From assembly GCA_003485765.1 (NCBI GenBank), contig DNHS01000035.1, forward strand, positions 127,745-191,744: a stretch of 64,000 nucleotides of DNA, given 5' to 3'. Both the position numbers and the translations under genes were made by a program. Source of the stretch: Candidatus Omnitrophota bacterium (GTDB lineage Bacteria; Omnitrophota; Gorgyraeia; Gorgyraeales; Gorgyraeaceae). Shown one piece after another: positions 1 through 64,000 of this stretch. Position 1 is the first letter of the stretch, and the number at the start of each line of letters is the position of its first letter. The notes under the pieces are model-generated. The model did no database searches, was not told the origin of the DNA, and worked only from the letters and a program-made list of their open reading frames with translations.

Positions 1-648
1 ATAGGTGGCATAAAAGCAGAAATACTGAAAAAAGAAAAACTTTATATGTTAGTAGATGCAGGGTTAATAACAGTCAGAATGGGCATACAGAGCGGAAGCG
101 AAAGGGTAAATAGGCAGGTATTTAAAAGGCATTTTTCTAAAGAAAAAAATATTGAGGCGGCTAAAATTTTTAAATTGTTTAAAAATAAGTTAAGGCCGCC
201 TTTTTATGATATTATCTTAGATAACCCTTGGGAAAATAGAGCTGATAAGCTTGCTACTTTGGAACTCTTAAGGGAGTTGCCGCGCCCGTATTTCTTAAAC
301 GTTTTTTCTCTATCCTTTTTTCCAGGCACAGAGCTTTACGAACGCGCATTAAAAGAAGGATTGATTAATGCCTATGACCCATTAAAGCAGTATCATAAAA
401 TCAGGAAAAATTTTTTGAATCTCTTGATGTTGTATACCAGCATATTGAAATTTCCTCGTTCTTTTTACAGAAGATTTCTTGATTCTAAAATGATAAAAGA
501 AGAAAAAAAAGAATACGTATTCTTTTATTATATTTATGTATTTATAAATCTATTTTCTCGTTTATTATCTTACTATACAAACTACAAATTCGTTTTGGCT
601 AAAATCAGAAAAATCGGAAAGGAAATAACTTATGGAATCTCAGATTAA
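1..648 (+). CDS. radical SAM protein, C-terminal portion (5' end lies outside window)
   Basis: Frame 1 is open from position 1. The translation resembles the C-terminal half of B12-binding/class-B radical SAM enzymes (…GIQSGSERV…FFPGTELYE…). The CxxxCxxC motif would lie upstream of the window. Confidence 0.45.
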   Translation: MGGIKAEILKKEKLYMLVDAGLITVRMGIQSGSERVNRQVFKRHFSKEKNIEAAKIFKLFKNKLRPPFYDIILDNPWENRADKLATLELLRELPRPYFLNVFSLSFFPGTELYERALKEGLINAYDPLKQYHKIRKNFLNLLMLYTSILKFPRSFYRRFLDSKMIKEEKKEYVFFYYIYVFINLFSRLLSYYTNYKFVLAKIRKIGKEITYGISD

Positions 649-1819
649 ATCAAATGATAATGAAATAGATGTATCAGTAGTCATGCCGTGCCTTAATGAA
701 GAGGAAATGATTGGAATATGTATTGAAAAGACTAAAAAGGCATTCAAGGATCATGATATAAAAGGTGAGATTATTGTTTCAGATAATGGCTCAAAAGACA
801 GGTCTGTGGAAATAGCTTTGAATTCAGGCGCAAGAGTTGTGCATCAGCCATTAAGGGGATATGGCAATGCCTATATGAAGGGAATAGAAAGCGCAAAAGG
901 GAAATACGTTGTAATGGGAGATGCAGACAATACTTATGATTTTTCTGAAATTCATAAATTTATAGAGCCTTTAAAAAAAGGCGCAGATATGGTTATGGGA
1001 TCCCGTTTAAAAGGAAAGATACATAAAGGCGCCATGCCTTTTTTGCATAGGTACATAGGCAATCCTGTGCTTTCAGGTATTCTTGAGTTAATGTTTAAGG
1101 CAAAGGTCTCTGATGCTCATTGCGGCATGAGGTCTTTTAGAAGAGAAGTTTTTGATAAATTATGCCTGAAAACACCAGGTATGGAATTTGCGTCTGAGAT
1201 GATAATAAAGGCAGCCAAGGCCAGATTAAAAATAGAGGACATTCCTATAACGTATTATCCTAGGGAGGGAGAGTCGAAACTTAGGACATTTAAAGATGGA
1301 TGGAGACACTTGAGGTTTATGCTGTTACTGAGCCCGGAATATTTATTCATATTACCAGGGATTATTATGTTGTTATTTGGATTGACGTCGCTTATTGCTT
1401 TAATAGGCGGACCTATAGCTATTTTAAATCATAAATTTGATTTACATATGATGATTCTTTCTAGTTTTTTTACGATTTCAGGGCTGCAAGTTTTATCTTT
1501 AGGATTATTTACACAAATATATTCTCATAATCTATTCGCTAGCGACAATAAACTCGTTACGTTTTTTATAAAATGTTTTACATTGGAAAAAGGCATATAT
1601 TCAGGCCTGTTCTTTTTAATGGTAGGTTTTTTATTTTGCGTAAAAGTTTTATATAACTATCTGCATGCCATAACAGGAGATTCTATTTACTACAACGCAA
1701 GATTTGCGGTATTTGGAGTTACTATGATGATAATGGGCTTACAGCTTATATTTTCTTCGTTTTATGTAAGTTTCTTAAACCTAAAAAAGGAACATGAAGA
1801 TTTTAATTATATGTCATGA
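632..1819 (+). CDS. family 2 glycosyltransferase (DPM1-like) with C-terminal multi-TM region
   Basis: N-terminus VSVVMPCLNEEE…VSDNGSKD…GDADNTYD is a GT-A fold with DxD. The C-terminal 150 aa are hydrophobic helices. Confidence 0.75.
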   Translation: MESQIKSNDNEIDVSVVMPCLNEEEMIGICIEKTKKAFKDHDIKGEIIVSDNGSKDRSVEIALNSGARVVHQPLRGYGNAYMKGIESAKGKYVVMGDADNTYDFSEIHKFIEPLKKGADMVMGSRLKGKIHKGAMPFLHRYIGNPVLSGILELMFKAKVSDAHCGMRSFRREVFDKLCLKTPGMEFASEMIIKAAKARLKIEDIPITYYPREGESKLRTFKDGWRHLRFMLLLSPEYLFILPGIIMLLFGLTSLIALIGGPIAILNHKFDLHMMILSSFFTISGLQVLSLGLFTQIYSHNLFASDNKLVTFFIKCFTLEKGIYSGLFFLMVGFLFCVKVLYNYLHAITGDSIYYNARFAVFGVTMMIMGLQLIFSSFYVSFLNLKKEHEDFNYMS

Positions 1820-2930
1820 GTTTCCTCCTATAGGAGGAGGCGCGGCAAATGCTGCATTTTATATAGCAAGTTACCTTAGAAATAAACAGCATGAGGTAAC
1901 AGTGATTACCTCAAGATTTAAACGGGTCAACCAGGCTGAATATGATTTCAACATAATTTATCTCCCTGTTTTGAGAAAGCATATTGACAGGACATCGCCT
2001 TTGGAATTGATTTCTTTCGCTCTGTCAGGTATTTTTTATAGTTTATTTAATATCAGAAAGTCTAGATACGATATATGCCTTGCTATGCACGGTATACCTA
2101 GCGGATGGGTTGCTTTTGTTATACGCAAGATTTTTGGAATTTCTTATATTGTTTCTCTTCGCGGAGGTGACGTGCCAGGCTTTTTGCCTCAGGAATATGA
2201 TAGGCTTCATAAAAAAGTAAAAATTCTAACCAAACTATATTGGAAAAATGCAAAATCTATTATTGCCAATAGCGAGGGTTTAAAAGAGCTGGCAGATATT
2301 ACTGCGAATACGTTAGATAAAAAGGTAAAGATTGTATCAAATGGTGTTGATTGTCAGGCCTTTAAACCGGATTATTCGTTAAGAGACAATCAGTCCATTA
2401 GGATTATTTACGCTGGAAGAATTACTTTACAAAAGGGATTGGAAGGCTTTATTAAAGCTGTAAAACAAGCTAAGGACAAGATAAAAAATAATTTTAATAT
2501 AAAAATTATAGGCAATGGCTATTTAAAGGCCTATCTTGAAAAGATATCATTTGAATTGTGCGGCAAGGGTATTATAACATTCAGCGATTGGATGGATAAG
2601 AAGAGCCTGATTATGGAATACAAAAAAGCGCATATATTTATTCTTCCGTCATTTTATGAGGGTATGTCAAACTCACTTCTTGAAGCCATGGCATGCGGTT
2701 GTATGGTGATAGCAAGCGATATACCTGGCAATAGAGAGCTTGTTAAAAGATATGAAAATGGTGTTCTTTTTAATCCAAGCGATTCATTGAATTTAGAAGA
2801 GGTATTGATGAATGTTTTAAATAGCGGGCCGGGCACAATAGAAGATATGGGTAAAAAAAGCAGGATAATTGCTGAGAGATTTGATTGGGACAGAGTAACA
2901 GATTTGTATCTTGAAGAGTTCTATGCGTAA
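1794..2930 (+). CDS. family 4 (GT-B) glycosyltransferase
   Basis: MKILIICHEFPPIGGG N-terminus and the C-terminal EGMSNSLLEAMACGCMVIASD E-x7-E motif. Confidence 0.8.
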   Translation: MKILIICHEFPPIGGGAANAAFYIASYLRNKQHEVTVITSRFKRVNQAEYDFNIIYLPVLRKHIDRTSPLELISFALSGIFYSLFNIRKSRYDICLAMHGIPSGWVAFVIRKIFGISYIVSLRGGDVPGFLPQEYDRLHKKVKILTKLYWKNAKSIIANSEGLKELADITANTLDKKVKIVSNGVDCQAFKPDYSLRDNQSIRIIYAGRITLQKGLEGFIKAVKQAKDKIKNNFNIKIIGNGYLKAYLEKISFELCGKGIITFSDWMDKKSLIMEYKKAHIFILPSFYEGMSNSLLEAMACGCMVIASDIPGNRELVKRYENGVLFNPSDSLNLEEVLMNVLNSGPGTIEDMGKKSRIIAERFDWDRVTDLYLEEFYA

Positions 2931-4257
2931 AAAATATCTGATAATTTTTGTTGTGTCAATTTTAATAGCCTTTATTTTCATATATCTTGACAGAGATGCA
3001 AGAAAAATAAAGGCAGATGCAATTATCTATTATACCATAGCAGAAAATATTGTAAGCGGTCATAGCTTTTCTGATAAAATAAACCCTCCATATTCGCCTA
3101 CAATGTCCCGCGAGCCTGTATATCCTTTATTCTTGAGCGTTCTATTTTATTTATTTAACAAAAATATCCTGGCAGTTCAATTTGCTCAAGCCTTGATATA
3201 TGCCTTAACTTGCTTAGTTATGTTGAAAGTTGTTTCTATGTTGTTGAGTGAGGCCAAATATCAGTTTATTATCTCTATGATCATAGCGCTTTTTCCTGTA
3301 ATCCCAAGTTATGTGCCATATATGTTTACCGAAGTTTTGTTTACATTTCTCTTGGCATTATGTGTTTTTTCTATAATAAAAGGTCTAAAACAGGATGGTT
3401 TGAAGTGGTATTTTATTTCAGGTATGCTAATCGGTATTGCTACTTTATGCAGGGCTATATTGATATTATTGCCTGTATTTTTATTGGTTTTAATGTGTGT
3501 GCATTTCTATAAAAAATATAAAAGAATTATCACCCCTGAATTATTCAAGGCGTCTGTTTTACTATTATTTGGATTTGCGCTAGTAGTAATGCCGTGGATG
3601 GCAAGAAATTATTTATTGTTTAATAAGCCATCTATTGCATTAAGAGGTTTTAGCAGTATGTACACAAGGGCCGTAAAAGTGAATTTAAGCAAGGATGAGC
3701 TTAAGATGTATGGAATCTATTGTTTTTCTGAATATTTAGCTGGCAAAGTATATCCACAGCATTACCTTGTTTCTAACGCAGGAGGGTATTTTTATAAACC
3801 AGCGCTTCAAAAAATCAAAGAATATTCAGACAAAGGTATTTCTCAAGAAAAGGCAGATGACATGTTTAAAAAAGAGGTACTGGAGCTGGTCCGAAACCAT
3901 CCAATAAAATTTACTGCTATGGGTTTTTTTGAAATTGTAAAACTCAATTCTTTCTCTCAAGTTTTATTTGTAAATCAGAAGAGCATGGAAGATGCTATTC
4001 TGAACACATATATATTGTTTGCAATAAGAGGTTTTTTAAAATTGCTCGGTTTTTTTATTGTTATCGTAGCTTTTGCAGGAATGATTTCTGTGCATAAACT
4101 CAGGCACGAATGGATGGTTCTATTTTGTGTGATTATGTATTTTAATACGATACATTTTTTTCTTGACTCTGTTGGCAGATACGTTGTTCCGATAATCCCT
4201 TATTATATATTATTTTGTATAGTACAGTTGAGAGGATTAGGACGCAAGGCATTATGA
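2911..4257 (+). CDS. ArnT/PMT-like (GT39/GT83 family) integral membrane glycosyltransferase
   Basis: More than 10 predicted TM helices. N-terminal DAIIYYTIAENIVSGHSFS loop motif is typical of the dolichyl-phosphate-mannose/ArnT family. Paralogous to 23731-24963. Confidence 0.55.
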   Translation: MKSSMRKKYLIIFVVSILIAFIFIYLDRDARKIKADAIIYYTIAENIVSGHSFSDKINPPYSPTMSREPVYPLFLSVLFYLFNKNILAVQFAQALIYALTCLVMLKVVSMLLSEAKYQFIISMIIALFPVIPSYVPYMFTEVLFTFLLALCVFSIIKGLKQDGLKWYFISGMLIGIATLCRAILILLPVFLLVLMCVHFYKKYKRIITPELFKASVLLLFGFALVVMPWMARNYLLFNKPSIALRGFSSMYTRAVKVNLSKDELKMYGIYCFSEYLAGKVYPQHYLVSNAGGYFYKPALQKIKEYSDKGISQEKADDMFKKEVLELVRNHPIKFTAMGFFEIVKLNSFSQVLFVNQKSMEDAILNTYILFAIRGFLKLLGFFIVIVAFAGMISVHKLRHEWMVLFCVIMYFNTIHFFLDSVGRYVVPIIPYYILFCIVQLRGLGRKAL

Positions 4258-5615
4258 TGTTGAAAGAAAAAATTATAAACACTAATAAGCCGGTTATATT
4301 GATGATAGGGGCTGTAATAGCTCTTGCAGTAAATTTTCTACCCTCAGAAGGTATGGTGTTTCCTTTTCTTATTTTTTGTATAGGGCTTTTTATAGGAATG
4401 TTCTTTATTAATTTAATGCCGGAACAAGATAATAAATTTTTAATATCGCTGTTTCTTCTGGCATTTTTGTCAAGGATTTTTGCGTCTCTATTTTTCTTCA
4501 ATGCAGTTTTTTTATATAATGGCAATGGAATGCTTGGAGATGCATGGCCTTTTAGCCAAAGCGGTTATGATGTTCTTCAGATGTGGCTGGCCGGTATCAG
4601 AGACATAAAGACTATTACAGATAATATGATGAAAATAACAGCCAGCGGAAATCTGGGTAGTTATGATTTCTGGAATGCAGTGGTTTATTTTTTTACAGGC
4701 AAAAGCCCTATGTCTGTAATATTTATCAATTGTCTGGCAGGTTCTCTGGCCGTTATATTCATATATTACATTACAAAACAGATGTGCAGTATAAAGGCCG
4801 CTAAAATAGCAGCTATTTTGACCGCTTTTTGGCCTTCAATATTTATGTGGTCAATACAGAATTTAAAGGAATCCTCAAGTATTTTTTTAATAGTATTTTT
4901 AATGTGGGCCATGCTAAATTTAAAGACAAGATTCAGATTTCATTTTATATTTTTGGTGTTTATTTTAAGTTTAGCCCTTAAGGAAATGAGGCTTATCTCA
5001 TTTTTTGTATTTTATATATTGGTAGTTCCATTCGCATTATTTTTATCGATATGCAGGTCTAAAAGGCTGGAATTTATATTTTTAGGCATCTTGATTATAT
5101 TTATTGGGGTTTCATTATTTGAGGTGGTCAAGCTTCAAATAGTAAAGCTTATACCTTTTTTTCCAACCAGAGGCAATATTGAGTTTTTGAAATGGGCATA
5201 TGAGATGAGAACTAACAGGGCTACAGGCGGAACAGCGTTTTTGACTGGTTTAAATTTATCTAACCCATTAAACCTTGTATTTTTTGTGCCAACTGCACTA
5301 TTAATTGCCTGGTTAGCGCCTTTTCCATGGCAGGTGGGGAGCATGTCACAGATAAGCGCTATTCCTGAAATGCTGGTATATTATATGCTCATACCATCTA
5401 TATTTTCAGGTTATAGATTTATAATGAAGCATAGAGTTAGTGAAGGCGGACTATTGATAATAGCCTATATTTTCATAATGATGATTGTCCTGGCATTCAT
5501 AGAAGGCAATATAGGTACTTTATTTAGGCATAGAGCAATGGTTTTGCCTTTTTTATTTGTGTTAATAGGTATAGGGCTGGAGAAAATAACATTTAAAATT
5601 ACAGCGCATGACTAA
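4254..5615 (+). CDS. polytopic membrane protein (possible Wzy-like polymerase or GT-C enzyme)
   Basis: ATG at 4254 overlaps the upstream stop (ATGA). Hydrophobic throughout with no soluble-domain motifs. Function inferred from context only. Confidence 0.35.
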   Translation: MMLKEKIINTNKPVILMIGAVIALAVNFLPSEGMVFPFLIFCIGLFIGMFFINLMPEQDNKFLISLFLLAFLSRIFASLFFFNAVFLYNGNGMLGDAWPFSQSGYDVLQMWLAGIRDIKTITDNMMKITASGNLGSYDFWNAVVYFFTGKSPMSVIFINCLAGSLAVIFIYYITKQMCSIKAAKIAAILTAFWPSIFMWSIQNLKESSSIFLIVFLMWAMLNLKTRFRFHFIFLVFILSLALKEMRLISFFVFYILVVPFALFLSICRSKRLEFIFLGILIIFIGVSLFEVVKLQIVKLIPFFPTRGNIEFLKWAYEMRTNRATGGTAFLTGLNLSNPLNLVFFVPTALLIAWLAPFPWQVGSMSQISAIPEMLVYYMLIPSIFSGYRFIMKHRVSEGGLLIIAYIFIMMIVLAFIEGNIGTLFRHRAMVLPFLFVLIGIGLEKITFKITAHD

Positions 5616-6816
5616 TCCCATAAAAGCATTGTTTATTTCTTATAATGGCGCATTAGAGCCGTTAATACAGTCTCAGGGCATTCCTTACTTAAAAGGATTA
5701 TCTGATAAAGGCGTAAAATGTTTTTTATTAAGTTTTGAAAAAAGAGAAGAAGGAGCACTTGAGCTTAAAAAAGAATTAGAATGCCATGGAATAAAATGGT
5801 ATCGCCTTAAATATCATAAGAGACCAACCTTACCAGCTACTTTATTTGATATATTATCCGGTATTGTCTCGGGCATGTATATAGCTGTTTCAAAAGATAT
5901 TAATATTGTTCATAGCAGGGCTACTGTTCCGGCTTTAATGGGATATGTAATAGCAAAGCTTACAGGAAAAAAATTTATTTTTGATGTAAGAGGATTGATG
6001 GCAGAGGAATATGCTGACGGAGGCATGTGGAAAAGAGGCAGTCTTTTATATAAAGTTACTTCTCGGATTGAAAAAAAGTTATTAAAGAAGGCGGATTCTT
6101 TAATCGTGATTACTGAAAATATAAAAGAATGTTTAACAAATGATGATAGAAAAAAACAGAATATTACTGTGATACCTTGTTGTGTTGATATAGATAAATT
6201 TAGCGAAGAATGTAATCTAACCAAGACGTTAAAGGAAAAATATAAGCTTTCAGGAAAATTTGTGTTTTTGTATATTGGATCCGTTGGAACATGGTATTTA
6301 TTGGAGGAAATGATAGATTTTTTTATCGCGGCTAAAAGTATAATTAATAACGCGCATTTTTTAATATTGACTCATATTGATAAAGATATGGTTATATCTG
6401 CTTGTAAAAGAAAAAAACTGTCTTTTAATGATGTTACTGTTGATAACGCGGAATTTTCTAATATGCCTTATTATATTAAACTGGCAGATGTTGGAATTTT
6501 TTTCATAAAGCCTTGTTTTTCTAAAAGGTCTTCCTGTCCTACTAAATTTGCAGAATACCTGGTTTGTGGTTTACCGCTTGTAATAAATTCAGGAATAGGC
6601 GATACTGATAAAATAGTGAAAGATTATAAGTTAGGAGTAGTTATTGATAAATTTAATCAAGGCTCATATTTGTCTAATACATATCAGCTATTAGAGTTAA
6701 TGAAAGAGAAAGGGGCTATTTCTAATAGATGCAAGAAAACGGCAAAAGATATTTTTTCTTTAGACATAGGTGTCTCTAAGTATTTCGATGTATATAGGAG
6801 CCTGATATGCAATTAA
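5608..6816 (+). CDS. family 4 glycosyltransferase
   Basis: GT-B architecture with the GT4-like C-terminal region (…FAEYLVCGLPLVINSGIGD…). Confidence 0.65.
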   Translation: MTNPIKALFISYNGALEPLIQSQGIPYLKGLSDKGVKCFLLSFEKREEGALELKKELECHGIKWYRLKYHKRPTLPATLFDILSGIVSGMYIAVSKDINIVHSRATVPALMGYVIAKLTGKKFIFDVRGLMAEEYADGGMWKRGSLLYKVTSRIEKKLLKKADSLIVITENIKECLTNDDRKKQNITVIPCCVDIDKFSEECNLTKTLKEKYKLSGKFVFLYIGSVGTWYLLEEMIDFFIAAKSIINNAHFLILTHIDKDMVISACKRKKLSFNDVTVDNAEFSNMPYYIKLADVGIFFIKPCFSKRSSCPTKFAEYLVCGLPLVINSGIGDTDKIVKDYKLGVVIDKFNQGSYLSNTYQLLELMKEKGAISNRCKKTAKDIFSLDIGVSKYFDVYRSLICN

Positions 6817-7685
6817 AAGCTATAGTTACCGGCGCGAATGGTATGTTGGGGGATTCGTTTTGCCCTCTTTTAGAAAATAAAGGTTATCATGTTGTTGCTA
6901 CTGATATTATTACAAATGCAAGAATTATTAAACTAGATATAAAAAATTTAGATAAAACAATGAATGTTGTAAAAAGAGAAAAGCCTGGAATTATCTTTCA
7001 TCTTGCCGCTGAAACAGATGTTGATAAATGTGAGTTAAATGAAAAGCATGCTTATGAAACAAATGCTAAGGGAACAGAAAACATAGCCTTATGCTGTAAA
7101 GAGCTGGATATCCCTATGGTTTATATAAGCACAGGATCTGTTTTTGACGGGGAAAAAGAAGATGGATATACAGAGGAAGATGTTGCTGGCCCACCAGTAA
7201 ACATATATGCCAAAAGTAAACTGGAAGGCGAAAAAATAGTAAAATCTTTGCTATCTAAATACTATATTATAAGGGCTGGCTGGATGATAGGAGGTTATAA
7301 TAAAGATAAGAAATTTGTATGGAAGATAGTGGAATTACTAAAAACCAAGAAGGAGATATCAGCAGTTATTGATAAATTTGGGACCCCTACATTTACTAAA
7401 GATTTTTCAAAAGGGATATATGATATTATAACTAAAGGCGAATACGGGCTTTATCACTCTGTAAATAATGGAATATGCACGCGGTTTGACATTGCTAAAA
7501 AGATCATAGAGTACCTAGGTAAAAAAAATATCATATTGAAACCTGTTGATTCAAGAGCTTTTCCTATGCCTGCTCCTCGCCCAAAGTCAGAAGCTCTTAT
7601 TAATCATAAACTATCTTCAATGGGTATGAATAACATGAGGACATGGCAGGAAGCTTTAAAAGAATATATAGAAGAGATTAAATGA
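6807..7685 (+). CDS. dTDP-4-dehydrorhamnose reductase (RmlD)-like sugar-nucleotide reductase
   Basis: N-terminal Rossmann motif TGANGMLG, YAKSK catalytic dyad region, about 290 aa as in RmlD. Confidence 0.6.
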   Translation: MQLKAIVTGANGMLGDSFCPLLENKGYHVVATDIITNARIIKLDIKNLDKTMNVVKREKPGIIFHLAAETDVDKCELNEKHAYETNAKGTENIALCCKELDIPMVYISTGSVFDGEKEDGYTEEDVAGPPVNIYAKSKLEGEKIVKSLLSKYYIIRAGWMIGGYNKDKKFVWKIVELLKTKKEISAVIDKFGTPTFTKDFSKGIYDIITKGEYGLYHSVNNGICTRFDIAKKIIEYLGKKNIILKPVDSRAFPMPAPRPKSEALINHKLSSMGMNNMRTWQEALKEYIEEIK

Positions 7686-8794
7686 AAATATTATTTATAC
7701 AGCCTTACCCTACTGAAGGCGCAAGTGCCAGGTATAGAGTAGAACAGTATGTGCCTTATCTGGAAAAGAACGGCATTAAATGTGTTATCAGGTCTTTTGT
7801 TTCAACTAAGTTTTATAAGATTTTGTATAAAAAAGAGCTTTATTTCAAAAAAATATTATATTTTATTCAAAGCAGTATTCAAAGGTTTTTTGATATATTT
7901 CTTGCAATAAGATCGGATTTAATATTTATACATCTCGAGGCATTTCCTTTAGGCCCTCCGTTTTTAGAGTATATTTTTGCAAAAGTTTTGCATAAAAAAA
8001 TTATATATGATCTGGATGATGCCATCTATATAGGTAGTACTAGTTCAGCTAATAATTTTTTAAAATATTTAAAATGTCCTTCAAAGATTAAAAAAATAAT
8101 CAAAATTAGCAGCCATGTTATAGCTTGCAATGAATATCTTGCCAATTATGCTGAAAAATATAATAACAATGTAACTGTTATTCATACATCAGTAGATACA
8201 GACAAATTTAAACCAATAAATAGAGAGAAAAAAGAAAATATAGTGATAGGGTGGATAGGGAGTCATAGTACAGCAAAATATCTATCAGAATTAAAAGATG
8301 TTTTTTTTGAACTTAGTGCTAAATATAAATTTACCATAAAGGTTATAGGTGCAGGGGAAGGATGCGATTTTGAGATACTCGGAGTAAATGTAGTTCAACT
8401 TGATTGGAGTCTTAAAGACGAAATCGCTCATTTTCAATCTTTTGATATAGGAGTATATCCTTTACCTGAAGATGAATGGACTAAGGGTAAAACAGGTTTT
8501 AAGACTATTCAGTACATGAGCATTGGTATCCCATGCGTGGTGTCGGATGTAGGCGCGAACAGGGATATAATAAAAGATGGCATAAATGGTTATCTTGCAA
8601 GGACAAAAGAAGAATGGATTGAAAAAATATCTAAGCTAATTGATGATGCTGGGTTGAGAGAAAAAATTGGCTTTGCAGGCCGAAAGACAGCGGAAGAAAG
8701 GTATTCTCTTAAAATAAATATCCCAAAATTTATTAGCATCTTTAAAAGTTTCAGTATTGCAAAGAATGAGAGCAAAAAATACAATTATGATTAA
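7682..8794 (+). CDS. family 1/4 glycosyltransferase
   Basis: GT-B C-terminal lobe (…GWIGSHSTAKYL…IGIPCVVSDVGANRDII…). Confidence 0.6.
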   Translation: MKILFIQPYPTEGASARYRVEQYVPYLEKNGIKCVIRSFVSTKFYKILYKKELYFKKILYFIQSSIQRFFDIFLAIRSDLIFIHLEAFPLGPPFLEYIFAKVLHKKIIYDLDDAIYIGSTSSANNFLKYLKCPSKIKKIIKISSHVIACNEYLANYAEKYNNNVTVIHTSVDTDKFKPINREKKENIVIGWIGSHSTAKYLSELKDVFFELSAKYKFTIKVIGAGEGCDFEILGVNVVQLDWSLKDEIAHFQSFDIGVYPLPEDEWTKGKTGFKTIQYMSIGIPCVVSDVGANRDIIKDGINGYLARTKEEWIEKISKLIDDAGLREKIGFAGRKTAEERYSLKINIPKFISIFKSFSIAKNESKKYNYD

Positions 8795-9782
8795 AAAAAG
8801 ACTTGTAAAAATTATTGCGCCAGTCATTGGGCATTTTATTTCTCTTAGATTGCCTTCTATAATAGCAATAGAAGCAACCAATCGTTGCTTTCTTGATTGC
8901 GTTACATGTCCGATACCTAACCATATGAAAAGACAAAAAGGAGATATGCAGCTTTCAACTTTCAGGACTTTTTTAAGTCAAATAAACTGGAAAGTACATA
9001 AGCTAAGTTGGGCATTTGGCGGCGAACCTCTGTTGAATAAAAATATATGGCAGATGATAAAACTTGCTGCTCTTAAAGGTATCCCTTCTAAAGTTGATAC
9101 CAATGGCATGTTGCTTAATAAATATGAAAATGAAATATTTAATTCGAATCTCAGGGTATTAAATATAGCTTTTGAAGGGCTTTCAAAAGAAAACACAAGT
9201 AGCTTTAGACAGGGCTTCGATCATGAATTGGTTATAAGTAACATCAAAGCAATAAGCCGGAGGAAAAACGCAATAGGCGCAGAATATCCTGTAATAATTC
9301 TCAATTATTTAGTTAGAAAGGATAACGAGGATGATATAGAAAGAACTATAGAATTAGCGCGGGGATGGAAGATAGATGATATAATATTTAAAAGTATTAA
9401 TATAAGCCCCAGCTTATGGCTTTCTCAAAGTCAGATGCAATATCTGGGGAATAAATTTCTTCCGGTAAAAAGGGCTGAACTTAGCCGTTATAAACGGCAA
9501 AATGGACAATGGGTTCCTAAAGAGAATCTAAGCGATTATTGCAGATATCTGATAAATAGTCTGACTGTAACATGGGAGGGCAAAGTGTTGCCATGTTGTT
9601 TTGATTTTGATGCGTCTATGGTAGTAGGAGATATACATAATGAAGATTTAAAATCCATATGGCGTAATGAAAGATTTAGTCTTATCAGAAAAAAAGTTTA
9701 TAGCGGCTCTATCCAAATGTGCAATAACTGTACTTCAGTTTCTTTGCAGAAAAAAGTAAATATAATCAAAAATGAATCTTAG
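8787..9782 (+). CDS. radical SAM / SPASM-domain protein
   Basis: AIEATNRCFLDCVTCP gives CxxxCxxC. C-terminal Cys-rich tail (…PCCFDFD…CNNC) is SPASM/twitch-like. The track start at 8757 is TTG; ATG candidates are 8766 and 8787. Confidence 0.7.
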   Translation: MIKKRLVKIIAPVIGHFISLRLPSIIAIEATNRCFLDCVTCPIPNHMKRQKGDMQLSTFRTFLSQINWKVHKLSWAFGGEPLLNKNIWQMIKLAALKGIPSKVDTNGMLLNKYENEIFNSNLRVLNIAFEGLSKENTSSFRQGFDHELVISNIKAISRRKNAIGAEYPVIILNYLVRKDNEDDIERTIELARGWKIDDIIFKSINISPSLWLSQSQMQYLGNKFLPVKRAELSRYKRQNGQWVPKENLSDYCRYLINSLTVTWEGKVLPCCFDFDASMVVGDIHNEDLKSIWRNERFSLIRKKVYSGSIQMCNNCTSVSLQKKVNIIKNES

Positions 9783-9788
9783 ATATAT

Positions 9789-10907
9789 ATGGAATATCTA
9801 AAAAACAAACATATAGCGTTATTCTTTTCTTATAAGGTATCATTGAATGTATGGGAAGACTTAGGAATGATAACTAGAGAATCCAGAATCTGGGGCATTT
9901 TATGGAAAAATTTTAATAAAGTGTCTTTTATCACATATGGCAATAAAAATGAAGAAGTTTTTGGTAAGCACTTTCCTTCTATAAAATTGCTTAATAATAA
10001 ATGGAATTTAAATCCCGCGACCTATAGTATATTTTTGCCGTTTCTTTATAAGAAGGAGCTCATGAATATAGATTTATATAAAGTAAATCAGGTTAGCGGC
10101 GCTTTGCCTGCTATTATCAGTAAGATTTTATATAAAAAGAAGCTTATTATTCGATGCGGATTTCAGCTGTCTCTTTTTTTAAAAAAACAGAAAGAGAATA
10201 TTATTAAAATATTTTTAGCCTTAGTTTTAGAGAGGATATCTTTTTATATGGCTGATGTTATAATAGTAACGTCTATAAAAGACAGGGAATACATAGGTGC
10301 TTATCACAAGGTAAATTTTCACAAGATAAAAGTAATTTCTAATGGGATAGATACAGAATTATTTAACATATTAGAAGGCATAAAAAAGGAACGCGGTCGG
10401 ATTTTATTTGTAGGAAGGCTTATCAGGCAGAAGAATTTATTTTCTCTATTAGAAGCGGTAAAAGGCCTTAAAGAAATTCATCTTGTTATAATAGGCAAGG
10501 GATATCTTAAAGAGGCATTGGCGCAAAAATCAAAGGAGTATCGAGTAAATGTTACTTTTATAGAGAGAATAAAAAACGAAGAGTTACCCATAGAATATAA
10601 TAGATCAGAACTTTTTATATTACCGTCTTTATTCGAAGGTAACCCCAAGGTTTTATTAGAAGCCATGGCCTGTGGACTGCCTGTAATTTGCACTGATGTC
10701 GATGGCATGAATACTATTGTACAGCATGGAGTTAACGGTATGCTATGTCAGAGCCACGATGAAAGTATGAAAAATTCCATCCTTGAATTGCTCAACAATG
10801 AGGGTTTAAGAAAAAAATTAGGCCAAAATGCAAGGGATACTATAGTGTCAAAGTTCAGTTTAGATATGGTTGCTGAACAAGAGATTTTTTGTTATGAGCA
10901 TTTATAG
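9789..10907 (+). CDS. family 4 glycosyltransferase
   Basis: EGNPKVLLEAMACGLPVICTDVDGM motif. Confidence 0.8.
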   Translation: MEYLKNKHIALFFSYKVSLNVWEDLGMITRESRIWGILWKNFNKVSFITYGNKNEEVFGKHFPSIKLLNNKWNLNPATYSIFLPFLYKKELMNIDLYKVNQVSGALPAIISKILYKKKLIIRCGFQLSLFLKKQKENIIKIFLALVLERISFYMADVIIVTSIKDREYIGAYHKVNFHKIKVISNGIDTELFNILEGIKKERGRILFVGRLIRQKNLFSLLEAVKGLKEIHLVIIGKGYLKEALAQKSKEYRVNVTFIERIKNEELPIEYNRSELFILPSLFEGNPKVLLEAMACGLPVICTDVDGMNTIVQHGVNGMLCQSHDESMKNSILELLNNEGLRKKLGQNARDTIVSKFSLDMVAEQEIFCYEHL

Positions 10908-11760
10908 AAAGGGCTTGATGAAATACAATCTTGACAAACAGAGAAAAAGGTATGATGCGTTGTATCTTTCAAAGGATACTACATGTTTATATGACGAGTA
11001 TTTAGATGAGCCTTTTTTTGAAATAGCTAATTCTAAATATTTTTTTCCAAAATTGTTTAAGAATATAAACGATAAGATTGTTTTAGATATTGGTTGTGGT
11101 GGAGGTAATATGGGGTCCAAAATAAGCCATAAGACAAAATACATGGTAAATATGGACGTATCTTTTAATGCTCTTTTATATGCACGAAAAAGGATTGCAA
11201 ATGAAAAGGCCAAATATGTGCATGGAGACATGCTTAGATTGCCATTTAAGGAAACAAGTTTCGATACAGTTCTTTGCTATGCCTCGCTGCATCATATAGA
11301 AGATGTGGCTATGGTAGCTAAAGAAGCTATGCGAGTATTAAAGAATAAAGGTAAATTTTTATGTTTTGAGCCAACTGAACGTTATCCATGGGTTTATTTT
11401 TGGTTGGATTTATTTATGATACCAAAGTCCTTAGCCGTATTTTTAAAAAATATTTATGTGAAGTTGCAACATAGATTTGCTAAACAACGCAAATTTTATA
11501 ATGTATTAAAAAAAATACCGCACAATTCTGGCGTACATTTTTTTAAACTACCATCTCAGTATAAAGAGATACTTGTAAAAAATGGAGTTAAGGATGTAAA
11601 AGTAGAGACAGTTTTTCTTGAATTTTTGCCCCCGCGTTATTTTATGAGCAAAAATAAAATTATTGTAGAATGGATAATTAAACTATCACATTTATTTCAT
11701 AAATTGAGGATTGCTAAAGAAAGAGGAAGGTTTATAATTATCGAGGTAACTAAATCTTAA
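10870..11760 (+). CDS. class I SAM-dependent methyltransferase
   Basis: Motif I VLDIGCGGGNMG and post-I acidic residue. Confidence 0.7.
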   Translation: MLNKRFFVMSIYRKGLMKYNLDKQRKRYDALYLSKDTTCLYDEYLDEPFFEIANSKYFFPKLFKNINDKIVLDIGCGGGNMGSKISHKTKYMVNMDVSFNALLYARKRIANEKAKYVHGDMLRLPFKETSFDTVLCYASLHHIEDVAMVAKEAMRVLKNKGKFLCFEPTERYPWVYFWLDLFMIPKSLAVFLKNIYVKLQHRFAKQRKFYNVLKKIPHNSGVHFFKLPSQYKEILVKNGVKDVKVETVFLEFLPPRYFMSKNKIIVEWIIKLSHLFHKLRIAKERGRFIIIEVTKS

Positions 11761-11778
11761 GTTATACAGTGGGGCGAT

Positions 11779-12414
11779 ATGGTAAAAATATTTTATAGAA
11801 ATTTGTTGAAATTTTTTTTAAGGCTTTATGATTTTGCTTATCAAAAGATAAATAGCGTAGCTATTAGATATTATGGAATGCATCCAAAACATAAATTTAA
11901 TGATTTTCATAAATTTTTTATAGATCGCATACCCAATGACGCAAGGGTTCTTGATATTGGCTGCAGCCGCGGTGAATTAACAGTTGACCTGGCAACCAAG
12001 GCATCTTATGTGGCTGCATATGATATTTCGGAAGAGGCTATAAAATCAGCAATAAAAAATCGTTCACGGCAAAATATAAATTATTTTGTAGGTGAAGCTA
12101 CGAACAATATGCCTCAGGAACAATTTGATATAGCTGTTTGTTCGAATGTACTTGAACATTTGGAAGATTCTGATGTTTTTCTGAAAAAACTAAATGCTAT
12201 TGCGAAAAAGGTTCTTATACGGGTTCCTAACTTTGATAATAATTGGATTCTGGGAGTGAAAAAAGATCTGAAGATGGAATATTTTTTGGATCCGCAGCAT
12301 CGAAGAGAGTATGTGGTTGATTCTATAAAAAAGGAATTGAATAATACGGGCTGGATAATAGAATCTATGGAAGCATCGACTGAAATAAGGATTATGGCAG
12401 GAAGAAAGAGCTAA
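11779..12414 (+). CDS. class I SAM-dependent methyltransferase
   Basis: Motif I VLDIGCSRGELT. Confidence 0.7.
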   Translation: MVKIFYRNLLKFFLRLYDFAYQKINSVAIRYYGMHPKHKFNDFHKFFIDRIPNDARVLDIGCSRGELTVDLATKASYVAAYDISEEAIKSAIKNRSRQNINYFVGEATNNMPQEQFDIAVCSNVLEHLEDSDVFLKKLNAIAKKVLIRVPNFDNNWILGVKKDLKMEYFLDPQHRREYVVDSIKKELNNTGWIIESMEASTEIRIMAGRKS

Positions 12415-12418
12415 TTTT

Positions 12419-13912
12419 ATGCAAAATAATGTATCTAGAGAAGTATTTTTAAGTACTATCTACAACTATATAGGCACAATAGCAGGATATATCATATCTT
12501 TCTTTACCCTGTTCTATCTTACAAAAAGCTTAACTATTGCGCAATTTGGACACTGCAGTCTTATCTTAAATACACAGACGTTCTTTTTTCTTATCCTAAG
12601 TTTTGGGTTGCCGTCGGTTATCTTAAGATATGTATCTGAATATTTGGTAAAGCATGATTATAGAACTGTCAGAAAGATCATGTGGTCGAGCATGGGGATA
12701 ATAATGTTCTTTGGCGTGTTAGTTTCTATTATCATGGCTATATTAGCCAGGAAATTTCCGGGCACTGTAAATAGGTTTTTTTTATCTCAATACTTATTTT
12801 TAGCTGTTGTTCTGGGTATGCTAAGAGCAGAAGTTCGTATATGCGAGGCTGCCTTTTTCGCATTTCTAAAACAAGGGTACAAAATATTTTTTAATGTGTT
12901 AGGCGCGCTGCTGACTTTATTTCTTTTTGTTTTCTCAATAAAGCTTGGATTTGGCCTATTGGGGATTATCTTAAGCATAGCCGTTGTGGATCTTTTTTTA
13001 GTCGTGGCATATATTTTAAGAATAGAATTGTATACGCGCGGCAAAATTTCTATTCCGTCAAAAATTGATCTAAATAGATATTTTACTTATGGAATTAAAG
13101 AATATGCTACTAAGGTGCTATCTTTTTTTTGGGATTCCAAGATAGACGGATATATTATTACATTTTATTTAGGGGCATCATTGACTGGAATATTTTATTT
13201 TGCTGTAACTGCCGCAACTACTCTTGCGGAGTCTATGCCTAGCTCTCTTATGCAATCATTGAGCCAGTCCGTATTTACACGGCAGTATGTAAAATATGAA
13301 AATCAAAAAGAGTTAGCTTATCTATTTAGTCTTATAAATAAGCTTAAGGCATTTTTTGTTTTTCCTGTTTTTCTTAGTTTTCTTTTAGTGATAGATAAAA
13401 TAGTTATCATTTTTTTTAATAAATACACAGAGTCTATTTTAATATTTCAGATACTTTTAATTTTTATGATATTTTATATTTTTGCGATGCCTCTAAGAAG
13501 TATAGTCGCGGTACTTGAAAGAAACGAAATATTACTATGGGGAAGCGCTGTTATCTTGTATAAAATCCCGATGACGATATTTTTAACAAAAAACTATGGC
13601 CTTATAGGCACTGCTTTTGCGGTAGGAACATCTTTTTTGTTATATTTTGTAGTACAATTTTTTTTAACCAGACGCGTTATAACGATAGTATATCCATGGA
13701 AAGCTTTTTATAAAATATTTCTAAATAGCTTGGTAGTATGTATTCCGATATTATTCATTAAGCCATTTGTAAAAGATATGATATCTGTATTAATTTTAAT
13801 TCTTATTTCAGTCGCTGTCTATTTAGGTATTTCGTTTCTGCATAAACCATTTGACGATTATGATCGTCAAATGCTAAATAAACCATTCAAGAGGATTCTA
13901 TTCAACTTTTAA
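12419..13912 (+). CDS. Wzx-type polysaccharide flippase (MOP superfamily)
   Basis: About 500 aa, 12-14 TM helices, typical polysaccharide-biosynthesis-protein layout. Confidence 0.65.
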   Translation: MQNNVSREVFLSTIYNYIGTIAGYIISFFTLFYLTKSLTIAQFGHCSLILNTQTFFFLILSFGLPSVILRYVSEYLVKHDYRTVRKIMWSSMGIIMFFGVLVSIIMAILARKFPGTVNRFFLSQYLFLAVVLGMLRAEVRICEAAFFAFLKQGYKIFFNVLGALLTLFLFVFSIKLGFGLLGIILSIAVVDLFLVVAYILRIELYTRGKISIPSKIDLNRYFTYGIKEYATKVLSFFWDSKIDGYIITFYLGASLTGIFYFAVTAATTLAESMPSSLMQSLSQSVFTRQYVKYENQKELAYLFSLINKLKAFFVFPVFLSFLLVIDKIVIIFFNKYTESILIFQILLIFMIFYIFAMPLRSIVAVLERNEILLWGSAVILYKIPMTIFLTKNYGLIGTAFAVGTSFLLYFVVQFFLTRRVITIVYPWKAFYKIFLNSLVVCIPILFIKPFVKDMISVLILILISVAVYLGISFLHKPFDDYDRQMLNKPFKRILFNF

Positions 13913-13925
13913 TTATTGAGGTAGA

Positions 13926-14516
13926 ATGTTTAAATCGTTTGTAAAAACTGTAATGGCGTATTGCTATCCTGTATTGGCCAGGATTTCGGGGCATTGTTCG
14001 TGGAGCACTAAAACATTTGGTTCTTACATAAGCCCTTTTTGGCATGTAAATATAGGAACAAATACAATAGTTGCTCCTAGGGCAATCTTGCGCGCAGGGA
14101 TGAAAACTAATATTAAAATAGGAAAATCTTGCTATGTGCATCCTTATGCTATGTTGCTTTGCTATAACGGTAATATAGAGTTAGGCGATTTCGTCAGCAT
14201 AAATTCGTTTTGTATGTTATATGGGCATGGAGAGCTAATTATAGGAAATAATGTCCGGATAGCCGCCGGAACAATTATTGCCCCGGTAAATCATGTTTTT
14301 TCAGACCCAAATAAGCCGATACGTCAACAAGGAATAATTACAAAGGGGATTATTATAAAGGATGATGTATGGATAGGGGCTAACTCTACCATATTGGATG
14401 GAGTAACAATTGGCAGGGGCTCTGTAATAGGAGCAGGTAGCGTGGTTACAGCAACTATAGAACCATACTCAATAGCTGTGGGAGTGCCCTGTAAAGTAGT
14501 TAAAAAAAGAGAATAA
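13926..14516 (+). CDS. hexapeptide-repeat (left-handed beta-helix) sugar O-acetyltransferase
   Basis: Repeated [LIV]G-x4 hexapeptides (WIGANSTILDGVTIGRGSVIGAGSVV). Confidence 0.75.
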   Translation: MFKSFVKTVMAYCYPVLARISGHCSWSTKTFGSYISPFWHVNIGTNTIVAPRAILRAGMKTNIKIGKSCYVHPYAMLLCYNGNIELGDFVSINSFCMLYGHGELIIGNNVRIAAGTIIAPVNHVFSDPNKPIRQQGIITKGIIIKDDVWIGANSTILDGVTIGRGSVIGAGSVVTATIEPYSIAVGVPCKVVKKRE

Positions 14517-14561
14517 AGACTGATTAAATTATATGATAAAAAATGATGAGACAATCTTGAC

Positions 14562-15437
14562 ATGGAGAGATGCGTATTGTTGTCAGCCTGTCTGCCTAAA
14601 AAGACCTCATCTGGAAGTGTAAGTGTGGATAATAACCTAAAAACAGTTTTTGTTCGTTGCGAAGGCGTGCGAATAGTTTATTACAAGATTAATGCTCTCG
14701 GGATGTTGGATTTTTGGGATAAGCACTGGGAAGATAGTGTTTACAATGTTTCAAAAGAATATTATCGGCCGTATCTTAAGGGTTTTTTAGGCTATGGCAG
14801 AGTGCAAGATGTTTTTAATAAGTTTTTACCTAGAAAAGGATTGATCCTTGAAGCAGGTTGTGGTACGGGGAGATATGTGATATCTCTGCGTGCCAGAGGC
14901 TATAATTGCTTTGGGGTAGATTCTGCGTCAAAAACAGTTCAGAAGATAAAAGATTATTTTCCAGATTTGCCTGTTGAGGTGGGAGATATATGCAAATTAA
15001 ATTTAAAAGATGAAAGTATCGACGCTTATATTTCGTTAGGGGTTATGGAGCATTTTAAGGAAGGGCCTTACACTGCGATAAAAGAGGCGTGCAGGGTATT
15101 GAAGAAAAAGGGAATAATACTTGTAAGCGTTCCGCAGATATTTCTTTGGAGAAAACTACAAGCGCATCCGGAAGGTACACCCTTGCCGGAAAACGCGTCT
15201 TTTTATCAATATGCGTTTTCTGTGGATGAATTTAGGTCAAATTTACTCAACGCGGGATTCAGGATAAAAGGTGAATATGGGTACTATTCGCATTATGCAT
15301 TTACGCTTAGATTCAACTTTTTTAGAAAAGCGCTGAAGATATTTAGAAAATTGGCGCTTTTAGATTTAATAATCGATAGGATGCCGGTAGGGAAAAATAT
15401 TTCCCGCATGAGACTTTATGTCGCCGAAAAAATTTAA
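14562..15437 (+). CDS. class I SAM-dependent methyltransferase
   Basis: Motif I ILEAGCGTGRYV. Confidence 0.7.
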   Translation: MERCVLLSACLPKKTSSGSVSVDNNLKTVFVRCEGVRIVYYKINALGMLDFWDKHWEDSVYNVSKEYYRPYLKGFLGYGRVQDVFNKFLPRKGLILEAGCGTGRYVISLRARGYNCFGVDSASKTVQKIKDYFPDLPVEVGDICKLNLKDESIDAYISLGVMEHFKEGPYTAIKEACRVLKKKGIILVSVPQIFLWRKLQAHPEGTPLPENASFYQYAFSVDEFRSNLLNAGFRIKGEYGYYSHYAFTLRFNFFRKALKIFRKLALLDLIIDRMPVGKNISRMRLYVAEKI

Positions 15438-15559
15438 AGAGTTATGTTTAAAAATATCAAAGTTCTTATAATGGATATTTATATTATTTTTTTAAAGTTC
15501 CAGTAGACCTTCTTTTAAAATTGCTGGCTGAAATATGATGAGCTACCTCATAAGATAAT

Positions 15560-16810
15560 ATGATACAAGATTATGATATTGTATGTATATCCACGTCTGA
15601 TTGGGAACAGCCATGGGGCAGCCGACAACAGATAATGACCAGGCTTTCTTCTGAAAATAGAGTATTATTTGTTGAATATCAGTCGTCATTTTTGCATTTT
15701 TTAAAATATCCAAATTTATACATTCGCCCGCCAAAGAAACCAATAGCGGGCTCAGTATTCCGCCCAAGGAACCCTGGGCTTAAGCCCTGGTGGGCTCCAT
15801 TTTCTAAAATTTTTACTCGTAGAATAAGAAATATAAAAGATAATCTGGTAGTCTATAAGCCTCTAGTTAATCTGCCATTTCGGTATCACAGTAAAATTAT
15901 CAACATATTGAATCAAAGATTTCTTCTATTCCAATTAAGGCGACTCGTTAAAAATCTTAAATTTTATAAAATTTTATTGTGGATATTTGAACCTTCTGCT
16001 TATTTTTTAGTCAATAGATTAGGAGAAAAGATATCCATATATCAATGTATAGATTTTTTTAAAAATGAAAAAAAATCATATTTGCGCAAAAAATGCATTG
16101 AGGCTATGGAAAATAAACTGTGCGAAGACTGTGATATTGTATTTGTTTCAACAAATGAGCTTCTGCTAGATAAGCTAAATTTAAATAAAGAAACATATCT
16201 TGTTCCAAGCGCCGTGGATGAATCTTTTTTTAATATTAATAAGAGTTTATCAAAATTTACCATACCTGGAATAATAAACAATAACCTATATCCAAAGATA
16301 GGATTTGTTGGCACATTAGATGGTAGGATAGATTATGAATTAATAAATTTTATAGCAGAAGCACATTACGATTGGACGATAGTGTTGCTAGGATTAGTAA
16401 TTGACAGAAGATATGCTAAATGCCTGAATAAAAGGAAAAATATACAAATGCTTGGATGGATAGATAACAATTTGCTCCCGCTTTATATAAATTCATTTGA
16501 TATTGGGATCGCTCCATATAAAATCAATGAGTTTACCAAAGGCATTTCCCCTATTAAAGTATTTGAGTATCTGGCATTGGCTAAACCTGTTGTGTCTACT
16601 AGGATACCATCTTTAGAAAAATATGAGGATGTGATTTGTATAGCAGATAACAAAGAAGATTTTATTAGAGGCATTGAAATATTATTAAAAGATAAAGGGA
16701 AAGAATCATCATGCAAAAGATTGAAATTAGCGCAGGAGAATACTTGGAGCAGGAGAGTGGATGTTATTTCTGAAGTTATAGAAAAACACTTGAATAATAG
16801 TTACAATTAA
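15560..16810 (+). CDS. glycosyltransferase (GT-B-like), paralogue of the N-terminal domain of 16859-18700
   Basis: N-terminus DIVCISTSDWEQPWGSRQQIM parallels ICISSIDWDFVWQGHQEIM of the next gene. C-terminal GT1-type lobe. Confidence 0.5.
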   Translation: MIQDYDIVCISTSDWEQPWGSRQQIMTRLSSENRVLFVEYQSSFLHFLKYPNLYIRPPKKPIAGSVFRPRNPGLKPWWAPFSKIFTRRIRNIKDNLVVYKPLVNLPFRYHSKIINILNQRFLLFQLRRLVKNLKFYKILLWIFEPSAYFLVNRLGEKISIYQCIDFFKNEKKSYLRKKCIEAMENKLCEDCDIVFVSTNELLLDKLNLNKETYLVPSAVDESFFNINKSLSKFTIPGIINNNLYPKIGFVGTLDGRIDYELINFIAEAHYDWTIVLLGLVIDRRYAKCLNKRKNIQMLGWIDNNLLPLYINSFDIGIAPYKINEFTKGISPIKVFEYLALAKPVVSTRIPSLEKYEDVICIADNKEDFIRGIEILLKDKGKESSCKRLKLAQENTWSRRVDVISEVIEKHLNNSYN

Positions 16811-16858
16811 TTATGAAAGTATTTATAGGTTGTTTATTTTAGCGCAGGATAGCAGAAA

Positions 16859-18700
16859 ATGATTAAAAACGAAAATATAATATGTATCTCTTCTATAGAT
16901 TGGGATTTTGTATGGCAGGGGCATCAGGAGATAATGGCTACTTTTGCCAGAAATGGCAATCGGGTGCTATTTATTGAAAATACAGGTGTGCGTTTTCCAA
17001 GAATACGAGATATATCTCGCTTAAAAAATAGAATTAAAAACTGGTTTAAAGGAGTAAAAGGCATAAGGAAGGAAATGGAGAATTTGTATGTTTATTCTCC
17101 AGTCGTGTTACCTTTTCCATATTCTAGAATAGTAAGATGGGTAAACAAATATCTAATGCTGCGAATTATAGAAAAATGGATGAAAATCATGGAATTTAAT
17201 GCGCCTATTGTATGGACATTTTTGCCTACAGGGCTGGCATTAGATCTGTTGAATAATTTAAGCAAGAAATTAGTTGTTTACTATTGTATCGCTGATTTTG
17301 AAAAATTAGTGTCAAATCCTAATAAGATTAAAAAAACAGAGAGGGATGTTATAAAAAAATCCGATCTTATATTTGTGCAAGGCGAATTACTTAAGAGGCG
17401 TTGTGAAAAATACAATTCCAAGGTATTAGTCTTCCCATTCGGCGTTAACATAGATGTATTTAATAAAGAGAATTCCTCCTTGTCGGTGCCATCTGATATA
17501 AGCCATATAGAAGGGGCGCTCATAGGTTATATAGGTGGTATTCATAAACATGTAGATTTTCAATTGATAAAATTTATCGCTGACAAGAATCCTCAATGGA
17601 CGTTAGTATTTATCGGGCCTATACAACGGGATATTTCAGAACTTGAAAATTTAAAAAACATTGTTTTTTTAAATTTTAAAGAACACAAAGAGCTCGCAAA
17701 ATATATAACTAGGTTTGATGCATGCTTAATCCCTTACTTGCTGAATGAATACACTGAGACAGTTTATCCTACAAAACTAAATGAATATCTTTCTATGGCA
17801 AAACCAGTTGTTTCTACTGCTTTGCCGGAGATAGAAGCCTTTAATAAGAAACACGATAGAATTATTTATGTTGGCAAAGACAAAGAAACATTCGAAGTAT
17901 GTATAAAAGAGGCTTTGCATGAAAACAATCCTTACTTACAAAAAAAGCGCGTTGAAGCAGCGAAGGAAAATAGCTGGAAGATGCGTATTGAAAATATGAG
18001 CTCTCTGATTGAAATAGAAATAGAAAGGAAAAGATTAGATATAGAAGTTAAATGGAGGGAGAATCTAATTAGTTTCTATAGAATAGCAAGAAGAAAAATT
18101 TTACGGTTTAGCGCGATTTGTGTTATTACATATCTTTTATTGCTTAAGACATATTTTATTTGGTTTTTAGCATCCCCTTTAAAGATTTTTGAAAAACCGC
18201 AGAAAGCAGATGCAATAGTAGTATTTGGTGGCGGTGTAGGTGAAACAGGAAGCCCTGGCAAGAGTACCATAGAAAGAGCCCGTTATGCAGTGGAGCTGTA
18301 TAAGCAGGGTTATTCTAATAAAATACTGTTTTCATCAGGATATGTTTATGTTTATAATGATGCGGACAATATGAAACTTTTTGCCATTTCTATGGGAATA
18401 CTTGAAAAAGATATTATTCTGGAAGAGAAAGCGAACAGTTCTTATGAAAATGTTATATTTTCTAAAAAAATATTGGACAAAAATAAATGGCGTTCCATTT
18501 TATTGGTATCTTCGCCATACAATATGCGCAGGGCAGAACTGGTATTTAATAAATGGGCCAAAGATATAAAGGTTACCTACACGCCAGTTGATAAAACTCA
18601 GTTTTATGACAGAACAAGTGGAGTTAAGCTTGAACAGATAAAGGCTATTCTGCATGAGTATCTGGGAATAGTTTATTATTTTATAAGAGGTTATATATAA
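16859..18700 (+). CDS. glycosyltransferase fused to a C-terminal DUF218 (YdcF/ElyC/SanA-like) domain
   Basis: Residues about 1-400 are GT-B-like. After a TM segment, the C-terminal about 180 aa (ADAIVVFGGGVGE…SSPYNMRRAELVF) match the DUF218 pattern. Confidence 0.55.
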   Translation: MIKNENIICISSIDWDFVWQGHQEIMATFARNGNRVLFIENTGVRFPRIRDISRLKNRIKNWFKGVKGIRKEMENLYVYSPVVLPFPYSRIVRWVNKYLMLRIIEKWMKIMEFNAPIVWTFLPTGLALDLLNNLSKKLVVYYCIADFEKLVSNPNKIKKTERDVIKKSDLIFVQGELLKRRCEKYNSKVLVFPFGVNIDVFNKENSSLSVPSDISHIEGALIGYIGGIHKHVDFQLIKFIADKNPQWTLVFIGPIQRDISELENLKNIVFLNFKEHKELAKYITRFDACLIPYLLNEYTETVYPTKLNEYLSMAKPVVSTALPEIEAFNKKHDRIIYVGKDKETFEVCIKEALHENNPYLQKKRVEAAKENSWKMRIENMSSLIEIEIERKRLDIEVKWRENLISFYRIARRKILRFSAICVITYLLLLKTYFIWFLASPLKIFEKPQKADAIVVFGGGVGETGSPGKSTIERARYAVELYKQGYSNKILFSSGYVYVYNDADNMKLFAISMGILEKDIILEEKANSSYENVIFSKKILDKNKWRSILLVSSPYNMRRAELVFNKWAKDIKVTYTPVDKTQFYDRTSGVKLEQIKAILHEYLGIVYYFIRGYI

Positions 18701-18703
18701 GAT

Positions 18704-20122
18704 ATGTTGTTTAATTCTTTACAATTCGCTGTGTTTTTCATAATAGTTTATAGTCTCTATTTAGTACTGAACCACAAGTGGCAGAATCGGATGCTTCTTA
18801 CAGCTAGCTGTGTTTTTTATGGCGCATGGGATTGGAGATTTTTACTTTTAATGTTTGTTTCAATAACTACTGATTATTTTTGTGCTCTCAAGATACAAGA
18901 ATCAGTTGAAGAAAAAACAAGAAAAAGATTTTTATTTTTAAGCATATTTATTAATTTGGCAATATTAGGGTTCTTTAAATATTTCAATTTTTTTGCTGTT
19001 AGCATGGATAATCTTTTTAGCCACTTTGGTTTTTCTATCCAGCCACATCTCCTGCATATAATACTTCCGGTTGGCATCTCTTTTTATACATTCCAGGCTT
19101 TGAGCTATACTATAGATGTTTATAGAAAAGAACTGGAGCCTACCAGGAATTTCAGGGATTATGCCCTTTTTGTTACATATTTCCCGCAGCTTGTAGCAGG
19201 GCCTATTATGAGGGCAAGAGATCTCCTTCCTCAAGTCCTTTCAGCCAGAAAGTTATCTTTGAAACAATTTTATGAAGGATGTTATCTTATATTTTGGGGC
19301 CTGTTTCAAAAGATCTTTATCGCAGATAACCTGGCAAAAATAGTAGATTCTGTATTTAATTCCTCAGGCCCTTATAACGCGGCTAAAGTTCTTATAGCGC
19401 TATACGCCTTTGCGTTTCAGATATATTGTGATTTTGCAGGATACTCTAATATAGCAAGAGGCATGGGTAAATGCATGGGCTTTGACATCATGATTAATTT
19501 TAATCTGCCATATTTTGCCGTTAATCCAAGTGATTTCTGGAGAAGGTGGCACATAAGTTTGTCAACGTGGCTTAGAGACTATCTTTATATACCATTAGGC
19601 GGTAACAAAAAAGGCGGGTTCCTTACTTATAGAAATCTGGCAATAACCATGCTTTTGGGAGGGTTATGGCATGGCGCTGCTTGGACTTTTGTTATTTGGG
19701 GAGCTTATCATGGCATGCTTCTTATAATACACAGATTGCTTAAACCTGTGCTTGCAAAGATACCCAGCCCTAAAAATGCTACAATAGGGAAAGCGTGGTT
19801 TTTCTTGCGCGTTGTTTTCTTTTTCCAATTAACATGCGTCGGGTGGCTGATTTTCAGGGCCAAATCCATAGGACAGATCCTGAATATGCTCGGTAGTTTT
19901 GTTTCAAACTTTAATGTCGGTTTAGACATGGGTTTCTTCAGCTTAATTCGCTTAATCTGGCTGCTAATATTAGTTCAGATTGCGCAGTTTATAAAGAATG
20001 ATCAAATGGTCGTCTATAAATCAAATATTCTGCTTAAAGCGGTATTTTATATTATCTTTTTTTATTCAATAGTTATGTATGGAGCAAGTGGTGGAAAAGA
20101 ATTCATTTATTTCCAATTCTAA
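18704..20122 (+). CDS. MBOAT-family membrane O-acyltransferase (AlgI/DltB-like)
   Basis: Polytopic, with the conserved …WRRWHISLSTWLRDYLYIPLGG… His-containing MBOAT motif. Confidence 0.85.
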   Translation: MLFNSLQFAVFFIIVYSLYLVLNHKWQNRMLLTASCVFYGAWDWRFLLLMFVSITTDYFCALKIQESVEEKTRKRFLFLSIFINLAILGFFKYFNFFAVSMDNLFSHFGFSIQPHLLHIILPVGISFYTFQALSYTIDVYRKELEPTRNFRDYALFVTYFPQLVAGPIMRARDLLPQVLSARKLSLKQFYEGCYLIFWGLFQKIFIADNLAKIVDSVFNSSGPYNAAKVLIALYAFAFQIYCDFAGYSNIARGMGKCMGFDIMINFNLPYFAVNPSDFWRRWHISLSTWLRDYLYIPLGGNKKGGFLTYRNLAITMLLGGLWHGAAWTFVIWGAYHGMLLIIHRLLKPVLAKIPSPKNATIGKAWFFLRVVFFFQLTCVGWLIFRAKSIGQILNMLGSFVSNFNVGLDMGFFSLIRLIWLLILVQIAQFIKNDQMVVYKSNILLKAVFYIIFFYSIVMYGASGGKEFIYFQF

Positions 20123-21269
20123 GAAGTTGCCCTGGGCGTTTTTTATTGCCTTATCGGTAATAATCATTCTTTATTTTACCGAGATGTTTATATTGCCGAT
20201 CAACTTTTTTACATTCAGGACATGGGAAGCATTAATGGTAAAAGAATTTCTTCCGGGTAGTTTCTATCCAAATATGAAAATATCAATGATTGAAGCTGGA
20301 GGTGATTTAGGACGACATACTAAATTTGCAGTTAAGAAAAAAGTGCAATGGGAAACTGACCGCTATGGATACAGAAAACACGATGCCGGTATAAACAGGT
20401 ATCAGATCGTTATCTTGGGAGATTCAGCTATTGCTGGAACAGGGTTGACCCAGGAAGACATGCTTTCCGAAGTATTAGAACGAAGATTGAAAATTAACGT
20501 GTATCCTTTTACCCCTTCAAGGTATCCGCTGGTAGATAGCTTTTTAAACACAAAGCGTTTCACAGATAACCCTCCGGATATAGTTATCCTTGAGAGAATC
20601 GAGAAAAAAATTCCAGAACTATCTAATATTATTCCAAATTATAACAACCAACAGAAATATTCTTGGTTAGAACAGCACTGGATATATTTTTTAGATAGAT
20701 ATCCATACTTTGCAATATTACTAGATCGAATCTGTAAAAACAATATGGGCTATTATTTTAAAAGCAGAATAGAAATTATTGCTCAGTACCCTGCCCAGTT
20801 ACTTATTAAAGCAAGTAAAAGAGAATATAATCCGCCTGGCGCTGTACAAAGTATAGTGAATGACAAGATGCTTTTCTTGAAAGAGACAGTTGATAAGATG
20901 GAAACTGACAGAGGGATTTCTGAAGAAGAAATAGAGAGAATAGCGGAAGTTATAGCTTCTTATGCCAGAGTATTCAAGGAAAAAGGTATTCGTTTTATAT
21001 TTCTACCAATACCTAACAAAGAAAATATTTATTATGAACATTTGCCGATTAAAAATAGAACAAAACCGAAATTCTTAGAAAGGCTGATTCTGAAATTACA
21101 GAAAAAAGGCATAGAAGTAATCGATACGCAAAAGGCTTTTGATGAAGCATTTCGCCAAAGTAATACCTTGCTTTACCAAACAGATGACACGCACTGGAAT
21201 TCAAACGGCGTTAGGGTAACAGCGAATTTGATTGAAAAGTTATTACAGAGAGGCTTAACAAAATTTTAG
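20079..21269 (+). CDS. AlgJ/AlgX/DltD-like SGNH-fold O-acetylation partner
   Basis: N-terminal signal anchor, GDS(A) motif (ILGDSAIAG) and the C-terminal DDTHWNSNG motif seen in AlgJ/AlgX. Start overlaps the MBOAT 3' end. Confidence 0.6.
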   Translation: MEQVVEKNSFISNSKKLPWAFFIALSVIIILYFTEMFILPINFFTFRTWEALMVKEFLPGSFYPNMKISMIEAGGDLGRHTKFAVKKKVQWETDRYGYRKHDAGINRYQIVILGDSAIAGTGLTQEDMLSEVLERRLKINVYPFTPSRYPLVDSFLNTKRFTDNPPDIVILERIEKKIPELSNIIPNYNNQQKYSWLEQHWIYFLDRYPYFAILLDRICKNNMGYYFKSRIEIIAQYPAQLLIKASKREYNPPGAVQSIVNDKMLFLKETVDKMETDRGISEEEIERIAEVIASYARVFKEKGIRFIFLPIPNKENIYYEHLPIKNRTKPKFLERLILKLQKKGIEVIDTQKAFDEAFRQSNTLLYQTDDTHWNSNGVRVTANLIEKLLQRGLTKF

Positions 21270-21282
21270 AATAGAGAATGCT

Positions 21283-22251
21283 ATGGATTACGAAAAAGGC
21301 GGAAGGCAGAAAGAATACTATAGCGAGTTGGAAGTAATGCTAAGAAATTGCCCTTTGTGCGGGAGCAAGAATTATATCAATATATGTACAGAAAGGGGCA
21401 ATGTAGGTATAGTGAAATGTAAAGAGTGCAGTTTAATATATGTAAATCCAATGGTTAAAGAGCCTGAAAAGAATTACTGGGGAGATGAGAAGAAATATTT
21501 TGAAGAAGCGAGATTGATATTTGAAGGCAAGGCAAAAAGTCACAGGGATGTGAATTATTTGGAGGATTTAAAAGTTATAGAAAGCATAAAACCAAAAGGA
21601 AATTTCTTGGATATAGGAACCAATATGGGATTTTTCCTTAGGCATACACGTGGGAAAAAGTGGAATGTTTGTGGTGTAGATCCTTCGCCTTCACTTTCTG
21701 AAATGGCCAGGAAGTATTTTGAGCTGAATGTAAAAACTTGCTATCTAAATGAAGCAGGATTTGAAGATGAATATTTTGACGTGGTTACAATGACAGATGT
21801 TTTTGAGCATATACCGGAACTAAAGAAGTTATTGGCAGATATTAAAAAAGTGATTAAAAAAGATGGGATATTGTTTATCAAGGTTCCAAATGGGAAATAT
21901 AATATGCTGAAATTATGGCTGGCGAAGGCGGCTGGAAAAGTAAAAGATTATGATATATTTGATTCTTATGAGCATGTAACGCATTTTACCCATAAGACAT
22001 TAAAAAGAATACTGGCAGAATGCGGATTTAAAGTAACTAAATCGTACATTGGTAAACCCATACAACTCCCAGTTTGGCATAAATATGTAGGCCACTATTA
22101 TCAGTATCCAAGCCCATGGTTTCTGGATTTGAAAAATTATGCGATGAGGAGTTTATTTTACTGGATTTCTAAGGTTGAGAGAGTTTTAAGGTTTGGGAAT
22201 ATAGGGTATTTTGCGCCGAATATTATTGTGATTGCTCAAAGAAATGTTTAA
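21283..22251 (+). CDS. SAM-dependent methyltransferase with N-terminal Cys4 zinc ribbon
   Basis: CPLCGS…CKEC zinc ribbon followed by motif I FLDIGTNMGFF. Confidence 0.7.
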   Translation: MDYEKGGRQKEYYSELEVMLRNCPLCGSKNYINICTERGNVGIVKCKECSLIYVNPMVKEPEKNYWGDEKKYFEEARLIFEGKAKSHRDVNYLEDLKVIESIKPKGNFLDIGTNMGFFLRHTRGKKWNVCGVDPSPSLSEMARKYFELNVKTCYLNEAGFEDEYFDVVTMTDVFEHIPELKKLLADIKKVIKKDGILFIKVPNGKYNMLKLWLAKAAGKVKDYDIFDSYEHVTHFTHKTLKRILAECGFKVTKSYIGKPIQLPVWHKYVGHYYQYPSPWFLDLKNYAMRSLFYWISKVERVLRFGNIGYFAPNIIVIAQRNV

Positions 22252-22298
22252 ACGGACTTTGCTTTATATTTCATAGCCTATAAGTTGAAAGCTAGAAT

Positions 22299-23015
22299 AT
22301 GGAAAAAAGTTTATCTATTATCTTGCCGGCGTATAATGAGGCAGAAAATATAAAAAAAGCAATATATGACTGCTTTAATTTTTTAGATGTTTTAAGTTAT
22401 AGGCATGAGATTATAGTTATTGATGACGGAAGTACGGATAACACAGGAAAGATTTTAGTTGATATAGCTGAAAAGCACAGTAATTTACGTGTCATTACGC
22501 ATGCTAAAAATGAAGGATATGGAATAGCCTTAAGAGATGGTTTTAAAGCTGCGCAATCCGAATTGGTATTTTTTACAGATTCAGACAGGCAATTTGCTAT
22601 AGAAAGTTTATCAGAAATGCTGCCCCTAATAGAGATGGCTGATATAGTAATAGGATATCGGCTTGACCGAAAAGACCATTTTATTCGTAAATTTTTATCT
22701 TGCGGATACAATACGCTGGTAAGTTTACTTTTTGATTTAAATGTAAAAGATGTAGATTGCGCGTTTAAGCTTTTTAGAAGAGAGGTTTTTGATAAGATTA
22801 CAATAGAATCGAAGCATTTTTTTATTAATACCGAGATATTGGCGAAAGCCAGGCTTTATAGTTTTAATATTGCTGAAATAGGAATTACTCACTATCCTAG
22901 AATTAACGGGATGTCCAAAGTATCGTTAAAGTATGTTCCATTGACTTTAAGAGAGTTGTTTAGAATCAAAAAAAGCATAGATAGAATTAAAAATGAGGAG
23001 TTTGTTCTAAAGTGA
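22299..23015 (+). CDS. family 2 glycosyltransferase (DPM1-like, soluble)
   Basis: SIILPAYNEAENI…VIDDGSTD…FTDSD motifs. Confidence 0.8.
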   Translation: MEKSLSIILPAYNEAENIKKAIYDCFNFLDVLSYRHEIIVIDDGSTDNTGKILVDIAEKHSNLRVITHAKNEGYGIALRDGFKAAQSELVFFTDSDRQFAIESLSEMLPLIEMADIVIGYRLDRKDHFIRKFLSCGYNTLVSLLFDLNVKDVDCAFKLFRREVFDKITIESKHFFINTEILAKARLYSFNIAEIGITHYPRINGMSKVSLKYVPLTLRELFRIKKSIDRIKNEEFVLK

Positions 23016-23752
23016 AAATAGAAGAACAATTTAAATATTCGCAATTAGGAGATTCTTATTGGTGGCTTGCCGGTAAATATCTATTAATTACAAAGCTTCT
23101 TAAGAAAGTTTTGGATAAGCAGTACAAAAAGGGTAGAAAAAGTTTAAAAATATTAGATATTGGTTGTGGCCCAGGAAATCTATCTAACAATTTATCAAAC
23201 ATTGGGGAAGTGTTTGGTATTGATGTTTCGCTGCCCACTTTAAAGCTGTGCCAAAAAAAGTACTCAAATTTAATTAATGGGAAAGCTGACGAGTTGCCTA
23301 TTCGCGAAGGTTCTTTTGATATTGTTATTCTTTTAGATGTGCTGGAACATATAGCTGATGATGCTAAAGTTATGAAAGAAACTTTTCGCATCTTGAAGCC
23401 AGGAGGAATTGTTTTAATAACAGCGCCTGCATGTAAAATATTATGGGGCAGCCACGATGAAATATATCAGCACTATAGAAGATACAGCTTGGATGAGATA
23501 AAAAAGGTGGTTAGAAGAGCTGGTTTTACAATAAAAAAACTAATAGCTTTTGAAGCTATTTTTTTTATACCTCTTTTATTATTTAGGAAAATTAAAAATG
23601 TTTTAAATTATTCCAAGAGAGATGATTTTATAAAAATTCCGAATTGGTTAAATTCTATTCTAACAGTTATTGTTTTGCTAGAAGGGCGAATTTCTTATAA
23701 TATTAATAATCCTTTAGGGGTTTCAATAATATGCATAGCAAAAAAAGAATAA
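23012..23752 (+). CDS. class I SAM-dependent methyltransferase
   Basis: Motif I ILDIGCGPGNLS. Confidence 0.75.
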   Translation: MKIEEQFKYSQLGDSYWWLAGKYLLITKLLKKVLDKQYKKGRKSLKILDIGCGPGNLSNNLSNIGEVFGIDVSLPTLKLCQKKYSNLINGKADELPIREGSFDIVILLDVLEHIADDAKVMKETFRILKPGGIVLITAPACKILWGSHDEIYQHYRRYSLDEIKKVVRRAGFTIKKLIAFEAIFFIPLLLFRKIKNVLNYSKRDDFIKIPNWLNSILTVIVLLEGRISYNINNPLGVSIICIAKKE

Positions 23753-24963
23753 TAGTAGCTGTTTTTATATCCGCATTTATATTGAGAATAAGCTGGATGC
23801 TTATTACAAGTTCTCATGTCCACCCACGGATATGGGAATATGAAAATATAGCGATAAATCTTTTAAATGGCCATGGATTTACATACTTTCATTTAAATAC
23901 AGTTTATCGTTCCTTTGTGCAGCCCTTGTATCCATTTTTTTGCACTGTTATATATTTGTTCACAAATCATAGTTATTTAATTTTGCAATTGATCCAAATT
24001 ATCATTTCTTCATTCATATGTGTTATTATCTTTGAAATAGCAGGCATTATTTTTGATAGGCGCATAGCTGTATTTTCAGCAATATTGGCAGTTTTCCATC
24101 CTGGTATGATTGTTTATGCTGTAAAGTTACACCCTTTGGTAATAGATACTTTTCTTATATCATTAGTTGCCTTGACATTTTTACATCTCAGGTCAAATTT
24201 TTCTGTACGGAATCAAATCATTGCCGGCATTATAAGCGGATTGTGCATTCTTACTCGTTCTACTATAGGATTGTTTTTGCTTTTAGCTGTAATTTGGCTT
24301 CTTTATAGGAATGGCTATCCTAAGAAGAAGATTATTTTAGGAGGTTTTATTATTTTATTCGCAAGTTTTCTTATTATTTTACCATGGATGATAAGAAATT
24401 ATATGGTTCATAGACAGGTTGTTTTTATGCAAACTACTACTGGAGAAGTTTTTTGGAGGGGCAATAATACTAATGCATCAGGCTCTGCTTACAAGATTGA
24501 CGGCAGGACAGTTTTAGGATCTTCTTCTCCTGAATTTTTAAAAAAACTTTATAGCTTAGATGAAATGGGGCAAAATAAATTATTCAGAGAAGAAGCATTT
24601 GGTTTCATGAAAGGACATCCTTTTGAAGTGATGTCTTTATTTATAAAAAAGAACTACTATTTTTGGTGGTTTTCTCCGCAATCTGGCATGGAATATCCAA
24701 AGCTTTATCTATTAATTTATAAGGCTTTGTATTCTGTTGTTATTTTATTTGGAATTTTAGGTATTATTTTTGCTTTGAGTTCCAGGATAAGCAATATTAG
24801 AGAAAACACTTTATTAATACTGCTTCTTTTTTTATCTATTTCTTTTGCTCAAAGTCTTTTTTATGTAGAAGGAAGGCACAGATGGGCAATTGAACCAATG
24901 CTCCTAATTTTTACTGCAAATGGAATAGTTAATATAAAAAATATGGTAAAAGGTAAAATTTGA
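23731..24963 (+). CDS. ArnT/PMT-like (GT39/GT83) integral membrane glycosyltransferase
   Basis: Paralogue of 2911-4257 (YENIAINLLNGHGFTY loop), more than 10 TM helices. Confidence 0.55.
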   Translation: MHSKKRIIVAVFISAFILRISWMLITSSHVHPRIWEYENIAINLLNGHGFTYFHLNTVYRSFVQPLYPFFCTVIYLFTNHSYLILQLIQIIISSFICVIIFEIAGIIFDRRIAVFSAILAVFHPGMIVYAVKLHPLVIDTFLISLVALTFLHLRSNFSVRNQIIAGIISGLCILTRSTIGLFLLLAVIWLLYRNGYPKKKIILGGFIILFASFLIILPWMIRNYMVHRQVVFMQTTTGEVFWRGNNTNASGSAYKIDGRTVLGSSSPEFLKKLYSLDEMGQNKLFREEAFGFMKGHPFEVMSLFIKKNYYFWWFSPQSGMEYPKLYLLIYKALYSVVILFGILGIIFALSSRISNIRENTLLILLLFLSISFAQSLFYVEGRHRWAIEPMLLIFTANGIVNIKNMVKGKI

Positions 24964-24965
24964 AT

Positions 24966-25049
24966 ATGTACGGGATATGTGGGAAGATTAGTTCAAATGT
25001 AGCGGTTAACGAGAAACTCATCAGTAAGATGTGCTGGACGCATACATAA
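24966..25049 (+). pseudogene. degenerate duplicate of the 5' end of asnB (28 codons)
   Basis: atgtacgggatatgtgggaagattagttcaaatgta… aligns base-for-base with the asnB start at 29324 (atgtgcgggatatgcgggaagattagtataaatggt…). Peptide MYGICGKISSNVAVNEKLISKMC versus MCGICGKISINGNVTEELIRKMC. Ends in a stop after 28 codons. Confidence 0.6.
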
Positions 25050-25185
25050 GTATATCGCATAGCGTAAAAAAGGAGGCCTTTCATGTCAAAGGGCGGATGG
25101 ATAGTAAAGTTTAATAATGTTGAGGTGGAAAGGTGTTATGCGGTTTCGTAGAGGAGGATTAATATAGGCGCTCCGGCAGTATATT

Positions 25186-26340
25186 ATGAATAAAAACATC
25201 AGACTTTCGATAATTTTTATAGTTTTTGCCATAGTTTCCCTGAATGTCTTTCCCGCGTATCCCTCGGATGATAGTTCCCCGGAGAAAATCACTGATATAT
25301 CAGACCGTAAATATGAACAAGTCCTGATCGATTTGCTGGATAACGCTAAAGAATCGATAGTTATTTCCATGTATGGTATAAGCCTTGGCTTCGGAGAAAA
25401 AAGTCCGGTAATGCTCCTATTAAATGACTTGTTAGAGGCTAGGAAACGGGGAGTCAGTGTTACAATGTATCTTAATACCCGCTTTAGGGACACCGATAAA
25501 TCTGAAGGGTCTTTTATTGAAAGCCCTGTGTTTAAGGAGCTGAAAGACGCAGGGTGTGATATTTACCTTATACCGTCCAGCCGTACGCTTCATGATAAAC
25601 TCATAATAGTTGATAGTAGATATGTGGTAATAGGCAGTACAAACTGGTCTAATTCTGCTTTGCGGAGGAATTTCGAATCCAATACCCTTATTGATTCGCC
25701 TCGCCACGCCGGTGAAAAACTCAAGCGGCTTGAAGATGTGTTGAAGTTTGTAAAGTCAAATACGGAAATATCCGGCATTCCTGATTATTTGGAAGATCTG
25801 CCTGAGGAGATAGCTATCTCTGAAGAGCTCCTGGTAAATAAGAAATACTTTTCCCGCATGGTTACAGGCCAGGATGAACGCGTTTTTGATCTATATCTCT
25901 TACTTTTAGGCTATAGCCAATTAACGAGTGAGAGTGAATTTTTCATAAACATGGAAGATATGGCATTGAGTTTGGGACTGCCTAGCGCATGGAGTTATAC
26001 TGCTTTAAGGAGGCAGGTGATAAGAAGCCTGAAGAGGCTCCGGAACCCGTATGATCTTATAAGCGTAGACTTTCTGCATGGTAAAGACGTCTTCGTAAAG
26101 CTTACAGATATCCCGGGTGATTCTTTTGTTATACCATCAGAGTCTATTATGAAGAGGCAAGGCGCTGATTTAACCTTGCGCCTGAAATTTCTTCTTATGA
26201 TAGAGGCTCTCTTCAAAAGCAGAGGGGAAGATATTTCTTCTATAGCAAAGTCTGATCTAGCTAAGCGTTTTAATGTAAATGAATCCACCATCCAGGAAGC
26301 CTTTAATGACTTAAAAAAAATTGAAAGAAACCGCCCTTGA
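25186..26340 (+). CDS. secreted phospholipase-D-superfamily (single HKD, Nuc-like) protein with C-terminal helical extension
   Basis: Signal-peptide-like N-terminus (MNKNIRLSIIFIVFAIVSLNVFPAYPSDD). One HxKx4D motif (HDKLIIVD…GSTNWS). The C-terminal about 200 aa contain winged-helix-like segments. Confidence 0.65.
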   Translation: MNKNIRLSIIFIVFAIVSLNVFPAYPSDDSSPEKITDISDRKYEQVLIDLLDNAKESIVISMYGISLGFGEKSPVMLLLNDLLEARKRGVSVTMYLNTRFRDTDKSEGSFIESPVFKELKDAGCDIYLIPSSRTLHDKLIIVDSRYVVIGSTNWSNSALRRNFESNTLIDSPRHAGEKLKRLEDVLKFVKSNTEISGIPDYLEDLPEEIAISEELLVNKKYFSRMVTGQDERVFDLYLLLLGYSQLTSESEFFINMEDMALSLGLPSAWSYTALRRQVIRSLKRLRNPYDLISVDFLHGKDVFVKLTDIPGDSFVIPSESIMKRQGADLTLRLKFLLMIEALFKSRGEDISSIAKSDLAKRFNVNESTIQEAFNDLKKIERNRP

Positions 26341-26377
26341 GATGTGTCTATATATAAAGCCTATTGCCTTTTTGCGA

Positions 26378-26454
26378 CATGTCTAATAGACACATTCCGC
26401 CAGTGCCTATTGACTTTTAAGTTAGAAGCGGGTAGATTTATATAGAGTTGGCTA
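26378..26454 (+). repeat. about 75-bp direct repeat R3 copy A, containing operator palindrome and sigma70-like promoter
   Basis: More than 90% identical to 31236-31304. Contains ATGTCTAATAGACACAT palindrome, TTGACT (26410-15), 17-bp spacer, TAGATT (26433-38). Confidence 0.6.
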
Positions 26455-26562
26455 AAGGGTGGGGGCAAATAGCCGCCGCCCTTGCAATATTACCATTCTT
26501 ATGTTATACTCATTATAGTGAGTAATAGTTCAATAAAATGAGTATTGGGGAGGGAAGGAGTT

Positions 26563-27129
26563 ATGCTTTCTAGTTATGTTATCTCTACTAATTCACAAAG
26601 CGCATTAAGCTTTCTTCTCGCGCATCCTGACAAATCACATTACGAAAGAGAAATTGCCAGAGGCGCTAAGATTAGTTATGGCTCAGCTAATAATATATTA
26701 AATCGGTTATACAAAGAAAACCTGGTCAAGAGAAAAATTGAAGGCAGGATGTGTTACTATTCTATTGATATGGCTAATCCATATATCAAAGAATTTAAGA
26801 TTCTAAATAATCTCCTTCTTATTGAATCTCTAATAGAACTTCTCAAGCCATATGCCCGCAAGATAATTCTTTACGGAAGCTGGGCTCAAGGAACCGATAT
26901 CGAAAATAGCGATATAGACTTGTTTATTATTACCTCAGATGAAGATAAAGTCAGATCTATTGTTGACAAATATTCTTATACTAACAAAGCAGCCAATAGA
27001 AAAATACAGGCTATTATCAATACCCCTGCTGATCTCCTGAACACAGATGAGAAAGAGGCTGTTTTTATGGAAGAAGTAAAACAAGGAAAAATCTTATGGG
27101 AGAGAGAAATTAATGAACATAACCTTTAA
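26563..27129 (+). CDS. winged-HTH + minimal nucleotidyltransferase (MNT) protein
   Basis: ATG at 26563 follows a GGAGGGAAGGAG RBS; the track start at 26545 is TTG. GSWAQGTDIENSDIDLFII is the pol-beta NTase GS…DxD motif. The N-terminal about 70 aa are wHTH-like. Confidence 0.7.
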   Translation: MLSSYVISTNSQSALSFLLAHPDKSHYEREIARGAKISYGSANNILNRLYKENLVKRKIEGRMCYYSIDMANPYIKEFKILNNLLLIESLIELLKPYARKIILYGSWAQGTDIENSDIDLFIITSDEDKVRSIVDKYSYTNKAANRKIQAIINTPADLLNTDEKEAVFMEEVKQGKILWEREINEHNL

Positions 27130-27544
27130 AGATTGCATAGCAAGTAAGAAAATATTCCGCTTTCCTCCGGCAAAGCACCTTGTAGATCTCGAAATCAAAG
27201 ATTCTGAGGATGATCTGCAATCAGCCGAGGAAGAATTTTCTAAAGCAGGATATAAATGGGCTACGATTAAAGGCTACTATTCAATGTTCCATGCAGCGCG
27301 AGCTCTCCTGTACTCTCGGGGATACAGAGAAAGAGGCCATTATTGTCTTTACCTGGCAATAAAAGAATTCTTCGTTAAAGAAGAGAAGCTAAATCTTCAA
27401 TTGGCAGAAGATTTTAACAATTCTATGATTCTGCGGGAAGAAGCGGATTACAAAAGAAAATTTTCTCAGAAAGGCGCTTCTGGAATAATTGAAAGCGCAA
27501 AAAAATTCCTTAAGGCGGCAAAAGAACTACTAAATCCCCTTTGA
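27113..27544 (+). CDS. HEPN-domain protein (partner of the upstream MNT)
   Basis: All-helical 143 aa with an R-x(3-6)-H-like segment (RERGHY) and REEADYKRK. Start overlaps the MNT stop by 17 nt. Confidence 0.6.
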   Translation: MNITFKDCIASKKIFRFPPAKHLVDLEIKDSEDDLQSAEEEFSKAGYKWATIKGYYSMFHAARALLYSRGYRERGHYCLYLAIKEFFVKEEKLNLQLAEDFNNSMILREEADYKRKFSQKGASGIIESAKKFLKAAKELLNPL

Positions 27545-27585
27545 GCGCCACAAAAGTTCAGTATTTGAATCACAATGATGTTGAA

Positions 27586-28293
27586 ATGATCAAATTTGGC
27601 ATTAGACAGTCATTTGATAATATAGAACAGATAGAAGAGAGATATTCAAAATTGGATGCGCCTGTAGAGTTGGCTCTGCCTTACTACTGGGATATATATG
27701 AGCCTGTTAGAGGTCGTTTAACGGAAGTAGTTGAAAAGATAAGATCGTACGGGACAAAAGTTTTAAGTGTGCATGCGGTTCAGGCTCCTATTACGGATGA
27801 ACGATTTAAGATATGGGGAAATGAAATAGCTGATTTCGCTAGGACGCTCGGGGCGACGAATATTACTTTGCACCCTAACAATGTTAATAAGGATAAAGCT
27901 GTCCAAGACGAAGCGCTCAAGAATTTGGAATATTTTTCCGGGCTATATAAAAACGATGTGGTCTTTTGTATTGAAACTTTTGAAGGTAAGCGAAGAGTTT
28001 TTACTCCCGATGAAATAGCATCATTTAACTTGCCGATGACATTGGATACATCACATATACGAGAGGACGAAAAGGTCTGGAGCTTGATTAAGGGATATAA
28101 AGAGCGCATCTTCAATGTGCATCTTTCAGCAAGAGAAGGCGCGAGACAACATCTGCCTATTGACGATTTTTGCAAAGAGGTGGTGCGCTATCTGATAGAT
28201 AACAAATGGACCGGGAATGTAATATTGGAGTATCTACCAGAATTTCACGGGCATCTGATAAGCGATCTAGAATTGCTGAAAGCAATGCAGTAG
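27586..28293 (+). CDS. xylose-isomerase-like TIM-barrel protein (AP-endonuclease-2 / sugar-phosphate isomerase fold)
   Basis: Alternating beta-strand/His-Glu pattern (MIKFGI…LSVHAV…ITLHPN…CIETFEG…DTSHI…NVHLSA…EYLPEFHGH), spaced as in endonuclease IV and sugar-phosphate isomerases. The track start is TTG 27541 overlapping the HEPN stop (TTGA); first ATG is 27586. Confidence 0.4.
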   Translation: MIKFGIRQSFDNIEQIEERYSKLDAPVELALPYYWDIYEPVRGRLTEVVEKIRSYGTKVLSVHAVQAPITDERFKIWGNEIADFARTLGATNITLHPNNVNKDKAVQDEALKNLEYFSGLYKNDVVFCIETFEGKRRVFTPDEIASFNLPMTLDTSHIREDEKVWSLIKGYKERIFNVHLSAREGARQHLPIDDFCKEVVRYLIDNKWTGNVILEYLPEFHGHLISDLELLKAMQ

Positions 28294-28489
28294 GTCTTAA
28301 TAGAGGATTTCATGAGAGAGGCCGTAGAGTTTTTGAAGAACTTAGTTTTTGGCAAGGAATATCTTAAGGCGACTATAAAAGAATACTAGCATCGGGGACG
28401 TCTTACTGCGCTGTAACATTTTACCATATAATAAGTTACGAGCCTTATGGTTCTAAAATATAAGGCATTTCTATGTGATGTATTCGAAT

Positions 28490-28574
28490 CGTGACGCGCT
28501 GCGTCACGAATTAAGCTGGACGCACTATAGGAAAAATTACTCATCAAGATATAGCCCAGGTTTAAACCTGGGCT
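28490..28574. repeat. two GC-rich perfect hairpins/palindromes in the Phd-RelE upstream region
   Basis: cgtgacgcGCTgcgtcacg (28490-28508) and the perfect 22-mer AGCCCAGGTTTAAACCTGGGCT (28553-28574). Confidence 0.5.
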
Positions 28575-28595
28575 GCTGCGAGCTGAACTGTTACC

Positions 28596-28624
28596 TTGAC
28601 AGATATCCAAAAATAGGATATACT
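28596..28624 (+). promoter_or_regulatory. sigma70-like promoter of the Phd/RelE pair with internal operator
   Basis: TTGACA(28596-601)-17 bp-TATACT(28619-624). The spacer contains inverted repeat ATATCC-N7-GGATAT. Confidence 0.45.
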
Positions 28625-28666
28625 TTTAATGTAGACACAAAGGTAACTACAAAGGAGGTGAGTGTG

Positions 28667-28957
28667 ATGAGCATTGCTGCTGATTTATTAAAAGCTAATC
28701 ATGTTGGCATCAGGGATATTAAAGAACATCTATCTACACGGCTGCTTAAAGATATTTTGGTAATAACTGATAGGGGCACGCCTGTAAGTGTAAATCTGCC
28801 TTATTCTGATGTATTAGAATTGATAGATATTATTGATGAGGCGGCGGATTTGGAAACTATGGCTACAGTTAGCGAAGGAAGATTGGCAATAAGGGAAGGC
28901 GCAAAAGGTATACTGGTTGCCGATCTTTTTAAAAGAATAAGGACGCAGCGTAAATGA
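28667..28957 (+). CDS. Phd/YefM-family antitoxin
   Basis: ATG 28667 preceded by AAGGAGG; the longer track ORF from 28475 has no RBS and runs through the palindromes. Sequence …GIRDIKEHLSTRLLKDILVITDRGTPVSV… fits Phd/YefM. Stop overlaps the toxin start (ATGA). Confidence 0.6.
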   Translation: MSIAADLLKANHVGIRDIKEHLSTRLLKDILVITDRGTPVSVNLPYSDVLELIDIIDEAADLETMATVSEGRLAIREGAKGILVADLFKRIRTQRK

Positions 28958-29262
28958 AATACCAGGTTAGGTTCCCCGGTCATTCTATTGAGAAAAAATT
29001 TGAGAAATTTCTTTTAAAGATTCATCCGGTAAGCCTGCAAGAAGAAATTATGCAAGACCTGAGTAAGCTTGCCGATAACCCCCGGCCTTATGGTGAAAAG
29101 GCTTTTAAGAAACTCAAGCTGCCTATTCAATTTTATCAGTATGTTGCGCAATACAGAATAAGAATAGGCGACTATAGAATGCTTTATGATGTAGATGATG
29201 AGAAAAAGATTGTATGGATTTTAGCATTGAGAAGGCGTTCGGAAAAAACATACAGAACATAA
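28954..29262 (+). CDS. RelE/ParE-family toxin
   Basis: C-terminus YRIRIGDYRMLYDVDDEKKIVWILALRRR is the RelE/ParE/YoeB signature. Confidence 0.7.
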   Translation: MKYQVRFPGHSIEKKFEKFLLKIHPVSLQEEIMQDLSKLADNPRPYGEKAFKKLKLPIQFYQYVAQYRIRIGDYRMLYDVDDEKKIVWILALRRRSEKTYRT

Positions 29263-29323
29263 CCCACTAAACACATAGGATAGAGGCGATTATTGACACA
29301 TTTGTGTAAATAAAGGGAGACGT

Positions 29324-31204
29324 ATGTGCGGGATATGCGGGAAGATTAGTATAAATGGTAATGTGACAGAAGAACTCATCAGGAAGATGTGTGGGGTGCT
29401 TACGCATAGGGGGCCGAATGACGAAGGGGTTTATGTAAAAGGAGGTATGGGGCTGGGGCATAGGAGGCTCGCTATTATTGATTTATCGCAGGCTGGGCAT
29501 CAGCCGATGAGTAATGAAGATGGTTCTATCTGGATAGTTCTGAATGGAGAGATTTATAATTTTATTGAGTTAAGAGAGGCGCTTGAAAAAAAAGGCCACA
29601 GGTTTAAATCTCATGCAGATACTGAAGTAGTATTACATTTATATGAGGATAAAGGCGTAGAATGCCTTAAGGATTTAAGAGGGCCTTTCGCGTTCGCGAT
29701 ATGGGATAGCAGGAAAGAACTTCTTTTTATTGCCAGAGATAGGATTGGCAAAAAACCATTATATTACCATTATAGAAATCAGACATTGATCTTTGCTTCC
29801 GAGATTAAGGCTATCCTGCAGGATCCTGATGTATCGAGAGAGGTCAACAGACCTGCAATAACAGATTATCTAAGTTATGGATATACGCCTACGCCAGAAA
29901 CTATGTTTAAGAATATTGTGAAGCTCCCGCCTGCTCATTTTATGGTCTATGAAAAAGGCAATATAAGATTAGAAAAATACTGGGAACTTGATTTTTCAAA
30001 AAAGATAAAAATGTCCGAGAAAGATTATTGCCATAGAACCATGGAACTTCTTGAAGAATGTACTAAGATACGCCTAATAAGCGATGTACCGCTAGGAGCT
30101 TTCTTAAGTGGGGGCATAGATTCGAGCGCTGTAGTGTATATGATGAGCAAACTAAGTTCAAAGCCTGTAAAGACATTTTCCATAGGTTTCGATGATAAAG
30201 AGTATAGCGAATTAAAATACGCTAAAGTTATTGCAGATAGATTTAAAACAGAACATCATGAGTATATTGTTAAGCCAGACGCTATAGAACTTTTACCAAA
30301 ACTCGTATGGCATTACAATGAACCTTACGCTGACTCTTCAGCTCTGCCCAGTTATTATGTGGCGAAGATGACCAGACAAGAAGTGACTGTCGCTTTAAAC
30401 GGAGATGGAGGGGATGAGGATTTTGGAGGATATGAAAGGTTTATGGCAGCAAGATTCGCTGAATCAATCAGTAAATCGCCTGTGCCTTTCAAGGATAAAA
30501 TTATAAAGCTTATTGTAAGTAGTATTCCAGAATCCATGGGATTTAAGGACTCTAGGTTCAGGCTTAGGAGGTTTTTAATCGAGTTATCAAAGCCATGCAG
30601 GGAAAGGCATTACAATTGGATATCGATATTCAGCGAGCATGAAAAGGAAAACATGTTTACAGCAGGATTTGCCGGAGAACTTGCCGGAAAGAGTTCATTT
30701 AATTATTTAGACAGAGCGTTTAATGAATGCGGCTCAAAAGATATTGTAGATTTAGTGATGTCAGCGGATATAAAGACTAATCTATTGGATGACCTGCTTG
30801 TGAAAATGGATATAGCAACAATGGCGAATTCGCTGGAAGGCAGGTCGCCGTTTTTAGATCATAAGATGATGGAGTTCTGTGCCGCTATGCCGAGCAATAT
30901 GAAAATAAAAGGCACAAAATTAAAATATATATTAAAGAAAGCGTTATCCAAGGCATTGCCTAAGGAAATACTTTCCCGAGGCAAGATGGGATTCGGCGTG
31001 CCACTGGACGCCTGGTTTCGTAAAGAATTAAAAGACTATTCTTATGGCATTTTAATGAGCGATAACTGCGTAAATAGAGGTTATTTTAAAAAAGACGTTA
31101 TAAAGAAAATCCTTGATGAACACACCTCCGGCAAAGCCAATAACGGCGCCAGGATCTGGAGCCTATTATTCCTGGAATTATGGCATAAGGAATTTATAGA
31201 TTAA
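29324..31204 (+). CDS. asnB: asparagine synthase (glutamine-hydrolysing) family amidotransferase
   Basis: MCGICG N-terminal Cys nucleophile, RGPNDEG, SGGIDSS PP-loop, 626 aa. Confidence 0.9.
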   Translation: MCGICGKISINGNVTEELIRKMCGVLTHRGPNDEGVYVKGGMGLGHRRLAIIDLSQAGHQPMSNEDGSIWIVLNGEIYNFIELREALEKKGHRFKSHADTEVVLHLYEDKGVECLKDLRGPFAFAIWDSRKELLFIARDRIGKKPLYYHYRNQTLIFASEIKAILQDPDVSREVNRPAITDYLSYGYTPTPETMFKNIVKLPPAHFMVYEKGNIRLEKYWELDFSKKIKMSEKDYCHRTMELLEECTKIRLISDVPLGAFLSGGIDSSAVVYMMSKLSSKPVKTFSIGFDDKEYSELKYAKVIADRFKTEHHEYIVKPDAIELLPKLVWHYNEPYADSSALPSYYVAKMTRQEVTVALNGDGGDEDFGGYERFMAARFAESISKSPVPFKDKIIKLIVSSIPESMGFKDSRFRLRRFLIELSKPCRERHYNWISIFSEHEKENMFTAGFAGELAGKSSFNYLDRAFNECGSKDIVDLVMSADIKTNLLDDLLVKMDIATMANSLEGRSPFLDHKMMEFCAAMPSNMKIKGTKLKYILKKALSKALPKEILSRGKMGFGVPLDAWFRKELKDYSYGILMSDNCVNRGYFKKDVIKKILDEHTSGKANNGARIWSLLFLELWHKEFID

Positions 31205-31235
31205 TACCCTTCCCTTTGATAGCCCACTTTCATGG

Positions 31236-31304
31236 CATGTCTAATGGACACATTCTGCCAGCGCCTATTGACTTTTAAGTTAGAAGCGGGTAGATTTATA
31301 TATA
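31236..31304 (+). repeat. direct repeat R3 copy B with promoter (TTGACT 31268-73 / TAGATT 31291-96)
   Basis: Near-identical to 26378-26454. Confidence 0.6.
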
Positions 31305-31328
31305 GTAATTAAAAATCTGGAGGGATAA

Positions 31329-31899
31329 ATGACAAAAGAGGCAGCTGTTACTAAAATTGCTATTTTTCGGAAGAAAGAGATCAGGAAAACCATTCATAAG
31401 AATGAATGGTGGTTTGTTATTGAAGACGTTATCTCAGCTTTGATTAATTCCAGTGATCCTAAGCAGTATATACAGAGAATGAAACAAAGGGATCCAGAGT
31501 TGGCCAAAGGGTGGGTACAAATTGTACATACCCTTGAAATTCGCACAGAAGGTGGAAGGCAGAAGATGAACTGTGCAAATACAGAAGGTATTTTTCGCAT
31601 TATCCAGTCTGTTCCTGACCCCGTCCGCGTATAAAAAGTTTAAAGGATTAAAGCGGCAAAATCTGCGGGATCATATGAATGACTTGGAGCTAATCTTCTC
31701 AATGCTTGGAGAGGCATCCACTAAAGAAATCACCATAAATAAAAATGCTCAGGGATTTATTGAGACTAAACAAGCGGCCCAGGAGGGCGGCGCTGTCGCA
31801 GGCAATGCTAGAAAAGAATTGGAAAGAAAGAGCGGTAAAAAAGTATTAACGCGTGAAAATTATCTAAAGGCAGCTCAAAGCAAGAAACTCTTGAATTAA
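31329..31899 (+). pseudogene. Bro-N domain / DinD-like gene split by a +1 frameshift
   Basis: ORF 31329-31634 carries a Bro-N-like N-domain (…NEWWFVIEDV…TEGIFRIIQSVP). The +1 frame ORF continuing to 31899 carries a DinD-like C-terminus (…QGFIETKQAAQEGGAVAGNARKELERKSGKKVLTRENYL). The frames switch near the C-run at about 31617. Confidence 0.5.
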
Positions 31900-31917
31900 T
31901 GGAGTAATATTATTTTA

Positions 31918-31966
31918 GGAAAGAAAAATTTTTGAAAGAAAACGCTTTTGAGATGTGTCTTATATA
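31918..31966 (+). repeat. repeat R2 copy 1 (ends in GAGATGTGTCTTATATA box)
   Basis: Matches 34083-34140 apart from a 9-nt indel. Confidence 0.5.
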
Positions 31967-32022
31967 GTAGCGAATCAAGGACTCTAATCCGCTGATTTTG
32001 TAAAAAATCCTTACTTTCGTCC

Positions 32023-32051
32023 TTGACGATTTCCTTACTTTATGGTATATT
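32023..32051 (+). promoter_or_regulatory. sigma70-like promoter of the AbrB-type antitoxin cassette
   Basis: TTGACG-17 bp-TATATT, then RBS GGGAGGTGAG and ATG 32074. Confidence 0.45.
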
Positions 32052-32073
32052 TGATAACGGGAGGTGAGAAAAT

Positions 32074-32331
32074 ATGACAGTTACCATGACCGCAAAGAAT
32101 CAAATAACCATACCTAAAAAGATCACAGAAGCCTTGGGTTTAGAAAAGGGGTCTATGTTCAAGGTAGAGGTTTCTAAGAATGGGATAGAGTTTATTCCTC
32201 TGGAGACAAAAGAGAGGGAGTTTACCCATGAGGAATATACAAAATTAGAAACCCTGGCAGTACAAGAAAAGGGAAAAGAGAAGCGCGTGACAAAAAAGCT
32301 TATCGATAATTTAAAAAAAGGGAAAATTTAA
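32074..32331 (+). CDS. AbrB/MazE/SpoVT-type (swapped-hairpin) antitoxin
   Basis: N-terminus TMTAKNQITIPKKITEALGLEKGS is the SpoVT/AbrB looped-hinge motif. Confidence 0.7.
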   Translation: MTVTMTAKNQITIPKKITEALGLEKGSMFKVEVSKNGIEFIPLETKEREFTHEEYTKLETLAVQEKGKEKRVTKKLIDNLKKGKI

Positions 32332-32334
32332 TCA

Positions 32335-32472
32335 ATGCCTTTACGAAGGCCTTATTATGAAGCCGGGATAGAAGGAAGTATTCGTGTTGTGATAAGACAA
32401 GAGGGGCAAATGTGTATTGCAGTATTAGCAGGGAATCACGACCAAATAAGACAATTTCTGGCCACTGGGTAG
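32335..32472 (+). pseudogene. truncated RelE/ParE-like toxin remnant (45 aa)
   Basis: Begins 4 nt after the antitoxin stop. Peptide …SIRVVIRQEGQMCIAVLAGNHDQI resembles only the C-terminal beta-sheet of RelE/ParE; the N-terminal half is absent. Confidence 0.3.
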
Positions 32473-32558
32473 AGAACCTTCCCCTATATAAACCAAACAT
32501 AGAGGCGCGTTATGGAAAGGACGAAGTCGCCAAGGCAAGAGAGCTTAGCTTTATGATA

Positions 32559-32620
32559 GTCTCCTCCATGCGTTCGGATAATCCTTTAAGGAATATTGGA
32601 TATGTGGTTGGGATTTTAAG
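32559..32620 (+). repeat. repeat R1 copy 1
   Basis: About 90% identical to 34022-34082 (gtctcctccatgcg…ggataatcctttaag…gggattttaag). Confidence 0.55.
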
Positions 32621-32718
32621 ATATGCCCGATAGACATATTTCGTCAGTACCTATTGACAAAATAAAAATATAGATTATACTCTATATAGAGATAGGTTAT
32701 AATCTATATGCAAGCATA

Positions 32719-33441
32719 GTGGGGATTTCTATGGATTTGAAGCTAAGAGAGGCACAAAAACTTGTTCTGAAGATATTTTCGCAAGAGGCAGAGGATTTCG
32801 CGCTTGCCGGCGGCACAGCACTTGAATTATATTACCTGCGTCACAGATTTTCTTCGGATCTGGATTTTTTTTCAAGAAAATACCCCGTTTCAGAAATAGA
32901 TACTTTGGTAGAGGCCTTTGAAAAACATCTGGATCAGAAAATTCATCTGGAATCAGAATTTGTTTCCGTCAATAAGGCGTGCGTCCGGTTTTATGCTATA
33001 CCGGTCAAGGGTTCGGATAGGCCATTAAAGATTGATTTTGTTGAAGATGTTGTGTGTACTCGCCCGGTAATACGGAAAATTGACGGTGTCCGCGTGTATA
33101 GCGCGGAGGATTTATACCTGCATAAAATAGCCGCTATTTCTGGCACTCAAGTTATAACAGATGAGGTCGGCAGGCAAGTCAGCGAAGGCCGCAAAGAGGC
33201 GCGGGATGTATTTGACGTGTACATGCTTTCAAAAAAAATACAGCCATTGCACATATTCCTGCGCAGTCTTTCGCCCCGGTTCCAAAAGGGGATAGTCCAC
33301 TGGTATCGGACATTTTCCAGGCAGGAACTCAAGCTCGCGCTAATGGAGCTGGATATTTACGATACTGAATTCAATGCCAGGGAATTGGTTATTTATCTGG
33401 AAAACGAGGTCAAGCAATTAGCCAAGGAGGCAATAGGATAA
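32719..33441 (+). CDS. AbiEii/AbiGii-family nucleotidyltransferase (type IV TA toxin-like, DUF1814)
   Basis: …FALAGGTALELYYLRHRFSSDLDFFS… is the AbiEii GGTAL…R.SxDLDF NTase motif. An alternative ATG is at 32731. Confidence 0.7.
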   Translation: MGISMDLKLREAQKLVLKIFSQEAEDFALAGGTALELYYLRHRFSSDLDFFSRKYPVSEIDTLVEAFEKHLDQKIHLESEFVSVNKACVRFYAIPVKGSDRPLKIDFVEDVVCTRPVIRKIDGVRVYSAEDLYLHKIAAISGTQVITDEVGRQVSEGRKEARDVFDVYMLSKKIQPLHIFLRSLSPRFQKGIVHWYRTFSRQELKLALMELDIYDTEFNARELVIYLENEVKQLAKEAIG

Positions 33442-33950
33442 TGATTATTTCAAAATATTTTTGGGACATAAGTGAAACTGCCCTGAAAGAAACAGCCAGG
33501 ATACTTAAAAATCCAAAACATCCTCAATTTCCGGTTAAAATGGTAATTTTTATGTCGCGCTGTGATAAGCCAAAGGAGCTATTTTCCTTGATTGCCAAGG
33601 ATGAGTTTATAGACGCATGGCCAAAGATCAGGGCTCAATGGATAAAACGCGCGCGGCAGTCAGATTTCAGGGATTGGTGGGAAACAATCTATGAACATCT
33701 CGTAGATGCGCATGGACGAGCGCGCAGAAAACCCACAAGCGCCACGCCGGTTTTTTTCCGAAAGTTTGGAGCGCTTATTAAAGAAGCGAGGATTCGGAAA
33801 GGGTTGAGCCAGAAACAATTGGCGCATCGCATAGGTATGAAACAGCCGGATGTTTCCAGGATAGAAGAAGGCAGGAAAAATATCACGCTATACACCGTCA
33901 TGCGTTTCTGCAATGTTTTAGGCATTAAGAAAATTACAGTAGGCCAGTAA
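33441..33950 (+). CDS. protein with unknown N-domain and C-terminal XRE-family HTH
   Basis: C-terminus LIKEARIRKGLSQKQLAHRIGMKQPDVSRIEEGRKNITLYTV is Cro/C1-type HTH. The ATG overlaps the AbiEii stop by 1 nt (TAATG). Confidence 0.6.
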   Translation: MIISKYFWDISETALKETARILKNPKHPQFPVKMVIFMSRCDKPKELFSLIAKDEFIDAWPKIRAQWIKRARQSDFRDWWETIYEHLVDAHGRARRKPTSATPVFFRKFGALIKEARIRKGLSQKQLAHRIGMKQPDVSRIEEGRKNITLYTVMRFCNVLGIKKITVGQ

Positions 33951-34021
33951 AACGTCAACTATTTTTTCGACCCTGTAATTATAATTGTCGCATAACAAAT
34001 GTAGCCAAAGCAGTCAAAAAA

Positions 34022-34140
34022 GTCTCCTCCATGCGGCCGGATAATCCTTTAAGAAACATTGGATATTTAGTGGGGATTTTAAGGAAAGAAAAATTTTAAA
34101 AATTTTTGAAAGAAAACGCTTTTGAGATGTGTCTTATATA
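34022..34140 (+). repeat. repeats R1 copy 2 + R2 copy 2 (ends in GAGATGTGTCTTATATA box)
   Basis: Direct duplicates of 32559-32620 and 31918-31966. Confidence 0.55.
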
Positions 34141-34168
34141 TGAAAGAGGGCTTGGGCATGGGGTGATA

Positions 34169-34197
34169 TTGACACATTTGTGTAAATGTGGTATATT
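34169..34197 (+). promoter_or_regulatory. sigma70-like promoter of RHH-MazF cassette with ACACAnnTGTGT operator
   Basis: TTGACA-17 bp-TATATT. The 20-mer ATTGACACATTTGTGTAAAT is also present at 29292-29311 immediately upstream of asnB. Confidence 0.45.
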
Positions 34198-34217
34198 TTG
34201 TTCAGGAGGTGAGTTAT

Positions 34218-34469
34218 ATGGTAAAAAAGAATATGGGAAGGGAAAGATTGAGCATTGATGTATTGCCGGAAGAACACAGGCAGATTAAGGCATATGCCGC
34301 GCTGTATGGTAAGACAATGAGAGAATATGTATTGGAATGCGTACAGAAAAAACTGCGAGAGGAAACTGAACAAAAGGAATTAGCTAATATGAGCGCATAT
34401 CCTGACAAGGATTCTATATTAAACAGCGTATGGGAAAATAAAAAGGATGCGGCATATGATAAAATGTAA
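34218..34469 (+). CDS. ribbon-helix-helix (CopG/ParD-like) antitoxin
   Basis: ATG 34218 after CAGGAGGTGAG. ERLSIDVLPEEHRQIKAYAALYGKTMREYVLECV is beta-strand then two helices. Confidence 0.6.
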   Translation: MVKKNMGRERLSIDVLPEEHRQIKAYAALYGKTMREYVLECVQKKLREETEQKELANMSAYPDKDSILNSVWENKKDAAYDKM

Positions 34470-34806
34470 ATACGGAGACATTGTATTAGTAAACTTTGGT
34501 TTTTCTGAAGGGATTGGGTTTGAGAAAAGGCCTGCGTTGGTTATAAGCAGTGAGGCATATCATGCGGAAAGGCAGGAGGTAGTTATCCTGGCTATTACCA
34601 GCAATGTAAATAGAATATTCTTGGGCGACACAAAGATTTCTCAATGGAAAGAAGCTGGATTGCTTTATCCTTCACTTGTTACAGCGATTATAAGGACAGT
34701 AAAATCAGATATGATTTTTAGGAAAATAGGGGAGATCGGGCCGGATGATTTAAAGAGGGTAGAGAGCAGTATAAAGAAAATTTTTGGAATAACTGGAGAA
34801 AAGTAA
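34447..34806 (+). CDS. MazF/PemK-family toxin (mRNA interferase)
   Basis: YGDIVLVNFGFSEGIGFEKRPALVISSEAYH is the PemK/MazF signature. Confidence 0.75.
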   Translation: MRHMIKCKYGDIVLVNFGFSEGIGFEKRPALVISSEAYHAERQEVVILAITSNVNRIFLGDTKISQWKEAGLLYPSLVTAIIRTVKSDMIFRKIGEIGPDDLKRVESSIKKIFGITGEK

Positions 34807-34820
34807 AGCTAGGAGGCAAA

Positions 34821-35558
34821 ATGGCGATGAGAAGTTATGGCTGGGTGCCGGATAGGCCGGATCAGAGGGATTATTTATATAAGGCGATAAGGCCTGTGGT
34901 GAGATTGCCTGAGAAAGTGGATTTGAGGGAATTTTGTTCTATTGTTGAGAATCAGGAGGCGCTTGGGAGCTGTACGGCGAATGCGCTAGCAGGAAATTTG
35001 GAATATTTGGACCATAAAATAGATGATGAATATGAGGATGTGTCGAGACTTTTTATTTATTACAATGAAAGAGTTTTGGAAGATACAGTTGATTATGATT
35101 CAGGAGCATCTCTAAGAGATGGCATTAAGACATTGAGGAAACAAGGCGCGTGCTGGGAAAAGACGTGGCCGTATTTAATAGAGAAATTTACCCGAAAGCC
35201 GCCTCTAAAATGCTACAAAGAAGCTAAAAAACACCAAATTGAATCCTACCACCGCATAGGCGCCCTATCTGAAATGCTTACCTGCCTCGCTGAAGGATAT
35301 CCGTTCGTCTTTGGTTTTACTGTTTATGAAAGTTTCCAGTCGCAGAAAGTGGCCAAAACAGGTGTGGCTAATATGCCCAGGAAGAAGGAAAAAGTCCTTG
35401 GCGGACATGCTGTCCTGGCAGTAGGCTATAACCAGAAGCAAAAGAGATTTATAGTGCGAAATTCCTGGGGAACTAAATGGGGCAAAGACGGATATTTCAC
35501 CATGCCGTACGAATACCTCGAAACCCTTTCAGCAGACTTCTGGACAATAAGAAAATAA
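34821..35558 (+). CDS. papain-like C1A cysteine peptidase, no signal peptide and no prodomain
   Basis: Full catalytic set: Gln (ENQ), Cys (GSCTANA), His (GGHAVLAVGY), Asn-Ser-Trp (NSWGTKWGKDGYF). AGGAGG RBS 5 nt upstream. Starts 15 nt after the MazF stop. Confidence 0.8.
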   Translation: MAMRSYGWVPDRPDQRDYLYKAIRPVVRLPEKVDLREFCSIVENQEALGSCTANALAGNLEYLDHKIDDEYEDVSRLFIYYNERVLEDTVDYDSGASLRDGIKTLRKQGACWEKTWPYLIEKFTRKPPLKCYKEAKKHQIESYHRIGALSEMLTCLAEGYPFVFGFTVYESFQSQKVAKTGVANMPRKKEKVLGGHAVLAVGYNQKQKRFIVRNSWGTKWGKDGYFTMPYEYLETLSADFWTIRK

Positions 35559-35575
35559 ATAGTTATAATAAAGCC

Positions 35576-36745
35576 ATGAAAATATTAAGAATTATAGCAA
35601 GACTTAATATAGGCGGGCCGGCGAGAAATGCGGTCTTGTTAACAGAAGGATTCCCGGGAACTGCGCTTATTTGTGGGGAGGTGGATAAGTCTGAGGGCGA
35701 TATGATGTATTTGGCAGGCGAGAAAGGGATAAAGCCTATTATTATAAAAGAGTTAGGAAGAGAATTATCCTGGAAAGATGATTGGGCGGCGTTTTGGAAG
35801 ATATATAAGATTATTCGCGAGGTAAAGCCGGATATCATTCATACGCATACGGCGAAGGCAGGGACGCTAGGGAGGTTTGCAGGGATATTATATGGTAAAG
35901 CTATTTTAATCCATACCTTTCACGGCCATGTGTTTAGCGGGTATTTTGGGAAGGTTAAGACAATATTTTTTATATGGGTGGAGAAATTTTTAGCGTTGTT
36001 TACTGACACGATAATTACAGTAAGCGAGGCGTTGAAAAAAGAATTGGTAGAAAAATATAGAATAGCGCCAGAGAAAAAATTCAGCGTAATAGAATTAGGT
36101 TTTGAACTGGATGAGCTTTTGAAATTGCCGCCAAGAGAAAACAGCGGAACTGTAAATGTTGGAATTGTGGGAAGGTTAGTGCCTGTAAAAAATCATAAGA
36201 TGATGCTTAGAGTGGCTAAAAGAGTAGGCGATATACAGGGACAGTCCCCTAAAAAGGGGACAGTCCCTGTAGAAATAGTCCCTGTGCGCTATATGATTAT
36301 TGGCGATGGGGAGATGAGGGGAGAACTGGAAAGATACGTGGAAGAATTGGGCATAAAAGATAAAGTAGAGTTCAAGGGATGGGTAAAGGACTTAAAGGCT
36401 ATTTATGAAGAACTTGACATTGTGGCATTGACTTCATTGAATGAAGGAACGCCCGTATCTCTCATAGAAGCAATGGCTGGCGGGAGACCTGTGATAGCTA
36501 CAAATGTAGGCGGCGTAAAGGATATTGTGAAAGATGGCGCGAGCGGATATCTTGTAGAATTAGGAAATGTAGAAGAATTTATTAAAAAACTCCTGGAATT
36601 AATTAAAGATCCTGAGAAAAGAAGAAAATTTGGCGAAAACGGCAGGAATATCGTGAAAGATCGATTCTCAAAAGAAAGATTGATTAAAGATACCGAGAAG
36701 TTGTATAATAATACCCTGCAAGAAAATCAATTTCTTCGGTCTTAA
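35576..36745 (+). CDS. family 4 glycosyltransferase (carries an in-frame palindromic insertion)
   Basis: MKILRIIARLNIGGPARN start and EGTPVSLIEAMAGGRPVIATNVGGVKDIV motif. ATG 35576; the track start at 35477 overlaps the peptidase. Confidence 0.75.
   Translation: MKILRIIARLNIGGPARNAVLLTEGFPGTALICGEVDKSEGDMMYLAGEKGIKPIIIKELGRELSWKDDWAAFWKIYKIIREVKPDIIHTHTAKAGTLGRFAGILYGKAILIHTFHGHVFSGYFGKVKTIFFIWVEKFLALFTDTIITVSEALKKELVEKYRIAPEKKFSVIELGFELDELLKLPPRENSGTVNVGIVGRLVPVKNHKMMLRVAKRVGDIQGQSPKKGTVPVEIVPVRYMIIGDGEMRGELERYVEELGIKDKVEFKGWVKDLKAIYEELDIVALTSLNEGTPVSLIEAMAGGRPVIATNVGGVKDIVKDGASGYLVELGNVEEFIKKLLELIKDPEKRRKFGENGRNIVKDRFSKERLIKDTEKLYNNTLQENQFLRS
36236..36286. repeat. GC-rich hairpin-repeat element inserted in-frame within the GT4 gene
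   Basis: cagGGACAGTCCCctaaaaagGGGACAGTCCCtgtagaaatAGTCCCtgtg: three GGGACAGTCCC-type hairpin units. Translated as …GQSPKKGTVPVEIVPV…. Confidence 0.5.
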
Positions 36746-36867
36746 GACTGGAGTTTGTTTGAAATTGATACTGAGCCCACTATTGTTTCAGTGGCGGGCG
36801 AATGTATAAAGATAATTGAAAGAATTTAGCCTCCAGATGTGTCTAGTATGGTAGAAAGGAGGCTGAT

Positions 36868-37278
36868 ATGACTATGAACAAGAAAGAAAAAGGAGAAATA
36901 GCGGGATTAAGAGGGGAACTGCGAAGCTCTGTGGGAGAATTAAGAGGAGAATTGCAGAGTTCTGTGGGAGAATTAAGAGGGGAACTGCGAAGCTCTGTGG
37001 GAGAATTAAGAGGAGAGTTGCGAAGCTCTGTGGAAGAACTAAGAATACACATGGGTGTCTTGGTAGAGGGTTTGCGTTCAGAAGTTAGGGTGGTAGCTGA
37101 ACAATATGGAAGCGTTGTAAAAAAGCTGGAAGAACATGACAGGAGATTTGATAAAATTGATCTAAGATTTGACAGAATCGACTTAGAGTTTATCGGTATG
37201 AAGACAGGTTTGTTTGATACTAGTCATAGAGTAGATGATCACGAAACAAGAATCAGAAAATTAGAATTAGCTAAATAA
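36868..37278 (+). CDS. small coiled-coil protein with four tandem 11-aa repeats (GELRSSVGELR)
   Basis: ORF preceded by GAAAGGAGG. Repetitive heptad-like N-half and a conserved-looking C-half (…RRFDKIDLRFDRIDLEF…). Confidence 0.4.
   Translation: MTMNKKEKGEIAGLRGELRSSVGELRGELQSSVGELRGELRSSVGELRGELRSSVEELRIHMGVLVEGLRSEVRVVAEQYGSVVKKLEEHDRRFDKIDLRFDRIDLEFIGMKTGLFDTSHRVDDHETRIRKLELAK
36914..37045 (+). repeat. 4 x 33-bp near-perfect tandem repeats inside the coding sequence
   Basis: Unit ggaactgcgaagctctgtgggagaattaagagg, repeated head-to-tail. Confidence 0.7.
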
Positions 37279-37290
37279 TCAGGAGACAAG

Positions 37291-38250
37291 ATGAAAGTTT
37301 TAATTACCGGCGGTGCAGGGTTTATCGGGTCGCACTTAAGCGATGAATTGATAGCAGGCGGGAATGAGGTAGTTATATTGGATGACCTTTCTACAGGAAG
37401 ATTTGAGAATATTACCCATTTAGACGGAAATAAGTCATTCCAATTTATAGAGGGCACTATACTTAATGAAACGCTTGTAGATAAATTAGTTGAAAGATGC
37501 GATGTGGTATATCATTTAGCCGCGGCAGTAGGAGTGGATCTTGTAGTAAAGAAGCCGCTAGAATCTTTAGTTACTAATATCAAAGGAAGCGAGATAGTTC
37601 TTGATATGGTGCACAGATATCATAAAAAGATTCTTATCACCTCTACGTCTGAGATATACGGCAAGAATACAAACGGCCCTTTAAAAGAAGATGATGACAG
37701 GATTTTAGGTTCGCCTCTTAAAGTGAGATGGGGTTATTCTACTGCAAAGGCAGTGGATGAAATGCTGGCTTATATTTACTGGAAAGAGAAAAAAGTTCCG
37801 ACTGTTATAGTGAGGCTTTTTAATACAGTTGGGCCGCGTCAGACAGGCGCTTATGGCATGGTAGTACCCAGATTCATAAATCAAGCTCTTAGAAATGAAG
37901 ATATAACTGTGTATGGGACAGGTAAGCAGTCCAGGTGTTTTTTGCATGTCAAAGATGTTATTAAGACGCTTATCAAGCTAATGAATAATAAAGACGCGGT
38001 TGGAAATGTGTTTAATATAGGGAGCCATGAAGAGATAACAATAGAAAATTTAGCGAAAAAAATAATAGAAATCTCTAAGAGTAAATCAAAAATTACTTAC
38101 ATATCTTACGAAAAAGCCTACGAAGAAGGTTTTGAAGACATGCAGCGCCGCGTGCCTGACACTACAAAGGTAAAAAATTTAGTCGGTTTCAATCCTACCA
38201 TGGATTTAGAAGGCATCATAAAAAGCGTAATAGAATATTATAAAAAATAA
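37291..38250 (+). CDS. NAD-dependent sugar-nucleotide epimerase/dehydratase (extended SDR)
   Basis: MKVLITGGAGFIGSHL, catalytic YSTAK. Confidence 0.75.
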   Translation: MKVLITGGAGFIGSHLSDELIAGGNEVVILDDLSTGRFENITHLDGNKSFQFIEGTILNETLVDKLVERCDVVYHLAAAVGVDLVVKKPLESLVTNIKGSEIVLDMVHRYHKKILITSTSEIYGKNTNGPLKEDDDRILGSPLKVRWGYSTAKAVDEMLAYIYWKEKKVPTVIVRLFNTVGPRQTGAYGMVVPRFINQALRNEDITVYGTGKQSRCFLHVKDVIKTLIKLMNNKDAVGNVFNIGSHEEITIENLAKKIIEISKSKSKITYISYEKAYEEGFEDMQRRVPDTTKVKNLVGFNPTMDLEGIIKSVIEYYKK

Positions 38251-38252
38251 TC

Positions 38253-40031
38253 ATGCTCAAGTCTTACCTGATACCATTCTTATTATCCTTCAGTCTTTCA
38301 ATACTAATAACGCCCATTGTTAAAAGAATAGCTATATTAAAAGGCTGTATCGCGAAGCCGCGGGAAGACAGATGGAACAAAAATCCCACAGCGCTTTTCG
38401 GCGGGATAGCTATTTTCCTGAGTTTTATTATCCCGTATGTCATCTTTGTAAAATTCAACATGGAAAATCTAGGGATTATCCTGGCTGGGTGTTTTATATT
38501 CGGCGTAGGGATTTTCGATGACATAGCCCGTATAAAGCCTTACACGAAACTTCTTACTCAGATAGTGGCAGCCGCGCTGCTTCTTAATTTTGGAATAAAG
38601 ATAAACGCGATTCCTTATCCTCTCATAAGCGCGCCTCTTACAATATTATGGATAGTCGCGATTATCAATTCCTTTAATCTGCTGGACAATATGGACGGGC
38701 TTTCCGGAGGCATAGCCGCTATAGTAGGCGCGGTCTTATTTTTATTCTCTATTTTAAACGGGAATTTTGAGGTGGGACTACCTGCCCTTATTCTTACAGG
38801 AAGCCTTTTAGGATTTTTAAGATATAATTTTAAACCCGCTCAGATTTTCATGGGAGACTCAGGAAGCATGTTTATAGGTTTAATGCTGGGGGCCATTACT
38901 TTACATGGGAGCTGGCAAGAATCAACGCATCTAGTGATGGTGCTTCTTATCCCTATACTTATCTTAGCGGTTCCTATATTTGACACAATGTTTGTAGCTT
39001 TAATGAGAAGCATAAATTCGCGTAAGGTTTTTCAAGGCGGCAAAGACCATCTATCCCACAGGATGGTGGTTTTGGGGCTTTCTGAGCGAAAGACTGTTTT
39101 GGCGCTCTATTCTATGAGCATAGTTTTCGGGGCTATAAGCATACTTTCTATGTTTGTGAGCCCGGCTGTAACAATTGTTCTTATACTTTTAGCCGTGATA
39201 AGCCTTATTTATTTCGGAGCTTTTTTAGGCAAGGTTAAGGTATATGAAGATAATGGTTTAAACGGAGCCAGGAAAAAGAATGGAGGAGTTGTATTAAACG
39301 GCGTTTTAATGCACAAAAGAAGAATACTGGAAGTCGGAGTGGATTTTATTCTTATATGCCTGGCGTATATCGCGGCAAATCTTTTAAGATATGAAGGCAT
39401 TTTATCCATTAATAGCCAGGATTTGATAGTTAAATCTTTGCCTTTAATATTGATCGTAAAATTTATTGTATTCTTCGGATTCGGGCTTTATAGAGGCATG
39501 TGGCGTTATGTGAGCGTTTTAGAGCTTGTAAATATTTTTAAAGCAGTATCTTTCGCGTCTATCGTTTCTAGCCTGGCAGTGCTTTTTATATGGCGTTTTC
39601 AGGGATTCTCAAGGACTGTTTTTATAATAGATTGGCTGTTGCTTTTTATTTTTGTTTCAGGATCCAGGGTGCTTGAGAGGGTATATAAAGAGATTTTTGA
39701 CCAGGCTAACCTTAACGGCAAAAAGGTCCTTATTTATGGCGCAGGCGATGCGGGAGAATTTATGCTTAGAGAAATCAGGAATAATAAAATCCTTCATTAT
39801 GATCCTGTGGGATTTTTGGATGATGACGAAGAAAAAATAGGCCGCCGCATACACGGTGTAGCTGTCCTTGGAACCAGAAAAGACATGGAAAAATTCCTGA
39901 AAACTAAAGAAGCGAATGAACTCATAATAGCTATTCCAGGTATAGATAAATATATTTTAGAAGAGGTAATATCCATCTGTAATAGCCTTGATATAAAGTA
40001 TAAAAAAATCTCAGATATATTGCCGAGGTAA
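38253..40031 (+). CDS. WecA/MraY-type polyprenyl-phosphate sugar-1-phosphate transferase fused to a CapD/PglF-like TM + Rossmann N-module
   Basis: N-half has INSFNLLDNMDGLSGG (MraY/WecA). C-half has TM helices plus KVLIYGAGDAGEFMLREI…GFLDDDEEKIG (CoA-binding-type Rossmann, as in the N-termini of CapD/WbaP). Confidence 0.55.
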   Translation: MLKSYLIPFLLSFSLSILITPIVKRIAILKGCIAKPREDRWNKNPTALFGGIAIFLSFIIPYVIFVKFNMENLGIILAGCFIFGVGIFDDIARIKPYTKLLTQIVAAALLLNFGIKINAIPYPLISAPLTILWIVAIINSFNLLDNMDGLSGGIAAIVGAVLFLFSILNGNFEVGLPALILTGSLLGFLRYNFKPAQIFMGDSGSMFIGLMLGAITLHGSWQESTHLVMVLLIPILILAVPIFDTMFVALMRSINSRKVFQGGKDHLSHRMVVLGLSERKTVLALYSMSIVFGAISILSMFVSPAVTIVLILLAVISLIYFGAFLGKVKVYEDNGLNGARKKNGGVVLNGVLMHKRRILEVGVDFILICLAYIAANLLRYEGILSINSQDLIVKSLPLILIVKFIVFFGFGLYRGMWRYVSVLELVNIFKAVSFASIVSSLAVLFIWRFQGFSRTVFIIDWLLLFIFVSGSRVLERVYKEIFDQANLNGKKVLIYGAGDAGEFMLREIRNNKILHYDPVGFLDDDEEKIGRRIHGVAVLGTRKDMEKFLKTKEANELIIAIPGIDKYILEEVISICNSLDIKYKKISDILPR

Positions 40032-40038
40032 TTTTAAT

Positions 40039-41037
40039 ATGCAGAAAAAAAATGTAATAGTTACTGGCGGAGCGGGTTTTATAGGAAGCCATCTTGTGGA
40101 TAAGCTTTTAGAAGAGGGCCATAAGGTAACAGTCCTGGATAATTTTTCTACAGGCAGGCTTCAAAATCTAGCTCATATAAAAGGCAATACAAACTTTATT
40201 CTTAAAGAAGCGGATGTGAGCGATTTAGGCGCCATAAAAGAGTATTTTAAAGGTATTGACTGGGTGTTTCATATGGCAGCTCTTGCGGATATTGTGCCGT
40301 CAATTACAAACCCATTGGAATATCACCAGTCTAATGTAGATGGCACATTTAGCGCGCTTGAGGCATCCAGAATGTCAGGCGTTAAAAGATTTGTCTATAC
40401 AGCGTCTTCATCTTGTTATGGGTTGCCGGAAGTTATTCCTACGCCTGAAGATAGCCCTATAAAGTCGGAGTATCCTTACGCCCTTACAAAATATGTAGGC
40501 GAGTGTTATGCGATGAACTGGGCAAAGATTTATAAACTGCCTGTTATATCGCTGAGGCTTTTCAATGTTTACGGCCCGCGTTCCAGGACATCAGGCACTT
40601 ACGGCGCTGTGTTTGGAGTTTTTTTGGCGCAGAAGCTTGCAGGAAAACCGTTTACTGTAGTAGGGAATGGAAACCAGACAAGGGATTTTACATATGTAAG
40701 CGATGTGGTCAGGGCGTTTATAGCAGCAGCTGAATCTGATATAATAGGAGAGATTTTTAATGTAGGAAGCGGCAATACTTATAGCGTCAATAGATTGGTG
40801 GAGCTCTTGGGAGGCGAAAAAGTATATATACCTAAAAGACCGGGGGAGCCGGACTCTACTTTTGCGGATATTTCAAAGATAAAAAAAATATTGGGCTGGA
40901 AACCGGAAGTAAGTTTCGAAAAAGGGGTAAAGATTTTACTGGAGAATATTGATTACTGGGCCGAAGCTCCTGTGTGGACGCCTGAGAAAATCAAAGACGC
41001 TACGAAAGAATGGTTTAAATATTTAGGAGCAAAATAA
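40039..41037 (+). CDS. NAD-dependent sugar-nucleotide epimerase/dehydratase (GalE-like)
   Basis: VIVTGGAGFIGSHLVDKL, YALTKY, GNGNQTRDFTYVSDVV. Confidence 0.75.
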   Translation: MQKKNVIVTGGAGFIGSHLVDKLLEEGHKVTVLDNFSTGRLQNLAHIKGNTNFILKEADVSDLGAIKEYFKGIDWVFHMAALADIVPSITNPLEYHQSNVDGTFSALEASRMSGVKRFVYTASSSCYGLPEVIPTPEDSPIKSEYPYALTKYVGECYAMNWAKIYKLPVISLRLFNVYGPRSRTSGTYGAVFGVFLAQKLAGKPFTVVGNGNQTRDFTYVSDVVRAFIAAAESDIIGEIFNVGSGNTYSVNRLVELLGGEKVYIPKRPGEPDSTFADISKIKKILGWKPEVSFEKGVKILLENIDYWAEAPVWTPEKIKDATKEWFKYLGAK

Positions 41038-42555
41038 ATGAATAAAATAAAAACATTAGATGAATTAGCCGGTATAATACAGCAGTTTAAAAAGAAAGGT
41101 AAAAAGATAGTCCAGTGCCATGGCGTTTTTGACCTTTTACATCCTGGCCATATACGGCACTTTGAATCTGCCAGAAAACAGGGCGATGCGCTTATAGTTA
41201 CTTTGACAAAGGATAAATATGTCAATAAAGGACCTGGCAGGCCTGTTTTTAACCAGCGCCTCAGGGCTGAATCAATCGCGGCTCTTCAGTGTGTGGATTA
41301 TGTAGCAATCAACGAATGGCCTACAGCCACTGAGACTATAAAAAAATTAAAGCCTGATGTGTATGCAAAGGGCAGTGACTACAGCGACTCTAAAAAAGAC
41401 CTGACAGGTGAGATCCGCAATGAAGAAAGCGCAGTGCGCTCGGTTGGCGGCAGAATTTATTTTACAGACGATATAACTTTCAGTTCTACTAAATTATTAA
41501 ATACTCATTTTAGCGTATATCCTGAAGAGACAGGTGAATATCTAAGGGATTTCAGAGAGAAGTATACTGCGGATCAGATTATAAAATACCTGAAAGACCT
41601 GGCCGGCATGAAGGTGCTTGTTATAGGAGACGCAATTATAGATGAGTATCACTATTGCAGGGCTATGGGCAAAGCCTCAAAGGAAAATATCATCCCTACA
41701 AGATTCCTGCGCGATGAAACATTTGCAGGAGGAGCGCTTGCGGCCGCGAATCATATAGCCGGTTTCTGCAGGAATGTCCAGCTCGTAACGTGCCTGGGTA
41801 GCCAGAATAGTTACGAGAGTTTTATAAAAAGCAAGCTTAAGCCTAATATAAAAACAAAATTTTTCTTACGCGAAGGCGTGCCTACTACTGTGAAGCGCAG
41901 ATTTATAGAAGACGCGTTTTTATCAAAGTTATTTGAGGTATGTTTTTTAGATGACAGGCCTTTGCCGGAAAAATTGGAGTCAAAGCTTCATGTGTATTTA
42001 AAAGGTATAATCAAGAATTTTGACCTAGTACTAGTGGGGGATTTTGGACATGGGTTTATTGAGAAAAATACAGTTGAGTTTCTGGCTCGAAAGGCTAATT
42101 TCTTGGCTGTTAACGCTCAGACTAACAGCGCGAACGCGGGCTTTAATCTGATAACTAAATATCCCCGCGCGGATTATATATGCATTGATGAGCCTGAGAT
42201 CAGGCTTGCGGCTCATAATAAATTTGATAATATAGAAAACCTGATTACTGGAATCGCAAAGCAAGTAAAGTATAAAAAAATAATAGTTACGCTTGGGCAT
42301 AAGGGCTCCATAGGCTACAGTCCAAAAGAAGGTTTTTCAAGGGCTCCTGTTTTCTCAAAGGAGATTGTGGACAGGATGGGCGCTGGGGACGCTTTTATTT
42401 CTGTTACAGCCCCGTGCGCAGCAGCCGGCTATCCGATGGATGTAATAGGATTCATAGGAAATGCAGTGGGCGCGATGAAGGTTCTGATAGTAGGGAACCG
42501 CTCGTCAGTAGAACCCGTGCCGCTGTATAAATTTATAAGTACATTATTAAAATAA
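41038..42555 (+). CDS. hldE: bifunctional heptose 7-phosphate kinase / heptose 1-phosphate adenylyltransferase with swapped domain order
   Basis: N-terminal domain GVFDLLHPGHIRHFESARKQGDALIVTL…RPV… matches RfaE domain II (adenylyltransferase). C-terminal domain is pfkB kinase (…GAGDAFISV). Confidence 0.75.
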   Translation: MNKIKTLDELAGIIQQFKKKGKKIVQCHGVFDLLHPGHIRHFESARKQGDALIVTLTKDKYVNKGPGRPVFNQRLRAESIAALQCVDYVAINEWPTATETIKKLKPDVYAKGSDYSDSKKDLTGEIRNEESAVRSVGGRIYFTDDITFSSTKLLNTHFSVYPEETGEYLRDFREKYTADQIIKYLKDLAGMKVLVIGDAIIDEYHYCRAMGKASKENIIPTRFLRDETFAGGALAAANHIAGFCRNVQLVTCLGSQNSYESFIKSKLKPNIKTKFFLREGVPTTVKRRFIEDAFLSKLFEVCFLDDRPLPEKLESKLHVYLKGIIKNFDLVLVGDFGHGFIEKNTVEFLARKANFLAVNAQTNSANAGFNLITKYPRADYICIDEPEIRLAAHNKFDNIENLITGIAKQVKYKKIIVTLGHKGSIGYSPKEGFSRAPVFSKEIVDRMGAGDAFISVTAPCAAAGYPMDVIGFIGNAVGAMKVLIVGNRSSVEPVPLYKFISTLLK

Positions 42556-42628
42556 TATTTAGGCCTTAAACAACTTTACATTTCAACAATGTTGATTTGT
42601 AAAGTTGTTTGGAAACATAGGAGTTTAC

Positions 42629-43195
42629 ATGTTTACTTATTTTGAAAAGCTGAACCGTCTTTTTATGGAAATGGAAGCCAGCGATAAAAACAGAAAGAGA
42701 GTCGATATTTCCTCAGCTCTTAAAAGTAGCGTGGAGCTGATAAAGAAAACTGCTGGTAAAGGTAATAAGATTATGTTTATTGGAAACGGCGGAAGCGCCA
42801 GTATATCAAGCCACATGGCAATAGATTTCTGGAAAAATAGCGGGATAAAGGCAGTGAGTTTTAATGACAGCGCTCAGTTGACTTGTCTAGGTAATGACTT
42901 TGGGTATGAGCATGTGTTTGAAAAACCAATAGAGTTTTTCGCTGAAACAGGAGATGTGCTTATAGCAATATCCAGTTCCGGCAAATCAAAAAATATATTA
43001 AAAGGGGTCAAGGCAGCAAGGCTCAAAAAATGCAAGGTCATAACAATGTCCGGATTTTCCAAAAACAATCCTTTAAGAAAAATGGGGTATTTGAATTTTT
43101 ATGTCCCGTCTGATTCTTATGGTTTTGTAGAGATTGCTCACGGCGCAATCTGCCACCTGTTCGCGGATTACACCTATAAAAAACCCAATGGATAA
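42629..43195 (+). CDS. gmhA: phosphoheptose isomerase (SIS domain)
   Basis: IMFIGNGGSASISSHMAIDF…SSSGKS. ATG 42629 after AGGAG. Confidence 0.8.
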   Translation: MFTYFEKLNRLFMEMEASDKNRKRVDISSALKSSVELIKKTAGKGNKIMFIGNGGSASISSHMAIDFWKNSGIKAVSFNDSAQLTCLGNDFGYEHVFEKPIEFFAETGDVLIAISSSGKSKNILKGVKAARLKKCKVITMSGFSKNNPLRKMGYLNFYVPSDSYGFVEIAHGAICHLFADYTYKKPNG

Positions 43196-44255
43196 ATATC
43201 GCATAGACAGTCATAAACTGATGTTTCATACCAGCCGCGTTAATGACTGGCTTAACGGAAAGCCCATCTATCCTATCTATATAGAAGTCTCTCCTAGTGG
43301 CTCGTGCAATCATCGCTGCACATACTGCGGTTTGGATTTCATGAAATACAGGCCGAAATTTCTTGAAACAGGAGTATTTAAAAAACGCCTTGTTGAAATG
43401 GGGAAATGTGGAGTAAAGAGTATCATGTATGCCGGAGAAGGCGAGCCTTTTCTGCATAAAGACATGGCGGAGATAACCAAGGCTACTAAGAAAGCAGGGA
43501 TAGACGTAGCTTTTACTACAAATGGCGCGTTATTTAATAAAGGATTAGCAGAAAATATTTTGCCTTACGCTTCATGGATCAAGGTGAGCATTAATGCTGG
43601 AAAGCCGGCTACTTATAAGAAAATACATCGCTCGCCCAGCGGTGATTTTGAACGCGTTTTTGAGAACATGTCTTATGCTGCTGAATTGCGCGATAAAAAG
43701 GGATATAATTGCACTCTCGGGATGCAGCTTGTTCTTCTGCCGCAAAACAGCGGAGAAGTTGAGCTTTTGGCAGAAAAGGCAAAAGAAATAGGCATGGATT
43801 ATCTTGTGGTAAAGCCTTATTCACAGCATCCGCAGAGCAAAACCAGGATTTTTAAAGATATAAAATACAGCAAGTACTACGATATGGCGGACAGTTTAAG
43901 CAGGTATAATGACAAGAATTTTCACATTGTGTTCAGGATTCATGCTATGCAGAAATGGGATGGCGCAGATAAAAGCTATAAACATTGTCTTGCTTTGCCT
44001 TTCTGGTCTTATATAGATTCGGATGGAAATGTGTGGGCATGCAGTATTTATTTAACCGATAAAAAGTTTATGATAGGCAATATTTATAAAGACAGTTTCG
44101 GTCAAATATATAAAAGCGATAAGTATAAAAAACTTATCAATAGAGCTGGTAAGGCGTTAGACACATCCAAGTGCCGTGTTAATTGCCGCATGGATGAGAT
44201 TAACAGATACTTATGGGAGCTTAAAAATCCTTCGGAACATGTGAATTTTATATAA
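43188..44255 (+). CDS. radical SAM protein of unknown specificity
   Basis: SPSGSCNHRCTYCG gives CxxxCxxC. ATG 43188 overlaps the gmhA stop. Confidence 0.6.
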   Translation: MDKYRIDSHKLMFHTSRVNDWLNGKPIYPIYIEVSPSGSCNHRCTYCGLDFMKYRPKFLETGVFKKRLVEMGKCGVKSIMYAGEGEPFLHKDMAEITKATKKAGIDVAFTTNGALFNKGLAENILPYASWIKVSINAGKPATYKKIHRSPSGDFERVFENMSYAAELRDKKGYNCTLGMQLVLLPQNSGEVELLAEKAKEIGMDYLVVKPYSQHPQSKTRIFKDIKYSKYYDMADSLSRYNDKNFHIVFRIHAMQKWDGADKSYKHCLALPFWSYIDSDGNVWACSIYLTDKKFMIGNIYKDSFGQIYKSDKYKKLINRAGKALDTSKCRVNCRMDEINRYLWELKNPSEHVNFI

Positions 44256-44267
44256 TAATAAATTTAT

Positions 44268-45101
44268 ATGGATAAAGAAAATTTTTTAAAGAAAAAGGCT
44301 GATGCAATAAGGGACGATGTTATAAGAGTTTCTATAAAGAATAAGGCAGGCCATATCGCGCCTTCTTTGTCCTGCGTGGATATACTTACCGCCCTTTATT
44401 ACGATGTAATGGCGTATAGGCCCAAAGACCCTTTATGGGAGGCAAGAGACAGGCTGATTTTTTCCAAAGGCCATGGTTGTTATGCGCTTTATGCGATTCT
44501 TGCGGATAAAGGGGTTATACCTAAAAAAGAATGGAAAGGGTTTTATACGCCTTCGAGCTCTCTTTCAGGGTGTATAGAGCGAAGGCCTAAATACGGGTTT
44601 GAAGCGAGCTGTGGTTCTCTTGGCCATGGTTTGCCGATTGCAGTTGGCGTTGCATTTGGAGCAAAGCTATGGAATAAAAATTACCATACTTTTTGCATTG
44701 CAGGAGACGGAGAATTGCAGGAGGGGACTACATGGGAAGCTTTGCAGTTTGCTGTCAAACATGAAATACGAAACCTCACTGTCATCATTGATTCAAACCG
44801 CCTTCAGGCAATGGATTTTGTTACAGATGTTCTTGATAAAGAAGCGCATGATAATATTAAAAGGATTAAAGGGTTTGGCCTGTCGCCTGTAGTGTGCCCT
44901 GGCCATGATGTTTGGAAACTGGCAGGTTTTCTCAGGCAAGCCAGGGCATTATCAGGGAATAAGCCTAATGTAATTATTGCGAAGACAGTAAAAGGTTTTG
45001 GCTTAAAATGTATGGAAAATGTTCCGAAATTTCATTTTCGTATTCCTAACGACGAAGAATTATCCATGGGTAAGAGTTATGAATCGTGCGCAGAATTTTA
45101 G
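44268..45101 (+). CDS. transketolase N-terminal (TPP-binding) subunit
   Basis: GHIAPSLSCVDILTALYY…GHGCYALYA…GSLGHGLPIAVG. Confidence 0.75.
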   Translation: MDKENFLKKKADAIRDDVIRVSIKNKAGHIAPSLSCVDILTALYYDVMAYRPKDPLWEARDRLIFSKGHGCYALYAILADKGVIPKKEWKGFYTPSSSLSGCIERRPKYGFEASCGSLGHGLPIAVGVAFGAKLWNKNYHTFCIAGDGELQEGTTWEALQFAVKHEIRNLTVIIDSNRLQAMDFVTDVLDKEAHDNIKRIKGFGLSPVVCPGHDVWKLAGFLRQARALSGNKPNVIIAKTVKGFGLKCMENVPKFHFRIPNDEELSMGKSYESCAEF

Positions 45102-45570
45102 AAAAGACATTGTAAATTATATCGCGCCGTATTTTCGCAAGGATAAAAGATATATCCTCTTGGTATGCGATATGGGGTTTGGCGTTGTCGACCAATTAAA
45201 GAAAGAATTTCCGAAAAGGGTTATTAATTGCGGTATTATGGAGCAGGGCGTTGTAGGCATTGCCGCGGGAATGAGTCTGAGCGGGTCTATTCCTATAGTA
45301 TATTCAATAGTAAATTTTCTGGTTTATAGGGCGTTTGAACAGGTAAGAAACGATGTAATACTGCAGGGCTTGAATGTTAAGTTTATAGCGACAGGCGTAA
45401 ATAATTATTTTAAATTTCTCGGGCCTTCGCATTGCTGCGGGTCAGATGATATCAAATTAATGAAATTTATCAATATGAAAGTGTATGACCCCTATACCTC
45501 AAAGAAGCCGTTTAATAAGATTGTTGATGAATGGATATCCAGCGATAAAGCAGGTTATATTCGTGTTTAA
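45079..45570 (+). CDS. transketolase pyrimidine-binding-domain subunit (short)
   Basis: …GIMEQGVVGIAAGMSLSG… Only about 160 aa and lacks the usual C-terminal domain. Confidence 0.5.
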   Translation: MNRAQNFRKDIVNYIAPYFRKDKRYILLVCDMGFGVVDQLKKEFPKRVINCGIMEQGVVGIAAGMSLSGSIPIVYSIVNFLVYRAFEQVRNDVILQGLNVKFIATGVNNYFKFLGPSHCCGSDDIKLMKFINMKVYDPYTSKKPFNKIVDEWISSDKAGYIRV

Positions 45571-45587
45571 AAAAAGGCATTCAAGGC

Positions 45588-46292
45588 ATGGCTAACCAAT
45601 TTTCCATATCAGTAATTGTTCCGGCTTACAATGAAGAGCAGAATATAGCAGGAGCTGTTTCAGCGATTAAAGCGGCAGCAGCCAATAGGTTCAGCGAATA
45701 CGAAATACTTATTATTGACGACGCCAGTTCGGATAATACAGGTTCCATAGCTGATAAAATTTCCAGGGAAAACCCTAATGTAAAAGTTTTTCACAATTCT
45801 AAAAACATGGGGTTTGGTTACAATTATAAGATGGGCGTAGGCTTGGCAACCAAGGACTATATAGGGCTTATCCCTGGCGACAATGAAATACTTGAAGATT
45901 CTATAAAGGATATATTCAGCTGCGCGGGCAAAGCGGATATGGTGTTGCCGTATCATACGAATTCTGAAGAAAGGTCCTTATTGAGGCGCAGTCTGTCAGG
46001 AGGTTTTACAGCGCTTTTAAATTTATTATTTGGCTATAAACTTAAGTATTACAATGGCCCTGTGGTGCATAAAAGGGAGATAGTAACTAAAGTTCGGATG
46101 ACTACAGATGGGTTTGCGTATCAGGCGGAGATTATAACCCGGCTGTTGAAAGCCGGGCATTCATATATTGAAGTTGGCATGAAAATCCGCATCCGCCAGC
46201 ATGGCCACTCAAAGGCGCTGTATCCGAAAAATGTCTGGAGCGTTTTAAAAACCATAGCAAAGCTATGCTGGGAATTAAATCTTAAAAGATGA
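45588..46292 (+). CDS. family 2 glycosyltransferase
   Basis: ISVIVPAYNEEQNI…IIDDASSDNT. Confidence 0.75.
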   Translation: MANQFSISVIVPAYNEEQNIAGAVSAIKAAAANRFSEYEILIIDDASSDNTGSIADKISRENPNVKVFHNSKNMGFGYNYKMGVGLATKDYIGLIPGDNEILEDSIKDIFSCAGKADMVLPYHTNSEERSLLRRSLSGGFTALLNLLFGYKLKYYNGPVVHKREIVTKVRMTTDGFAYQAEIITRLLKAGHSYIEVGMKIRIRQHGHSKALYPKNVWSVLKTIAKLCWELNLKR

Positions 46293-47404
46293 GAATAGGG
46301 ATAGACATACGTTCAACCCTTAAAAAACAAACCGGCATCGGCAGATATACCCTTAATCTTATAAATTCCCTCGCAAAAATAGATTCCAAAAATGAGTATT
46401 TTCTTTATAGCAGGAAAAAGCTGTTAGATTTTAAAAAACGCCTGCCTAGACTGCCTGCCGGAAATTTTCGCCACTGCGTAGATTATTTTAAAAAGGGTCC
46501 TGACAGAGTTTTACCGGAGTTAGATATATTCCATACATCTTCTTATGATCTAGAGAGGCCAAAAAAAGCAGAAAGATTTATTGTTACTATCCACGATGTG
46601 ATTATTAAAGCCTATCCCTATGGCCATAGCGAGAAGACAATAAAAGAAGTAGATGGCGAGCTGAAGAGGGTTTTAGGAGAAGCTGATTTATTAATAGCTG
46701 ATTCGAATAATACGAAGGCTGACATGGGAAAGTTCTACCAGGTTTCTGAATCCAAAATTAAAGTTATTTATCCAGGCGTAAATATTAGTGATTCTTCTCG
46801 ACTCGGCCTTCGGCCTCGCTCGAAGAATATTGCCAATATTGTTCGAGCGAGCAGCGAAGCTGCGAGTCGAGAACAATATATTCTTTTTGTAGGCACCATT
46901 GAGCCCCGCAAAAATATACAGGGTCTGATAAAGGCATTTAATCTATTAAAAAAAGAACATGGCATAGCGCATAAATTAATCATCGCAGGCATGAAAGGCT
47001 GGATGTACGAAGATATTTTTAAAGAATACGAAAATTCTGCGTTTAAAAACGATATAATATTTAAAGGCTATATCAGCGATCAGGAGCTTGCTCGATTATA
47101 TAAAAACGCCTCAGTTTTTGTGTACCCATCATTCTATGAAGGATTTGGGTTTCCCATCCTGGAAGCTTTTGGCTATGGTGTGCCAGTGGTGACATCTAAA
47201 ACATCATCCTGCGGAGAGATAGCAGGGGATAGCGCTTTGTTGGTTAATCCGGAGCGTTATCAGGAAATAGTGGAAGCAATATTAAAAATTATTAGTGATA
47301 GTTCGCTTAGGCAGGGGTTAATCATCAAAGGTTTTGAGAGAGCCGAATTGTTTACATGGCAAAATACATCAATAGAGTTTCTTAATTGTTTGACAAATAC
47401 CTAA
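46289..47404 (+). CDS. family 4 glycosyltransferase (carries an in-frame palindromic insertion)
   Basis: GT4 C-terminal EGFGFPILEAFGYGVPVVTS. Confidence 0.75.
   Translation: MRIGIDIRSTLKKQTGIGRYTLNLINSLAKIDSKNEYFLYSRKKLLDFKKRLPRLPAGNFRHCVDYFKKGPDRVLPELDIFHTSSYDLERPKKAERFIVTIHDVIIKAYPYGHSEKTIKEVDGELKRVLGEADLLIADSNNTKADMGKFYQVSESKIKVIYPGVNISDSSRLGLRPRSKNIANIVRASSEAASREQYILFVGTIEPRKNIQGLIKAFNLLKKEHGIAHKLIIAGMKGWMYEDIFKEYENSAFKNDIIFKGYISDQELARLYKNASVFVYPSFYEGFGFPILEAFGYGVPVVTSKTSSCGEIAGDSALLVNPERYQEIVEAILKIISDSSLRQGLIIKGFERAELFTWQNTSIEFLNCLTNT
46796..46873. repeat. about 78-bp nested palindromic (cloverleaf-like) GC-rich element inside the GT4 coding sequence
   Basis: Outer stem TCTCGACTCG/CGAGTCGAGA enclosing hairpins GGCCttcGGCC, CGCTCGAAGAATATTG/CAATATTGTTCGAGCG and GCAGCgaaGCTGC. 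Reading frame maintained. Confidence 0.55.
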
Positions 47405-47454
47405 TTTTATGGCATACTTAAGTATGAATAAAGTATTACTAAAAGGAGGGTTGT

Positions 47455-47718
47455 ATGCCTAATAACACAGTGAAGATTGCTATAAGCTTGCCTAAACAAG
47501 AATACCAATTTTTAGAAAAATTTAGGAGAAAGCTTGGTATTTCTCGCAGCGCAATGATTGACAAGGCAATAAGTTTCTGGTTGAAACGACAGCAGGATGA
47601 AGAGCTTATTAAAGAATATGAGGATTCTTACAAAAAAAAGCCTGAGAATGTTTCTGAAATAATTGCGTTAGAAAAGGCCGGTCTTGAGGCCTTATCGGAA
47701 GAAGGGGGTTGGAGATGA
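47455..47718 (+). CDS. ribbon-helix-helix antitoxin
   Basis: VKIAISLPKQEYQFLEKFRRKLGISRSAMIDKAISFWL is strand plus helices. RBS AAAGGAGGG. Confidence 0.6.
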   Translation: MPNNTVKIAISLPKQEYQFLEKFRRKLGISRSAMIDKAISFWLKRQQDEELIKEYEDSYKKKPENVSEIIALEKAGLEALSEEGGWR

Positions 47719-48026
47719 AGCGTGGCGAGATTTGGTGGGCAGATTTACCCGAACCTATAGGTAGAAGGCCTGTTGTATTGCTTTCGCGGGATGAAGCTTA
47801 TAATGTGCGCAACGCAGTCACTGTGGCAGAAGTAACTACAAATATCAGAGGAATTTCAGTAGAAGTGCTGTTGTCAAAAGAAGATGGCCTGCCTAAATCC
47901 TGCGCAGTTAATTTAGATACTATAGTTACTATCCGTAAAGCGTTGCTTAAAGAACGCATTAGCCTTTTGCGCCAGGAAAAAATAAATGCGGTTAATTCTG
48001 CTATAAAATTTGCTTTAGCTTTGTAA
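47709..48026 (+). CDS. MazF/PemK-family toxin
   Basis: KRGEIWWADLPEPIGRRPVVLLSRDEAYN…. Confidence 0.75.
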   Translation: MEMKRGEIWWADLPEPIGRRPVVLLSRDEAYNVRNAVTVAEVTTNIRGISVEVLLSKEDGLPKSCAVNLDTIVTIRKALLKERISLLRQEKINAVNSAIKFALAL

Positions 48027-48045
48027 TAGCTTGGCGAGCTCCGTA

Positions 48046-48624
48046 CTATTTACGTAATGCTGGATTTAAGGCTGGGTCGTTATAGAGTTTGTGCTGTTTG
48101 TAGGACTTGATTTTTTTCCTTCCGGAATAGATATCATCCATTAATTCCTTAAGACATTTCAGAAGATCATCGGATTTTTCCAGGACTTGCTCAAGCATAT
48201 TAGAACACCTTTCAATGTGAGCAATATCTGCGTCTTTACGATTTATTTCTTTTTTAAGATTATAGCTTCTGAGGGCTAATATTGTAAGACGGTCATACAG
48301 GCTTCCGGGATTTTCGGAATTCATGGGAAGAGTTTGGTCTATAGATTTTAGTTTTTCTTCCACATCTTGTCTTATAAGAGCGTCTAAGGCGTCTATAATG
48401 TCATTTCTGCTCTGGTTTTCTTTATCAATCTTTCTTTTCAGTTCAGCTATACAGCTGTCAGGCACATCTTTACGCCTTGCCTCATCTTCATAACCCCAGA
48501 GTATGAAATTCGCGGACAAAAGATCTAGTACAGTCTTTTCAATAGCAGTAGAACCTGTATTTTTAAAACTGCCGTTATATAGCTCTTCCACAAGGTTATT
48601 TATAGATTTAAGCCACTTTTCCAT
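48046..48624 (-). CDS. hypothetical protein (possibly DUF4254-like); the only convincing minus-strand gene
   Basis: 192-aa ORF with no + strand competitor, divergent from the GT9 gene. Predominantly helical and acidic. Family assignment from memory only. Confidence 0.4.
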   Translation of the reverse strand: MEKWLKSINNLVEELYNGSFKNTGSTAIEKTVLDLLSANFILWGYEDEARRKDVPDSCIAELKRKIDKENQSRNDIIDALDALIRQDVEEKLKSIDQTLPMNSENPGSLYDRLTILALRSYNLKKEINRKDADIAHIERCSNMLEQVLEKSDDLLKCLKELMDDIYSGRKKIKSYKQHKLYNDPALNPALRK

Positions 48625-48635
48625 AGCAAAAATAT

Positions 48636-48664
48636 TATACCATATTGTTACTATTTATGGTATA
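48636..48664. promoter_or_regulatory. 9-bp inverted repeat in the divergent promoter region
   Basis: TATACCATA-N11-TATGGTATA between the minus-strand gene start and the GT9 start. Confidence 0.3.
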
Positions 48665-48676
48665 TTATAAACTTAA

Positions 48677-49903
48677 ATGAGAAAGAATATTCTGGTTATA
48701 AATCCATTCGGCATAGGGGATGTTCTGTTTTCAACAGTGCTGGTAAGGCAATTAAGAAAGAATAACCCTAATAGCTATATAGCTTATATATGTAATCTAA
48801 AAGTAAAAGATATTCTGGCCACAAATCCTGATATCAATGAAGTTTTTGTATTTGAGCGCGATGAATATAGATCAGAATGGAAGAAATCAAAGATTAGAGG
48901 CATAAAAAAGTTCTTAGGGTTCTGGAGAGAGGTAAAAAAGAAAAAATTTGATGTAGTATTTGATCTTTCGCTTGGCAAGGAATACGCGTTTTTATGCTGG
49001 TGGGTTGGCATAAAAGAGCGCAAAGGATTTAATTATAAAAAACGGGGAAGATTTTTAACGCATAAAATAGAGTTTGACGGGTTTAACGATAAGCCTGTGG
49101 CAGAATATTATTTAGATTTATTTTATCTTAATAAGATTGCTTCGCTCACTCCGTTCGCTCGCAATGACGAACTTATATGTCATTGCGAGGAGCCTCAAAG
49201 AGGCGACGAAGCAATCTCAACAGTTTTAGTTACGACAGAACATGATAAAGAATATATAGACAATTTTTTAAACCAATCAGGCATTAAAGATAACGATATT
49301 CTAATCGGCATCGCCCCTGGCGGTGGCATGAGCTTTGGCCTTAAGAATCAGGATAGACGCAGATGGCCTGTTAAAAAATTTGCTGAATTAGCAGATAAAG
49401 TTATTGAAAAATTTAATGCCAGAATAATTTTAATATGGGGCCCTGGAGAGGAAAAATTAGTTCAGGAAATAGCGATTCTAATGAAACAAAAGCCATTGAT
49501 CACCCCGGCTACTAAGATAAGAGAAATGGCAGAGCTGTGTAAGAGATGTAAGCTGGTTATTTGCAGCGAAGGCGGCCCTCTTCATATTGCCAATAGCCAT
49601 GACGTAAAGACAATATCTATATTTGGTCCGGTAGATGAAAAAGTTTACGGTCCGTATCCACTTGGGGAAAATAATATTGTAGTGACTTCAGATGTTGATT
49701 GCAGGCCGTGTTATAAGAAATTTAAACTCCCTGAATGCAGTAATAGAAAATGCTTAGAGGATATTTCAGTGGATGGAGTATTTAAAGAGATTGCTTCGGC
49801 TGCCACCTTTGGAAGCTTCCCTCGCAATGACGGTGGAACAGGCAGTGTCATTGCGAGGAGTTCCGATATCAAAGATGTCGGGACGACGAAGCAATCTAAA
49901 TAA
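48677..49903 (+). CDS. family 9 glycosyltransferase (LPS heptosyltransferase-like) with two in-frame palindromic insertions
   Basis: [31 protein letters not shown] is the RfaC/RfaF-type N-terminus. Central …GIAPGGG… and C-terminal …[11 protein letters not shown]… segments. Confidence 0.7.
49135..49217. repeat. nested palindromic element copy 1 inside the GT9 gene
   Basis: Outer stem AGATTGCTTCG/CGAAGCAATCT enclosing CTCGCAATGAC…GTCATTGCGAG and GCCTCaaaGAGGC. Encodes …[26 protein letters not shown]…. Confidence 0.6.
49788..49897. repeat. nested palindromic element copy 2 at the 3' end of the GT9 gene
   Basis: Same outer stem and same CTCGCAATGAC/GTCATTGCGAG inner stem as 49135-49217. Encodes the tail …[28 protein letters not shown]. 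Confidence 0.6.
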
Positions 49904-49914
49904 CAGGAGAAGCC

Positions 49915-51018
49915 ATGAAAGTAGATATTTTTACTCTTAAAAAACAATACGAGAGCATAAAAGATGAGATCAAAGGACCTATAGAGAAGGTTATACAATC
50001 AGGCGGATTTATACTTGGCGAAGATGTTGGCCTCTTTGAAAATGAATTTGCTGAATACTGCGGAGTCAAATATGGGATTGGCGTGAATTCAGGAACAGAC
50101 GCCTTATTTTTAGCCTGCCTTGCCTGCGGCATTGGAAAAGGCGACGAAGTGATAACCCCGACTTATACTTACATAGCTACTAGTTTCGGGATTTCTATGG
50201 CAGGCGCAAAACCGGTTTTTGTGGATACAGAAGAAAAAACTTATAGTATTGATATTTCAAAGATAGAAAAGGTCATTACTAAAAAAACAAAAGCTATATT
50301 ACTTGTGCATCTATATGGCCACCCGGCTAATATGGATCCCATAATCGAGATTGCCAAGAAATATAAGCTCAAAGTTATAGAAGACTGTGCTCAAGCTCAC
50401 GGAGCGCTTTACAAAAACAAGAAAGTCGGCGGTTTTGGAGATGCAGCATGTTTTTCATTTTATCCTACTAAGAATCTTGGAGCTTTTGGTGACGGCGGCA
50501 TGATAATAACAAATTCAGAAGAGGTAAAGGATAAAGCGTTGCTTCTGAGAGATTACGGAAGAAAAGGGAGATACGAAAACATAATCAAAGGTTATAATTC
50601 TAGGCTCGATACATTACAGGCGGCTATTTTACGCGTAAAGCTTAAACATTTGGACGAGTGGAATGAAAAAAGAAGAAAAAATGCGAGCCTTTATACAAAA
50701 CTATTCAAAGAAAAAAAGGTGGATATAGTACTTCCTTATGAGGCAGATTATGCAAAACATATTTATCATCAATATACTATCAGAGTTAAAAATAGAAAAG
50801 AAGTTATGGAAAAACTGGCTGATAAAGGTGTGCGCACGTTAATTCATTATCCAATACCTGTACATTTGCAAGAATGCTATAAAGAACTTGGTTATAAAAG
50901 AGGCGCTTTTCCTGTTGCAGAAAAATGCTGTGAAGAAATAATGAGCTTACCTATGTATCCGGAACTCACAGAAGAAGAAATCAGATACGTAGTGGAGCAA
51001 TTGTCTGAAATAATATGA
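49915..51018 (+). CDS. DegT/DnrJ/EryC1/StrS-family PLP-dependent sugar aminotransferase
   Basis: Typical length and N-terminus (…[30 protein letters not shown]…). Lys-containing [15 protein letters not shown] segment. Confidence 0.85.
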
Positions 51019-51902
51019 AACTTTTAATTATCGGAGCTTCAGGGGTTCTTGGAAGCAGGTTATATAACGATGCAATAAAAAATAAATGGAACGTTCTGGG
51101 AACATATTGTTCTCATGAATGCGAGGGGCTTTTTTATCTGGACGTAAGGGATAAAGCGAGCCTTGAAAAAGTATTTAATTTTTTTCGTCCTGAAACAGTA
51201 GTAATGGCCGGCGGAATTACAGATGTAGACTTATGCACGTTAAAACCCAAGCTTGCTATGGATGTGAATATAAAAGGTACGATGAATCTAGTAAAAAAGA
51301 CAAAAGAGTATGACGCAAGATTAGTATATGTTTCAACTGATTATGTATTTGACGGAGAAAACGGGCCGTATAAAGAAAATGACAAACCAAACCCTATAAA
51401 CATGTACGGCAGGACAAAACTGGAAGCGGAAAATATAATAAAAAGTAAATTGAAAGATTGCTTAATAGTGCGCACTGCGCAACTTTATGGAGTAGCGGAG
51501 CGAAGCTCCGCGCAAAACAGTAATTTTACGCTGAAAATAATTCACAATATGAAGAGCGGCAAAAATGTATACGCAGCAGATGATTTATATTCTACGCCTA
51601 CTTACGCAGGATCTCTTTCTGAAATAATAATAAAACTTATAGAGAAAAAGGCCAAAGGCGTTTATCATGGCGCAGGGGCTGAATTTTTAAACCGATACGA
51701 TTATGTCAATAAAATAGCCGATATTTTCGGGCTTGATAAGAGATTGATACAAAAGGTCAAACTGAAAGATTTAAAGCTGAAGGCAAAGCGTCCTAAAAAA
51801 GGCGGCTTAAAAATTGATAAAGTGGTTAAAGGAAAGATTGCTAAACCCTATGATTGCAAAACAGGCCTTGCTTTTTTGAAAAAAGACATGTCTTATGCTT
51901 GA
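51015..51902 (+). CDS. RmlD-like sugar-nucleotide reductase/epimerase
   Basis: [16 protein letters not shown]; about 295 aa. Confidence 0.6.
51495..51511. repeat. perfect 7-bp-stem GAA-loop hairpin inside coding sequence
   Basis: GCGGAGCgaaGCTCCGC (contains the GCGAAGC mini-hairpin core). Confidence 0.4.
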
Positions 51903-52827
51903 TATAAAATGCGATATTATCATACCTATCTGGAATGAATGCGAACTTTTGCGGAAGTGTATAGCCAGCATCGAAAAAAATACAGCTCTGTCTTACAGGA
52001 TTATATTGGTGGACAATGCTAGTTATCCGGAAACGGCTTTATATCTCAAGGGGTTGTCAGAAAGTAATAAAAATCGCATAATCCTGATACGCAACGAAGA
52101 GAACCTTGGTTTTCCAAAGGCAGTGAATCAAGGGATAGAGTTTTCCGGCGCAGCCTATCTTTGTGTCCTCAATAGCGACACCGAAGTTTACAAAGGCTGG
52201 CTTGAAGAGATGATGCGAGTCAGTGAAAGCGCTCTAGATATAGGCATAATCAATCCCTCCAGCAATAATCTTGGCCAGCCAGAGCCTTTAAAAGGTTTTT
52301 CCGGTCAATGGATCGAGATGTCGTCTTGTATCGGTTTTTGCATGTTGATAAAAAGAGAAGTGTTTGAAAAGATAGGCAAATTTGATGAGATATATAGTCC
52401 TGGAAACTTTGAAGATACTGATTTTTCAAGGAGAGCCATAAAGGCAGGTTATAAATGCGTTATGGCAAAAGGCGCTTATGTATATCATGCGCAAAACACA
52501 GGTTTTAAGAAAAGAAAAGACTGGGATGAAAAGTTTAAAACAAATCTGGAAATATTTAATAAACGATGGGGAAAGGTTAAAAGAATAGCTTATATTCTTA
52601 AAGATACAAGAGAGGATGCGTTAAGGGCTGTTGAAGAGAGCATTAAAGGTTTTCTGAAATCCGGGGATTGGGTTTATGTTTTTATCAAAAAAGGCTCTAT
52701 GAGGCCTGATCTGAAAGAGCATTGTTCGCTGCGTATTTTTGAAATAGAAAGATTTCTATTTAATATAAAAGTTTTATGGCATATAGCAGCTCGTAAAAAG
52801 AAATTCGATAAAGTTATAAAATCTTGA
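51895..52827 (+). CDS. family 2 glycosyltransferase
   Basis: IIIPIWNECELL…LVDNASYPET…NSDTEV. Confidence 0.75.
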   Translation: MLDIKCDIIIPIWNECELLRKCIASIEKNTALSYRIILVDNASYPETALYLKGLSESNKNRIILIRNEENLGFPKAVNQGIEFSGAAYLCVLNSDTEVYKGWLEEMMRVSESALDIGIINPSSNNLGQPEPLKGFSGQWIEMSSCIGFCMLIKREVFEKIGKFDEIYSPGNFEDTDFSRRAIKAGYKCVMAKGAYVYHAQNTGFKKRKDWDEKFKTNLEIFNKRWGKVKRIAYILKDTREDALRAVEESIKGFLKSGDWVYVFIKKGSMRPDLKEHCSLRIFEIERFLFNIKVLWHIAARKKKFDKVIKS

Positions 52828-52831
52828 TTTT

Positions 52832-53233
52832 ATGGAAAACCAGAAAAGAATAATTATAATTTCAGAAGCGGGATGGCAGGGCGCAAGGCAGTTATCCATT
52901 GAGCTCTCAAAAAAAGGAATAATGGCAATCGTTCTTATTAAGGGAAGGCTTGGCAGGCACGAAAGAGATATGATTACAAAGTATATGGGAATTAAGAACA
53001 TATTTATATCTCAGAAACTTTTTGCTGTTTTAATGTTTGCATATATTTTATCCCTGGCTATTTGTTTTAAACCTATGGTTATTTTTGTAACAAAGGAAAA
53101 AACAGAAAAAACAATTCTTAAATTGGAAAAGTTTTTTAAAAATATTCATTTGGCAAGATTAAAGGAGTCAGAAAATTATTTTAGCGTATTTGATTTAAAT
53201 ATGGGGCTCGTTGATTATAGGAGTTATTTATAG
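52832..53233 (+). CDS. hypothetical protein
   Basis: ORF only; one hydrophobic segment. Confidence 0.25.
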   Translation: MENQKRIIIISEAGWQGARQLSIELSKKGIMAIVLIKGRLGRHERDMITKYMGIKNIFISQKLFAVLMFAYILSLAICFKPMVIFVTKEKTEKTILKLEKFFKNIHLARLKESENYFSVFDLNMGLVDYRSYL

Positions 53234-53238
53234 ATTTT

Positions 53239-54099
53239 ATGAATATAGCTATTATTTTTGACATATTGAGAGCTGATACAATAGGCATATATTATGAAAA
53301 GGCTTTCAGGGAGCTAGGGCATGGCGTAGACCATTTTCAGACAGATGAAATGCATAAGATAAATAAAAAATATGATATGTACTTGTGCATAGATGACGGC
53401 CTCAATAGAGACGCTATCCCAAAGAGTTTATTTCCCAAGGTTTTTTATGCCATAGACGTGCATTTGCCGGCGCCTGAACGGAAAATACGGAAGAAAGTTT
53501 TAAACAAAAGTTATGACCTGGTATTTACGCCTGCCCAGTGGTGGATTAATCAGATGAAGGGTATCTCACCTGTTGAAATTATATGGATGAACCAGGGGTG
53601 TGATCTGGATATACATAAGAGATTAAATGTGGAAAGGAATTATGACATAGGTTTCGTAGGGACCGACGGCGGAGTGCCTAGGAAATTTTATCTTCAGGAA
53701 ATAAGGGAAAGGTATCCCAATAATTTTATCGGAACGGCTGATTACAAGGATATGTCCAGGATTTACAGCGCATCCAAGGTAGGTTTTAGCTTACCTATAC
53801 GTTTAGAATACCTGACTCTCAGAAATTATGAAATCATGGCGTGCGGCGCAATGCTTTTGATGAAAAGATTAAGAGACGACAGCGCTGAGAGGCTCGGATT
53901 TATAGATAAAAAGCACCTTGTTATATTTGATGGCCCAAAAGATTTATTTGAACTTTTAGATTATTATCTGAAGAACAAAGATGAGAGAGAAAGAATAGCA
54001 GAAAACGGATATCGTCTCGCTATTGAAAAACATACTTATCTTCATAGGGCAAGAGAGATAGTGGATATTGTGAAAGACAGGTTTCATCTGTGTGATTAA
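53239..54099 (+). CDS. CgeB/DUF3880-like glycosyltransferase-domain protein
   Basis: C-terminus …YEIMACGAMLLMKR…ENGYRLAIEKHTY… resembles the GT1-type C-lobe of CgeB-family proteins. Confidence 0.4.
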   Translation: MNIAIIFDILRADTIGIYYEKAFRELGHGVDHFQTDEMHKINKKYDMYLCIDDGLNRDAIPKSLFPKVFYAIDVHLPAPERKIRKKVLNKSYDLVFTPAQWWINQMKGISPVEIIWMNQGCDLDIHKRLNVERNYDIGFVGTDGGVPRKFYLQEIRERYPNNFIGTADYKDMSRIYSASKVGFSLPIRLEYLTLRNYEIMACGAMLLMKRLRDDSAERLGFIDKKHLVIFDGPKDLFELLDYYLKNKDERERIAENGYRLAIEKHTYLHRAREIVDIVKDRFHLCD

Positions 54100-54151
54100 G
54101 GATATGAAAGTTAATGACACTATTGTAATCTAAATTATAGGAGAAATTGGT

Positions 54152-55009
54152 ATGTCCCTTATTAGCAGGTTCAAGAGCAGGTATAAGGATTTACAAAAAA
54201 TAACCAAAGTTTTCATACAACAACCACAGCTAAGCTTTAAGCGGTTGACCAAATTACCTGCAAATTTACGCGGCTTTAACTATTCTCAAGAATGGCAACC
54301 CTCTGCTGTCACTAACAAGCAGCCATCTTTTTCTGGTCTACCAGCGGTATCTCAGTCTTCAAACCCCTTAAAATCTTATATTAATTCCCATAAAGAAGGA
54401 AAAGGTATTTTGAAGTGGGACCACTATTTTGATATTTATCATCAGCACTTTAAAAAATTTGTGGGACACGAGGTGCATATACTTGAAATTGGAATTTTCA
54501 GCGGCGGAAGTCTCGAAATGTGGAGGGATTATTTCGGTTCTAAGTGCCACATCTATGGTGTGGATATACAAGAAGAATGTAAAATGTATGAAAACGAATA
54601 CACAAACATTTTTATAGGCGATCAGGCAGATCGTAAATTTTGGAAATTATTTAAAGATAAAGTTCCTGTAGTCGATATTCTGATTGATGACGGCGGCCAT
54701 CAAGCTGAGCAACAAATAGTCACGCTCGAAGAGATGCTTCCTCATCTTTCTCCTGGAGGGATCTATTTTTGTGAAGACATTCATGGGTCTTACAATGATT
54801 TTGCTTCTTATTTACACGGACTAATTAATAGTCTAAATGATATGATTCAGTTGTCAGAATCTGGAATTAGCCCCACACAATTCCAAAGCTGGATTAAATC
54901 GATGCATTTTTATCCGTATGTTACGGTAATTGAAAAAGCCGAGAGGCCTGAAGAAAAAATTGTCGCTACAGGACATGGAACTGAATGGCAGCCGTTTTTA
55001 AAATTTTAA
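54152..55009 (+). CDS. CmcI/TylF-like class I SAM-dependent (sugar O-)methyltransferase
   Basis: …HILEIGIFSGGSLEMWRDYFG…VVDILIDDGGHQAEQ…. Confidence 0.5.
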   Translation: MSLISRFKSRYKDLQKITKVFIQQPQLSFKRLTKLPANLRGFNYSQEWQPSAVTNKQPSFSGLPAVSQSSNPLKSYINSHKEGKGILKWDHYFDIYHQHFKKFVGHEVHILEIGIFSGGSLEMWRDYFGSKCHIYGVDIQEECKMYENEYTNIFIGDQADRKFWKLFKDKVPVVDILIDDGGHQAEQQIVTLEEMLPHLSPGGIYFCEDIHGSYNDFASYLHGLINSLNDMIQLSESGISPTQFQSWIKSMHFYPYVTVIEKAERPEEKIVATGHGTEWQPFLKF

Positions 55010-55013
55010 ATGT

Positions 55014-55679
55014 ATGAATAAAAAGAAAGATAAACGCGATGATTTTTTAGATCTTGTACCTCGAGGCACAAGAAGATTGTTGGATGTAGGATGCGGTTCT
55101 GGCGGGCTTTCCATGAGATTAAAGGAAAAAGGCATAGAGGCGGTAGGTGTAGAAAAAAATGAAAATCTATGTTCTCTGGCTAAAGAAAAATTAGATACGG
55201 TGATTTCAGGGGATGTGGAAAATTTAAAGTTAGATTATCCGGAAGGGTATTTTGATTGTATTATGTATGCAGATATCCTTGAGCATTTAACAGAGCCTTT
55301 AAATATTTTGGAGAAACATAAAATTTATTTACAGAAAGACGGCTGCGTAATAGCGAGTATTCCTAATGTAAGATATTATAAAATCATCCTGCGTTTAATC
55401 CTATCCGGCGCGTGGGATTATAACGATGCTGGAATGCTTGACAGGACTCATGTCAGATTTTTTGGATTAATAAATATTATAGAACTTTTTGAAAAAGCCG
55501 GTTACGAGATAGTGGAGATCAGGAGGAATGTTATCGCAGCCAGAGGGTTCAGGGTTCTAAATTTTATATTTTTTAATAATTTGAAAGATTTTCTTACATA
55601 TCAATACTATATCAAGGCAAAAAAGAGCGACAACTTGTTGAAAACTTGTACTGATGCCAGAAAGATCTATAAGTTTTGA
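55014..55679 (+). CDS. class I SAM-dependent methyltransferase
   Basis: LLDVGCGSGGLS. Confidence 0.7.
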   Translation: MNKKKDKRDDFLDLVPRGTRRLLDVGCGSGGLSMRLKEKGIEAVGVEKNENLCSLAKEKLDTVISGDVENLKLDYPEGYFDCIMYADILEHLTEPLNILEKHKIYLQKDGCVIASIPNVRYYKIILRLILSGAWDYNDAGMLDRTHVRFFGLINIIELFEKAGYEIVEIRRNVIAARGFRVLNFIFFNNLKDFLTYQYYIKAKKSDNLLKTCTDARKIYKF

Positions 55680-55711
55680 TTTCCGGGTTATTATAAAGAT
55701 CAGAGGTTTAT

Positions 55712-56449
55712 ATGGATGCATTTGAAAATTTAAGGCCAGGAGGGTCAGGTATTTTACCCGAAGAAACGCATCCGAAATTTTTCGCAAGACATTTCAGCGC
55801 GTATCATTTCGCGCTTCCTCATGTGAAGGATAAGGATGTTCTTGAGATAGGCTTCGGAGATGGGTATGGTGCGAATTTTCTGGCGGATAGCGCGAGAAGC
55901 GTAAAGGCTGTTGACGTTCTGGAAAAGAACGTGGCGCTTGCGGCAAATAAATATAAAAGAAATAAGCTGGAGTTTAAAAAAACAGATATCACGTATTCAG
56001 AATTTGCTGATAATACGTTTGACGCGGTTGTGAGTTTTCAGGTAATAGAGCACATACCTGAAAACGAAATCGCCGGATATCTGGAATCCATAAAAAGGGT
56101 TTTGAAAAAAGGCGGAAGGGCTTTTATCTCTACGCTTAACCTGGACAAAAACAAAAAACCCAACAGGCCGTATCCTAAAAACCCTTTTCATATCAAGGAG
56201 TTTACATATAAAGAATTTGACCTGTGTATCAAAGAGGTTTTTAATAACTATGAAATAAAGGGCCTTTTTTATACGACAAAGCTTAGATTTTATGAAAGAT
56301 TGAAGAAAATAGGCATTTTTAAATTTTTTCCTCCAGGGCTAAATATAGTGGATAATTATTACAAGAGAATTACGGTAAATGACTTTACATGGAAAAAGGA
56401 AGACTTACAGGCTTGCATAGATTTCATGGCAGTCTGCATAAAAAAATAA
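55712..56449 (+). CDS. class I SAM-dependent methyltransferase
   Basis: VLEIGFGDGYGANFLA. Confidence 0.7.
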   Translation: MDAFENLRPGGSGILPEETHPKFFARHFSAYHFALPHVKDKDVLEIGFGDGYGANFLADSARSVKAVDVLEKNVALAANKYKRNKLEFKKTDITYSEFADNTFDAVVSFQVIEHIPENEIAGYLESIKRVLKKGGRAFISTLNLDKNKKPNRPYPKNPFHIKEFTYKEFDLCIKEVFNNYEIKGLFYTTKLRFYERLKKIGIFKFFPPGLNIVDNYYKRITVNDFTWKKEDLQACIDFMAVCIKK

Positions 56450-56459
56450 GGATCAGGCT

Positions 56460-58100
56460 TTGAAAAAATATCTCACATTAGATTTTGTCTTAATCGCGGC
56501 TTTGGTGGTATTTGTCACCCTTCAGCCGTACTTTATGCATGGGATGATAAATTTTTATGAAACAGGAATATATCTACCTCAGATAAATGAGTTTCTTCAT
56601 GGCAAGGCGTTATATAGAGATGTTTTTGTTTTAAGAGGGCCTCTTGAAATAGTTATGCCGGCCTTACTGATGAAGCTTTTTGGGGTACATGTAGGGGCAT
56701 TGAATGCGTATTTTTATTTTGGTACAGTAGTAACTCTTTTTATATATGCGTTATTTGCGCTGAGGCTATATAAAACAAGAGGTTTTGTTTATCTTTTTGC
56801 CATGGTTTTGATAGCCAGGACTTTTCCGTGGTCTTGTTTTAACGTATGGGGTGGAATAAGGTTCGGGCTGGGTATATTCGGCGTATTGCTGGCTGTAAAT
56901 TTTCTGAGAAATAAAAAATCTGTGCAGCTTTTATTTTCCGGAATATTAACCAGCTTTGCATTTTGGACAAGTTTTGAACTTGGCGCGTTCAGTTTTATTT
57001 CTATTATAACGGCGCTTCTTTTATGTGGATATGCAGAGATAAAAGACATGCGGGTTGTTTTCAGGTATGTTTTAATTTATATCGCAGGAAATATTATCGC
57101 ATCGCTTCCGTTTATTCTTTATTTATTTTTGAATAACGCTTTTTTCTTTTATTTAGATGCAGTATACGTGGTTTTGACAAAAACGTCAAAGGTGTTTAAT
57201 CCTGCGTTTTGTTTTGAAACGCCGATGAACCTAAAAGAGTTTATCATGGCGCTCTATCCGTTGAGCCATAATTTTAAATACACCCTGCCGTTTTTATTTT
57301 ATGTTGCAGTATGCGCTTATCTATTGCGGAGATTTGCAAAAAGAAAATTTGATATTTCAGATATTTCAATATCTGCGGTGTCAATCTACGGGATTTTATT
57401 ATATATCAGCACTTTCAGAAACGTAGAAGGCCCTCAATACAGGATGACGCTCCAGCCGCTCTTATTAGTCATGTTTTTTTATTTGGAGCGGTTTTATATA
57501 TGGAATAAAGGTTTAAAACAAAGTATTCGCGGATTAAAAAAGGTTTTGGTTATTTTTATTTTATTTGCTATTCCGGTATACGTGCTGGGATTTTCTGTAA
57601 GTAAATACAGCAAGCGGTTTTTCATTTTTAAGGAAATAAAAGAGGCTATTTTGCACAACAAGCGCGCTGATATACCGTATGCAAATCCTGACCCAACCCC
57701 TATTAAATCGAATCGCGCTATGGGGATAATCGTGCCAGGTTCTCAGGCCAGAGAAGTAGATGGCGTAGTAGAATATATAGCTACTCATACTGAAAATAGC
57801 GATGCTGTTTTTACTTTTCCAGATCTAGGGTCTTATAATTTTCTGACAGACAGGCCTTCAGCAGGAAAGTTCTATTGCGCTGAATTATCCTTCATGGATT
57901 CGCAATGGTTTGAGGATATGTTTAGGGAGCTTAAAAATACAAAGCCAAAATTTATTATATGCGCTAAAGAATTTACAAGGCTAAAGCCTTTCATGCCTGA
58001 TATTGGTAAATATCTGGATAGGATGACCGAATTCTTACGGGAAGACTATAACATAAGGAAGTCATTTGAAACAGTTAATATATTTGAAAGGAAGATATAA
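56460..58100 (+). CDS. polytopic membrane protein with C-terminal soluble domain (possible GT-C-type glycosyltransferase)
   Basis: About 11 TM helices in the first 370 aa, then a hydrophilic about 170-aa domain. Confidence 0.35.
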   Translation: MKKYLTLDFVLIAALVVFVTLQPYFMHGMINFYETGIYLPQINEFLHGKALYRDVFVLRGPLEIVMPALLMKLFGVHVGALNAYFYFGTVVTLFIYALFALRLYKTRGFVYLFAMVLIARTFPWSCFNVWGGIRFGLGIFGVLLAVNFLRNKKSVQLLFSGILTSFAFWTSFELGAFSFISIITALLLCGYAEIKDMRVVFRYVLIYIAGNIIASLPFILYLFLNNAFFFYLDAVYVVLTKTSKVFNPAFCFETPMNLKEFIMALYPLSHNFKYTLPFLFYVAVCAYLLRRFAKRKFDISDISISAVSIYGILLYISTFRNVEGPQYRMTLQPLLLVMFFYLERFYIWNKGLKQSIRGLKKVLVIFILFAIPVYVLGFSVSKYSKRFFIFKEIKEAILHNKRADIPYANPDPTPIKSNRAMGIIVPGSQAREVDGVVEYIATHTENSDAVFTFPDLGSYNFLTDRPSAGKFYCAELSFMDSQWFEDMFRELKNTKPKFIICAKEFTRLKPFMPDIGKYLDRMTEFLREDYNIRKSFETVNIFERKI

Positions 58101-58102
58101 AG

Positions 58103-58810
58103 GTGCTTAAAAAAGAAATTTCAAAGGATTACGACAGGATTTTTTCAACGCATGGGCTGAGAACAGAAACATCGTATTACAGGTGGATTATTTCCATACT
58201 GGGAGATATGAATAGCAAAGCGCTTCTGGACATTAGCTGTGGAGAAGGGATTTTGCTGGCTGAGGCGGCAAAACAAGGCGCAAGGACATTCGGAGTAGAC
58301 ATATCCCAGGAGGCGCTTAAAAGGACGAGAGCGAGCAGCCCTGATTCATGCCTCGCGTTGAGTGACGGCGAAAAAGTCTGTCTCGGGCCTCGCGCTAAAT
58401 TTGATTATATAACTTGCCTTGGGAGCCTGGAACATTATAATTATCCTGAGGAAGGGTGCAGGGAGATCGTCAGGCTTTTAAAGCCTGACGGCAAGGCAGT
58501 CGTTGTCCTTCCGAATGAATTCTCAATGCATGTTCTTTTGGATGTTTTATTCAAAGGCAGGTCAGGGGATGACGGTTTTCAGATAATCGAGAAACTGGCG
58601 AGTTTTGGCCAGTGGAAGAAATTCCTGGAGGCAAATGGCCTGAAGATGTTAAAGGCATACAAGGTTAATGAAAGGCCTGTTTTTTGGAGAGATAGGAAAA
58701 TCCGATCCTTCAGCAAATTTTTAAGAAATCTATGGTTTTATTATTTAACCCCGTTTTATTTCGCAAGGACATTTGCATTTTTATGCGAAAAGAAGGATAA
58801 ATATGTTTAA
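58103..58810 (+). CDS. class I SAM-dependent methyltransferase
   Basis: LLDISCGEGILLAEAA. Confidence 0.7.
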   Translation: MLKKEISKDYDRIFSTHGLRTETSYYRWIISILGDMNSKALLDISCGEGILLAEAAKQGARTFGVDISQEALKRTRASSPDSCLALSDGEKVCLGPRAKFDYITCLGSLEHYNYPEEGCREIVRLLKPDGKAVVVLPNEFSMHVLLDVLFKGRSGDDGFQIIEKLASFGQWKKFLEANGLKMLKAYKVNERPVFWRDRKIRSFSKFLRNLWFYYLTPFYFARTFAFLCEKKDKYV

Positions 58811-59582
58811 AAAGATTTCAGTGGTTACAATCGCAAAAAACGAAGAAGCTAATATTGCCGCGTGTATCAATAGCGCGAAAGGCTGGGCAGATGAGCATAT
58901 AGTAGTGGATGATTTTAGCTCCGATAAGACTGTGGAGATTGCTAAGGCTAATGGCGCTATAGTTTTTCAGAGAAAGATGGACATAGAAGGCGTTCATAGG
59001 AACTGGGCGTATTCCAGGGCGAATAATGAATGGGTATTGAGCCTGGATGCGGATGAAGAAGTGACGCCTGAATTAAAAGAAGAGATAATGAGGGCGATTC
59101 AGTCAGATGATTATGTGGTTTATAATGTTCCTCTTAGGACTTACATAGGGGATTACTGGGTTAAATATGGCGGATGGTATCCTGGCCGCAAGGATAGATT
59201 ATTTAAAAAATCAGAATTTAAATATGAAGAAACTGGCGTGCATCCAAGAGTTTTTTATAAAGGCAAATGCGGCAGGTTAAATAGCGATATTATTCATAAA
59301 GGTTATGAGGATTTTGCAGAGCTTTTTAGAGGGCTTAATGGCCAGACTACTTTAGAGGCCCAGAAGTGGTTTAATGATGGCCGTAAAGTAGGCGTAGGTC
59401 TGATACTCTGGAAAGCAACTGACAGATTTTTTAGGACTTATATTGGGAAAAAAGGCCATAGAGACGGCTTAGTAGGTTTTGTAGTAGCTATGAACAGCGC
59501 GCTTTATCAAATCTTCAGCTATGTAAAATACCGGGAACTCAAGCAAAATCTGCCCTTCGGGCAGATTTTGCGCAGACCCTGA
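58773..59582 (+). CDS. family 2 glycosyltransferase
   Basis: ISVVTIAKNEEANI…VVDDFSSDKT…LDADEE. Confidence 0.7.
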   Translation: MHFYAKRRINMFKKISVVTIAKNEEANIAACINSAKGWADEHIVVDDFSSDKTVEIAKANGAIVFQRKMDIEGVHRNWAYSRANNEWVLSLDADEEVTPELKEEIMRAIQSDDYVVYNVPLRTYIGDYWVKYGGWYPGRKDRLFKKSEFKYEETGVHPRVFYKGKCGRLNSDIIHKGYEDFAELFRGLNGQTTLEAQKWFNDGRKVGVGLILWKATDRFFRTYIGKKGHRDGLVGFVVAMNSALYQIFSYVKYRELKQNLPFGQILRRP

Positions 59583-59630
59583 GCAAGGCCGAAGGCCGCG
59601 TCGAAGGGTCAAGTCGAAGGGTCAAATTGA
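59546..59630. repeat. GC-rich hairpin cluster spanning the GT2 stop codon (terminator-like / MITE-like)
   Basis: AAATCTGCCCttcGGGCAGATTT (10-bp stem) then GGCCgaaGGCC, GACCC…GGGTC and a 13-bp tandem GTCGAAGGGTCAA x2. Confidence 0.5.
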
Positions 59631-59693
59631 GCGCAAAAAGGTTGATATAATTTCCTATACTATTAAGAACAGTTTACTGCGAGGCGGAGACAA

Positions 59694-60293
59694 ATGGAAA
59701 TAACGAGATTTAAACGCAGGATTAAGGAGCTGTTTTTTCAACGCAGGAAGATGAAAGGAATAGATAAAATAGACGGGCATTTTGGATTAAATGAAGGCTA
59801 TCTTGTTTTTAATATAGCCAAATCCCTTAAAGATAATTCAGTTATACTTGAAATAGGCGCTTTTAAGGGGAAATCAACCTGTTTTATAGCTGAAGGGATC
59901 CGCGCTAAGAATTGCAGTTTTTATACCATAGACCCATGGTCTAATGATGGAATGGCGGGCGGTAGCCATGATATTTTTAATGATTTTTTAAAAAATACAG
60001 AATTTTATAAGGATAAAATAACGCCTTTGAGGGGTTATTCTTATGATATACGGAAAGATTGGCCGGAACATAGAAAAATAGATTTCTTATGGACTGACGG
60101 GGATCATTCTTACAAAGGCGTAACCCGGGATATCCATGACTGGATGCCTCTCGTAAAAAAGAATGGCTTTGTGTGTTTTCATGATTATAGGGATGAACCT
60201 GATGTGAAAAAGGCAGTAGATGAAATAACAAAGAATAGAACAATACGATTCGTAAAAACAGAAGGCTGTATTTACATGGCCAGGCGCAATTAG
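59694..60293 (+). CDS. class I SAM-dependent methyltransferase (Methyltransf_24-like)
   Basis: ILEIGAFKGKSTCF…WTDGDHSYKGV. Confidence 0.6.
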   Translation: MEITRFKRRIKELFFQRRKMKGIDKIDGHFGLNEGYLVFNIAKSLKDNSVILEIGAFKGKSTCFIAEGIRAKNCSFYTIDPWSNDGMAGGSHDIFNDFLKNTEFYKDKITPLRGYSYDIRKDWPEHRKIDFLWTDGDHSYKGVTRDIHDWMPLVKKNGFVCFHDYRDEPDVKKAVDEITKNRTIRFVKTEGCIYMARRN

Positions 60294-60309
60294 ATCTTAA
60301 AGAGGGAAA

Positions 60310-61350
60310 ATGAAAATCTTAGTAACCGGAGGCGCAGGTTTAGTAGGTTCGCATACAGCAGAGTACTACGCTAAAAAAGGCGATGAGGTTATTGCACTGG
60401 ATAACCTTATGCGTTCAAGCCTATTCGGATACAATAAAGATAGCGTGGAATTTAACTGGAATTATCTGGCGCAGTTTGACAATATAAAACGTATAAAAGG
60501 AGATGTTAGAGAAGAGCAGGATATGATGAAGGCTTTAGGAAACGGAGTGGATGCTGTCATACATACCGCGGGCCAGCCCGGAGTGCCCCTTTCCATGAAA
60601 ATCCCGAAAGAAGATTTTAGCATAAATGCGTACGGTACGTTAAATGTACTGGAGTGCGTGAGAAAGATTTGCCCTAAAGCGGCGTTTATATATTGTTCTA
60701 CCAATAAAATTTACGGAGAGAATGTAGATAAGATTTCATTGGAGGAAGAAGAGACAAGGTATGTGTATAAGAGCAAAAAAGGAATTTCTGAAGACATGTC
60801 TGTGGATTTAACATGCCATACGCCTTATGGCGCCTCAAAATATACAGGAGATATTTATACCCAGGAATACGGGCATATGTATGGCATGAAAACAGCTGTA
60901 TTCCGCATGTCGTGTATTTACGGCACAAGGCAGTTTGGCTTTGAAGACCAGGGCTGGGTGGCGTGGTTTGTTATAGCAAATCTCACAGGGCAGGATATTG
61001 TTATTTATGGAGACGGAAAACAGGTAAGGGATTTATTATATGCGGATGATTTGGTGGAGGCATATGATAAATTTATAAATAGCGATATAAAACATGACGT
61101 GTTTAATATCGGCGGAGGCCCCAGGAACACCACATCGCTTCTGGAGTTTATTAATTTAGTGGAACAGAAAACCGGCATTAAATTCAGAAAAATAGAATAT
61201 AAATCATGGAGGCCGAGCGATCAGAAAGTGTATATTTCAGATATTTCCAAGGTCTCAAAGGTTTTGAGTTGGAAACCGGGCGTTACCGTAGAAAAGGGAC
61301 TTGAAAAGTTAATAGAGTGGGTCGGGGCTAACAATAAATTTTTTATATGA
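60310..61350 (+). CDS. NAD-dependent sugar-nucleotide epimerase/dehydratase
   Basis: MKILVTGGAGLVGSHT, YGASKY. Confidence 0.7.
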   Translation: MKILVTGGAGLVGSHTAEYYAKKGDEVIALDNLMRSSLFGYNKDSVEFNWNYLAQFDNIKRIKGDVREEQDMMKALGNGVDAVIHTAGQPGVPLSMKIPKEDFSINAYGTLNVLECVRKICPKAAFIYCSTNKIYGENVDKISLEEEETRYVYKSKKGISEDMSVDLTCHTPYGASKYTGDIYTQEYGHMYGMKTAVFRMSCIYGTRQFGFEDQGWVAWFVIANLTGQDIVIYGDGKQVRDLLYADDLVEAYDKFINSDIKHDVFNIGGGPRNTTSLLEFINLVEQKTGIKFRKIEYKSWRPSDQKVYISDISKVSKVLSWKPGVTVEKGLEKLIEWVGANNKFFI

Positions 61351-61901
61351 AAGCTATATTCTTAGATAGAGACGGCGTGATAAATAGGGATCCGGGGTTC
61401 GGGGATTATATAAAGAGTTGGAAAGAGTTTGAGTTTATGCTAGGAGCGATTGATGCCATAAAGCTCCTCAATGAGCATGGCTATGAAATATTCGTGATCT
61501 CAAACCAGGCAGGCGTGGCTAAAGGGCTTTTTTCGCTAGAGGCACTGGATGATATTACAAAAAATATGCTGAAAGAGATTGAGGCAAAAGGTGGGAAGAT
61601 CAGGCAGGTTTCTTATTGCACTCACGCAACAGACGCCGGATGCGACTGCAGGAAGCCTAATACAGGACTGATAAAGAATGCCACAAAGGGCCTGGATATA
61701 GATTTTAAAAAAACATATTTTATAGGAGACTCAAGGCTTGATGTGGGAGCCGGAAAGAATATGAGCTGTAAGACGATTTTACTTCTAACAGGCAAAGAAA
61801 ATTCTGAGGATCGAAAGGCATGGGAACATAAACCTGATTTTATAATGAATAACCTCATGGAGGCTGTAAAATGGGTGTTAAAGGAAGAGCAAAAATCTTA
61901 G
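61347..61901 (+). CDS. gmhB: D,D-heptose 1,7-bisphosphate phosphatase (HAD-IIIA)
   Basis: FLDRDGVIN HAD motif I. ISNQAG. Zinc-finger YCTHATDAGCDCRKP characteristic of GmhB. Confidence 0.8.
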   Translation: MKAIFLDRDGVINRDPGFGDYIKSWKEFEFMLGAIDAIKLLNEHGYEIFVISNQAGVAKGLFSLEALDDITKNMLKEIEAKGGKIRQVSYCTHATDAGCDCRKPNTGLIKNATKGLDIDFKKTYFIGDSRLDVGAGKNMSCKTILLLTGKENSEDRKAWEHKPDFIMNNLMEAVKWVLKEEQKS

Positions 61902-62038
61902 GAGAGCTTTTTAGGTTTCTTTGGCAGAGGAAACTCTGGTGGATGATACCGATAGTAGCAGTGCTTTTATTATTAGGCCTATTAATATTCTTTACTCAGT
62001 CATCAGCAGTCGCGCCGTTTATATATACTTTATTTTAA
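61871..62038 (+). CDS. small single-TM protein (55 aa) not in the supplied ORF track
   Basis: MGVKGRAKILGELFRFLWQRKLWWMIPIVAVLLLLGLLIFFTQSSAVAPFIYTLF. Overlaps the gmhB 3' end. Resembles a conserved small-membrane-protein family (from memory). Confidence 0.35.
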   Translation: MGVKGRAKILGELFRFLWQRKLWWMIPIVAVLLLLGLLIFFTQSSAVAPFIYTLF

Positions 62039-62060
62039 CTGTGTCCGAGGTTAATTAGAG

Positions 62061-63191
62061 ATGAAGATATTAATTACATACGCTTATGCTGGAGTGGGGC
62101 ATAAAAAAGCAGCCCTGGCAATAGAAAAGGCCTTGGCCGGCCATAGCGGAGTTGAAGTTAAAAATATAGATGTCCTGGATTATACTAATGACTTTTTTAA
62201 GGCCTCTTATCCTGGTGTCTATTTATTTCTTATAAATAAAACGCCTACTTTGTGGGGGCTGTTTTATTATTTATTGGACTCTAGGGCAGTGGATTTTTTC
62301 ATGGCGCCATTGAGGAAGTTTATACATAGGCTGAATTGCAAAAAATTTATAGAGTTTGTAAAGGCTGAAAACCCTGACGTAGTGGTTTCAACGCATTTCA
62401 TGCCGAGTGAGATTATTTCCGGACTTAAAGAAAGCGGCGAGTTCAGAGGAAAGCTGGTAAATGTGGTGACTGATTTTATAGCGCATTCTTTCTGGATGGC
62501 CAGGTCCAGCGATTATTTCATAGGGGCTATTCAGAGGACTAAGAATGATCTTTTAAGGCGCGGTGTGCCTGAAGAAAAGATCAGGATCATGGGCATTCCG
62601 TGCGACCCTGTGTTCAGCATTTCAAAGGGCAGGGAAAATTTAATCAAGCAATTAGGCATAGAGTCTGGATTTTTCAATGTGCTTATAATGAGCGGAGGAT
62701 TTGGCACAGGGCCTATGAAAGAAATTGTCGCTGAAATTAATAACCTGGATCCTGATACTAGGGATAAGATGCAATTAATTACAATCTGCGGCAAAAACGA
62801 ACTTTTATTTCATGAGTTAAGAAAAATGGTTCAGGGCCTCAAGGTAAGGTTAAATGCCTTTGGTTATATGAATAATGTGGATGAATTTATGGAAGTAAGC
62901 GATATAATAGTTACTAAGCCGGGCGGCCTGACTATCTCAGAGGCGCTTTCAAAGACTTTGCCAATGATTATAGTCCAGCCGATACTGGGCCAGGAGACAA
63001 GAAATTGCAAAATTTTAACAGGATATGGGACTGCTGTAAAGGCAAAAAATACCAGAGAGGTTTGCGAGTTAATAGAAGAATTTGCTACTTCTCCTGAAAA
63101 AATGATTGGCACCAGGACCAGGATAAAGCTTCTTCGGTACCCGGACGCCGCTAAAAATATCGCAGAACTTATAATGGCACAAACAACTTGA
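62061..63191 (+). CDS. MGDG-synthase/UgtP-like (GT28) diacylglycerol glycosyltransferase
   Basis: MKILITYAYAGVGHKKAALAIEKAL N-terminus and GT28 C-terminal region (…VTKPGGLTISEALSK…). Confidence 0.7.
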   Translation: MKILITYAYAGVGHKKAALAIEKALAGHSGVEVKNIDVLDYTNDFFKASYPGVYLFLINKTPTLWGLFYYLLDSRAVDFFMAPLRKFIHRLNCKKFIEFVKAENPDVVVSTHFMPSEIISGLKESGEFRGKLVNVVTDFIAHSFWMARSSDYFIGAIQRTKNDLLRRGVPEEKIRIMGIPCDPVFSISKGRENLIKQLGIESGFFNVLIMSGGFGTGPMKEIVAEINNLDPDTRDKMQLITICGKNELLFHELRKMVQGLKVRLNAFGYMNNVDEFMEVSDIIVTKPGGLTISEALSKTLPMIIVQPILGQETRNCKILTGYGTAVKAKNTREVCELIEEFATSPEKMIGTRTRIKLLRYPDAAKNIAELIMAQTT

Positions 63192-63217
63192 CACTTTAAC
63201 ATTGTTAAAATGTCAAG

Positions 63218-63904
63218 TTGTTTGGAGAGATAGGGATTATGAATATTATAGAAATTGTTGGAACAATTGCGGATGAATTAAAAATAAAGGCGTATATTGT
63301 AGGCGGGTCTGTGAGGGATAAGCTGTTAGGTATGTCTAATTATGACCTGGATTTTGTGGTAGAAGGGGATGGGATTAAGTTTGCAGAAGTTTTGAATAAA
63401 AAATTAAAGGGCAGATTAATAACATACAAGGCATTTGGCACAGCTACTATTGAGCTTAAAGGAAAAAGGATAGATGTTGTCACTGCCAGAAAAGAGTCTT
63501 ACAAATATCCTGCAGCTTACCCTATTGTAAAACCAGGCGCGATAAAGGACGATCTATTCAGAAGGGATTTTACAATAAACGCAATGGCTCTGGCCATAGA
63601 TAAAAAAGGCTTAGGCAAATTAGTGGATTTCTACGGCGGCCAAAAAGATTTAACAAAAGGCGTGATAAGAGTATTGCATGATAAAAGTTTTATGGATGAC
63701 CCAACCAGGATTTTCAGGGCTGTGAGATTTTCAGTGAGATTTGGTTTTAAAATAGAACCGCATACGAAAAAGCTTATGAAGGAGGCGGTGCTGGACGGAT
63801 TCTTGGGCGAGGTGAATGCAGGCAGGATCAGGAAAGAGATTGAGCTATTCTTAAAAGAAAAGAATCCGAAGAAATGCTTGGATGTATTCAGTAAATTAAT
63901 GTAA
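63218..63904 (+). CDS. poly(A) polymerase / CCA-adding enzyme head-domain protein (short form, 228 aa)
   Basis: YIVGGSVRDKLLGMSNYDLDFVV (GGxVRD…DxD) and RxxFTINAMA. Terminates well short of the usual about 400 aa. Confidence 0.55.
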   Translation: MFGEIGIMNIIEIVGTIADELKIKAYIVGGSVRDKLLGMSNYDLDFVVEGDGIKFAEVLNKKLKGRLITYKAFGTATIELKGKRIDVVTARKESYKYPAAYPIVKPGAIKDDLFRRDFTINAMALAIDKKGLGKLVDFYGGQKDLTKGVIRVLHDKSFMDDPTRIFRAVRFSVRFGFKIEPHTKKLMKEAVLDGFLGEVNAGRIRKEIELFLKEKNPKKCLDVFSKLM

Positions 63905-63914
63905 AGGAGCGGAA

Positions 63915-64000
63915 ATGGGAATACGGTCAGAGAGAGTCGAAGGCCAGTTAAAAAAAGAAATCTCAAAAATATTACAGGAAGACCTGAAGGATCCGCGCAT
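63915..64000 (+). CDS. rbfA: ribosome-binding factor A, N-terminal part (3' end outside window)
   Basis: MGIRSERVEGQLKKEISKILQEDLKDPR matches the RbfA N-terminus. GGAG RBS. Confidence 0.55.
   Translation, partial: MGIRSERVEGQLKKEISKILQEDLKDPR

Follow-up and report, generated by a model that had tools for sequence, protein, structure and literature searches.

Why does an asnB-type gene begin twice in this locus, once as a short ORF directly behind a glycosyltransferase gene and once as a complete gene further downstream, with unrelated genes in between? The locus, a hypervariable sugar-coat locus, belongs to an uncultured groundwater Omnitrophota genome, and the window analysed here is a stretch of 64,000 nucleotides (features in Table 1). 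The original prediction explained the arrangement by recombination that inserted one block into the 5' end of asnB. Part of this stands, namely a genuine remnant in its original position at a conserved junction, but the DNA behind it reads as a composite of separate modules.

Table 1. Features of the asnB region, in window coordinates
Feature	Position	Strand	Description	Basis
PMT_2/GT39-like (ArnT-family) glycosyltransferase	23731..24963	+	Last gene of low-GC glycan block	Pfam PF13231, E 6.8e-10
asnB 5' stump	24966..25049	+	27 codons and stop, Cys2 to Tyr	Homology to asnB stops at about 25038-25046
PLD-family module	25077..26356	+	Gene 25186-26340: signal-peptide-like N-terminus, PLDc_2, weak C-terminal HTH; own upstream region	Pfam
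D5a, promoter-like 71-nt repeat (TTGACT-17-TAGATT)	26378..26448	+	94% identical to 31236-31306	Promoter scan
wHTH-MNT nucleotidyltransferase, HEPN, xylose-isomerase-like TIM barrel (AP_endonuc_2)	26545..28293	+	26545-27129, 27113-27544 and 27541-28293; reading frames overlap	Pfam
Sigma-70-like promoter	28596..28624	+	Strong match, 11/12; ahead of antitoxin-toxin pair	Promoter scan
Putative antitoxin and ParE/RelE-family toxin	28667..29262	+	28667-28957 and 28954-29262	Toxin PF05016, 3.7e-10
Piece (19 nt) of TA-type promoter/operator	29293..29311	+	TTGACACATTTGTGTAAAT, joined to asnB ribosome-binding site	Exact second copy 34169-34187
Intact asnB-type glutamine-hydrolysing amidotransferase	29324..31204	+	626 aa, MCGICG N-terminus	Pfam GATase_7 and Asn_synthase
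D5b, second copy of promoter-like repeat	31236..31306	+		Repeat search
Bro-N/PDC-S13-like gene	31329..31899	+	Split in two overlapping ORFs	Match PDC-S13 profile positions 5-98 and 184-273
D3 repeat, MazE/AbrB-like antitoxin, small ORFs	31917..32633	+	31924-31966, 32074-32331 and 32335-32633	Pfam
AbiEii nucleotidyltransferase toxin and HTH protein	32719..33950	+		Pfam, PADLOC
3'-end stump of 73-aa ORF (repeat D6)	34006..34148	+	Joined to second D3 copy	Repeat and relative comparison
ParD antitoxin and PemK/MazF toxin	34188..34806	+		Pfam
Papain-like C1 peptidase and GT4 glycosyltransferase	34821..36745	+	Backbone restart	Directly after asnB in L029, L035

The asnB stump and the intact gene

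The PMT_2/GT39-like ORF, whose homologues in Omnitrophota MAGs carry GT39/ArnT family names, stops at 24961-24963, and the stump opens 2 nt later with an ATG at 24966 and closes with a TAA at 25047-25049 (translation MYGICGKISSNVAVNEKLISKMCWTHT). The predicted alignment of this 84-bp fragment with the asnB start was recovered as a direct repeat (family D4 of the repeat search) between 24965-25045 and 29323-29403, 81 nt long with 75% identity and a spacing of 4358. Smith-Waterman alignment of the stump to the asnB 5' end scores 67, about 20 sd over 500 shuffles (17.0 +/- 2.5, maximum 27), and the longest exact match to the resident gene is 12 nt. With the asnB protein as tblastn query, aa 3-23 match 24972-25034 at 71% identity, in register with the intact gene, and there is no further asnB piece in the window. 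The similarity of the adjoining 25047-25185 to asnB is not above chance, so the end of the stump is placed just before it (Table 1). The stump has a tyrosine at position 2, ends after 27 codons and aligns over aa 3-23 only, and so lacks an intact asnB-type reading frame with the catalytic Cys2; judged by its sequence, the 84-base ORF is a dead, non-functional 5' remnant of an asnB-type gene, in its original position. The motif CGCATA occurs twice near the left joint, at 25040-25045 and 25056-25061, and is only suggestive of microhomology.

Chance similarity or metagenome misassembly could in principle produce such a fragment, since the MCGICG N-terminus is very widely conserved and repeats can give rise to chimeric metagenome contigs. 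Both are effectively refuted by the alignment score, by the stump lying at the exact offset of the asnB start in three related contigs (L012, L016 and L029), and by an independent scaffold, L107, from a different sample taken at this site. L107 is 99.4% identical and represents a distinct strain, with one extra IS; its PMT_2-stump-PLD junction is identical over 235/235 nt, which rules out an assembly artefact.

The first description of the stump, as a degenerate copy of the resident gene's start, is not supported. Although heavily decayed and nearly equidistant from the asnB alleles (76-82%), the stump shares 81-82% identity with several foreign alleles as against 76% with the resident one, and it has the signature GCGGTT.ACGA of another allele class, which is found in the L012 stump and in the L035 and L027 alleles.

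The resident asnB has the cysteine right after the methionine and the two domains of a class II glutamine amidotransferase over its full length (PF13537 at 5e-49, PF00733 at 1.6e-97). Homologues with 70-87% identity are common in Omnitrophota. The gene is a mosaic, with 120-nt windows spanning 47-94% identity against the seven relatives compared. Overall it is 74-84% identical to relatives at the nucleotide level, about as diverged as the backbone genes, and thus not demonstrably foreign. Its upstream region differs, as had been proposed, and includes the 19-nt fragment TTGACACATTTGTGTAAAT, whose second exact copy sits before ParD (chance expectation 0.06). The same upstream junction occurs at an asnB stump in L108.

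Modules on both sides of asnB

The PLD gene matches DrmC-like PLD models in PADLOC. The module and its upstream stretch are found in other contexts, without the other modules, in L028 and L108.

The MNT/HEPN pair (Pfam PF18765/PF01909 and PF05168) matches PADLOC PDC-M05A at 9e-25 and, weakly, PDC-M05B at 2.7e-4. These adjacent nucleotidyltransferase and HEPN genes constitute an MNT/HEPN module of the PADLOC candidate type PDC-M05, and the third gene, the TIM barrel, lies outside that model.

The toxin gene is overlapped by 4 nt by the ORF upstream, 28667-28957. The PLD, MNT/HEPN/TIM and RelE genes are confirmed by Pfam as originally listed, but the antitoxin called Phd has zero Pfam matches, even at E<=0.1, so that label is only positional. 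Transcription from the TA promoter at 28596 probably runs on into asnB; the plus strand between the two contains no terminator-like site.

On these sequence comparisons, the 4.3 kb is a composite of at least three modules with separate histories (PLD; wHTH-MNT/HEPN/TIM; antitoxin/ParE-RelE) and no single island. A single mobile or defence block is contradicted by the solitary PLD module in L028 and L108 and by the D5 copies, which bracket MNT through asnB. Nor is asnB a precise boundary of such an island: a further 3.6 kb of modules, 31205-34820, follows its 3' end, and with accretion continuing there asnB lies inside the variable zone, not at its edge. The first of these modules, the Bro-N/PDC-S13-like gene, is probably split by a frameshift, and an unbroken 279-aa version is found in L028. 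The 31917-32633 module is 95% identical at the nucleotide level to an L035 module that sits upstream of asnB, and the AbiEii/HTH module has a 93% identical copy in L108.

GC content does not single out 25050-29323, because the step lies at about 25 kb: the 25 kb to its left are low in GC (0.32-0.35), and all sequence to its right, asnB and backbone included, is at 0.38-0.41.

The junction in related contigs

The junction between the PMT_2 stop and the asnB start ('..GGTAAAnTTTGAATATG..') recurs in L012, L016 and L029; the PMT_2 gene of L012 is 93% and that of L016 80% identical to the window gene in nucleotides. The empty site that was to be looked for exists in L029, which is free of modules and is uninterrupted on both asnB flanks: the PMT_2 3' end is followed after a 2-nt gap by intact asnB, C1 peptidase and GT4. 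L035 and L034 also have the C1 peptidase or GT4 directly 3' of asnB. The locus is otherwise less syntenic than supposed, since asnB is missing behind PMT_2 in relatives whose PMT_2 is at most 67% identical, and gene order varies throughout the relatives compared.

L016 shows the same architecture with different cargo: PMT_2 is followed by a 190-nt asnB stump, and a full asnB lies beyond two genes on the reverse strand, one aspartyl-protease-like and one DUF5678. A 36-nt (12-codon) loop segment of this stump is absent from the downstream copy and present in other alleles (P0129), so the stump and the intact copy are of different allele classes. In L012 the counterpart of the stump has lost its ATG; it matches L035 at 83% identity and the asnB of the window at 68%. 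Stumps of asnB and PLD occur on the independent contigs L012, L016, L019, L062 and L108; those of asnB vary across genomes from about 30 through 80 to 190 nt, along with 5'+3' forms. The cargo at the same junctions differs among relatives, and modules are 92-97% identical in nucleotides between genomes whose backbone is only 73-89% identical.

Origin of the arrangement

The window thus holds a stump in its original context and, beyond foreign cargo, an intact asnB 4358 nt downstream. On balance this is best read as a scar of displacement, in which recombination used the conserved asnB as its anchor and the left joint was illegitimate. asnB would originally have followed PMT_2 after a 2-nt gap. 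Recombination anchored in asnB would have brought in foreign modules with a complete asnB, and the incoming DNA would have been joined to the stump by an illegitimate junction at about asnB nt 75-85, a process resembling homology-facilitated illegitimate recombination (HFIR) or 'gene displacement'. Such a displacement would have left the working asnB 4.36 kb downstream, behind independently acquired modules. Further modules would have accreted on its 3' side, and the process would have been repeated in related Omnitrophota, leaving stumps behind, with homology anchors provided by asnB, by short promoter repeats and by the ends of other conserved genes. Shown here are the stump with its original context, the empty site in L029, the differing cargo at shared junctions and module identities far above those of the backbone; how the recombination proceeded, and from which flank the new DNA arrived, we infer. 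The compositionally odd part is the left low-GC 25 kb, so the stump could instead mark where an incoming glycan block was cut short, and not be what is left of a resident gene. The scar is real, but as a trace of shuffled genes in a hypervariable sugar-coat locus it would be fairly ordinary.

The main rival, which appears rather unlikely, is a tandem duplication by unequal crossing-over between D5/D3 repeats, after which the first asnB was eroded and overwritten by modules down to its first 80 nt. The D5 copies bracket a unit of 4858 bp, stump..PLD..D5a runs parallel to asnB..D5b, and many repeats in the region could drive unequal exchange; the resident asnB is no outlier in divergence, and the L012 and L108 pseudogenes, which keep 5' and 3' ends around an internal deletion, look like the erosion of a once-complete copy. 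Yet the allele differences argue against duplication: the young L016 stump has a loop that exists in foreign alleles and is missing from the copy downstream, and the window and L012 stumps bear the signature of another class. Moreover, no relative was found with two intact tandem copies at the PMT_2 junction; the two L016 asnB genes lie 5 kb apart and share only about 73% identity with each other's class. D5 was not found beside asnB in any other genome compared, being confined to this genome among them. Independent assemblies break at both D5 copies. The layout asnB 5' end-X-D5, seen twice, is equally compatible with local duplication.

Site-specific integration at an att site located within asnB's first 85 bp, by a recombinase since lost or acting in trans, is given a very slim chance. 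A displaced native end on one side and an element-borne intact end on the other is the expected architecture, as known from integrative elements whose insertion duplicates one end of the target gene (tRNA, tmRNA or protein-gene att), and the same gene end is affected in several genomes. Unlike those elements, however, the locus has no recombinase and no identical core, and the variable stump lengths leave no common crossover point; the cargo consists of unrelated small modules and not of an element with conserved ends. Pfam-scanned ORFs of 23.7-48.6 kb contain no integrase or transposase domain and there is no tRNA in or near the block (25-48 kb), which also goes against the mobile-element reading in the original prediction.

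Integron-like capture, with D2/D3, D5 and D6 as recombination sites of a recombinase encoded elsewhere and the stump as a by-product, is similarly improbable. Repeats do lie at module boundaries, D3 is 100% identical in two window modules and in L035, all genes have the same orientation, and TA modules are typical integron cargo. But no IntI-like gene is among the scanned ORFs, a search for Rfam families and structured elements gave no hit, and the repeats differ among modules. They look like promoters or operators, unlike attC hairpins, because they lie upstream of genes and have sigma-70-like -35/-10 hexamers.

There is a slim chance that the asnB and PLD ends together with D3, D5 and D6 are specific substrates of an unrecognised cassette-shuffling system, either integrase-independent or acting in trans. 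Such a system would build TA/defence arrays inside Omnitrophota polysaccharide loci. The recurring stumps (5', 3' and 5'+3') would then be the footprint that it regularly leaves, as opposed to random scars of recombination.

Relation to known systems

Sequential displacement, with HFIR as the proposed pathway, has been described for T6SS and Rhs loci (PMC5361080). The displacement scar proposed here shares several features with the T6SS effector-immunity arrays of Vibrio cholerae and with Rhs/CDI C-terminal displacement: a conserved segment anchors the exchange, the incoming DNA carries its own copy plus cargo, the old copy is left as an adjoining stump or orphan, and repetition gives mosaic arrays with no integrase. 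In those systems, however, the anchor is a toxin gene and the stump a 3' end, whereas asnB, the anchor in this locus, is a housekeeping-type glycan-modification gene and its stump a 5' end. The cargo here is TA or candidate defence modules without effector-immunity logic, and there is no sign that stumps or orphans are selected for.

HFIR is known from Acinetobacter, S. pneumoniae and P. stutzeri. It also occurs in E. coli conjugation (PMC3240628). Its one-sided homology and illegitimate joint would explain a left junction without shared sequence and a conserved gene at the right. The experimental cases are single events, whereas the scars here are recurrent and natural, and we infer HFIR for them.

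A study of Omnitrophota from the same habitat type (bioRxiv 10.64898/2026.05.20.726742) describes, in the passages retrieved, a polysaccharide cassette as hypervariable and reports RelE and MntA TA genes among the laterally transferred cargo. Its topic there is chromosome-episome sharing; 'Asparagine synthase' is absent from its main text, and neither asnB stumps nor junction scars are described in the retrieved passages.

The region also resembles defence islands and integration hotspots, in which variable small TA/defence modules lie between conserved backbone genes and their content is genome-specific. The set here comprises the PDC-M05-like MNT/HEPN, PDC-S13-like, AbiEii and PLD/DrmC-like genes. 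Unlike defence islands, this hotspot, without integrase, att sites or tRNA, lies in a polysaccharide cluster and on both sides of one conserved gene.

A remnant of asnB at the PMT_2 junction

The PMT_2/GT39-like gene is followed by a short stump of asnB, the amidotransferase gene whose intact copy lies further downstream (see table). The stump and the 5' end of intact asnB, which begins MCGICGKISINGNVTEELIRKMCGVLTHRG, form an 81-nt direct repeat with 75% identity and a local alignment score of 67, compared with 17 ± 2.5 for shuffles, confirming the asnB-like 5' fragment of the original prediction. The similarity ends at about 25038-25046, and the next 140 nt are not asnB-like. A MAFFT alignment hinted at similarity past 25046 to about 25101, which was rejected, the score there being the shuffle mean. 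The catalytic Cys2 is replaced by Tyr, so the stump is dead. The junction is reproduced at every base in L107, an independent scaffold from a co-occurring strain with 99.4% overall identity, and misassembly is therefore excluded. In this genome from an uncultured phylum, the stump pins one recombination junction to within about 10 nt. An asnB 3' stump was sought in the window ahead of the C1 peptidase gene, and none was found.

Features of the asnB region, with positions in the window
Feature	Position	Strand	Description
PMT_2/GT39-like gene	23731..24963	+	stop ends at 24963; ATG of the stump frame two bases on
asnB stump frame	24966-25049	+	27 codons, peptide MYGICGKISSNVAVNEKLISKMCWTHT*
PLD-family protein	between stump and asnB		signal-peptide-like N-terminus; PADLOC DrmC-like PLD models
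wHTH-nucleotidyltransferase (MNT)/HEPN pair	26545-28293, including third gene		PADLOC candidate system PDC-M05
Xylose-isomerase-like TIM barrel (AP_endonuc_2)	within 26545-28293		translationally linked to the wHTH-MNT/HEPN pair
Small ORF and ParE/RelE toxin	between TIM barrel and asnB		overlapping ORFs
Intact asnB	29324..31204
Bro-N/PDC-S13-like gene, split	31329-31899		Bro-N ORF of 101 aa and overlapping 108-aa ORF
MazE/AbrB-like antitoxin with small ORFs	31205-34820 zone
AbiEii and HTH protein	31205-34820 zone
ParD/PemK	31205-34820 zone		last before C1 peptidase
C1 peptidase and GT4	34821..36745		backbone genes
Repeat D5	26378 and 31236		copies 94% identical
Repeats D2/D3	26312, 31923, 34097, 36807
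Repeat D6	32558 and 34021
19-mer TTGACACATTTGTGTAAAT	ahead of both asnB and ParD

The stump had been taken for a duplicate of the resident asnB 5' end, which the comparison of alleles does not bear out. Over its first 72 nt it matches the resident gene at 76% identity, and the alleles at the related loci L035, L028, L029 and L016 at 81-82%. The stump in L012, a close relative, is likewise 83% identical to the L035 allele and 68% to the window asnB, and the motif GCGGTT.ACGA is common to both stumps and the L035/L027 allele class. The window stump thus appears not to derive from the resident gene by target duplication; judged from these alignments, it would be left over from a different allele, most simply the original neighbor of PMT_2. 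The window and L012 stumps share only about 72% identity, whereas neighboring genes are 93% alike; neutral decay in both lineages would give this, although the comparison covers few sites.

The junction in related genomes

PMT_2 homologues form a graded series of identities. L012, whose lineage is present in the JGI samples 3300013137/3300013136 and whose PMT_2 is 91% identical in amino acids and 93% in nucleotides, has the same junction followed by an asnB pseudogene, in which a 5' piece (its start codon now ATA) is joined to the last ~56 codons; the contigs break beyond it. L016 (PMT_2 76% identical) has the architecture of the window with different cargo: the junction leads into a 190-nt asnB stump, then two genes on the reverse strand (aspartyl-protease-like and DUF5678), then a full asnB. 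This stump is ~90% identical to the downstream asnB over 125 nt, and has a 12-codon loop segment that is absent from the downstream copy and present in other alleles, such as the foreign allele P0129.

The empty site expected in related genomes is found in L029, where a 66-codon PMT_2 3' stump (4758-4958) is followed across the same 2-nt junction by an intact asnB and directly by C1 peptidase and GT4. L029 thus has an empty site to either side of asnB. No asnB follows PMT_2 in relatives at 67% identity or below; three of these (L019, L023 and L026, 61-67%) are uninformative about the junction, since asnB is missing downstream. The sole species-representative genome match for PMT_2 (L007, 42% identity) is not syntenic, and the 622-aa neighbor of its PMT_2 homologue is a GT1+DUF218 protein, not asnB. 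In L019/L022 an asnB 3' stump (L019 9782-9999) lies directly ahead of PMT_2, at the same kind of junction. Across all fetched loci, asnB stumps occur in L012-15, L016/17/32, L019/22, L062 and L108.

Modules on both sides of asnB

One conserved amidotransferase gene in a hypervariable glycan cluster has changing toxin-antitoxin (TA) and candidate defense modules on both flanks. The variable zone extends past asnB from 31205 to 34820, after which glycan-type genes (C1 peptidase, GT4) resume. The TIM-barrel gene falls outside the matching PADLOC model PDC-M05, and we know of no description of the three-gene wHTH-MNT/HEPN and TIM-barrel arrangement. The label 'Phd' previously given to the small ORF ahead of the ParE/RelE toxin is unsupported. 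The two ORFs of the split Bro-N gene correspond respectively to the N-terminal and C-terminal portions of a single PADLOC candidate defense protein, PDC-S13 (286 positions); the gene was probably split by a frameshift, and the related locus L028 carries an intact 279-aa version. Fragments such as the 84-bp ORF and the split Bro-N gene should be annotated as pseudogene remnants.

Directly 3' of the TIM-barrel gene, a 72-nt stretch (28312-28383) has a 90% identical copy directly after asnB in L027, and its initial 30 nt are found again in L108; it is either one more short boundary element that these loci share or the beginning of a gene since lost. In L107, a 1977-bp IS (4676-6652) lies in the 3' end of the PLD gene, equivalent to an insertion at window 26270-26273. 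It encodes a DUF4277+DDE_Tnp_1 transposase, its 18-nt terminal inverted repeats (CCCAAGTTCCGCAGTTAA) are perfect, and the duplicated target is TTAA.

Interspersed among the modules are short promoter-like repeats. Assemblies break at D5, with contig L004 running exactly from D5a to D5b; the breaks were weighed as a sign of a circular or alternative form, and this was rejected because any assembler breaks at repeats and such breaks carry no information. An inverted repeat of ~50 nt and ~90% identity, 15715-15765 (+) and 36760-36810 (-), has its arms 21 kb apart; it spans the GT1 gene through the GT4 end, so that it encloses the whole module zone, and by a rough estimate is well below chance expectation for the window.

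Exchange of modules and asnB segments

Loci L029, L035, L034 and L028 were recovered by an asnB search and L108 by the PLD protein. Backbone genes of the window and L035 share 73-89% nucleotide identity, and their MazE modules 95%; this module lies downstream of asnB in the window and upstream in L035. AbiEii and PLD pieces are 88-94% identical between the window and L108 and L028. L028 contains a PLD 3' end (92%), the Bro-N/PDC-S13 gene, asnB, a PLD-like remnant, AAA_14/DUF4143 and the MazE module (94.5%). The gene directly after asnB is C1 peptidase in L035 and GT4 in L034. L108 is a string of stumps and modules, arranged in this order: an asnB 3' stump, AAA_14/DUF4143, a PLD 5'+3' stump, AAA_14/DUF4143, an asnB 5'+3' stump, HTH/Fic, a PLD fragment, full PLD, DUF1016 and AbiEii. 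The 19 nt upstream of its asnB 5'+3' stump match those upstream of the working asnB of the window.

Compared with relatives including L027, L028, L035, L029 and L016, asnB (29324-31204) is a patchwork in which segments of 47-75% identity alternate with segments of 88-94%. Identity to L027 is 72% over nt 1-120 and 94% over nt 1081-1200, and to L035 92% over nt 841-1020 and 70% over nt 1141-1260; codons 36-60 form a hypervariable, indel-rich loop. Module identities above those of the backbone, together with the patchwork asnB, indicate that modules and parts of asnB have been exchanged horizontally. The backbone diverges much more slowly than modules pass from one lineage to another.

Origin of the stump

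The best-supported reading of the stump is a displacement scar. DNA carrying modules and a complete asnB would have recombined with the chromosome, with the conserved asnB, or sequence beyond it, as homologous anchor. The left joint would be illegitimate and fall within the first ~85 nt of the asnB that once followed PMT_2, a pathway of homology-facilitated illegitimate recombination. Models of C-terminal displacement at Rhs loci and of T6SS effector-immunity arrays follow the same logic (PMC5361080), and in these models, as here, module moves leave gene stumps. Scans for ORF domains, tRNAs and Rfam families found no integrase, transposase, tRNA or Rfam family in the module part of the window. 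Displacement fits because stump lengths and cargo differ across genomes, with neither a recombinase nor an identical core, and the same points argue against site-specific integration. Local tandem duplication followed by erosion is a serious rival, favored by the parallel asnB 5'-X-D5 layout and by the 5'+3' asnB pseudogenes of L012 and L108.

For displacement, either flank may be the incoming DNA, because it is the left-hand 25 kb whose composition stands out. GC is 0.32-0.35 over 1 to ~25 kb and 0.38-0.41 over 25-48 kb. The step falls at the stump, with the entire glycan block on its left and all the rest, asnB and backbone included, on its right; GC does not delimit 25050-29323, which was rejected as a GC-marked island. 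The insertion first proposed holds relative to the ancestral PMT_2-asnB junction, but the 4.3 kb do not form one bounded island, and the locus around them is not otherwise syntenic. We infer that asnB has lost its former tight coupling to PMT_2. It is probably read through from a strong promoter-like site at 28596, preceding the antitoxin-toxin pair, and no terminator-like site was found between this site and asnB.

The phenomenon belongs to known kinds, namely recombination scars, defense/TA accretion hotspots and hypervariable polysaccharide loci, and no new kind of system is revealed. It is already noted in general terms for Omnitrophota in a preprint (bioRxiv 10.64898/2026.05.20.726742). 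The locus is useful for studying the spread of defense genes without a visible classical mobile element.

Genomic setting

A 174-kb contig from a groundwater metagenome of Rifle (Colorado) contains a stretch identical to the window, and several further assemblies of the same population also match. The PLD protein is 100% identical to one from a 'Candidatus Omnitrophica bacterium' MAG, and among named homologues those closest to PMT_2 and asnB also come from Omnitrophota. An exact-sequence look-up of the PMT_2 protein gave no match, probably due to a different start call. Every substantial ORF of the 64 kb is on the + strand except a DUF4254 ORF (48046-48624, minus strand), and most encode polysaccharide biosynthesis enzymes.

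An 8-kb block (40018-48046) is missing from the otherwise collinear L035, which passes from a WbpL-like gene to window position 48046. This block, which contains a PfkB/cytidylyltransferase fusion, SIS, radical SAM-SPASM, a split transketolase, GT2 and GT1, gives the locus a second variable segment. A 136-aa ORF (36868-37278) includes four to five tandem 33-nt repeats (36906-37070), has a weak apolipoprotein-like helical-repeat match and is kept beside the epimerase gene in L035.

Follow-up and report, generated by a model that had tools for sequence, protein, structure and literature searches.

The stretch of DNA analysed here (the window) is 64 kb long and includes an island of gene modules in which several segments recur. 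A preliminary description had sorted these into a motif containing the 8-mer ATGTGTCT, the repeats R1, R2 and R3, and a 20-mer; we refer to the box that surrounds the motif as D2. The repeat copies and the features associated with them are:

24965..25100, plus strand: apparent relic of the asnB 5' end, 68% identical to 29323-29450
26291..26358, plus strand: D2 copy 1, core TTGAAAGAAACCGCCCTTGAGATGTGTCTATATAT at 26321-26355
26370..26488, plus strand: R3 copy a, probable relic of a Bro-N promoter, with the dyad CATGTCTAATAGACACAT and TTGACT-17-TAGATT
29292..29311, plus strand: 20-mer ATTGACACATTTGTGTAAAT, apparently the –35 and spacer half of an RHH-MazF-type promoter with the –10 missing, just upstream of the asnB Shine-Dalgarno (SD) sequence
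31228..31306, plus strand: R3 copy b, predicted working promoter region of the Bro-N gene
31329..31899, plus strand: Bro-N gene, frameshifted into two ORFs, 31329..31634 and 31573..31899
31913..31973, plus strand: D2 copy 2 (R2 of the preliminary description), core 31932-31970
32498..32620, plus strand: R1 copy a, probably what is left, after an internal deletion, of a PLD/wHTH-family gene's 3' end (...VSSMRSDNPLRNIGYVVGIL)
32614..32681, plus strand: R3-like 5' half with the dyad ATATGCCCGATAGACATAT, joined to the AbiEii promoter TTGACA-16-TATACT
33997..34083, plus strand: R1 copy b, probable relic of the same PLD/wHTH 3' end, passing straight into D2 copy 3
34078..34147, plus strand: D2 copy 3 (also R2), core 34106-34140, followed by the RHH-MazF promoter at 34169-34197
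34168..34197, plus strand: complete RHH-MazF promoter, TTGACA-17-TATATT with an upstream TG, holding the second copy of the 20-mer
36806..36870, plus strand: D2 copy 4, canonical form, core starting at 36816

The repeats lie where they had been described and go far beyond chance: the 8-mer occurs six times in the window against 0.83 expected, a count that none of 100 shuffles reached, and R1, R2, R3 and the 20-mer were all recovered. Its four plus-strand copies, at 26342, 31953, 34127 and 36837, have in common the longer pattern TTGAAAGAA-N10-AGATGTGTCT (starts 26321, 31932, 34106 and 36816), for which 0.00 matches were expected in the window and 4 observed, also when 2 mismatches are tolerated; relaxed two-block patterns across the 64 kb return the same four D2 sites and no others. 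Of the positions given for the motif, the fourth needs correcting, as that copy starts at 36834 and not at 36835. D2 consists of an A/T-rich tract, TTGAAAGAA(AA), 8–10 variable nucleotides (often GCCTCC) and AGATGTGTCT(T)ATATAGTAG, a bipartite, asymmetric, same-strand element of ~45 nt in which dyad symmetry is absent, and ATGTGTCT is an asymmetric core piece of this oriented box. R2 is the D2 box plus flank and nothing more, its 43 nt (31924-31966 and 34098-34140) being 100% identical between copies 2 and 3.

The motif had been placed after the stop codons of four modules. Copy 1 does overlap the last codons and the TGA stop (26338-26340) of the PLD/HTH gene 25186..26340, but for copies 2, 3 and 4 the preceding stop is 51, 174 and 89 nt away, and these three are more aptly said to stand in front of the module that follows. 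About 50 nt past copy 2 is the sigma-70-type promoter TTGACG-17-TATATT (32023-32051) of an AbrB/MazE-like gene (32074..32331), and the unit formed by box and module recurs in contigs L070 and L069 with different upstream DNA. Copy 4 has GGAGG 11 nt after GTGTCT and an ATG at 36868, the start of a coiled-coil gene (36868..37278); a terminator-like hairpin (36734-36753) lies upstream of it, and the order glycosyltransferase, box, coiled-coil gene is orthologous in L005, L028 and L054. Copy 1 is an orphan with neither SD nor ATG downstream, and its 68-nt unit has a 94% identical counterpart behind a different gene in a close relative. The island, rich in toxin-antitoxin genes, interrupts a glycan gene cluster, and the boxes would mark the 5' sides of its modules. 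Copy 4 is intact and would serve the coiled-coil gene; copies 2 and 3 now stand upstream of toxin-antitoxin modules that have their own sigma-70 promoters.

The other repeats appear to be leftovers of duplicated genes and promoters. R3 spans 26378-26448 and 31236-31306 (71 nt, 94% identity), with a third, weaker copy of its 5' half at 32614-32658 (78%). Copy b shares 93% identity with the sequence in front of the intact 278-aa Bro-N orthologue in the close relative, and copy a is joined to 45 nt left over from the coding interior of Bro-N (26444-26488, matching 31496-31540). Differences between the R1 copies (32558-32620 and 34021-34083; 63 nt, 89% identity) are mostly synonymous, and the parent PLD/wHTH gene is found intact and in several copies in the close relative. 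The 20-mer is exact at 29292 and 34168 against 0 expected; the RHH-MazF promoter is kept in the close relative, where homology at asnB begins only at the ATG. The asnB relic lies at the left island edge, at which G+C climbs from ~0.31 to ~0.40. With the R1 gene relics, R3 and its Bro-N remnant, and the asnB 5' relic, the earlier proposal of a mosaic island built by recombination holds up, and related genomes carry the same modules in a different order with different insertions and deletions.

The preliminary description also raised the possibility of a shared regulator that recognises ATGTGTCT half-sites; in this view ATGTGTCT would be half of a palindromic operator, bound in D2, R3 and the 20-mer by a single helix-turn-helix protein encoded in the island. 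Over-representation of the 8-mer and the several HTH proteins encoded in the island speak for such a shared regulator, as does the one R3 copy that holds the reverse complement of ATGTGTCT inside its dyad. However, the remaining R3 copies have GGACACAT and AGACATAT in its place, and the arms of the palindrome covary between genomes (TGTCT/AGACA versus TGCC/GGCA); the palindrome is a separate dyad, its single match to ATGTGTCT coincidental. The dyad of the 20-mer, ACACA-TT-TGTGT, is again a different sequence and belongs to the RHH-MazF promoter, D2 is strictly oriented, and R3 and the 20-mer are restricted to this lineage whereas D2 is found clade-wide, upstream of core genes. We find a common regulator of ATGTGTCT half-sites very hard to credit.

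Pattern scans detected D2 in 18 Omnitrophota-labelled species genomes, 4 genomes with other labels and many metagenome contigs. In contigs from one genome per species, TTGAAAGAA-N10-AGATGTGTCT was present in 63 stretches, against a chance expectation that we ourselves estimate at ~4; the extended box was found in 54 of the 63, and 50 of these 54 are labelled Omnitrophota or Omnitrophica (18 genomes). With block 2 alone as the query, 41 metagenome stretches were obtained, block 1 lying at the same spacing in 33 and at +1 nt in 4. On multi-copy contigs every copy is on one strand and aimed at the next ORF, and in about half of 64 instances the SD comes 8–12 nt and the ATG 22–26 nt after GTGTCT. 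The genes downstream comprised, in a first set, ORF6N (11), SpoVG (4), RecA (3), ComM-type Mg-chelatase (2), DprA (2), KilA-N (2), Y1 transposase (2) and RhuM, and in a second set DinD (4; 3e-122), YhcG/DUF1016 (5), 23S_rRNA_IVP (2), REP tyrosine transposase (2) and DprA, counts that are not independent since the loci were selected by motif and include orthologous groups; toxin-antitoxin modules and Bro-N are also among the genes preceded by D2. Across about 20 Omnitrophota genomes, D2 marks the starts of genes, among them recA, dprA, comM, dinD, spoVG and many of the mobile or defence kind.

A gene-centred sample consisted of eight Omnitrophota recA loci picked blind to the motif. Five of them have a D2-like box in front of recA (degenerate in two) and three have none; nhmmer E-values for four boxes were 7e-10, 5e-9, 6e-5 and 0.21, and the fifth (L113) was recovered only by the relaxed two-block pattern. 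A canonical TTTACT-N15-TGTATAAT promoter follows each box 30–87 nt downstream, and the neighbouring alaS and htrA-type protease genes at these loci have no D2 box in front.

On balance, we lean towards reading D2 as a putative transcription start element, unrecognised by the housekeeping sigma factor, ahead of a co-regulated set of DNA-damage or competence type, the co-regulation being suggested by the association with these genes. The box most likely fits a predicted non-sigma-70 promoter of TTGAAA-N17-GTGTCT geometry, in which the A-tracts would behave like an UP element, TTGAAA would be the –35 and GTGTCT, 17 nt later (18 in some copies), the –10, transcription starting near the G or A of TATAGTAG, so that the leader would be very short. 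Recognition of the box would fall to an alternative sigma factor or a dedicated activator, and mobile and defence genes may have captured the promoter, often along with the ribosome-binding site. A sigma-70 scan picked out the toxin-antitoxin promoters and flagged no D2 copy. With the –10 at TATATA, 23 nt from TTGAAA, transcripts would begin inside or after the SD. At at least seven loci strong intrinsic terminators stop 11–24 nt before TTGAAAG, and therefore leave no room for another promoter; statistically, terminators are not enriched upstream of D2 (9 of 104 versus 7 in the control region). Degenerate copies retain GAAAGAA and TGTCT at a spacing of 16–17 nt while the spacer varies, and a subset carries perfect, covarying hairpins beginning at the conserved GTAG, as would be expected of 5'-terminal mRNA stems. 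We know of no –10 consensus that GTGTCT matches, the –35-like block is without the AAC typical of ECF promoters, and conservation runs on through AGAT and TATATAGTAG, which exceeds what sigma contacts usually account for.

The spacer is often CCTCC, the complement of the downstream SD, and this complementarity, together with a stable predicted hairpin, would fit an RNA-level role instead of a promoter: D2 as a 5' leader in which CCTCC pairs with the SD and the AGAUGUGUCUUAUAUAGUAG loop binds a protein or small RNA, controlling translation. Canonical copies fold as anti-SD/SD hairpins (–13 to –16 kcal/mol, z –2.3 to –2.7), some changes are G:U-compatible, and the longest spacer-SD helix averages 6.16 against 5.68 ± 0.20 with permuted partners (reached in 35 of 2000 permutations), in a set that contains orthologous, non-independent instances. 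We consider leader control unlikely, as many copies have CCTCG or no CCTCC and yet keep both outer blocks, window copies 1–3 do not fold, and the box is kept where the SD is 50–200 nt off (recA, toxin-antitoxin modules). No promoter is visible upstream of the box where the terminators end, and a search of Rfam gave no family match.

The copies form same-strand arrays with 0.6–6 kb spacing: a 164-kb contig from the close relative has 7 exact copies, all within one 24-kb island and none in the other 140 kb, L017 has 3 in 5.7 kb, and the 64-kb window has 4 within 11 kb. The preliminary description had named a generic promoter element, spread evenly over the genome, as the outcome that would speak against it; D2 is indeed promoter-type and clade-wide, but clustered in islands. 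Such arrays are also what a recombination site or mobile-cassette end (integron- or IS200/REP-like), bounding the insertion or exchange of modules, would produce. Homology between genomes often starts ~20–30 nt upstream of D2, and the cargo belongs to families that mobile cassettes typically carry. Like integron attC sites in gene-cassette arrays, D2 recurs between short same-strand modules rich in toxin-antitoxin genes, and like REP sequences it is dispersed, intergenic and repeated, with REP-type tyrosine transposase genes downstream and an end in GTAG, sometimes followed by a palindromic hairpin, which we take to be REP-like. Nevertheless, we judge this role quite improbable. D2 is without a dyad, inverted partners, attC-type inverted repeats or a GTTRRRY-type core; no integrase, recombinase or transposase was seen among 30 window ORFs scanned (~23.7–48.6 kb, with a few gaps), and the viral contigs searched gave no matches. 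In several species D2 has been kept at orthologous sites in front of the core genes recA, spoVG, dprA and comM; together with the ribosome-binding site it forms part of the following gene's 5' end, and its fixed distance to SD and ATG suits expression better than integration; unlike integron cassettes, the island modules have their own promoters. D2 is most likely neither a palindromic regulator site nor a recombination scar. Because they are near-identical direct repeats, the copies may still be passive substrates of homologous recombination that reshuffles modules.

As a promoter, D2 would resemble the repair or competence regulons governed by alternative sigma factors or activators, such as those of the streptococcal ComX cin-box, the Bacillus sigma-H promoters (spoVG) and the mycobacterial PafBC/RecA-NDp promoter. 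As in these, one conserved oriented box that differs from the housekeeping promoter precedes recA, dprA, comM-type, dinD-type and spoVG genes, and at recA it stands in tandem with a canonical promoter. In contrast, its sequence TTGAAAGAA...AGATGTGTCTTATATAGTAG matches none of their consensus motifs, most copies serve accessory or mobile genes, and the D2 regulon is a putative one. The tie to recA, dinD-like, mobile-element and toxin-antitoxin genes recalls LexA SOS boxes, the last two groups being genes that are often under DNA-damage control. A repressor binds the SOS boxes, which are short (dyads or direct repeats) and function in either orientation, whereas D2 is long, asymmetric and strictly oriented.

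Putative mobile promoters have been defined by similarity, as segments of 50–100 nt with at least 80% identity and no common function (Matus-Garcia, Nijveen and van Passel, 2012; PMC3488235). D2 differs from them in its shorter identical stretch (43–49 nt), its defined bipartite core and its coherent downstream families. Like them, it consists of near-identical upstream noncoding segments that are reused before unrelated genes within a genome and conserved between genomes, the 100% identical copies 2 and 3 preceding AbrB-type and RHH-type genes.

The preliminary description had drawn attention to a recurrent ATGTGTCT in this DNA, and its excess is genuine (6 occurrences against 0.83 expected). 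Four plus-strand copies share a longer pattern, TTGAAAGAA-N10-AGATGTGTCT (4 matches against 0 expected), and belong to an oriented, bipartite element of about 45 nt that we call D2, or simply the box. Its consensus runs from an A/T-rich tract through TTGAAAGAAAA, t.gCCTCc and AGATGTGTCT to tATATAgtAG, that is, a TTGAAA-type block and a GTGTCT-type block separated by a spacer. Relaxed two-block patterns detected no additional D2 copies in the window. The four copies, by the position of their cores, are:

26321, plus strand: copy 1, which overlaps the PLD/HTH gene at its end and has nothing but relics behind it
31932, plus strand: copy 2, followed by a toxin-antitoxin module with its own strong sigma-70 promoter
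34106, plus strand: copy 3, likewise followed by a toxin-antitoxin module with its own strong sigma-70 promoter
36816, plus strand: copy 4, canonical and orthologous to copies in three loci fetched for comparison (L005, L028 and L054)

At copy 4, and in the three loci with its orthologs, the box is preceded by a glycosyltransferase gene and followed by a coiled-coil gene. The window genes that follow a box (AbrB/MazE-type, RHH/ParD-type and coiled-coil) are mutually non-homologous. Putative mobile promoters have been described as upstream segments of 50-100 nt with at least 80% identity within a genome (PMC3488235). D2 shares their non-homologous downstream genes, and the identities of its window copies (100% over 43 nt for copies 2 and 3, 84% over 49 nt for copies 1 and 3, and 78% over 55 nt for copies 1 and 2) border on that criterion.

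A genome scan with a pattern fitting all four window copies, limited to one genome per species, returned 63 stretches, whereas our own estimate of the chance yield is about 4. The extended box was present in 54 of the 63; 50 of these carry the Omnitrophota/Omnitrophica label and come from 18 genomes of groundwater, lake, sediment and marine biofilm origin, and the 4 further stretches carry other labels. The extended motif was absent from the rest of the 63 matches (Poribacteria coding sequence, Firmicutes and others), and the pattern was absent from the viral contigs searched. When metagenomes were scanned with the second block of D2 alone, the first block lay at the same spacing in 33 of the 41 stretches recovered and one nucleotide farther in 4, which indicates coupling of the two blocks. 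The arrangement TTGAAA-N17-GTGTCT was seen about 100 times, a few of them with N18, and degenerate copies retain GAAAG-N16/17-TGTCT. Searching all fetched DNA with a profile added further non-exact copies that keep TTGAAAGAA and (A)TGTGTCTTATATAGTAG and vary between them. Rfam 15 gave two chance-level matches only in 24000-38500 (E 0.77 and 0.95), neither at a box, literature searches on the motif and on Omnitrophota promoter motifs returned nothing relevant, and the D2 sequence fits none of the consensus motifs known to us. The Tn5 mosaic end shares AGATGTGT with the box; we rejected a sequencing-adapter artefact, since just 8 nt are common to the two and the box occurs in independent assemblies from many projects. 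In two loci (L095 and L096), each time upstream of REP-type tyrosine transposase genes, a variant box has an unchanged second block and a different first block (ATGCATAAAAATCAC). In several genomes GTCCTATTTAGGTACACCCTAG also recurs 30-60 nt ahead of the box, after the preceding gene and before the A-rich tract (L003, L006, L013, L016, L017, L040 and L084).

Each D2 copy is oriented toward the next ORF, and all copies on one contig lie on the same strand. GGAGG follows GTGTCT after 8-12 nt and ATG after 22-26 nt in about half of 64 instances, the other half having an intervening hairpin, dyad or second canonical promoter. Taken together, the strict orientation, fixed block spacing, upstream A-tract and fixed short distance to the RBS argue for a transcription start element. 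A mini-ORF from the ATG within the box (MCLI*) was considered and rejected, being unpreserved across copies and preceded by no Shine-Dalgarno (SD) sequence. The families encoded downstream were tallied in two sets of box loci.

Families encoded downstream of the box (count where more than one)
Set 1: ORF6N (11); SpoVG (4); RecA (3); ComM-type Mg-chelatase (2); DprA (2); DUF2130 (2); KilA-N (2); Y1 transposase (2); RhuM; a DNA methylase; DUF1016
Set 2: DinD (4; E 3e-122); YhcG/DUF1016 (5); four-helix-bundle 23S_rRNA_IVP (2); REP-associated tyrosine transposase (2); DprA; RhuM (2); DUF488; toxin-antitoxin genes

Across loci, more than 20 Pfam families lie downstream of the box, and no sigma-factor gene is among the downstream genes of either set. 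Core genes of recombination and DNA damage are thus linked by the box to many accessory genes for DNA-binding proteins, nucleases and transposases.

As a gene-centred check, RecA homologues were used to pick eight Omnitrophota recA loci blind to the motif. In five of the eight recA is preceded by a D2-like box, four with nhmmer E-values of 7e-10, 5e-9, 6e-5 and 0.21 and the fifth (in L113) degenerate and detected only by the relaxed two-block pattern; all five retain GAAAGAA-N-TGTCT. No box lies upstream of recA in the other three; in L111, where recA is without one, a box precedes the adjoining Y1 transposase gene. In the blind positives and in three recA loci found by the pattern, the box always stands 30-87 nt upstream of a canonical promoter, TTTACT-N15-TGTATAAT, and neighbouring alaS or htrA-type protease genes in the recA loci have no box upstream. 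LexA SOS boxes, which precede recA and lexA, are short dyads or direct repeats; D2 is likewise found at recA, but without dyad symmetry. Among the eight loci of the blind sample, most have cinA as divergent neighbour. TTTACT-N15-TGTATAAT is a well-conserved canonical recA promoter of Omnitrophota (L106-L113, L008, L012 and L056), and in compact recA loci the box is followed by an SD-like GGAGGTG and a mini-ORF of one or two codons, overlapping the stretch immediately 5' of this promoter. A second widespread Omnitrophota element, a palindrome of about 45 nt (AAACAACTTTACA...TGTAAAGTTGTTT, stem about 20 bp), occupies short gaps separating same-strand genes, at 42568-42621 and 63181-63234 in the window and in L002, L022, L025, L037, L047, L080, L106 and L113. 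It often adjoins a D2 box or lies between D2 and recA or comM.

D2 does not read as a housekeeping sigma-70 promoter. None of the four boxes was among the 41 promoter-like sites returned by a sigma-70 scan of 26000-37300, in which the toxin-antitoxin promoters reach 10-11 out of 12. At 17 nt from TTGAAA the hexamer reads GTGTCT, and TATATA follows at 23 nt; were TATATA or TATAGT the -10 element, transcripts would begin within the SD or past it. Sigma-70-family geometry is nevertheless present in TTGAAA-N17-GTGTCT, as is the geometry of an alternative (ECF-like) sigma factor, with two gene-directed conserved blocks about 16-17 nt apart. The -35 block of an ECF-like promoter contains AAC and its -10 block CGT, and a cognate sigma factor starts transcription 6-8 nt past the latter; AAC and CGT are both absent from D2, whose blocks are GAAAG and TGTCT. 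At least seven loci have a strong intrinsic terminator whose end lies 11-24 nt ahead of TTGAAAG, too close for a further promoter to fit in between; terminators upstream of the box are not significantly enriched (9 of 104 against 7 in the control), and the individual clear cases alone are used as evidence here. These cases are at odds with an RNA-level role in which the CCTCC of the spacer pairs with the SD. That role, which we retain as a rival reading, has some support, from the fold z-scores of canonical copies (-2.3 to -2.7) and from a helix length reached by 35 of 2000 permutations, but copies 1-3 fold no better than shuffles, the anti-SD pairing fails in many copies, and the covariation signal for the hairpin is weak and not general.

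About 6-9 of 103 copies run from the conserved GTAG into perfect hairpins, and stems of at least 10 bp occur in 9 of 103 against about 2 expected. These hairpins fit 5'-terminal mRNA stems, yet they are REP-like too. They follow the box directly and differ in stem sequence (e.g. GTAGGGAACGGTTTCAAACCGTTCCCTAC; L012, L046, L053, L083, L093 and L008). Orientation, geometry, terminators and GTAG hairpins together lead us to propose that D2 most likely acts as a promoter, recognised by an alternative sigma factor or else by an activator. Transcription would begin near the G or A of TATAGTAG, leaving the SD in the mRNA, and the promoter would serve a gene set of the recombination and DNA-damage type upon a presumed inducing signal. 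In its fullest form this proposal makes D2 the DNA-damage/competence regulon promoter of a large Omnitrophota clade, with a dedicated sigma factor or activator, captured together with its RBS by dozens of mobile, defence and toxin-antitoxin genes that fire along with recA, dprA, comM and dinD; we offer that form tentatively, as a possible but rather doubtful reading.

The arrays of boxes and their cargo would also agree with a recombination site or cassette end, a rival that is opposed by the lack of a dyad or recombinase and by the retention of the box at orthologous positions upstream of core genes. Integron attC sites are imperfect inverted repeats with conserved core sites that fold into hairpins, with an integrase adjoining the array. 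Unlike attC, D2 boxes gave no dyad in an inverted-repeat search, and none of the 30 window ORFs between about 23.7 and 48.6 kb has an integrase or recombinase domain. MITEs and insertion sequences end in inverted repeats that face opposite ways and are accompanied by target duplications, whereas D2 occupies one strand only on every multi-copy contig; at one insertion examined in the close relative no clean target duplication was seen, the ATGAAAATAT / ATGATTAAAATA similarity being imprecise. Since dyads and inverted partners are lacking and the ORFs scanned encode no recombinase, attC, MITE and insertion-sequence identities were all rejected. REP systems have GTAG followed by a palindrome, usually as inverted pairs flanking a transposase gene; D2 likewise ends in GTAG, and some copies have REP-type transposase genes downstream, but its core is non-palindromic and no inverted pairs were seen. 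The nearest described concepts to D2 are competence/DNA-damage regulon promoters and putative mobile promoters (PMC3488235).

If D2 is such a promoter, it would represent a stress-response circuit that is undescribed as far as our searches show, and an example of a promoter spreading through a genome like a mobile element. To our knowledge, Omnitrophota have no cultured, genetically tractable member, and their gene regulation is almost wholly uncharted. By linking recA, dprA, comM, dinD and spoVG with mobile and defence genes, D2 offers a searchable regulon handle that can be scanned in every genome of the phylum, checked in existing metatranscriptomes and used for phylogenetic profiling toward the factor that reads it. 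Annotators can use the box to predict true start codons and to recognise decayed modules, and repeats that border modules may be promoters shared by genes and carried along with them, not recombination scars.

The window DNA originates from a Rifle groundwater metagenome (ENA ERZ978281, SRR1658344; contig of 174,784 bp), and the relatives recovered in the genome scan assign it to Candidatus Omnitrophota. Its genes, nearly all on the plus strand, encode glycan biosynthesis enzymes, and this cluster is broken from about 25.1 to about 35.6 kb by accessory genes:

PLD/HTH protein gene
nucleotidyltransferase-HEPN pair
28954..29262: ParE toxin gene, preceded by a small ORF without Pfam match
AbrB/MazE-like gene
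AbiEii with HTH partner
31329-31899: Bro-N gene, two overlapping ORFs through a frameshift (an intact 278-aa version exists in the relative)
RHH-MazF
C1 peptidase gene

Sensitive self-comparison restricted the window repeats to 26-37 kb. The repeats described earlier are real (R3, 71 nt at 94%; R1, 63 nt at 89%; R2, which is a D2 box with flank, 43 nt at 100%), and the 20-mer pair at 29292 and 34168 is exact. The key comparison was with a close relative, JAUSEX010000052.1, positions 16,001-40,000 (L054, L055 and L062), which has the same island as a mosaic in a different order. There, R1 forms the 3' terminus of a small gene that is intact (...KVSSMRPDNPLRNIGYLVGILR) and present in three copies, two of them directly 3' of a PLD-domain ORF; judging by their sequence, both window copies of R1 are truncated relics, with mostly synonymous differences. 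R3 lies upstream of the Bro-N gene in window and relative alike, and its copy a in the window is followed by a 45-nt stretch of the Bro-N interior, which marks it as a collapsed second Bro-N module. Its dyad arms covary (TGCC/GGCA in the relative against TGTCT/AGACA), and R3 is therefore a separate element whose single ATGTGTCT match is coincidental. The 20-mer is the part of the RHH-MazF promoter (TTGACA-17-TATATT) that spans the -35 and the spacer, and its copy upstream of asnB is a relic without a -10. Among all fetched loci, R3 and the 20-mer were found solely in this lineage; other relatives have the AbrB module upstream of asnB or miss the R1/box/RHH-MazF segment entirely.

At about 25 kb G+C climbs from about 0.31 to about 0.40. 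Exactly at this jump, directly after a PMT_2-type gene, lies a 5' relic of asnB (24965-25100, 68% identity to the true asnB start at 29323), which suggests that an older asnB region was replaced by the block downstream of the relic. The relics of R1, R3, the 20-mer and asnB, together with the rearrangement of modules among relatives, support the mosaic, recombination-driven assembly that the preliminary description had put forward. The regulator it envisaged, reading ATGTGTCT half-sites of a palindromic operator, is not supported, the R3 dyad being separate and ATGTGTCT being part of D2. Its view of the repeats as stitching modules together survives in a passive sense: D2 copies, being near-identical direct repeats, are probably substrates of the homologous recombination that reshuffles modules.

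Several further features of the window were noted. An additional pair of a small ORF and MazF/PemK, without a D2 box, lies inside the glycan cluster at 47455-48026, and the sole minus-strand gene (48046-48624) encodes a DUF4254 protein. The coiled-coil gene (36868..37278) contains four tandem 33-nt (11-codon) repeats at 36906-37070; shorter orthologues, of about 100 aa, occur in L005 and L054. Within the glycosyltransferase ORF, a near-perfect 17-bp palindrome at 36234-36271 (TACAGGGACAGTCCCCT / AGGGGACAGTCCCTGTA) falls in a segment absent from relatives (blast gap 36202-36292). Finally, an inverted match of 58-63 nt at 82% identity (36768-36825 and 15696-15758) pairs the spacer preceding copy 4 of the box with the interior of a glycosyltransferase gene 21 kb away, and a related counterpart is present in the relative.

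Follow-up and report, generated by a model that had tools for sequence, protein, structure and literature searches.

In tripartite toxin-antitoxin (TA) systems (toxin-antitoxin-chaperone) and in DarTG, a further component, in some cases an enzyme, undoes or tunes the action of the toxin. In two-component systems the marks that silence the toxin have been described: HEPN toxins are neutralised through AMPylation of the motif tyrosine (PMC11586414), and AbiEii is neutralised by antitoxin-induced autophosphorylation, which a phosphatase reverses in vitro, with an in vivo role for a phosphatase in AbiEii reactivation still to be explored according to the AbiEii preprint (bioRxiv 10.64898/2026.01.19.700257). 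MenT/AbiEii-type toxins modify tRNA, the site for MenT being the 3'-CCA end (bioRxiv 10.64898/2026.01.19.700257). In the superfamily that includes endonuclease IV (EndoIV, Nfo), CbiR represents a clade of non-DNA phosphodiesterases with conserved His/Asp/Glu metal residues that serves in cobamide remodelling (PMC7733943).

We analysed a 64,000-nt stretch of DNA (the window) from Candidatus Omnitrophota bacterium (GCA_003485765.1, contig DNHS01000035.1, positions 127,745-191,744, forward strand), in which three co-directional ORFs encode a winged-helix (wHTH) MNT nucleotidyltransferase, a HEPN protein and a xylose-isomerase-like TIM-barrel protein (TIM), as an initial annotation had correctly proposed. 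In our judgment there is about an even chance that these genes are two independent units lying side by side, a type VII-kind MNT-HEPN module and an accessory TIM metallo-phosphoesterase that would be expressed from TA operons. The features of the locus are as follows.

26378..26448, + strand: truncated copy of the intergenic repeat Y, 94% identical to 31236-31306, with a promoter-like TTGACT-17-TAGATT at 26410-26438
26444..26488, + strand: 45 nt left over from inside a Bro-N gene, 76% identical to 31496-31540 within a Bro-N ORF
26480..27560, + strand: mobile, self-contained wHTH-MNT/HEPN TA module (promoter, operator, two genes), delimited by the limits of DNA homology
26482..26510, + strand: module promoter-like site TTGCAA-17-TATACT with TG preceding the -10 hexamer, from a promoter scan and conservation
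26508..26523, no strand: inverted repeat ACTCATTATAGTGAGT, overlapping the -10 hexamer, with an extra ATGAGT half-site at 26538-26543; candidate operator
26563..27129, + strand: wHTH-MNT, N-terminal winged helix and Pol-beta-type nucleotidyltransferase (GS...DID motif); presumed to act as antitoxin and to regulate its own operon
27113..27544, + strand: HEPN (PF05168) with invariant R72-x3-H76-Y77; presumed RNase toxin
27574..28383, + strand: block common to relatives (blastn), comprising a 12-nt leader, the TIM coding sequence and the first 24 codons of c7
27586..28293, + strand: TIM-barrel protein of 235 aa; endonuclease-IV-like predicted metallo-phosphoesterase
28312..28389, + strand: remnant of c7, the gene downstream of TIM in relatives, 25 codons, with 21/24 residues identical to the N terminus of P0390

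The flanks in the window also encode glycosyltransferase-type genes such as PMT_2, and scans of the window for Rfam families and tRNAs gave no matches.

The MNT-HEPN module

The MNT gene (26563-27129) is preceded by GGAGGGAAGGAG, and its product matches Pfam Polbeta at 1.7e-11 (44.6 bits, cut-off 26.9) and NTP_transf_2 at 1.2e-7, with the Pol-beta core motif GS-x9-11-DxD present as LYGSWAQGTDIENSDIDLF. Its N-terminal winged helix is matched by Pfam MarR_2/TrmB at a sub-threshold level of about 2e-4, and close homologs carry a precomputed TrmB match. The HEPN protein matches PF05168 at 1.6e-12, and the residues R72-E-R-G-H76-Y77 are invariant across 10 homologs, giving a spacing of R-x3-H-Y and not RX4HXY. 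Both proteins required for a PADLOC assignment to the candidate system PDC-M05 are present, with the MNT matching PDC-M05A over its full length (residues 2-179, 1.2e-24) and the HEPN matching PDC-M05B over residues 6-139 (2.7e-4); against the NCBIfam MntA equivalog the MNT scores 38.1, under the cut-off of 60. The two genes overlap by 17 nt, an arrangement kept in four relatives (L123, L125, L128 and L130) whose flanks are unrelated. Translational coupling, which the initial annotation had extended to all three genes, thus holds for MNT and HEPN but not for HEPN and TIM, where a 41-nt spacer with no Shine-Dalgarno sequence separates the HEPN stop from the TIM ATG.

The closest relatives of the pair (68-80% identity) occur in four independent contexts as two-gene modules without TIM. 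DNA homology of the module to these relatives (71-79%, L123-L130) begins at 26480/26496 and ends at 27523-27560. The string cTTGCA...gcTATACT is kept upstream of the MNT gene in the same four, so that the promoter at 26482-26510 is conserved in five independent loci, and the inverted repeat at 26508-26523 is likewise conserved in four loci besides the window. Promoter-like sites in total number 30, not above the 23±5 of shuffled sequence, and we rely only on those conserved across loci. The inverted repeat and its half-site are a candidate operator, to which the winged-helix domain of the MNT may bind. Given that TIM is absent from four independent contexts and that homology is confined to 26480-27560 with its promoter and operator, these comparisons indicate that the MNT-HEPN pair is an autonomous 1.08-kb mobile TA module carrying a conserved promoter and operator of its own. 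The MNT would presumably neutralise the HEPN RNase and repress the operon via its winged helix. The earlier suggestion that a repeat-borne promoter drives the unit does not survive this comparison, the repeat being a truncated remnant and the module bringing its own TTGCAA-17-TATACT.

The TIM-barrel protein and its predicted metal site

More than 100 TIM homologs are 235 aa long with the N terminus MIKFGIRQ, and because of these homolog N-termini we place the start of the gene at ATG 27586. Of the two starts that had been offered, the one at ATG 27586 with its 41-nt gap is hence retained and the one at TTG 27541 is ruled out. Expression of the window gene is uncertain, because it has no Shine-Dalgarno sequence and begins 41 nt behind the HEPN stop. 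The HEPN-TIM interval yielded no terminator-like site in a crude scan, and an internal promoter-like site at 27401-27429 (10/12 matches) could drive TIM independently.

The TIM protein exceeds the Pfam cut-off for PF01261 AP_endonuc_2 (35.8 bits against 31.1), and its AF2 model has eight strands in a (beta/alpha)8 fold with a pLDDT of 91. Foldseek returned 98 PDB matches at E<=1e-3, including E. coli EndoIV (3.5e-9, TM about 0.7) and the Art22 isomerase (1e-9), the top match being an isomerase; giant-virus AP endonucleases were also matched (9e-10). From the model, therefore, the fold alone cannot separate an EndoIV-like from a sugar isomerase/epimerase-like assignment. A PDB sequence search with the TIM family profile found no relative (best E 0.22), and there was no match to TIM among PADLOC models or among NCBIfam models other than CbiR, the best named one, which scored below its cut-off.

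We compared the conserved residues with the nine metal ligands of Nfo (H69, H109, E145, D179, H182, H216, D229, H231 and E261). Conserved H63, H96, E130, D154, H157, H179, H189 and E215 are all present in the window protein, and hhalign of the TIM profile against E. coli Nfo (E 3.5e-5) pairs seven of the nine EndoIV ligands, namely H96=H109, E130=E145, D154=D179, H157=H182, H179=H216, H189=H231 and E215=E261, each with a conservation of at least 90% in an alignment of 53 sequences whose mean identity is 22%. H63 corresponds to Nfo H69 by strand order and topology only, and Nfo D229 aligns to the non-conserved TIM R187 and has no conserved counterpart. The ligand alignment needed this diverse 53-sequence profile, the low-diversity alignment A1 reaching a probability of 2% against Nfo by hhalign. 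Adding Nfo with MAFFT shifted the register of the barrel by one strand, an error that the 53-sequence profile corrected. The resemblance to endonuclease IV, first read from a His/Glu-rich pattern, is thus supported by the alignment for seven of the nine ligands. Four-ligand sugar isomerases are not known to have counterparts of H96, H157 and H189.

The family comprises more than 250 homologs, mostly of 235 aa and 65-94% identical, spread across about eight phyla (taxa include Omnitrophota, Elusimicrobiota, Planctomycetia, Smithellaceae, Atribacterota, Actinomycetota and Babeliales MAGs). Clustering at 50% identity leaves 219 representatives of it in a set of 1.84 billion proteins, the gene occurs in 33 of 185,579 species representatives, and dN/dS lies at 0.04-0.15. 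A scan of viral contigs with patterns of the family gave no match. Taken together, the sequences indicate a gene that is rare, horizontally spread and strongly constrained.

TIM neighbourhoods and the junction in the window

We collected 86 distinct TIM loci with upstream information, with ORFs called by a longest-ORF heuristic and cluster representatives only annotated. The upstream partner is AbiEii (with AbiEi) in 20 loci, AbiEi_2/NTP_transf_8 in 12, MNT(-HEPN) in 6, Fic in 2 and DUF6088 in 2, the remaining partners including PIN, HigBA, ParE, Bro-N, KilA-N, IS200, IS91 and DDE transposases and AAA_14-DUF4143. The upstream gene is co-stranded with TIM in 81 of the 86. Across uncultured phyla TIM typically is the last gene, on the same strand and immediately behind the toxin gene, of exchangeable TA operons, most commonly nucleotidyltransferase systems (AbiEi/AbiEii, AbiEi_2/NTP_transf_8 and MNT/HEPN), and its start codon frequently overlaps the preceding stop. 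Of the 22 occurrences of AbiEii in the flanks, 20 are at position -1 (p=9e-17, a nominal value as the loci share phylogeny), with a gap to TIM of -4 or -1 in 11 of the 20, and NTP_transf_8 lies at -1 or -2 in 12 of 14; AAA_14-DUF4143 and PLD genes are scattered in the flanks. The association is non-exclusive, the upstream gene being non-nucleotidyltransferase or non-TA in about 40% of TIM loci. The window has an AbiEii of its own at 32719-33441, which does not adjoin its TIM. Partner types are interspersed over the TIM tree, with at least three nucleotidyltransferase TA families recurring in separate TIM clades, and in loci with a changed partner, 3'-tail remnants of AbiEii persist ahead of TIM. 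TIM has a median pairwise identity of 75%, against 48% for AbiEii and 37% for AbiEi, and the divergences of TIM and AbiEii are uncorrelated (Spearman -0.01). Literature searches linking AbiEii to a TIM barrel, xylose isomerase-like proteins to TA systems, or PF01261 to defence gave no relevant paper, and we found no prior description of the TIM gene as a third gene behind TA operons.

With two independent units, TIM would be read through from the TA promoter and so be made upon derepression of the TA operon. Because its conservation far exceeds that of its partners, among which it reassorts, TIM probably has a conserved cellular substrate and does not act via specific contacts with a partner protein. 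The likeliest substrate would be a phosphoester produced or left behind by these systems, either at the 3' ends of tRNAs that AbiEii/MenT-type toxins extend or HEPN cuts, or in the phospho or AMP mark by which type VII toxins are neutralised.

Alternatively, and we hold this to be a real though somewhat unlikely possibility, TIM may be a passenger that is functionally unrelated to its neighbours, a mostly promoterless cassette in TA and defence islands using upstream read-through, whether as a stand-alone DNA-repair AP endonuclease or 3'-diesterase or as an independent defence nuclease, with its adjacency to AbiE reflecting shared cassette ancestry and shuffling. The highly diverse upstream partners, Bro-N, KilA-N and transposases among them, are what such a cassette would be expected to show, and the lack of co-divergence between TIM and AbiEii, the mosaic cassette shuffling in the island and the presence of genuine AP endonucleases among the nearest structural relatives point the same way; fragments of TIM in two loci (L041 and L042) show that the gene is dispensable. 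A passenger accounts less well, however, for AbiEii and NTP_transf_8 being placed almost exclusively at -1 or -2, co-stranded and not scattered, for the stop/start overlaps in over half of the AbiEii cases, and for the recurrence of those nucleotidyltransferase TA families upstream of separate TIM clades.

Hence we prefer an accessory enzyme expressed from TA operons. A stronger form of this reading, in which TIM proteins form a dedicated "eraser or repair" enzyme family and a portable third component for unrelated phosphoester-based TA families, is tentative and in our view rather unlikely. As an eraser, TIM would strip phosphate or AMP from silenced AbiEii/MenT-type and HEPN toxins and so be the missing in vivo reactivator, and as a repair enzyme it would trim or heal tRNA 3' ends extended or cut by the toxins. 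As a strongly conserved, horizontally mobile gene for an endonuclease-IV-like predicted phosphoesterase that lies time and again directly behind such operons, TIM is a concrete candidate for the in vivo reversal of toxin marks or for tRNA repair. Were it only a passenger, the locus would still illustrate how cassette replacement at shared junction repeats rebuilds TA islands in Omnitrophota, and how adjacency in a single genome can mislead.

The replacement is seen at the junction upstream of TIM. In L020, L045, L048, L081 and L086 the gene directly upstream is Bro-N, and repeat Y, also present in L028, L042, L043, L048 and L052, in its full form in relatives drives Bro-N and then TIM. By blastn the block at 27574-28383 is 76-93% identical to L045, L048, L059, L060, L063 and L081 with both ends coincident, homology stopping at 28383 inside the truncated c7, and the AAGGA ribosome-binding site that lies upstream of TIM in relatives has been lost in the window. 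TIMs 93-94% identical to that of the window have IS200 or Bro-N upstream, and nowhere in its sub-clade does AbiEii precede TIM, the partners there being Bro-N, IS200 or DUF6088. Because a Y repeat and a Bro-N remnant precede the MNT gene, the TIM block ends at 27574 and 28383 and the ribosome-binding site is gone, the MNT-HEPN module has replaced a Bro-N gene upstream of TIM here, and the juxtaposition is recent. An integron-type array was considered as well. The cassettes of the island are co-oriented, with common junction repeats, mosaic shuffling and gene remnants, and there is no integrase among the ORFs annotated at 23.7-35.6 kb of the window. We also considered c7 as a link to RNA repair; c7 and its kinase partner also occur without TIM, and c7 is thus uninformative on TIM. 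It has no Pfam or NCBIfam match, and although its AF2 model is confident, no PDB entry matches the fold.

These observations bear on the proposal that MNT, HEPN and TIM form an obligate three-component defence or TA system with TIM as its co-evolved effector or partner, which we consider very unlikely. The three genes do run in the same direction at close spacing, the scan having found nothing terminator-like ahead of TIM, and the MNT-HEPN-TIM order recurs in L056, L067, L099 and L119, with MNT only in L111. An MNT-type module lies upstream in 6 of the 86 TIM loci, and the flanks of 4 of these contain MNT together with HEPN. The HEPNs linked to TIM elsewhere (aligned for L056, L067 and L099), however, belong to another subfamily, 26-30% identical to the window HEPN, none of the four nearest MNT-HEPN relatives has TIM, and the TIMs 93-94% identical to that of the window sit behind IS200 or Bro-N. 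The replaced Bro-N remnants and the lost ribosome-binding site argue in the same direction, and PADLOC PDC-M05 matched the MNT and HEPN only. A conserved triplet is therefore not borne out, TIM following many other partners (AbiE, NTP_transf_8, Fic, PIN, HigBA, ParE, Bro-N, transposases) and its junction in the window being a recent cassette replacement.

It is least likely of all that TIM is a sugar(-phosphate) isomerase/epimerase or CbiR-like phosphodiesterase of a variable polysaccharide-biosynthesis region, as the database name of its homologs ("sugar phosphate isomerase/epimerase"), the isomerase at the top of the Foldseek matches, the CbiR match (NF041277, 4.9e-12, residues 80-216) and the PMT_2-type genes in the flanks might suggest, since that match reaches 45.9 bits against a cut-off of 105, the extra conserved H96, H157 and H189 align to EndoIV ligands, the gene, though found in so few species representatives, keeps 65-94% identity from phylum to phylum, and the annotated neighbours in about 120 loci include no cobamide or sugar-pathway genes and are instead TA, defence and mobile-element genes. 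TIM thus does not look like a housekeeping sugar isomerase, and it recurs beside MNT-HEPN pairs elsewhere.

Comparison with known systems

The MNT-HEPN pair resembles type VII HepT/MntA in its gene order (MNT, then HEPN), its overlapping genes and its occurrence as a mobile two-gene module, as well as in the Pol-beta core (GS...DxD) of the MNT and the conserved Arg...His-Tyr of the HEPN. It differs from HepT/MntA in the N-terminal winged helix of its MNT, and its HEPN is of PF05168 with R-x3-H-Y, unlike the RX4HXY of HepT (PMC11586414).

TIM shares with Nfo/Apn1 the fold, seven of nine ligands aligned and conserved, and an eighth that is topologically equivalent. Unlike Nfo, it is about 50 residues shorter, has no counterpart of D229 and matches no curated nfo model, and its context is that of TA islands and not of DNA repair. 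From CbiR it is set apart by a score under the cut-off, partial coverage and the absence of cobamide genes nearby. AbiE/MenAT, with a DUF1814 nucleotidyltransferase, supplies the commonest upstream partner of TIM, and these systems have been described as two-gene systems. Tripartite TA systems and DarTG share the concept of such an added component but have no homology to the genes described here; unlike their components, TIM is more conserved than the TA pair beside it and is exchangeable among unrelated TA families.

Coding arrangement and the MNT-HEPN pair

The window sequence (36.6% G+C) bears out the three co-directional ORFs that the initial annotation had joined into a translationally coupled unit that could be a three-component defense or toxin-antitoxin (TA) system:

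26563-27129, gene 1, MNT, winged-helix (wHTH) nucleotidyltransferase, 188 aa, strong ribosome-binding site upstream
27113-27544, gene 2, HEPN, 143 aa, Pfam HEPN match at 1.6e-12
27586 (start), gene 3, TIM, xylose-isomerase-like TIM-barrel protein

The Pfam matches agree with these domain assignments: MNT matches Polbeta (1.7e-11) and NTP_transf_2, with sub-threshold MarR_2/TrmB matches at its N terminus, and TIM lies above the gathering score of PF01261 (AP_endonuc_2), its sole NCBIfam match being CbiR, a cobamide-remodeling phosphodiesterase, which at 45.9 bits falls short of the 105 cut-off. The PADLOC candidate defense system PDC-M05 is matched by MNT (PDC-M05A, full length, 1.2e-24) and by HEPN (PDC-M05B, 2.7e-4). 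Translational coupling holds for MNT and HEPN, which overlap by 17 nt, but not for HEPN and TIM, as ATG 27586 lies 41 nt 3' of the HEPN stop with no Shine-Dalgarno sequence. We place the TIM start here because more than 100 homologs are 235 aa long and begin MIKFGIRQ; TTG 27541 was rejected on the same lengths and N termini.

Many 188-aa relatives of the wHTH-MNT exist. We compared MNT-HEPN relatives from four independent contexts (L123/124, L125-127, L128/129 and L130; 68-80% identity) whose flanks are unrelated (DUF2341, LptFG, PilZ and HATPase_c_4). The pair has an identical overlap in all four, and the TIM-barrel gene is absent from each. Homologous DNA extends from window 26480/26496 to 27523-27560, starting at a conserved site:

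26482-26510, promoter-like TTGCAA-17-TATACT

The inverted repeat ACTCATTATAGTGAGT, conserved within this shared DNA and overlapping the -10 hexamer, could plausibly serve the winged helix as an operator. HEPN residues R72-x3-H76-Y77 are invariant and come near the RX4HXY motif of characterized HEPN toxins, the tyrosine of which is the AMPylation site (PMC11586414). MNT and HEPN move together as a self-contained module that is separable from TIM.

Origin of the junction and the surrounding cassettes

The block 27574-28383 is common to the window and relatives (76-93% nucleotide identity) in which the gene order is asnB, repeat Y, Bro-N, TIM and c7. Repeat Y, an intergenic repeat carrying a promoter-like TTGACT-17-TAGATT, ends truncated at 26448 in the copy 5' of the window MNT; next come 45 nt from inside Bro-N (26444-26488, resembling 31496-31540), the MNT-HEPN module (26480-27560) and, after 13 nt, TIM. 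The AAGGA ribosome-binding site conserved in relatives is missing at the window TIM, and c7 persists as a remnant:

28312-28389, c7 remnant, first 24 codons kept, 88% identical to the c7 homolog P0390

From the truncated Y, the Bro-N piece, the lost AAGGA and the c7 remnant, the MNT-HEPN/TIM adjacency is therefore a recent cassette replacement. With this recent origin, four MNT-HEPN contexts without TIM and other partners at TIM loci, a fixed MNT-HEPN-TIM triplet is not supported.

Intact Bro-N (277-278 aa) adjoins TIM upstream in L020, L045, L081 and L086. The window Bro-N (31329-31899) is broken into two ORFs that overlap (31329-31634 and 31573-31899) and is probably a pseudogene produced by a frameshift. 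The c7 family (255-257 aa) is 60-90% conserved in Omnitrophota (L060 2387-3160; L133 5001-5768); no Pfam or NCBIfam model matches it, and Foldseek returned no PDB match for its confident AF2 model (pLDDT 91; best E 0.2). The c7 gene is usually paired with an AAA_18/AAA_33 P-loop kinase, whether TIM is present or absent, and the two are possibly a new two-gene module.

The region 24965-34806 is a co-oriented array of TA/defense cassettes with shared junction repeats, within a polysaccharide-biosynthesis cluster; besides MNT-HEPN, TIM and the split Bro-N it contains:

25186-26340, PLD (DrmC-like) and HTH
28667-28957 and 28954-29262, Phd-like and ParE
29324-31204, asnB
32074-32331, MazE
32719-33441 and 33441-33950, AbiEii, then HTH_3 protein
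34188-34469 and 34447-34806, ParD and PemK/MazF
26313-26355, 31924-31966 and 34098-34140, repeat X at cassette junctions
26378-26448 and 31236-31306, repeat Y at cassette junctions
29291-29311 and 34167-34187, 21-nt exact repeat TATTGACACATTTGTGTAAAT, 5' of asnB and of ParD

Short intergenic modules at the junctions recur in related Omnitrophota contigs (L020, L028, L042-L048), and the motif TTTTAAGTTA is present at several junctions immediately 5' of TIM; these modules could mark sites of frequent recombination or belong to an integron-like system. An 81-nt fragment (24965-25045), 75% identical to the asnB 5' end at 29323-29403, looks like the relic of another asnB-like gene or else a scar, which would bound a 4.3-kb block with PLD, MNT-HEPN, TIM and Phd/ParE. 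Elsewhere, four tandem 33-nt units (ATTAAGAGGGGAACTGCGAAGCTCTGTGGGAGA) at 36906-37070 encode an 11-residue protein repeat within ORF 36868-37278, and a 54-nt intergenic repeat (42568-42621 and 63181-63234, 81% identical) includes a long palindrome, AAACAACTTTACA...TGTAAAGTTGTTT, that could be an operator or terminator.

Neighbors, spread and predicted active site of TIM

We assembled 121 TIM loci with 100 distinct TIM sequences, called and clustered the neighboring ORFs and annotated cluster representatives.

Gene or module immediately 5' of TIM (86 loci with sequence on that side)
AbiEi + AbiEii (PF08843), 20
AbiEi_2 + NTP_transf_8, 12
MNT(-HEPN), 6 (window, L056, L067, L099, L119, L111)
Bro-N, 5
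Metallophos (ApaH/PrpA-like in the core clade), 5
Fic, 2
DUF6088 (AbiEi-like), 2
Other, 34, including Phd-PIN, HigBA, ParE, KilA-N, AAA_14-DUF4143 and IS200/IS91/DDE transposases

TIM takes a directional, often overlapping placement 3' of TA toxin genes: the upstream gene is co-directional in 81/86 loci, and the AbiEii-to-TIM gap is -4 or -1 in 11 of 20. With nominal p values that ignore shared ancestry, AbiEii sits at position -1 in 20/22 flank occurrences (p=9e-17), NTP_transf_8 at -1 or -2 in 12/14 (p=6e-7), and MNT is weakly enriched (5/13 at -2 or -3, p=0.05); AAA_14 genes are scattered through the flanks. TIM has reassorted among its partners. On the TIM tree the partner types are intermixed, and the median pairwise identity of 75% among TIM sequences compares with 48% for AbiEii and 37% for AbiEi. 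TIM and AbiEii divergence are uncorrelated (Spearman -0.01), and the last ∼35 nt of AbiEii persist 5' of TIM where the partner is now Fic or another gene. The TIM-linked MNT-HEPN pairs outside the window belong to another subfamily (HEPN 26-30% identical to the window HEPN). Calcineurin-like phosphoesterases are a second recurrent neighbor (L019, L027, L099, L101, L102; L035-L039) and the main one on a distant TIM branch (40-45% identity).

TIM is a separate mobile gene under strong purifying selection (dN/dS 0.04-0.15 between the window and relatives) and spread horizontally, with homologs 65-94% identical in MAGs of Omnitrophota, Endomicrobiales/Elusimicrobiota, Planctomycetia, Smithellaceae, Humimicrobiales, Actinomycetota and Babeliales. 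The family occurs in 33 of 185,579 species representatives; exhaustive HMMER over 1.84 billion cluster representatives gave 219 matches at E<=1e-3 and 39 at E<=1e-30, the close homologs all falling in a single 50%-identity cluster. Because gene fragments occur in L041 and L042, TIM can be lost. Viral contigs scanned with TIM family patterns gave no match. A 94-kb phage-like contig (TK, PhoH, HNH, RNase T, NT5C) carries, at L131 4001-5780, a 44%-identical homolog together with a DSPc dual-specificity phosphatase gene that overlaps its stop; the RNase T gene is nearby.

The AF2 model of TIM is an eight-stranded barrel (pLDDT 91) for which Foldseek returned Art22 isomerase (1e-9), E. coli endonuclease IV (Nfo; 3.5e-9, TM ∼0.7) and several epimerases, and giant-virus AP endonucleases as the best matches in the viral structure library; as modeled, fold alone cannot separate an endonuclease IV from an isomerase/epimerase identity. 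A low-diversity TIM profile gave no alignment to Nfo (sequence checked against 1QTW), and a MAFFT placement was rejected, its register being wrong by one strand. A diverse profile (53 sequences, 22% mean identity) aligns to Nfo at E 3.5e-5 and pairs seven ligands (TIM=Nfo): H96=H109, E130=E145, D154=D179, H157=H182, H179=H216, H189=H231 and E215=E261, each at least 90% conserved in that alignment. In the model, H63 lies on the strand holding H69 in Nfo, a match by topology only; Nfo D229 aligns with the non-conserved R187. The proposed endonuclease IV-like His/Glu pattern is supported by these seven of the nine Nfo ligands. The Nfo ligands divide among three metal sites, and to our knowledge sugar isomerases of this fold use four ligands only. 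Non-DNA phosphodiesterases, for example CbiR, also belong to the superfamily (PMC7733943). We conclude that TIM is a predicted multi-metal phosphoesterase of a distinct PF01261 clade, neither Nfo nor CbiR.

Possible role of TIM and relation to known systems

The window locus holds two separable units, the TIM with an endonuclease IV-like site. The specific triplet of the three-component proposal is not supported, but a broader, putative role has the position statistics behind it: the chances are about even that TIM is a phosphoesterase serving TA operons, above all those with a nucleotidyltransferase, as an exchangeable accessory. It is possible, if rather doubtful, that TIM is instead a passenger functionally unrelated to the neighboring TA genes.

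As an accessory, TIM would be reached by transcripts reading through from the upstream TA promoter, and so would be made upon operon derepression; a sequence scan found no terminator-like site between HEPN and TIM, but a candidate internal promoter lies at 27401-27429. TIM would act on a conserved substrate, for which published work offers two candidates that suit the enriched partners: tRNA 3' ends, and the phosphate or AMP marks on toxins. Endonuclease IV-type enzymes cut at O3'-P and clear 3' blocks, chemistry that would suit tRNA 3'-end trimming or healing. MenT/AbiEii toxins modify tRNAs, MenT by extending the 3'-CCA end with nucleotides; antitoxin-induced autophosphorylation silences AbiEii and can be reversed in vitro by a phosphatase (bioRxiv 10.64898/2026.01.19.700257); HEPN toxins are silenced by AMPylation (PMC11586414). 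The recurring phosphatase neighbors (Metallophos, DSPc) are compatible with tRNA ends and toxin marks alike. Partner-independent conservation of TIM slightly favors a universal RNA substrate over specific toxin recognition.

Our literature searches turned up no account in which a TIM-barrel gene accompanies AbiE or MNT-HEPN operons. The MNT-HEPN pair is of a known kind, type VII-like and PDC-M05, and TIM is an uncharacterized clade of PF01261.
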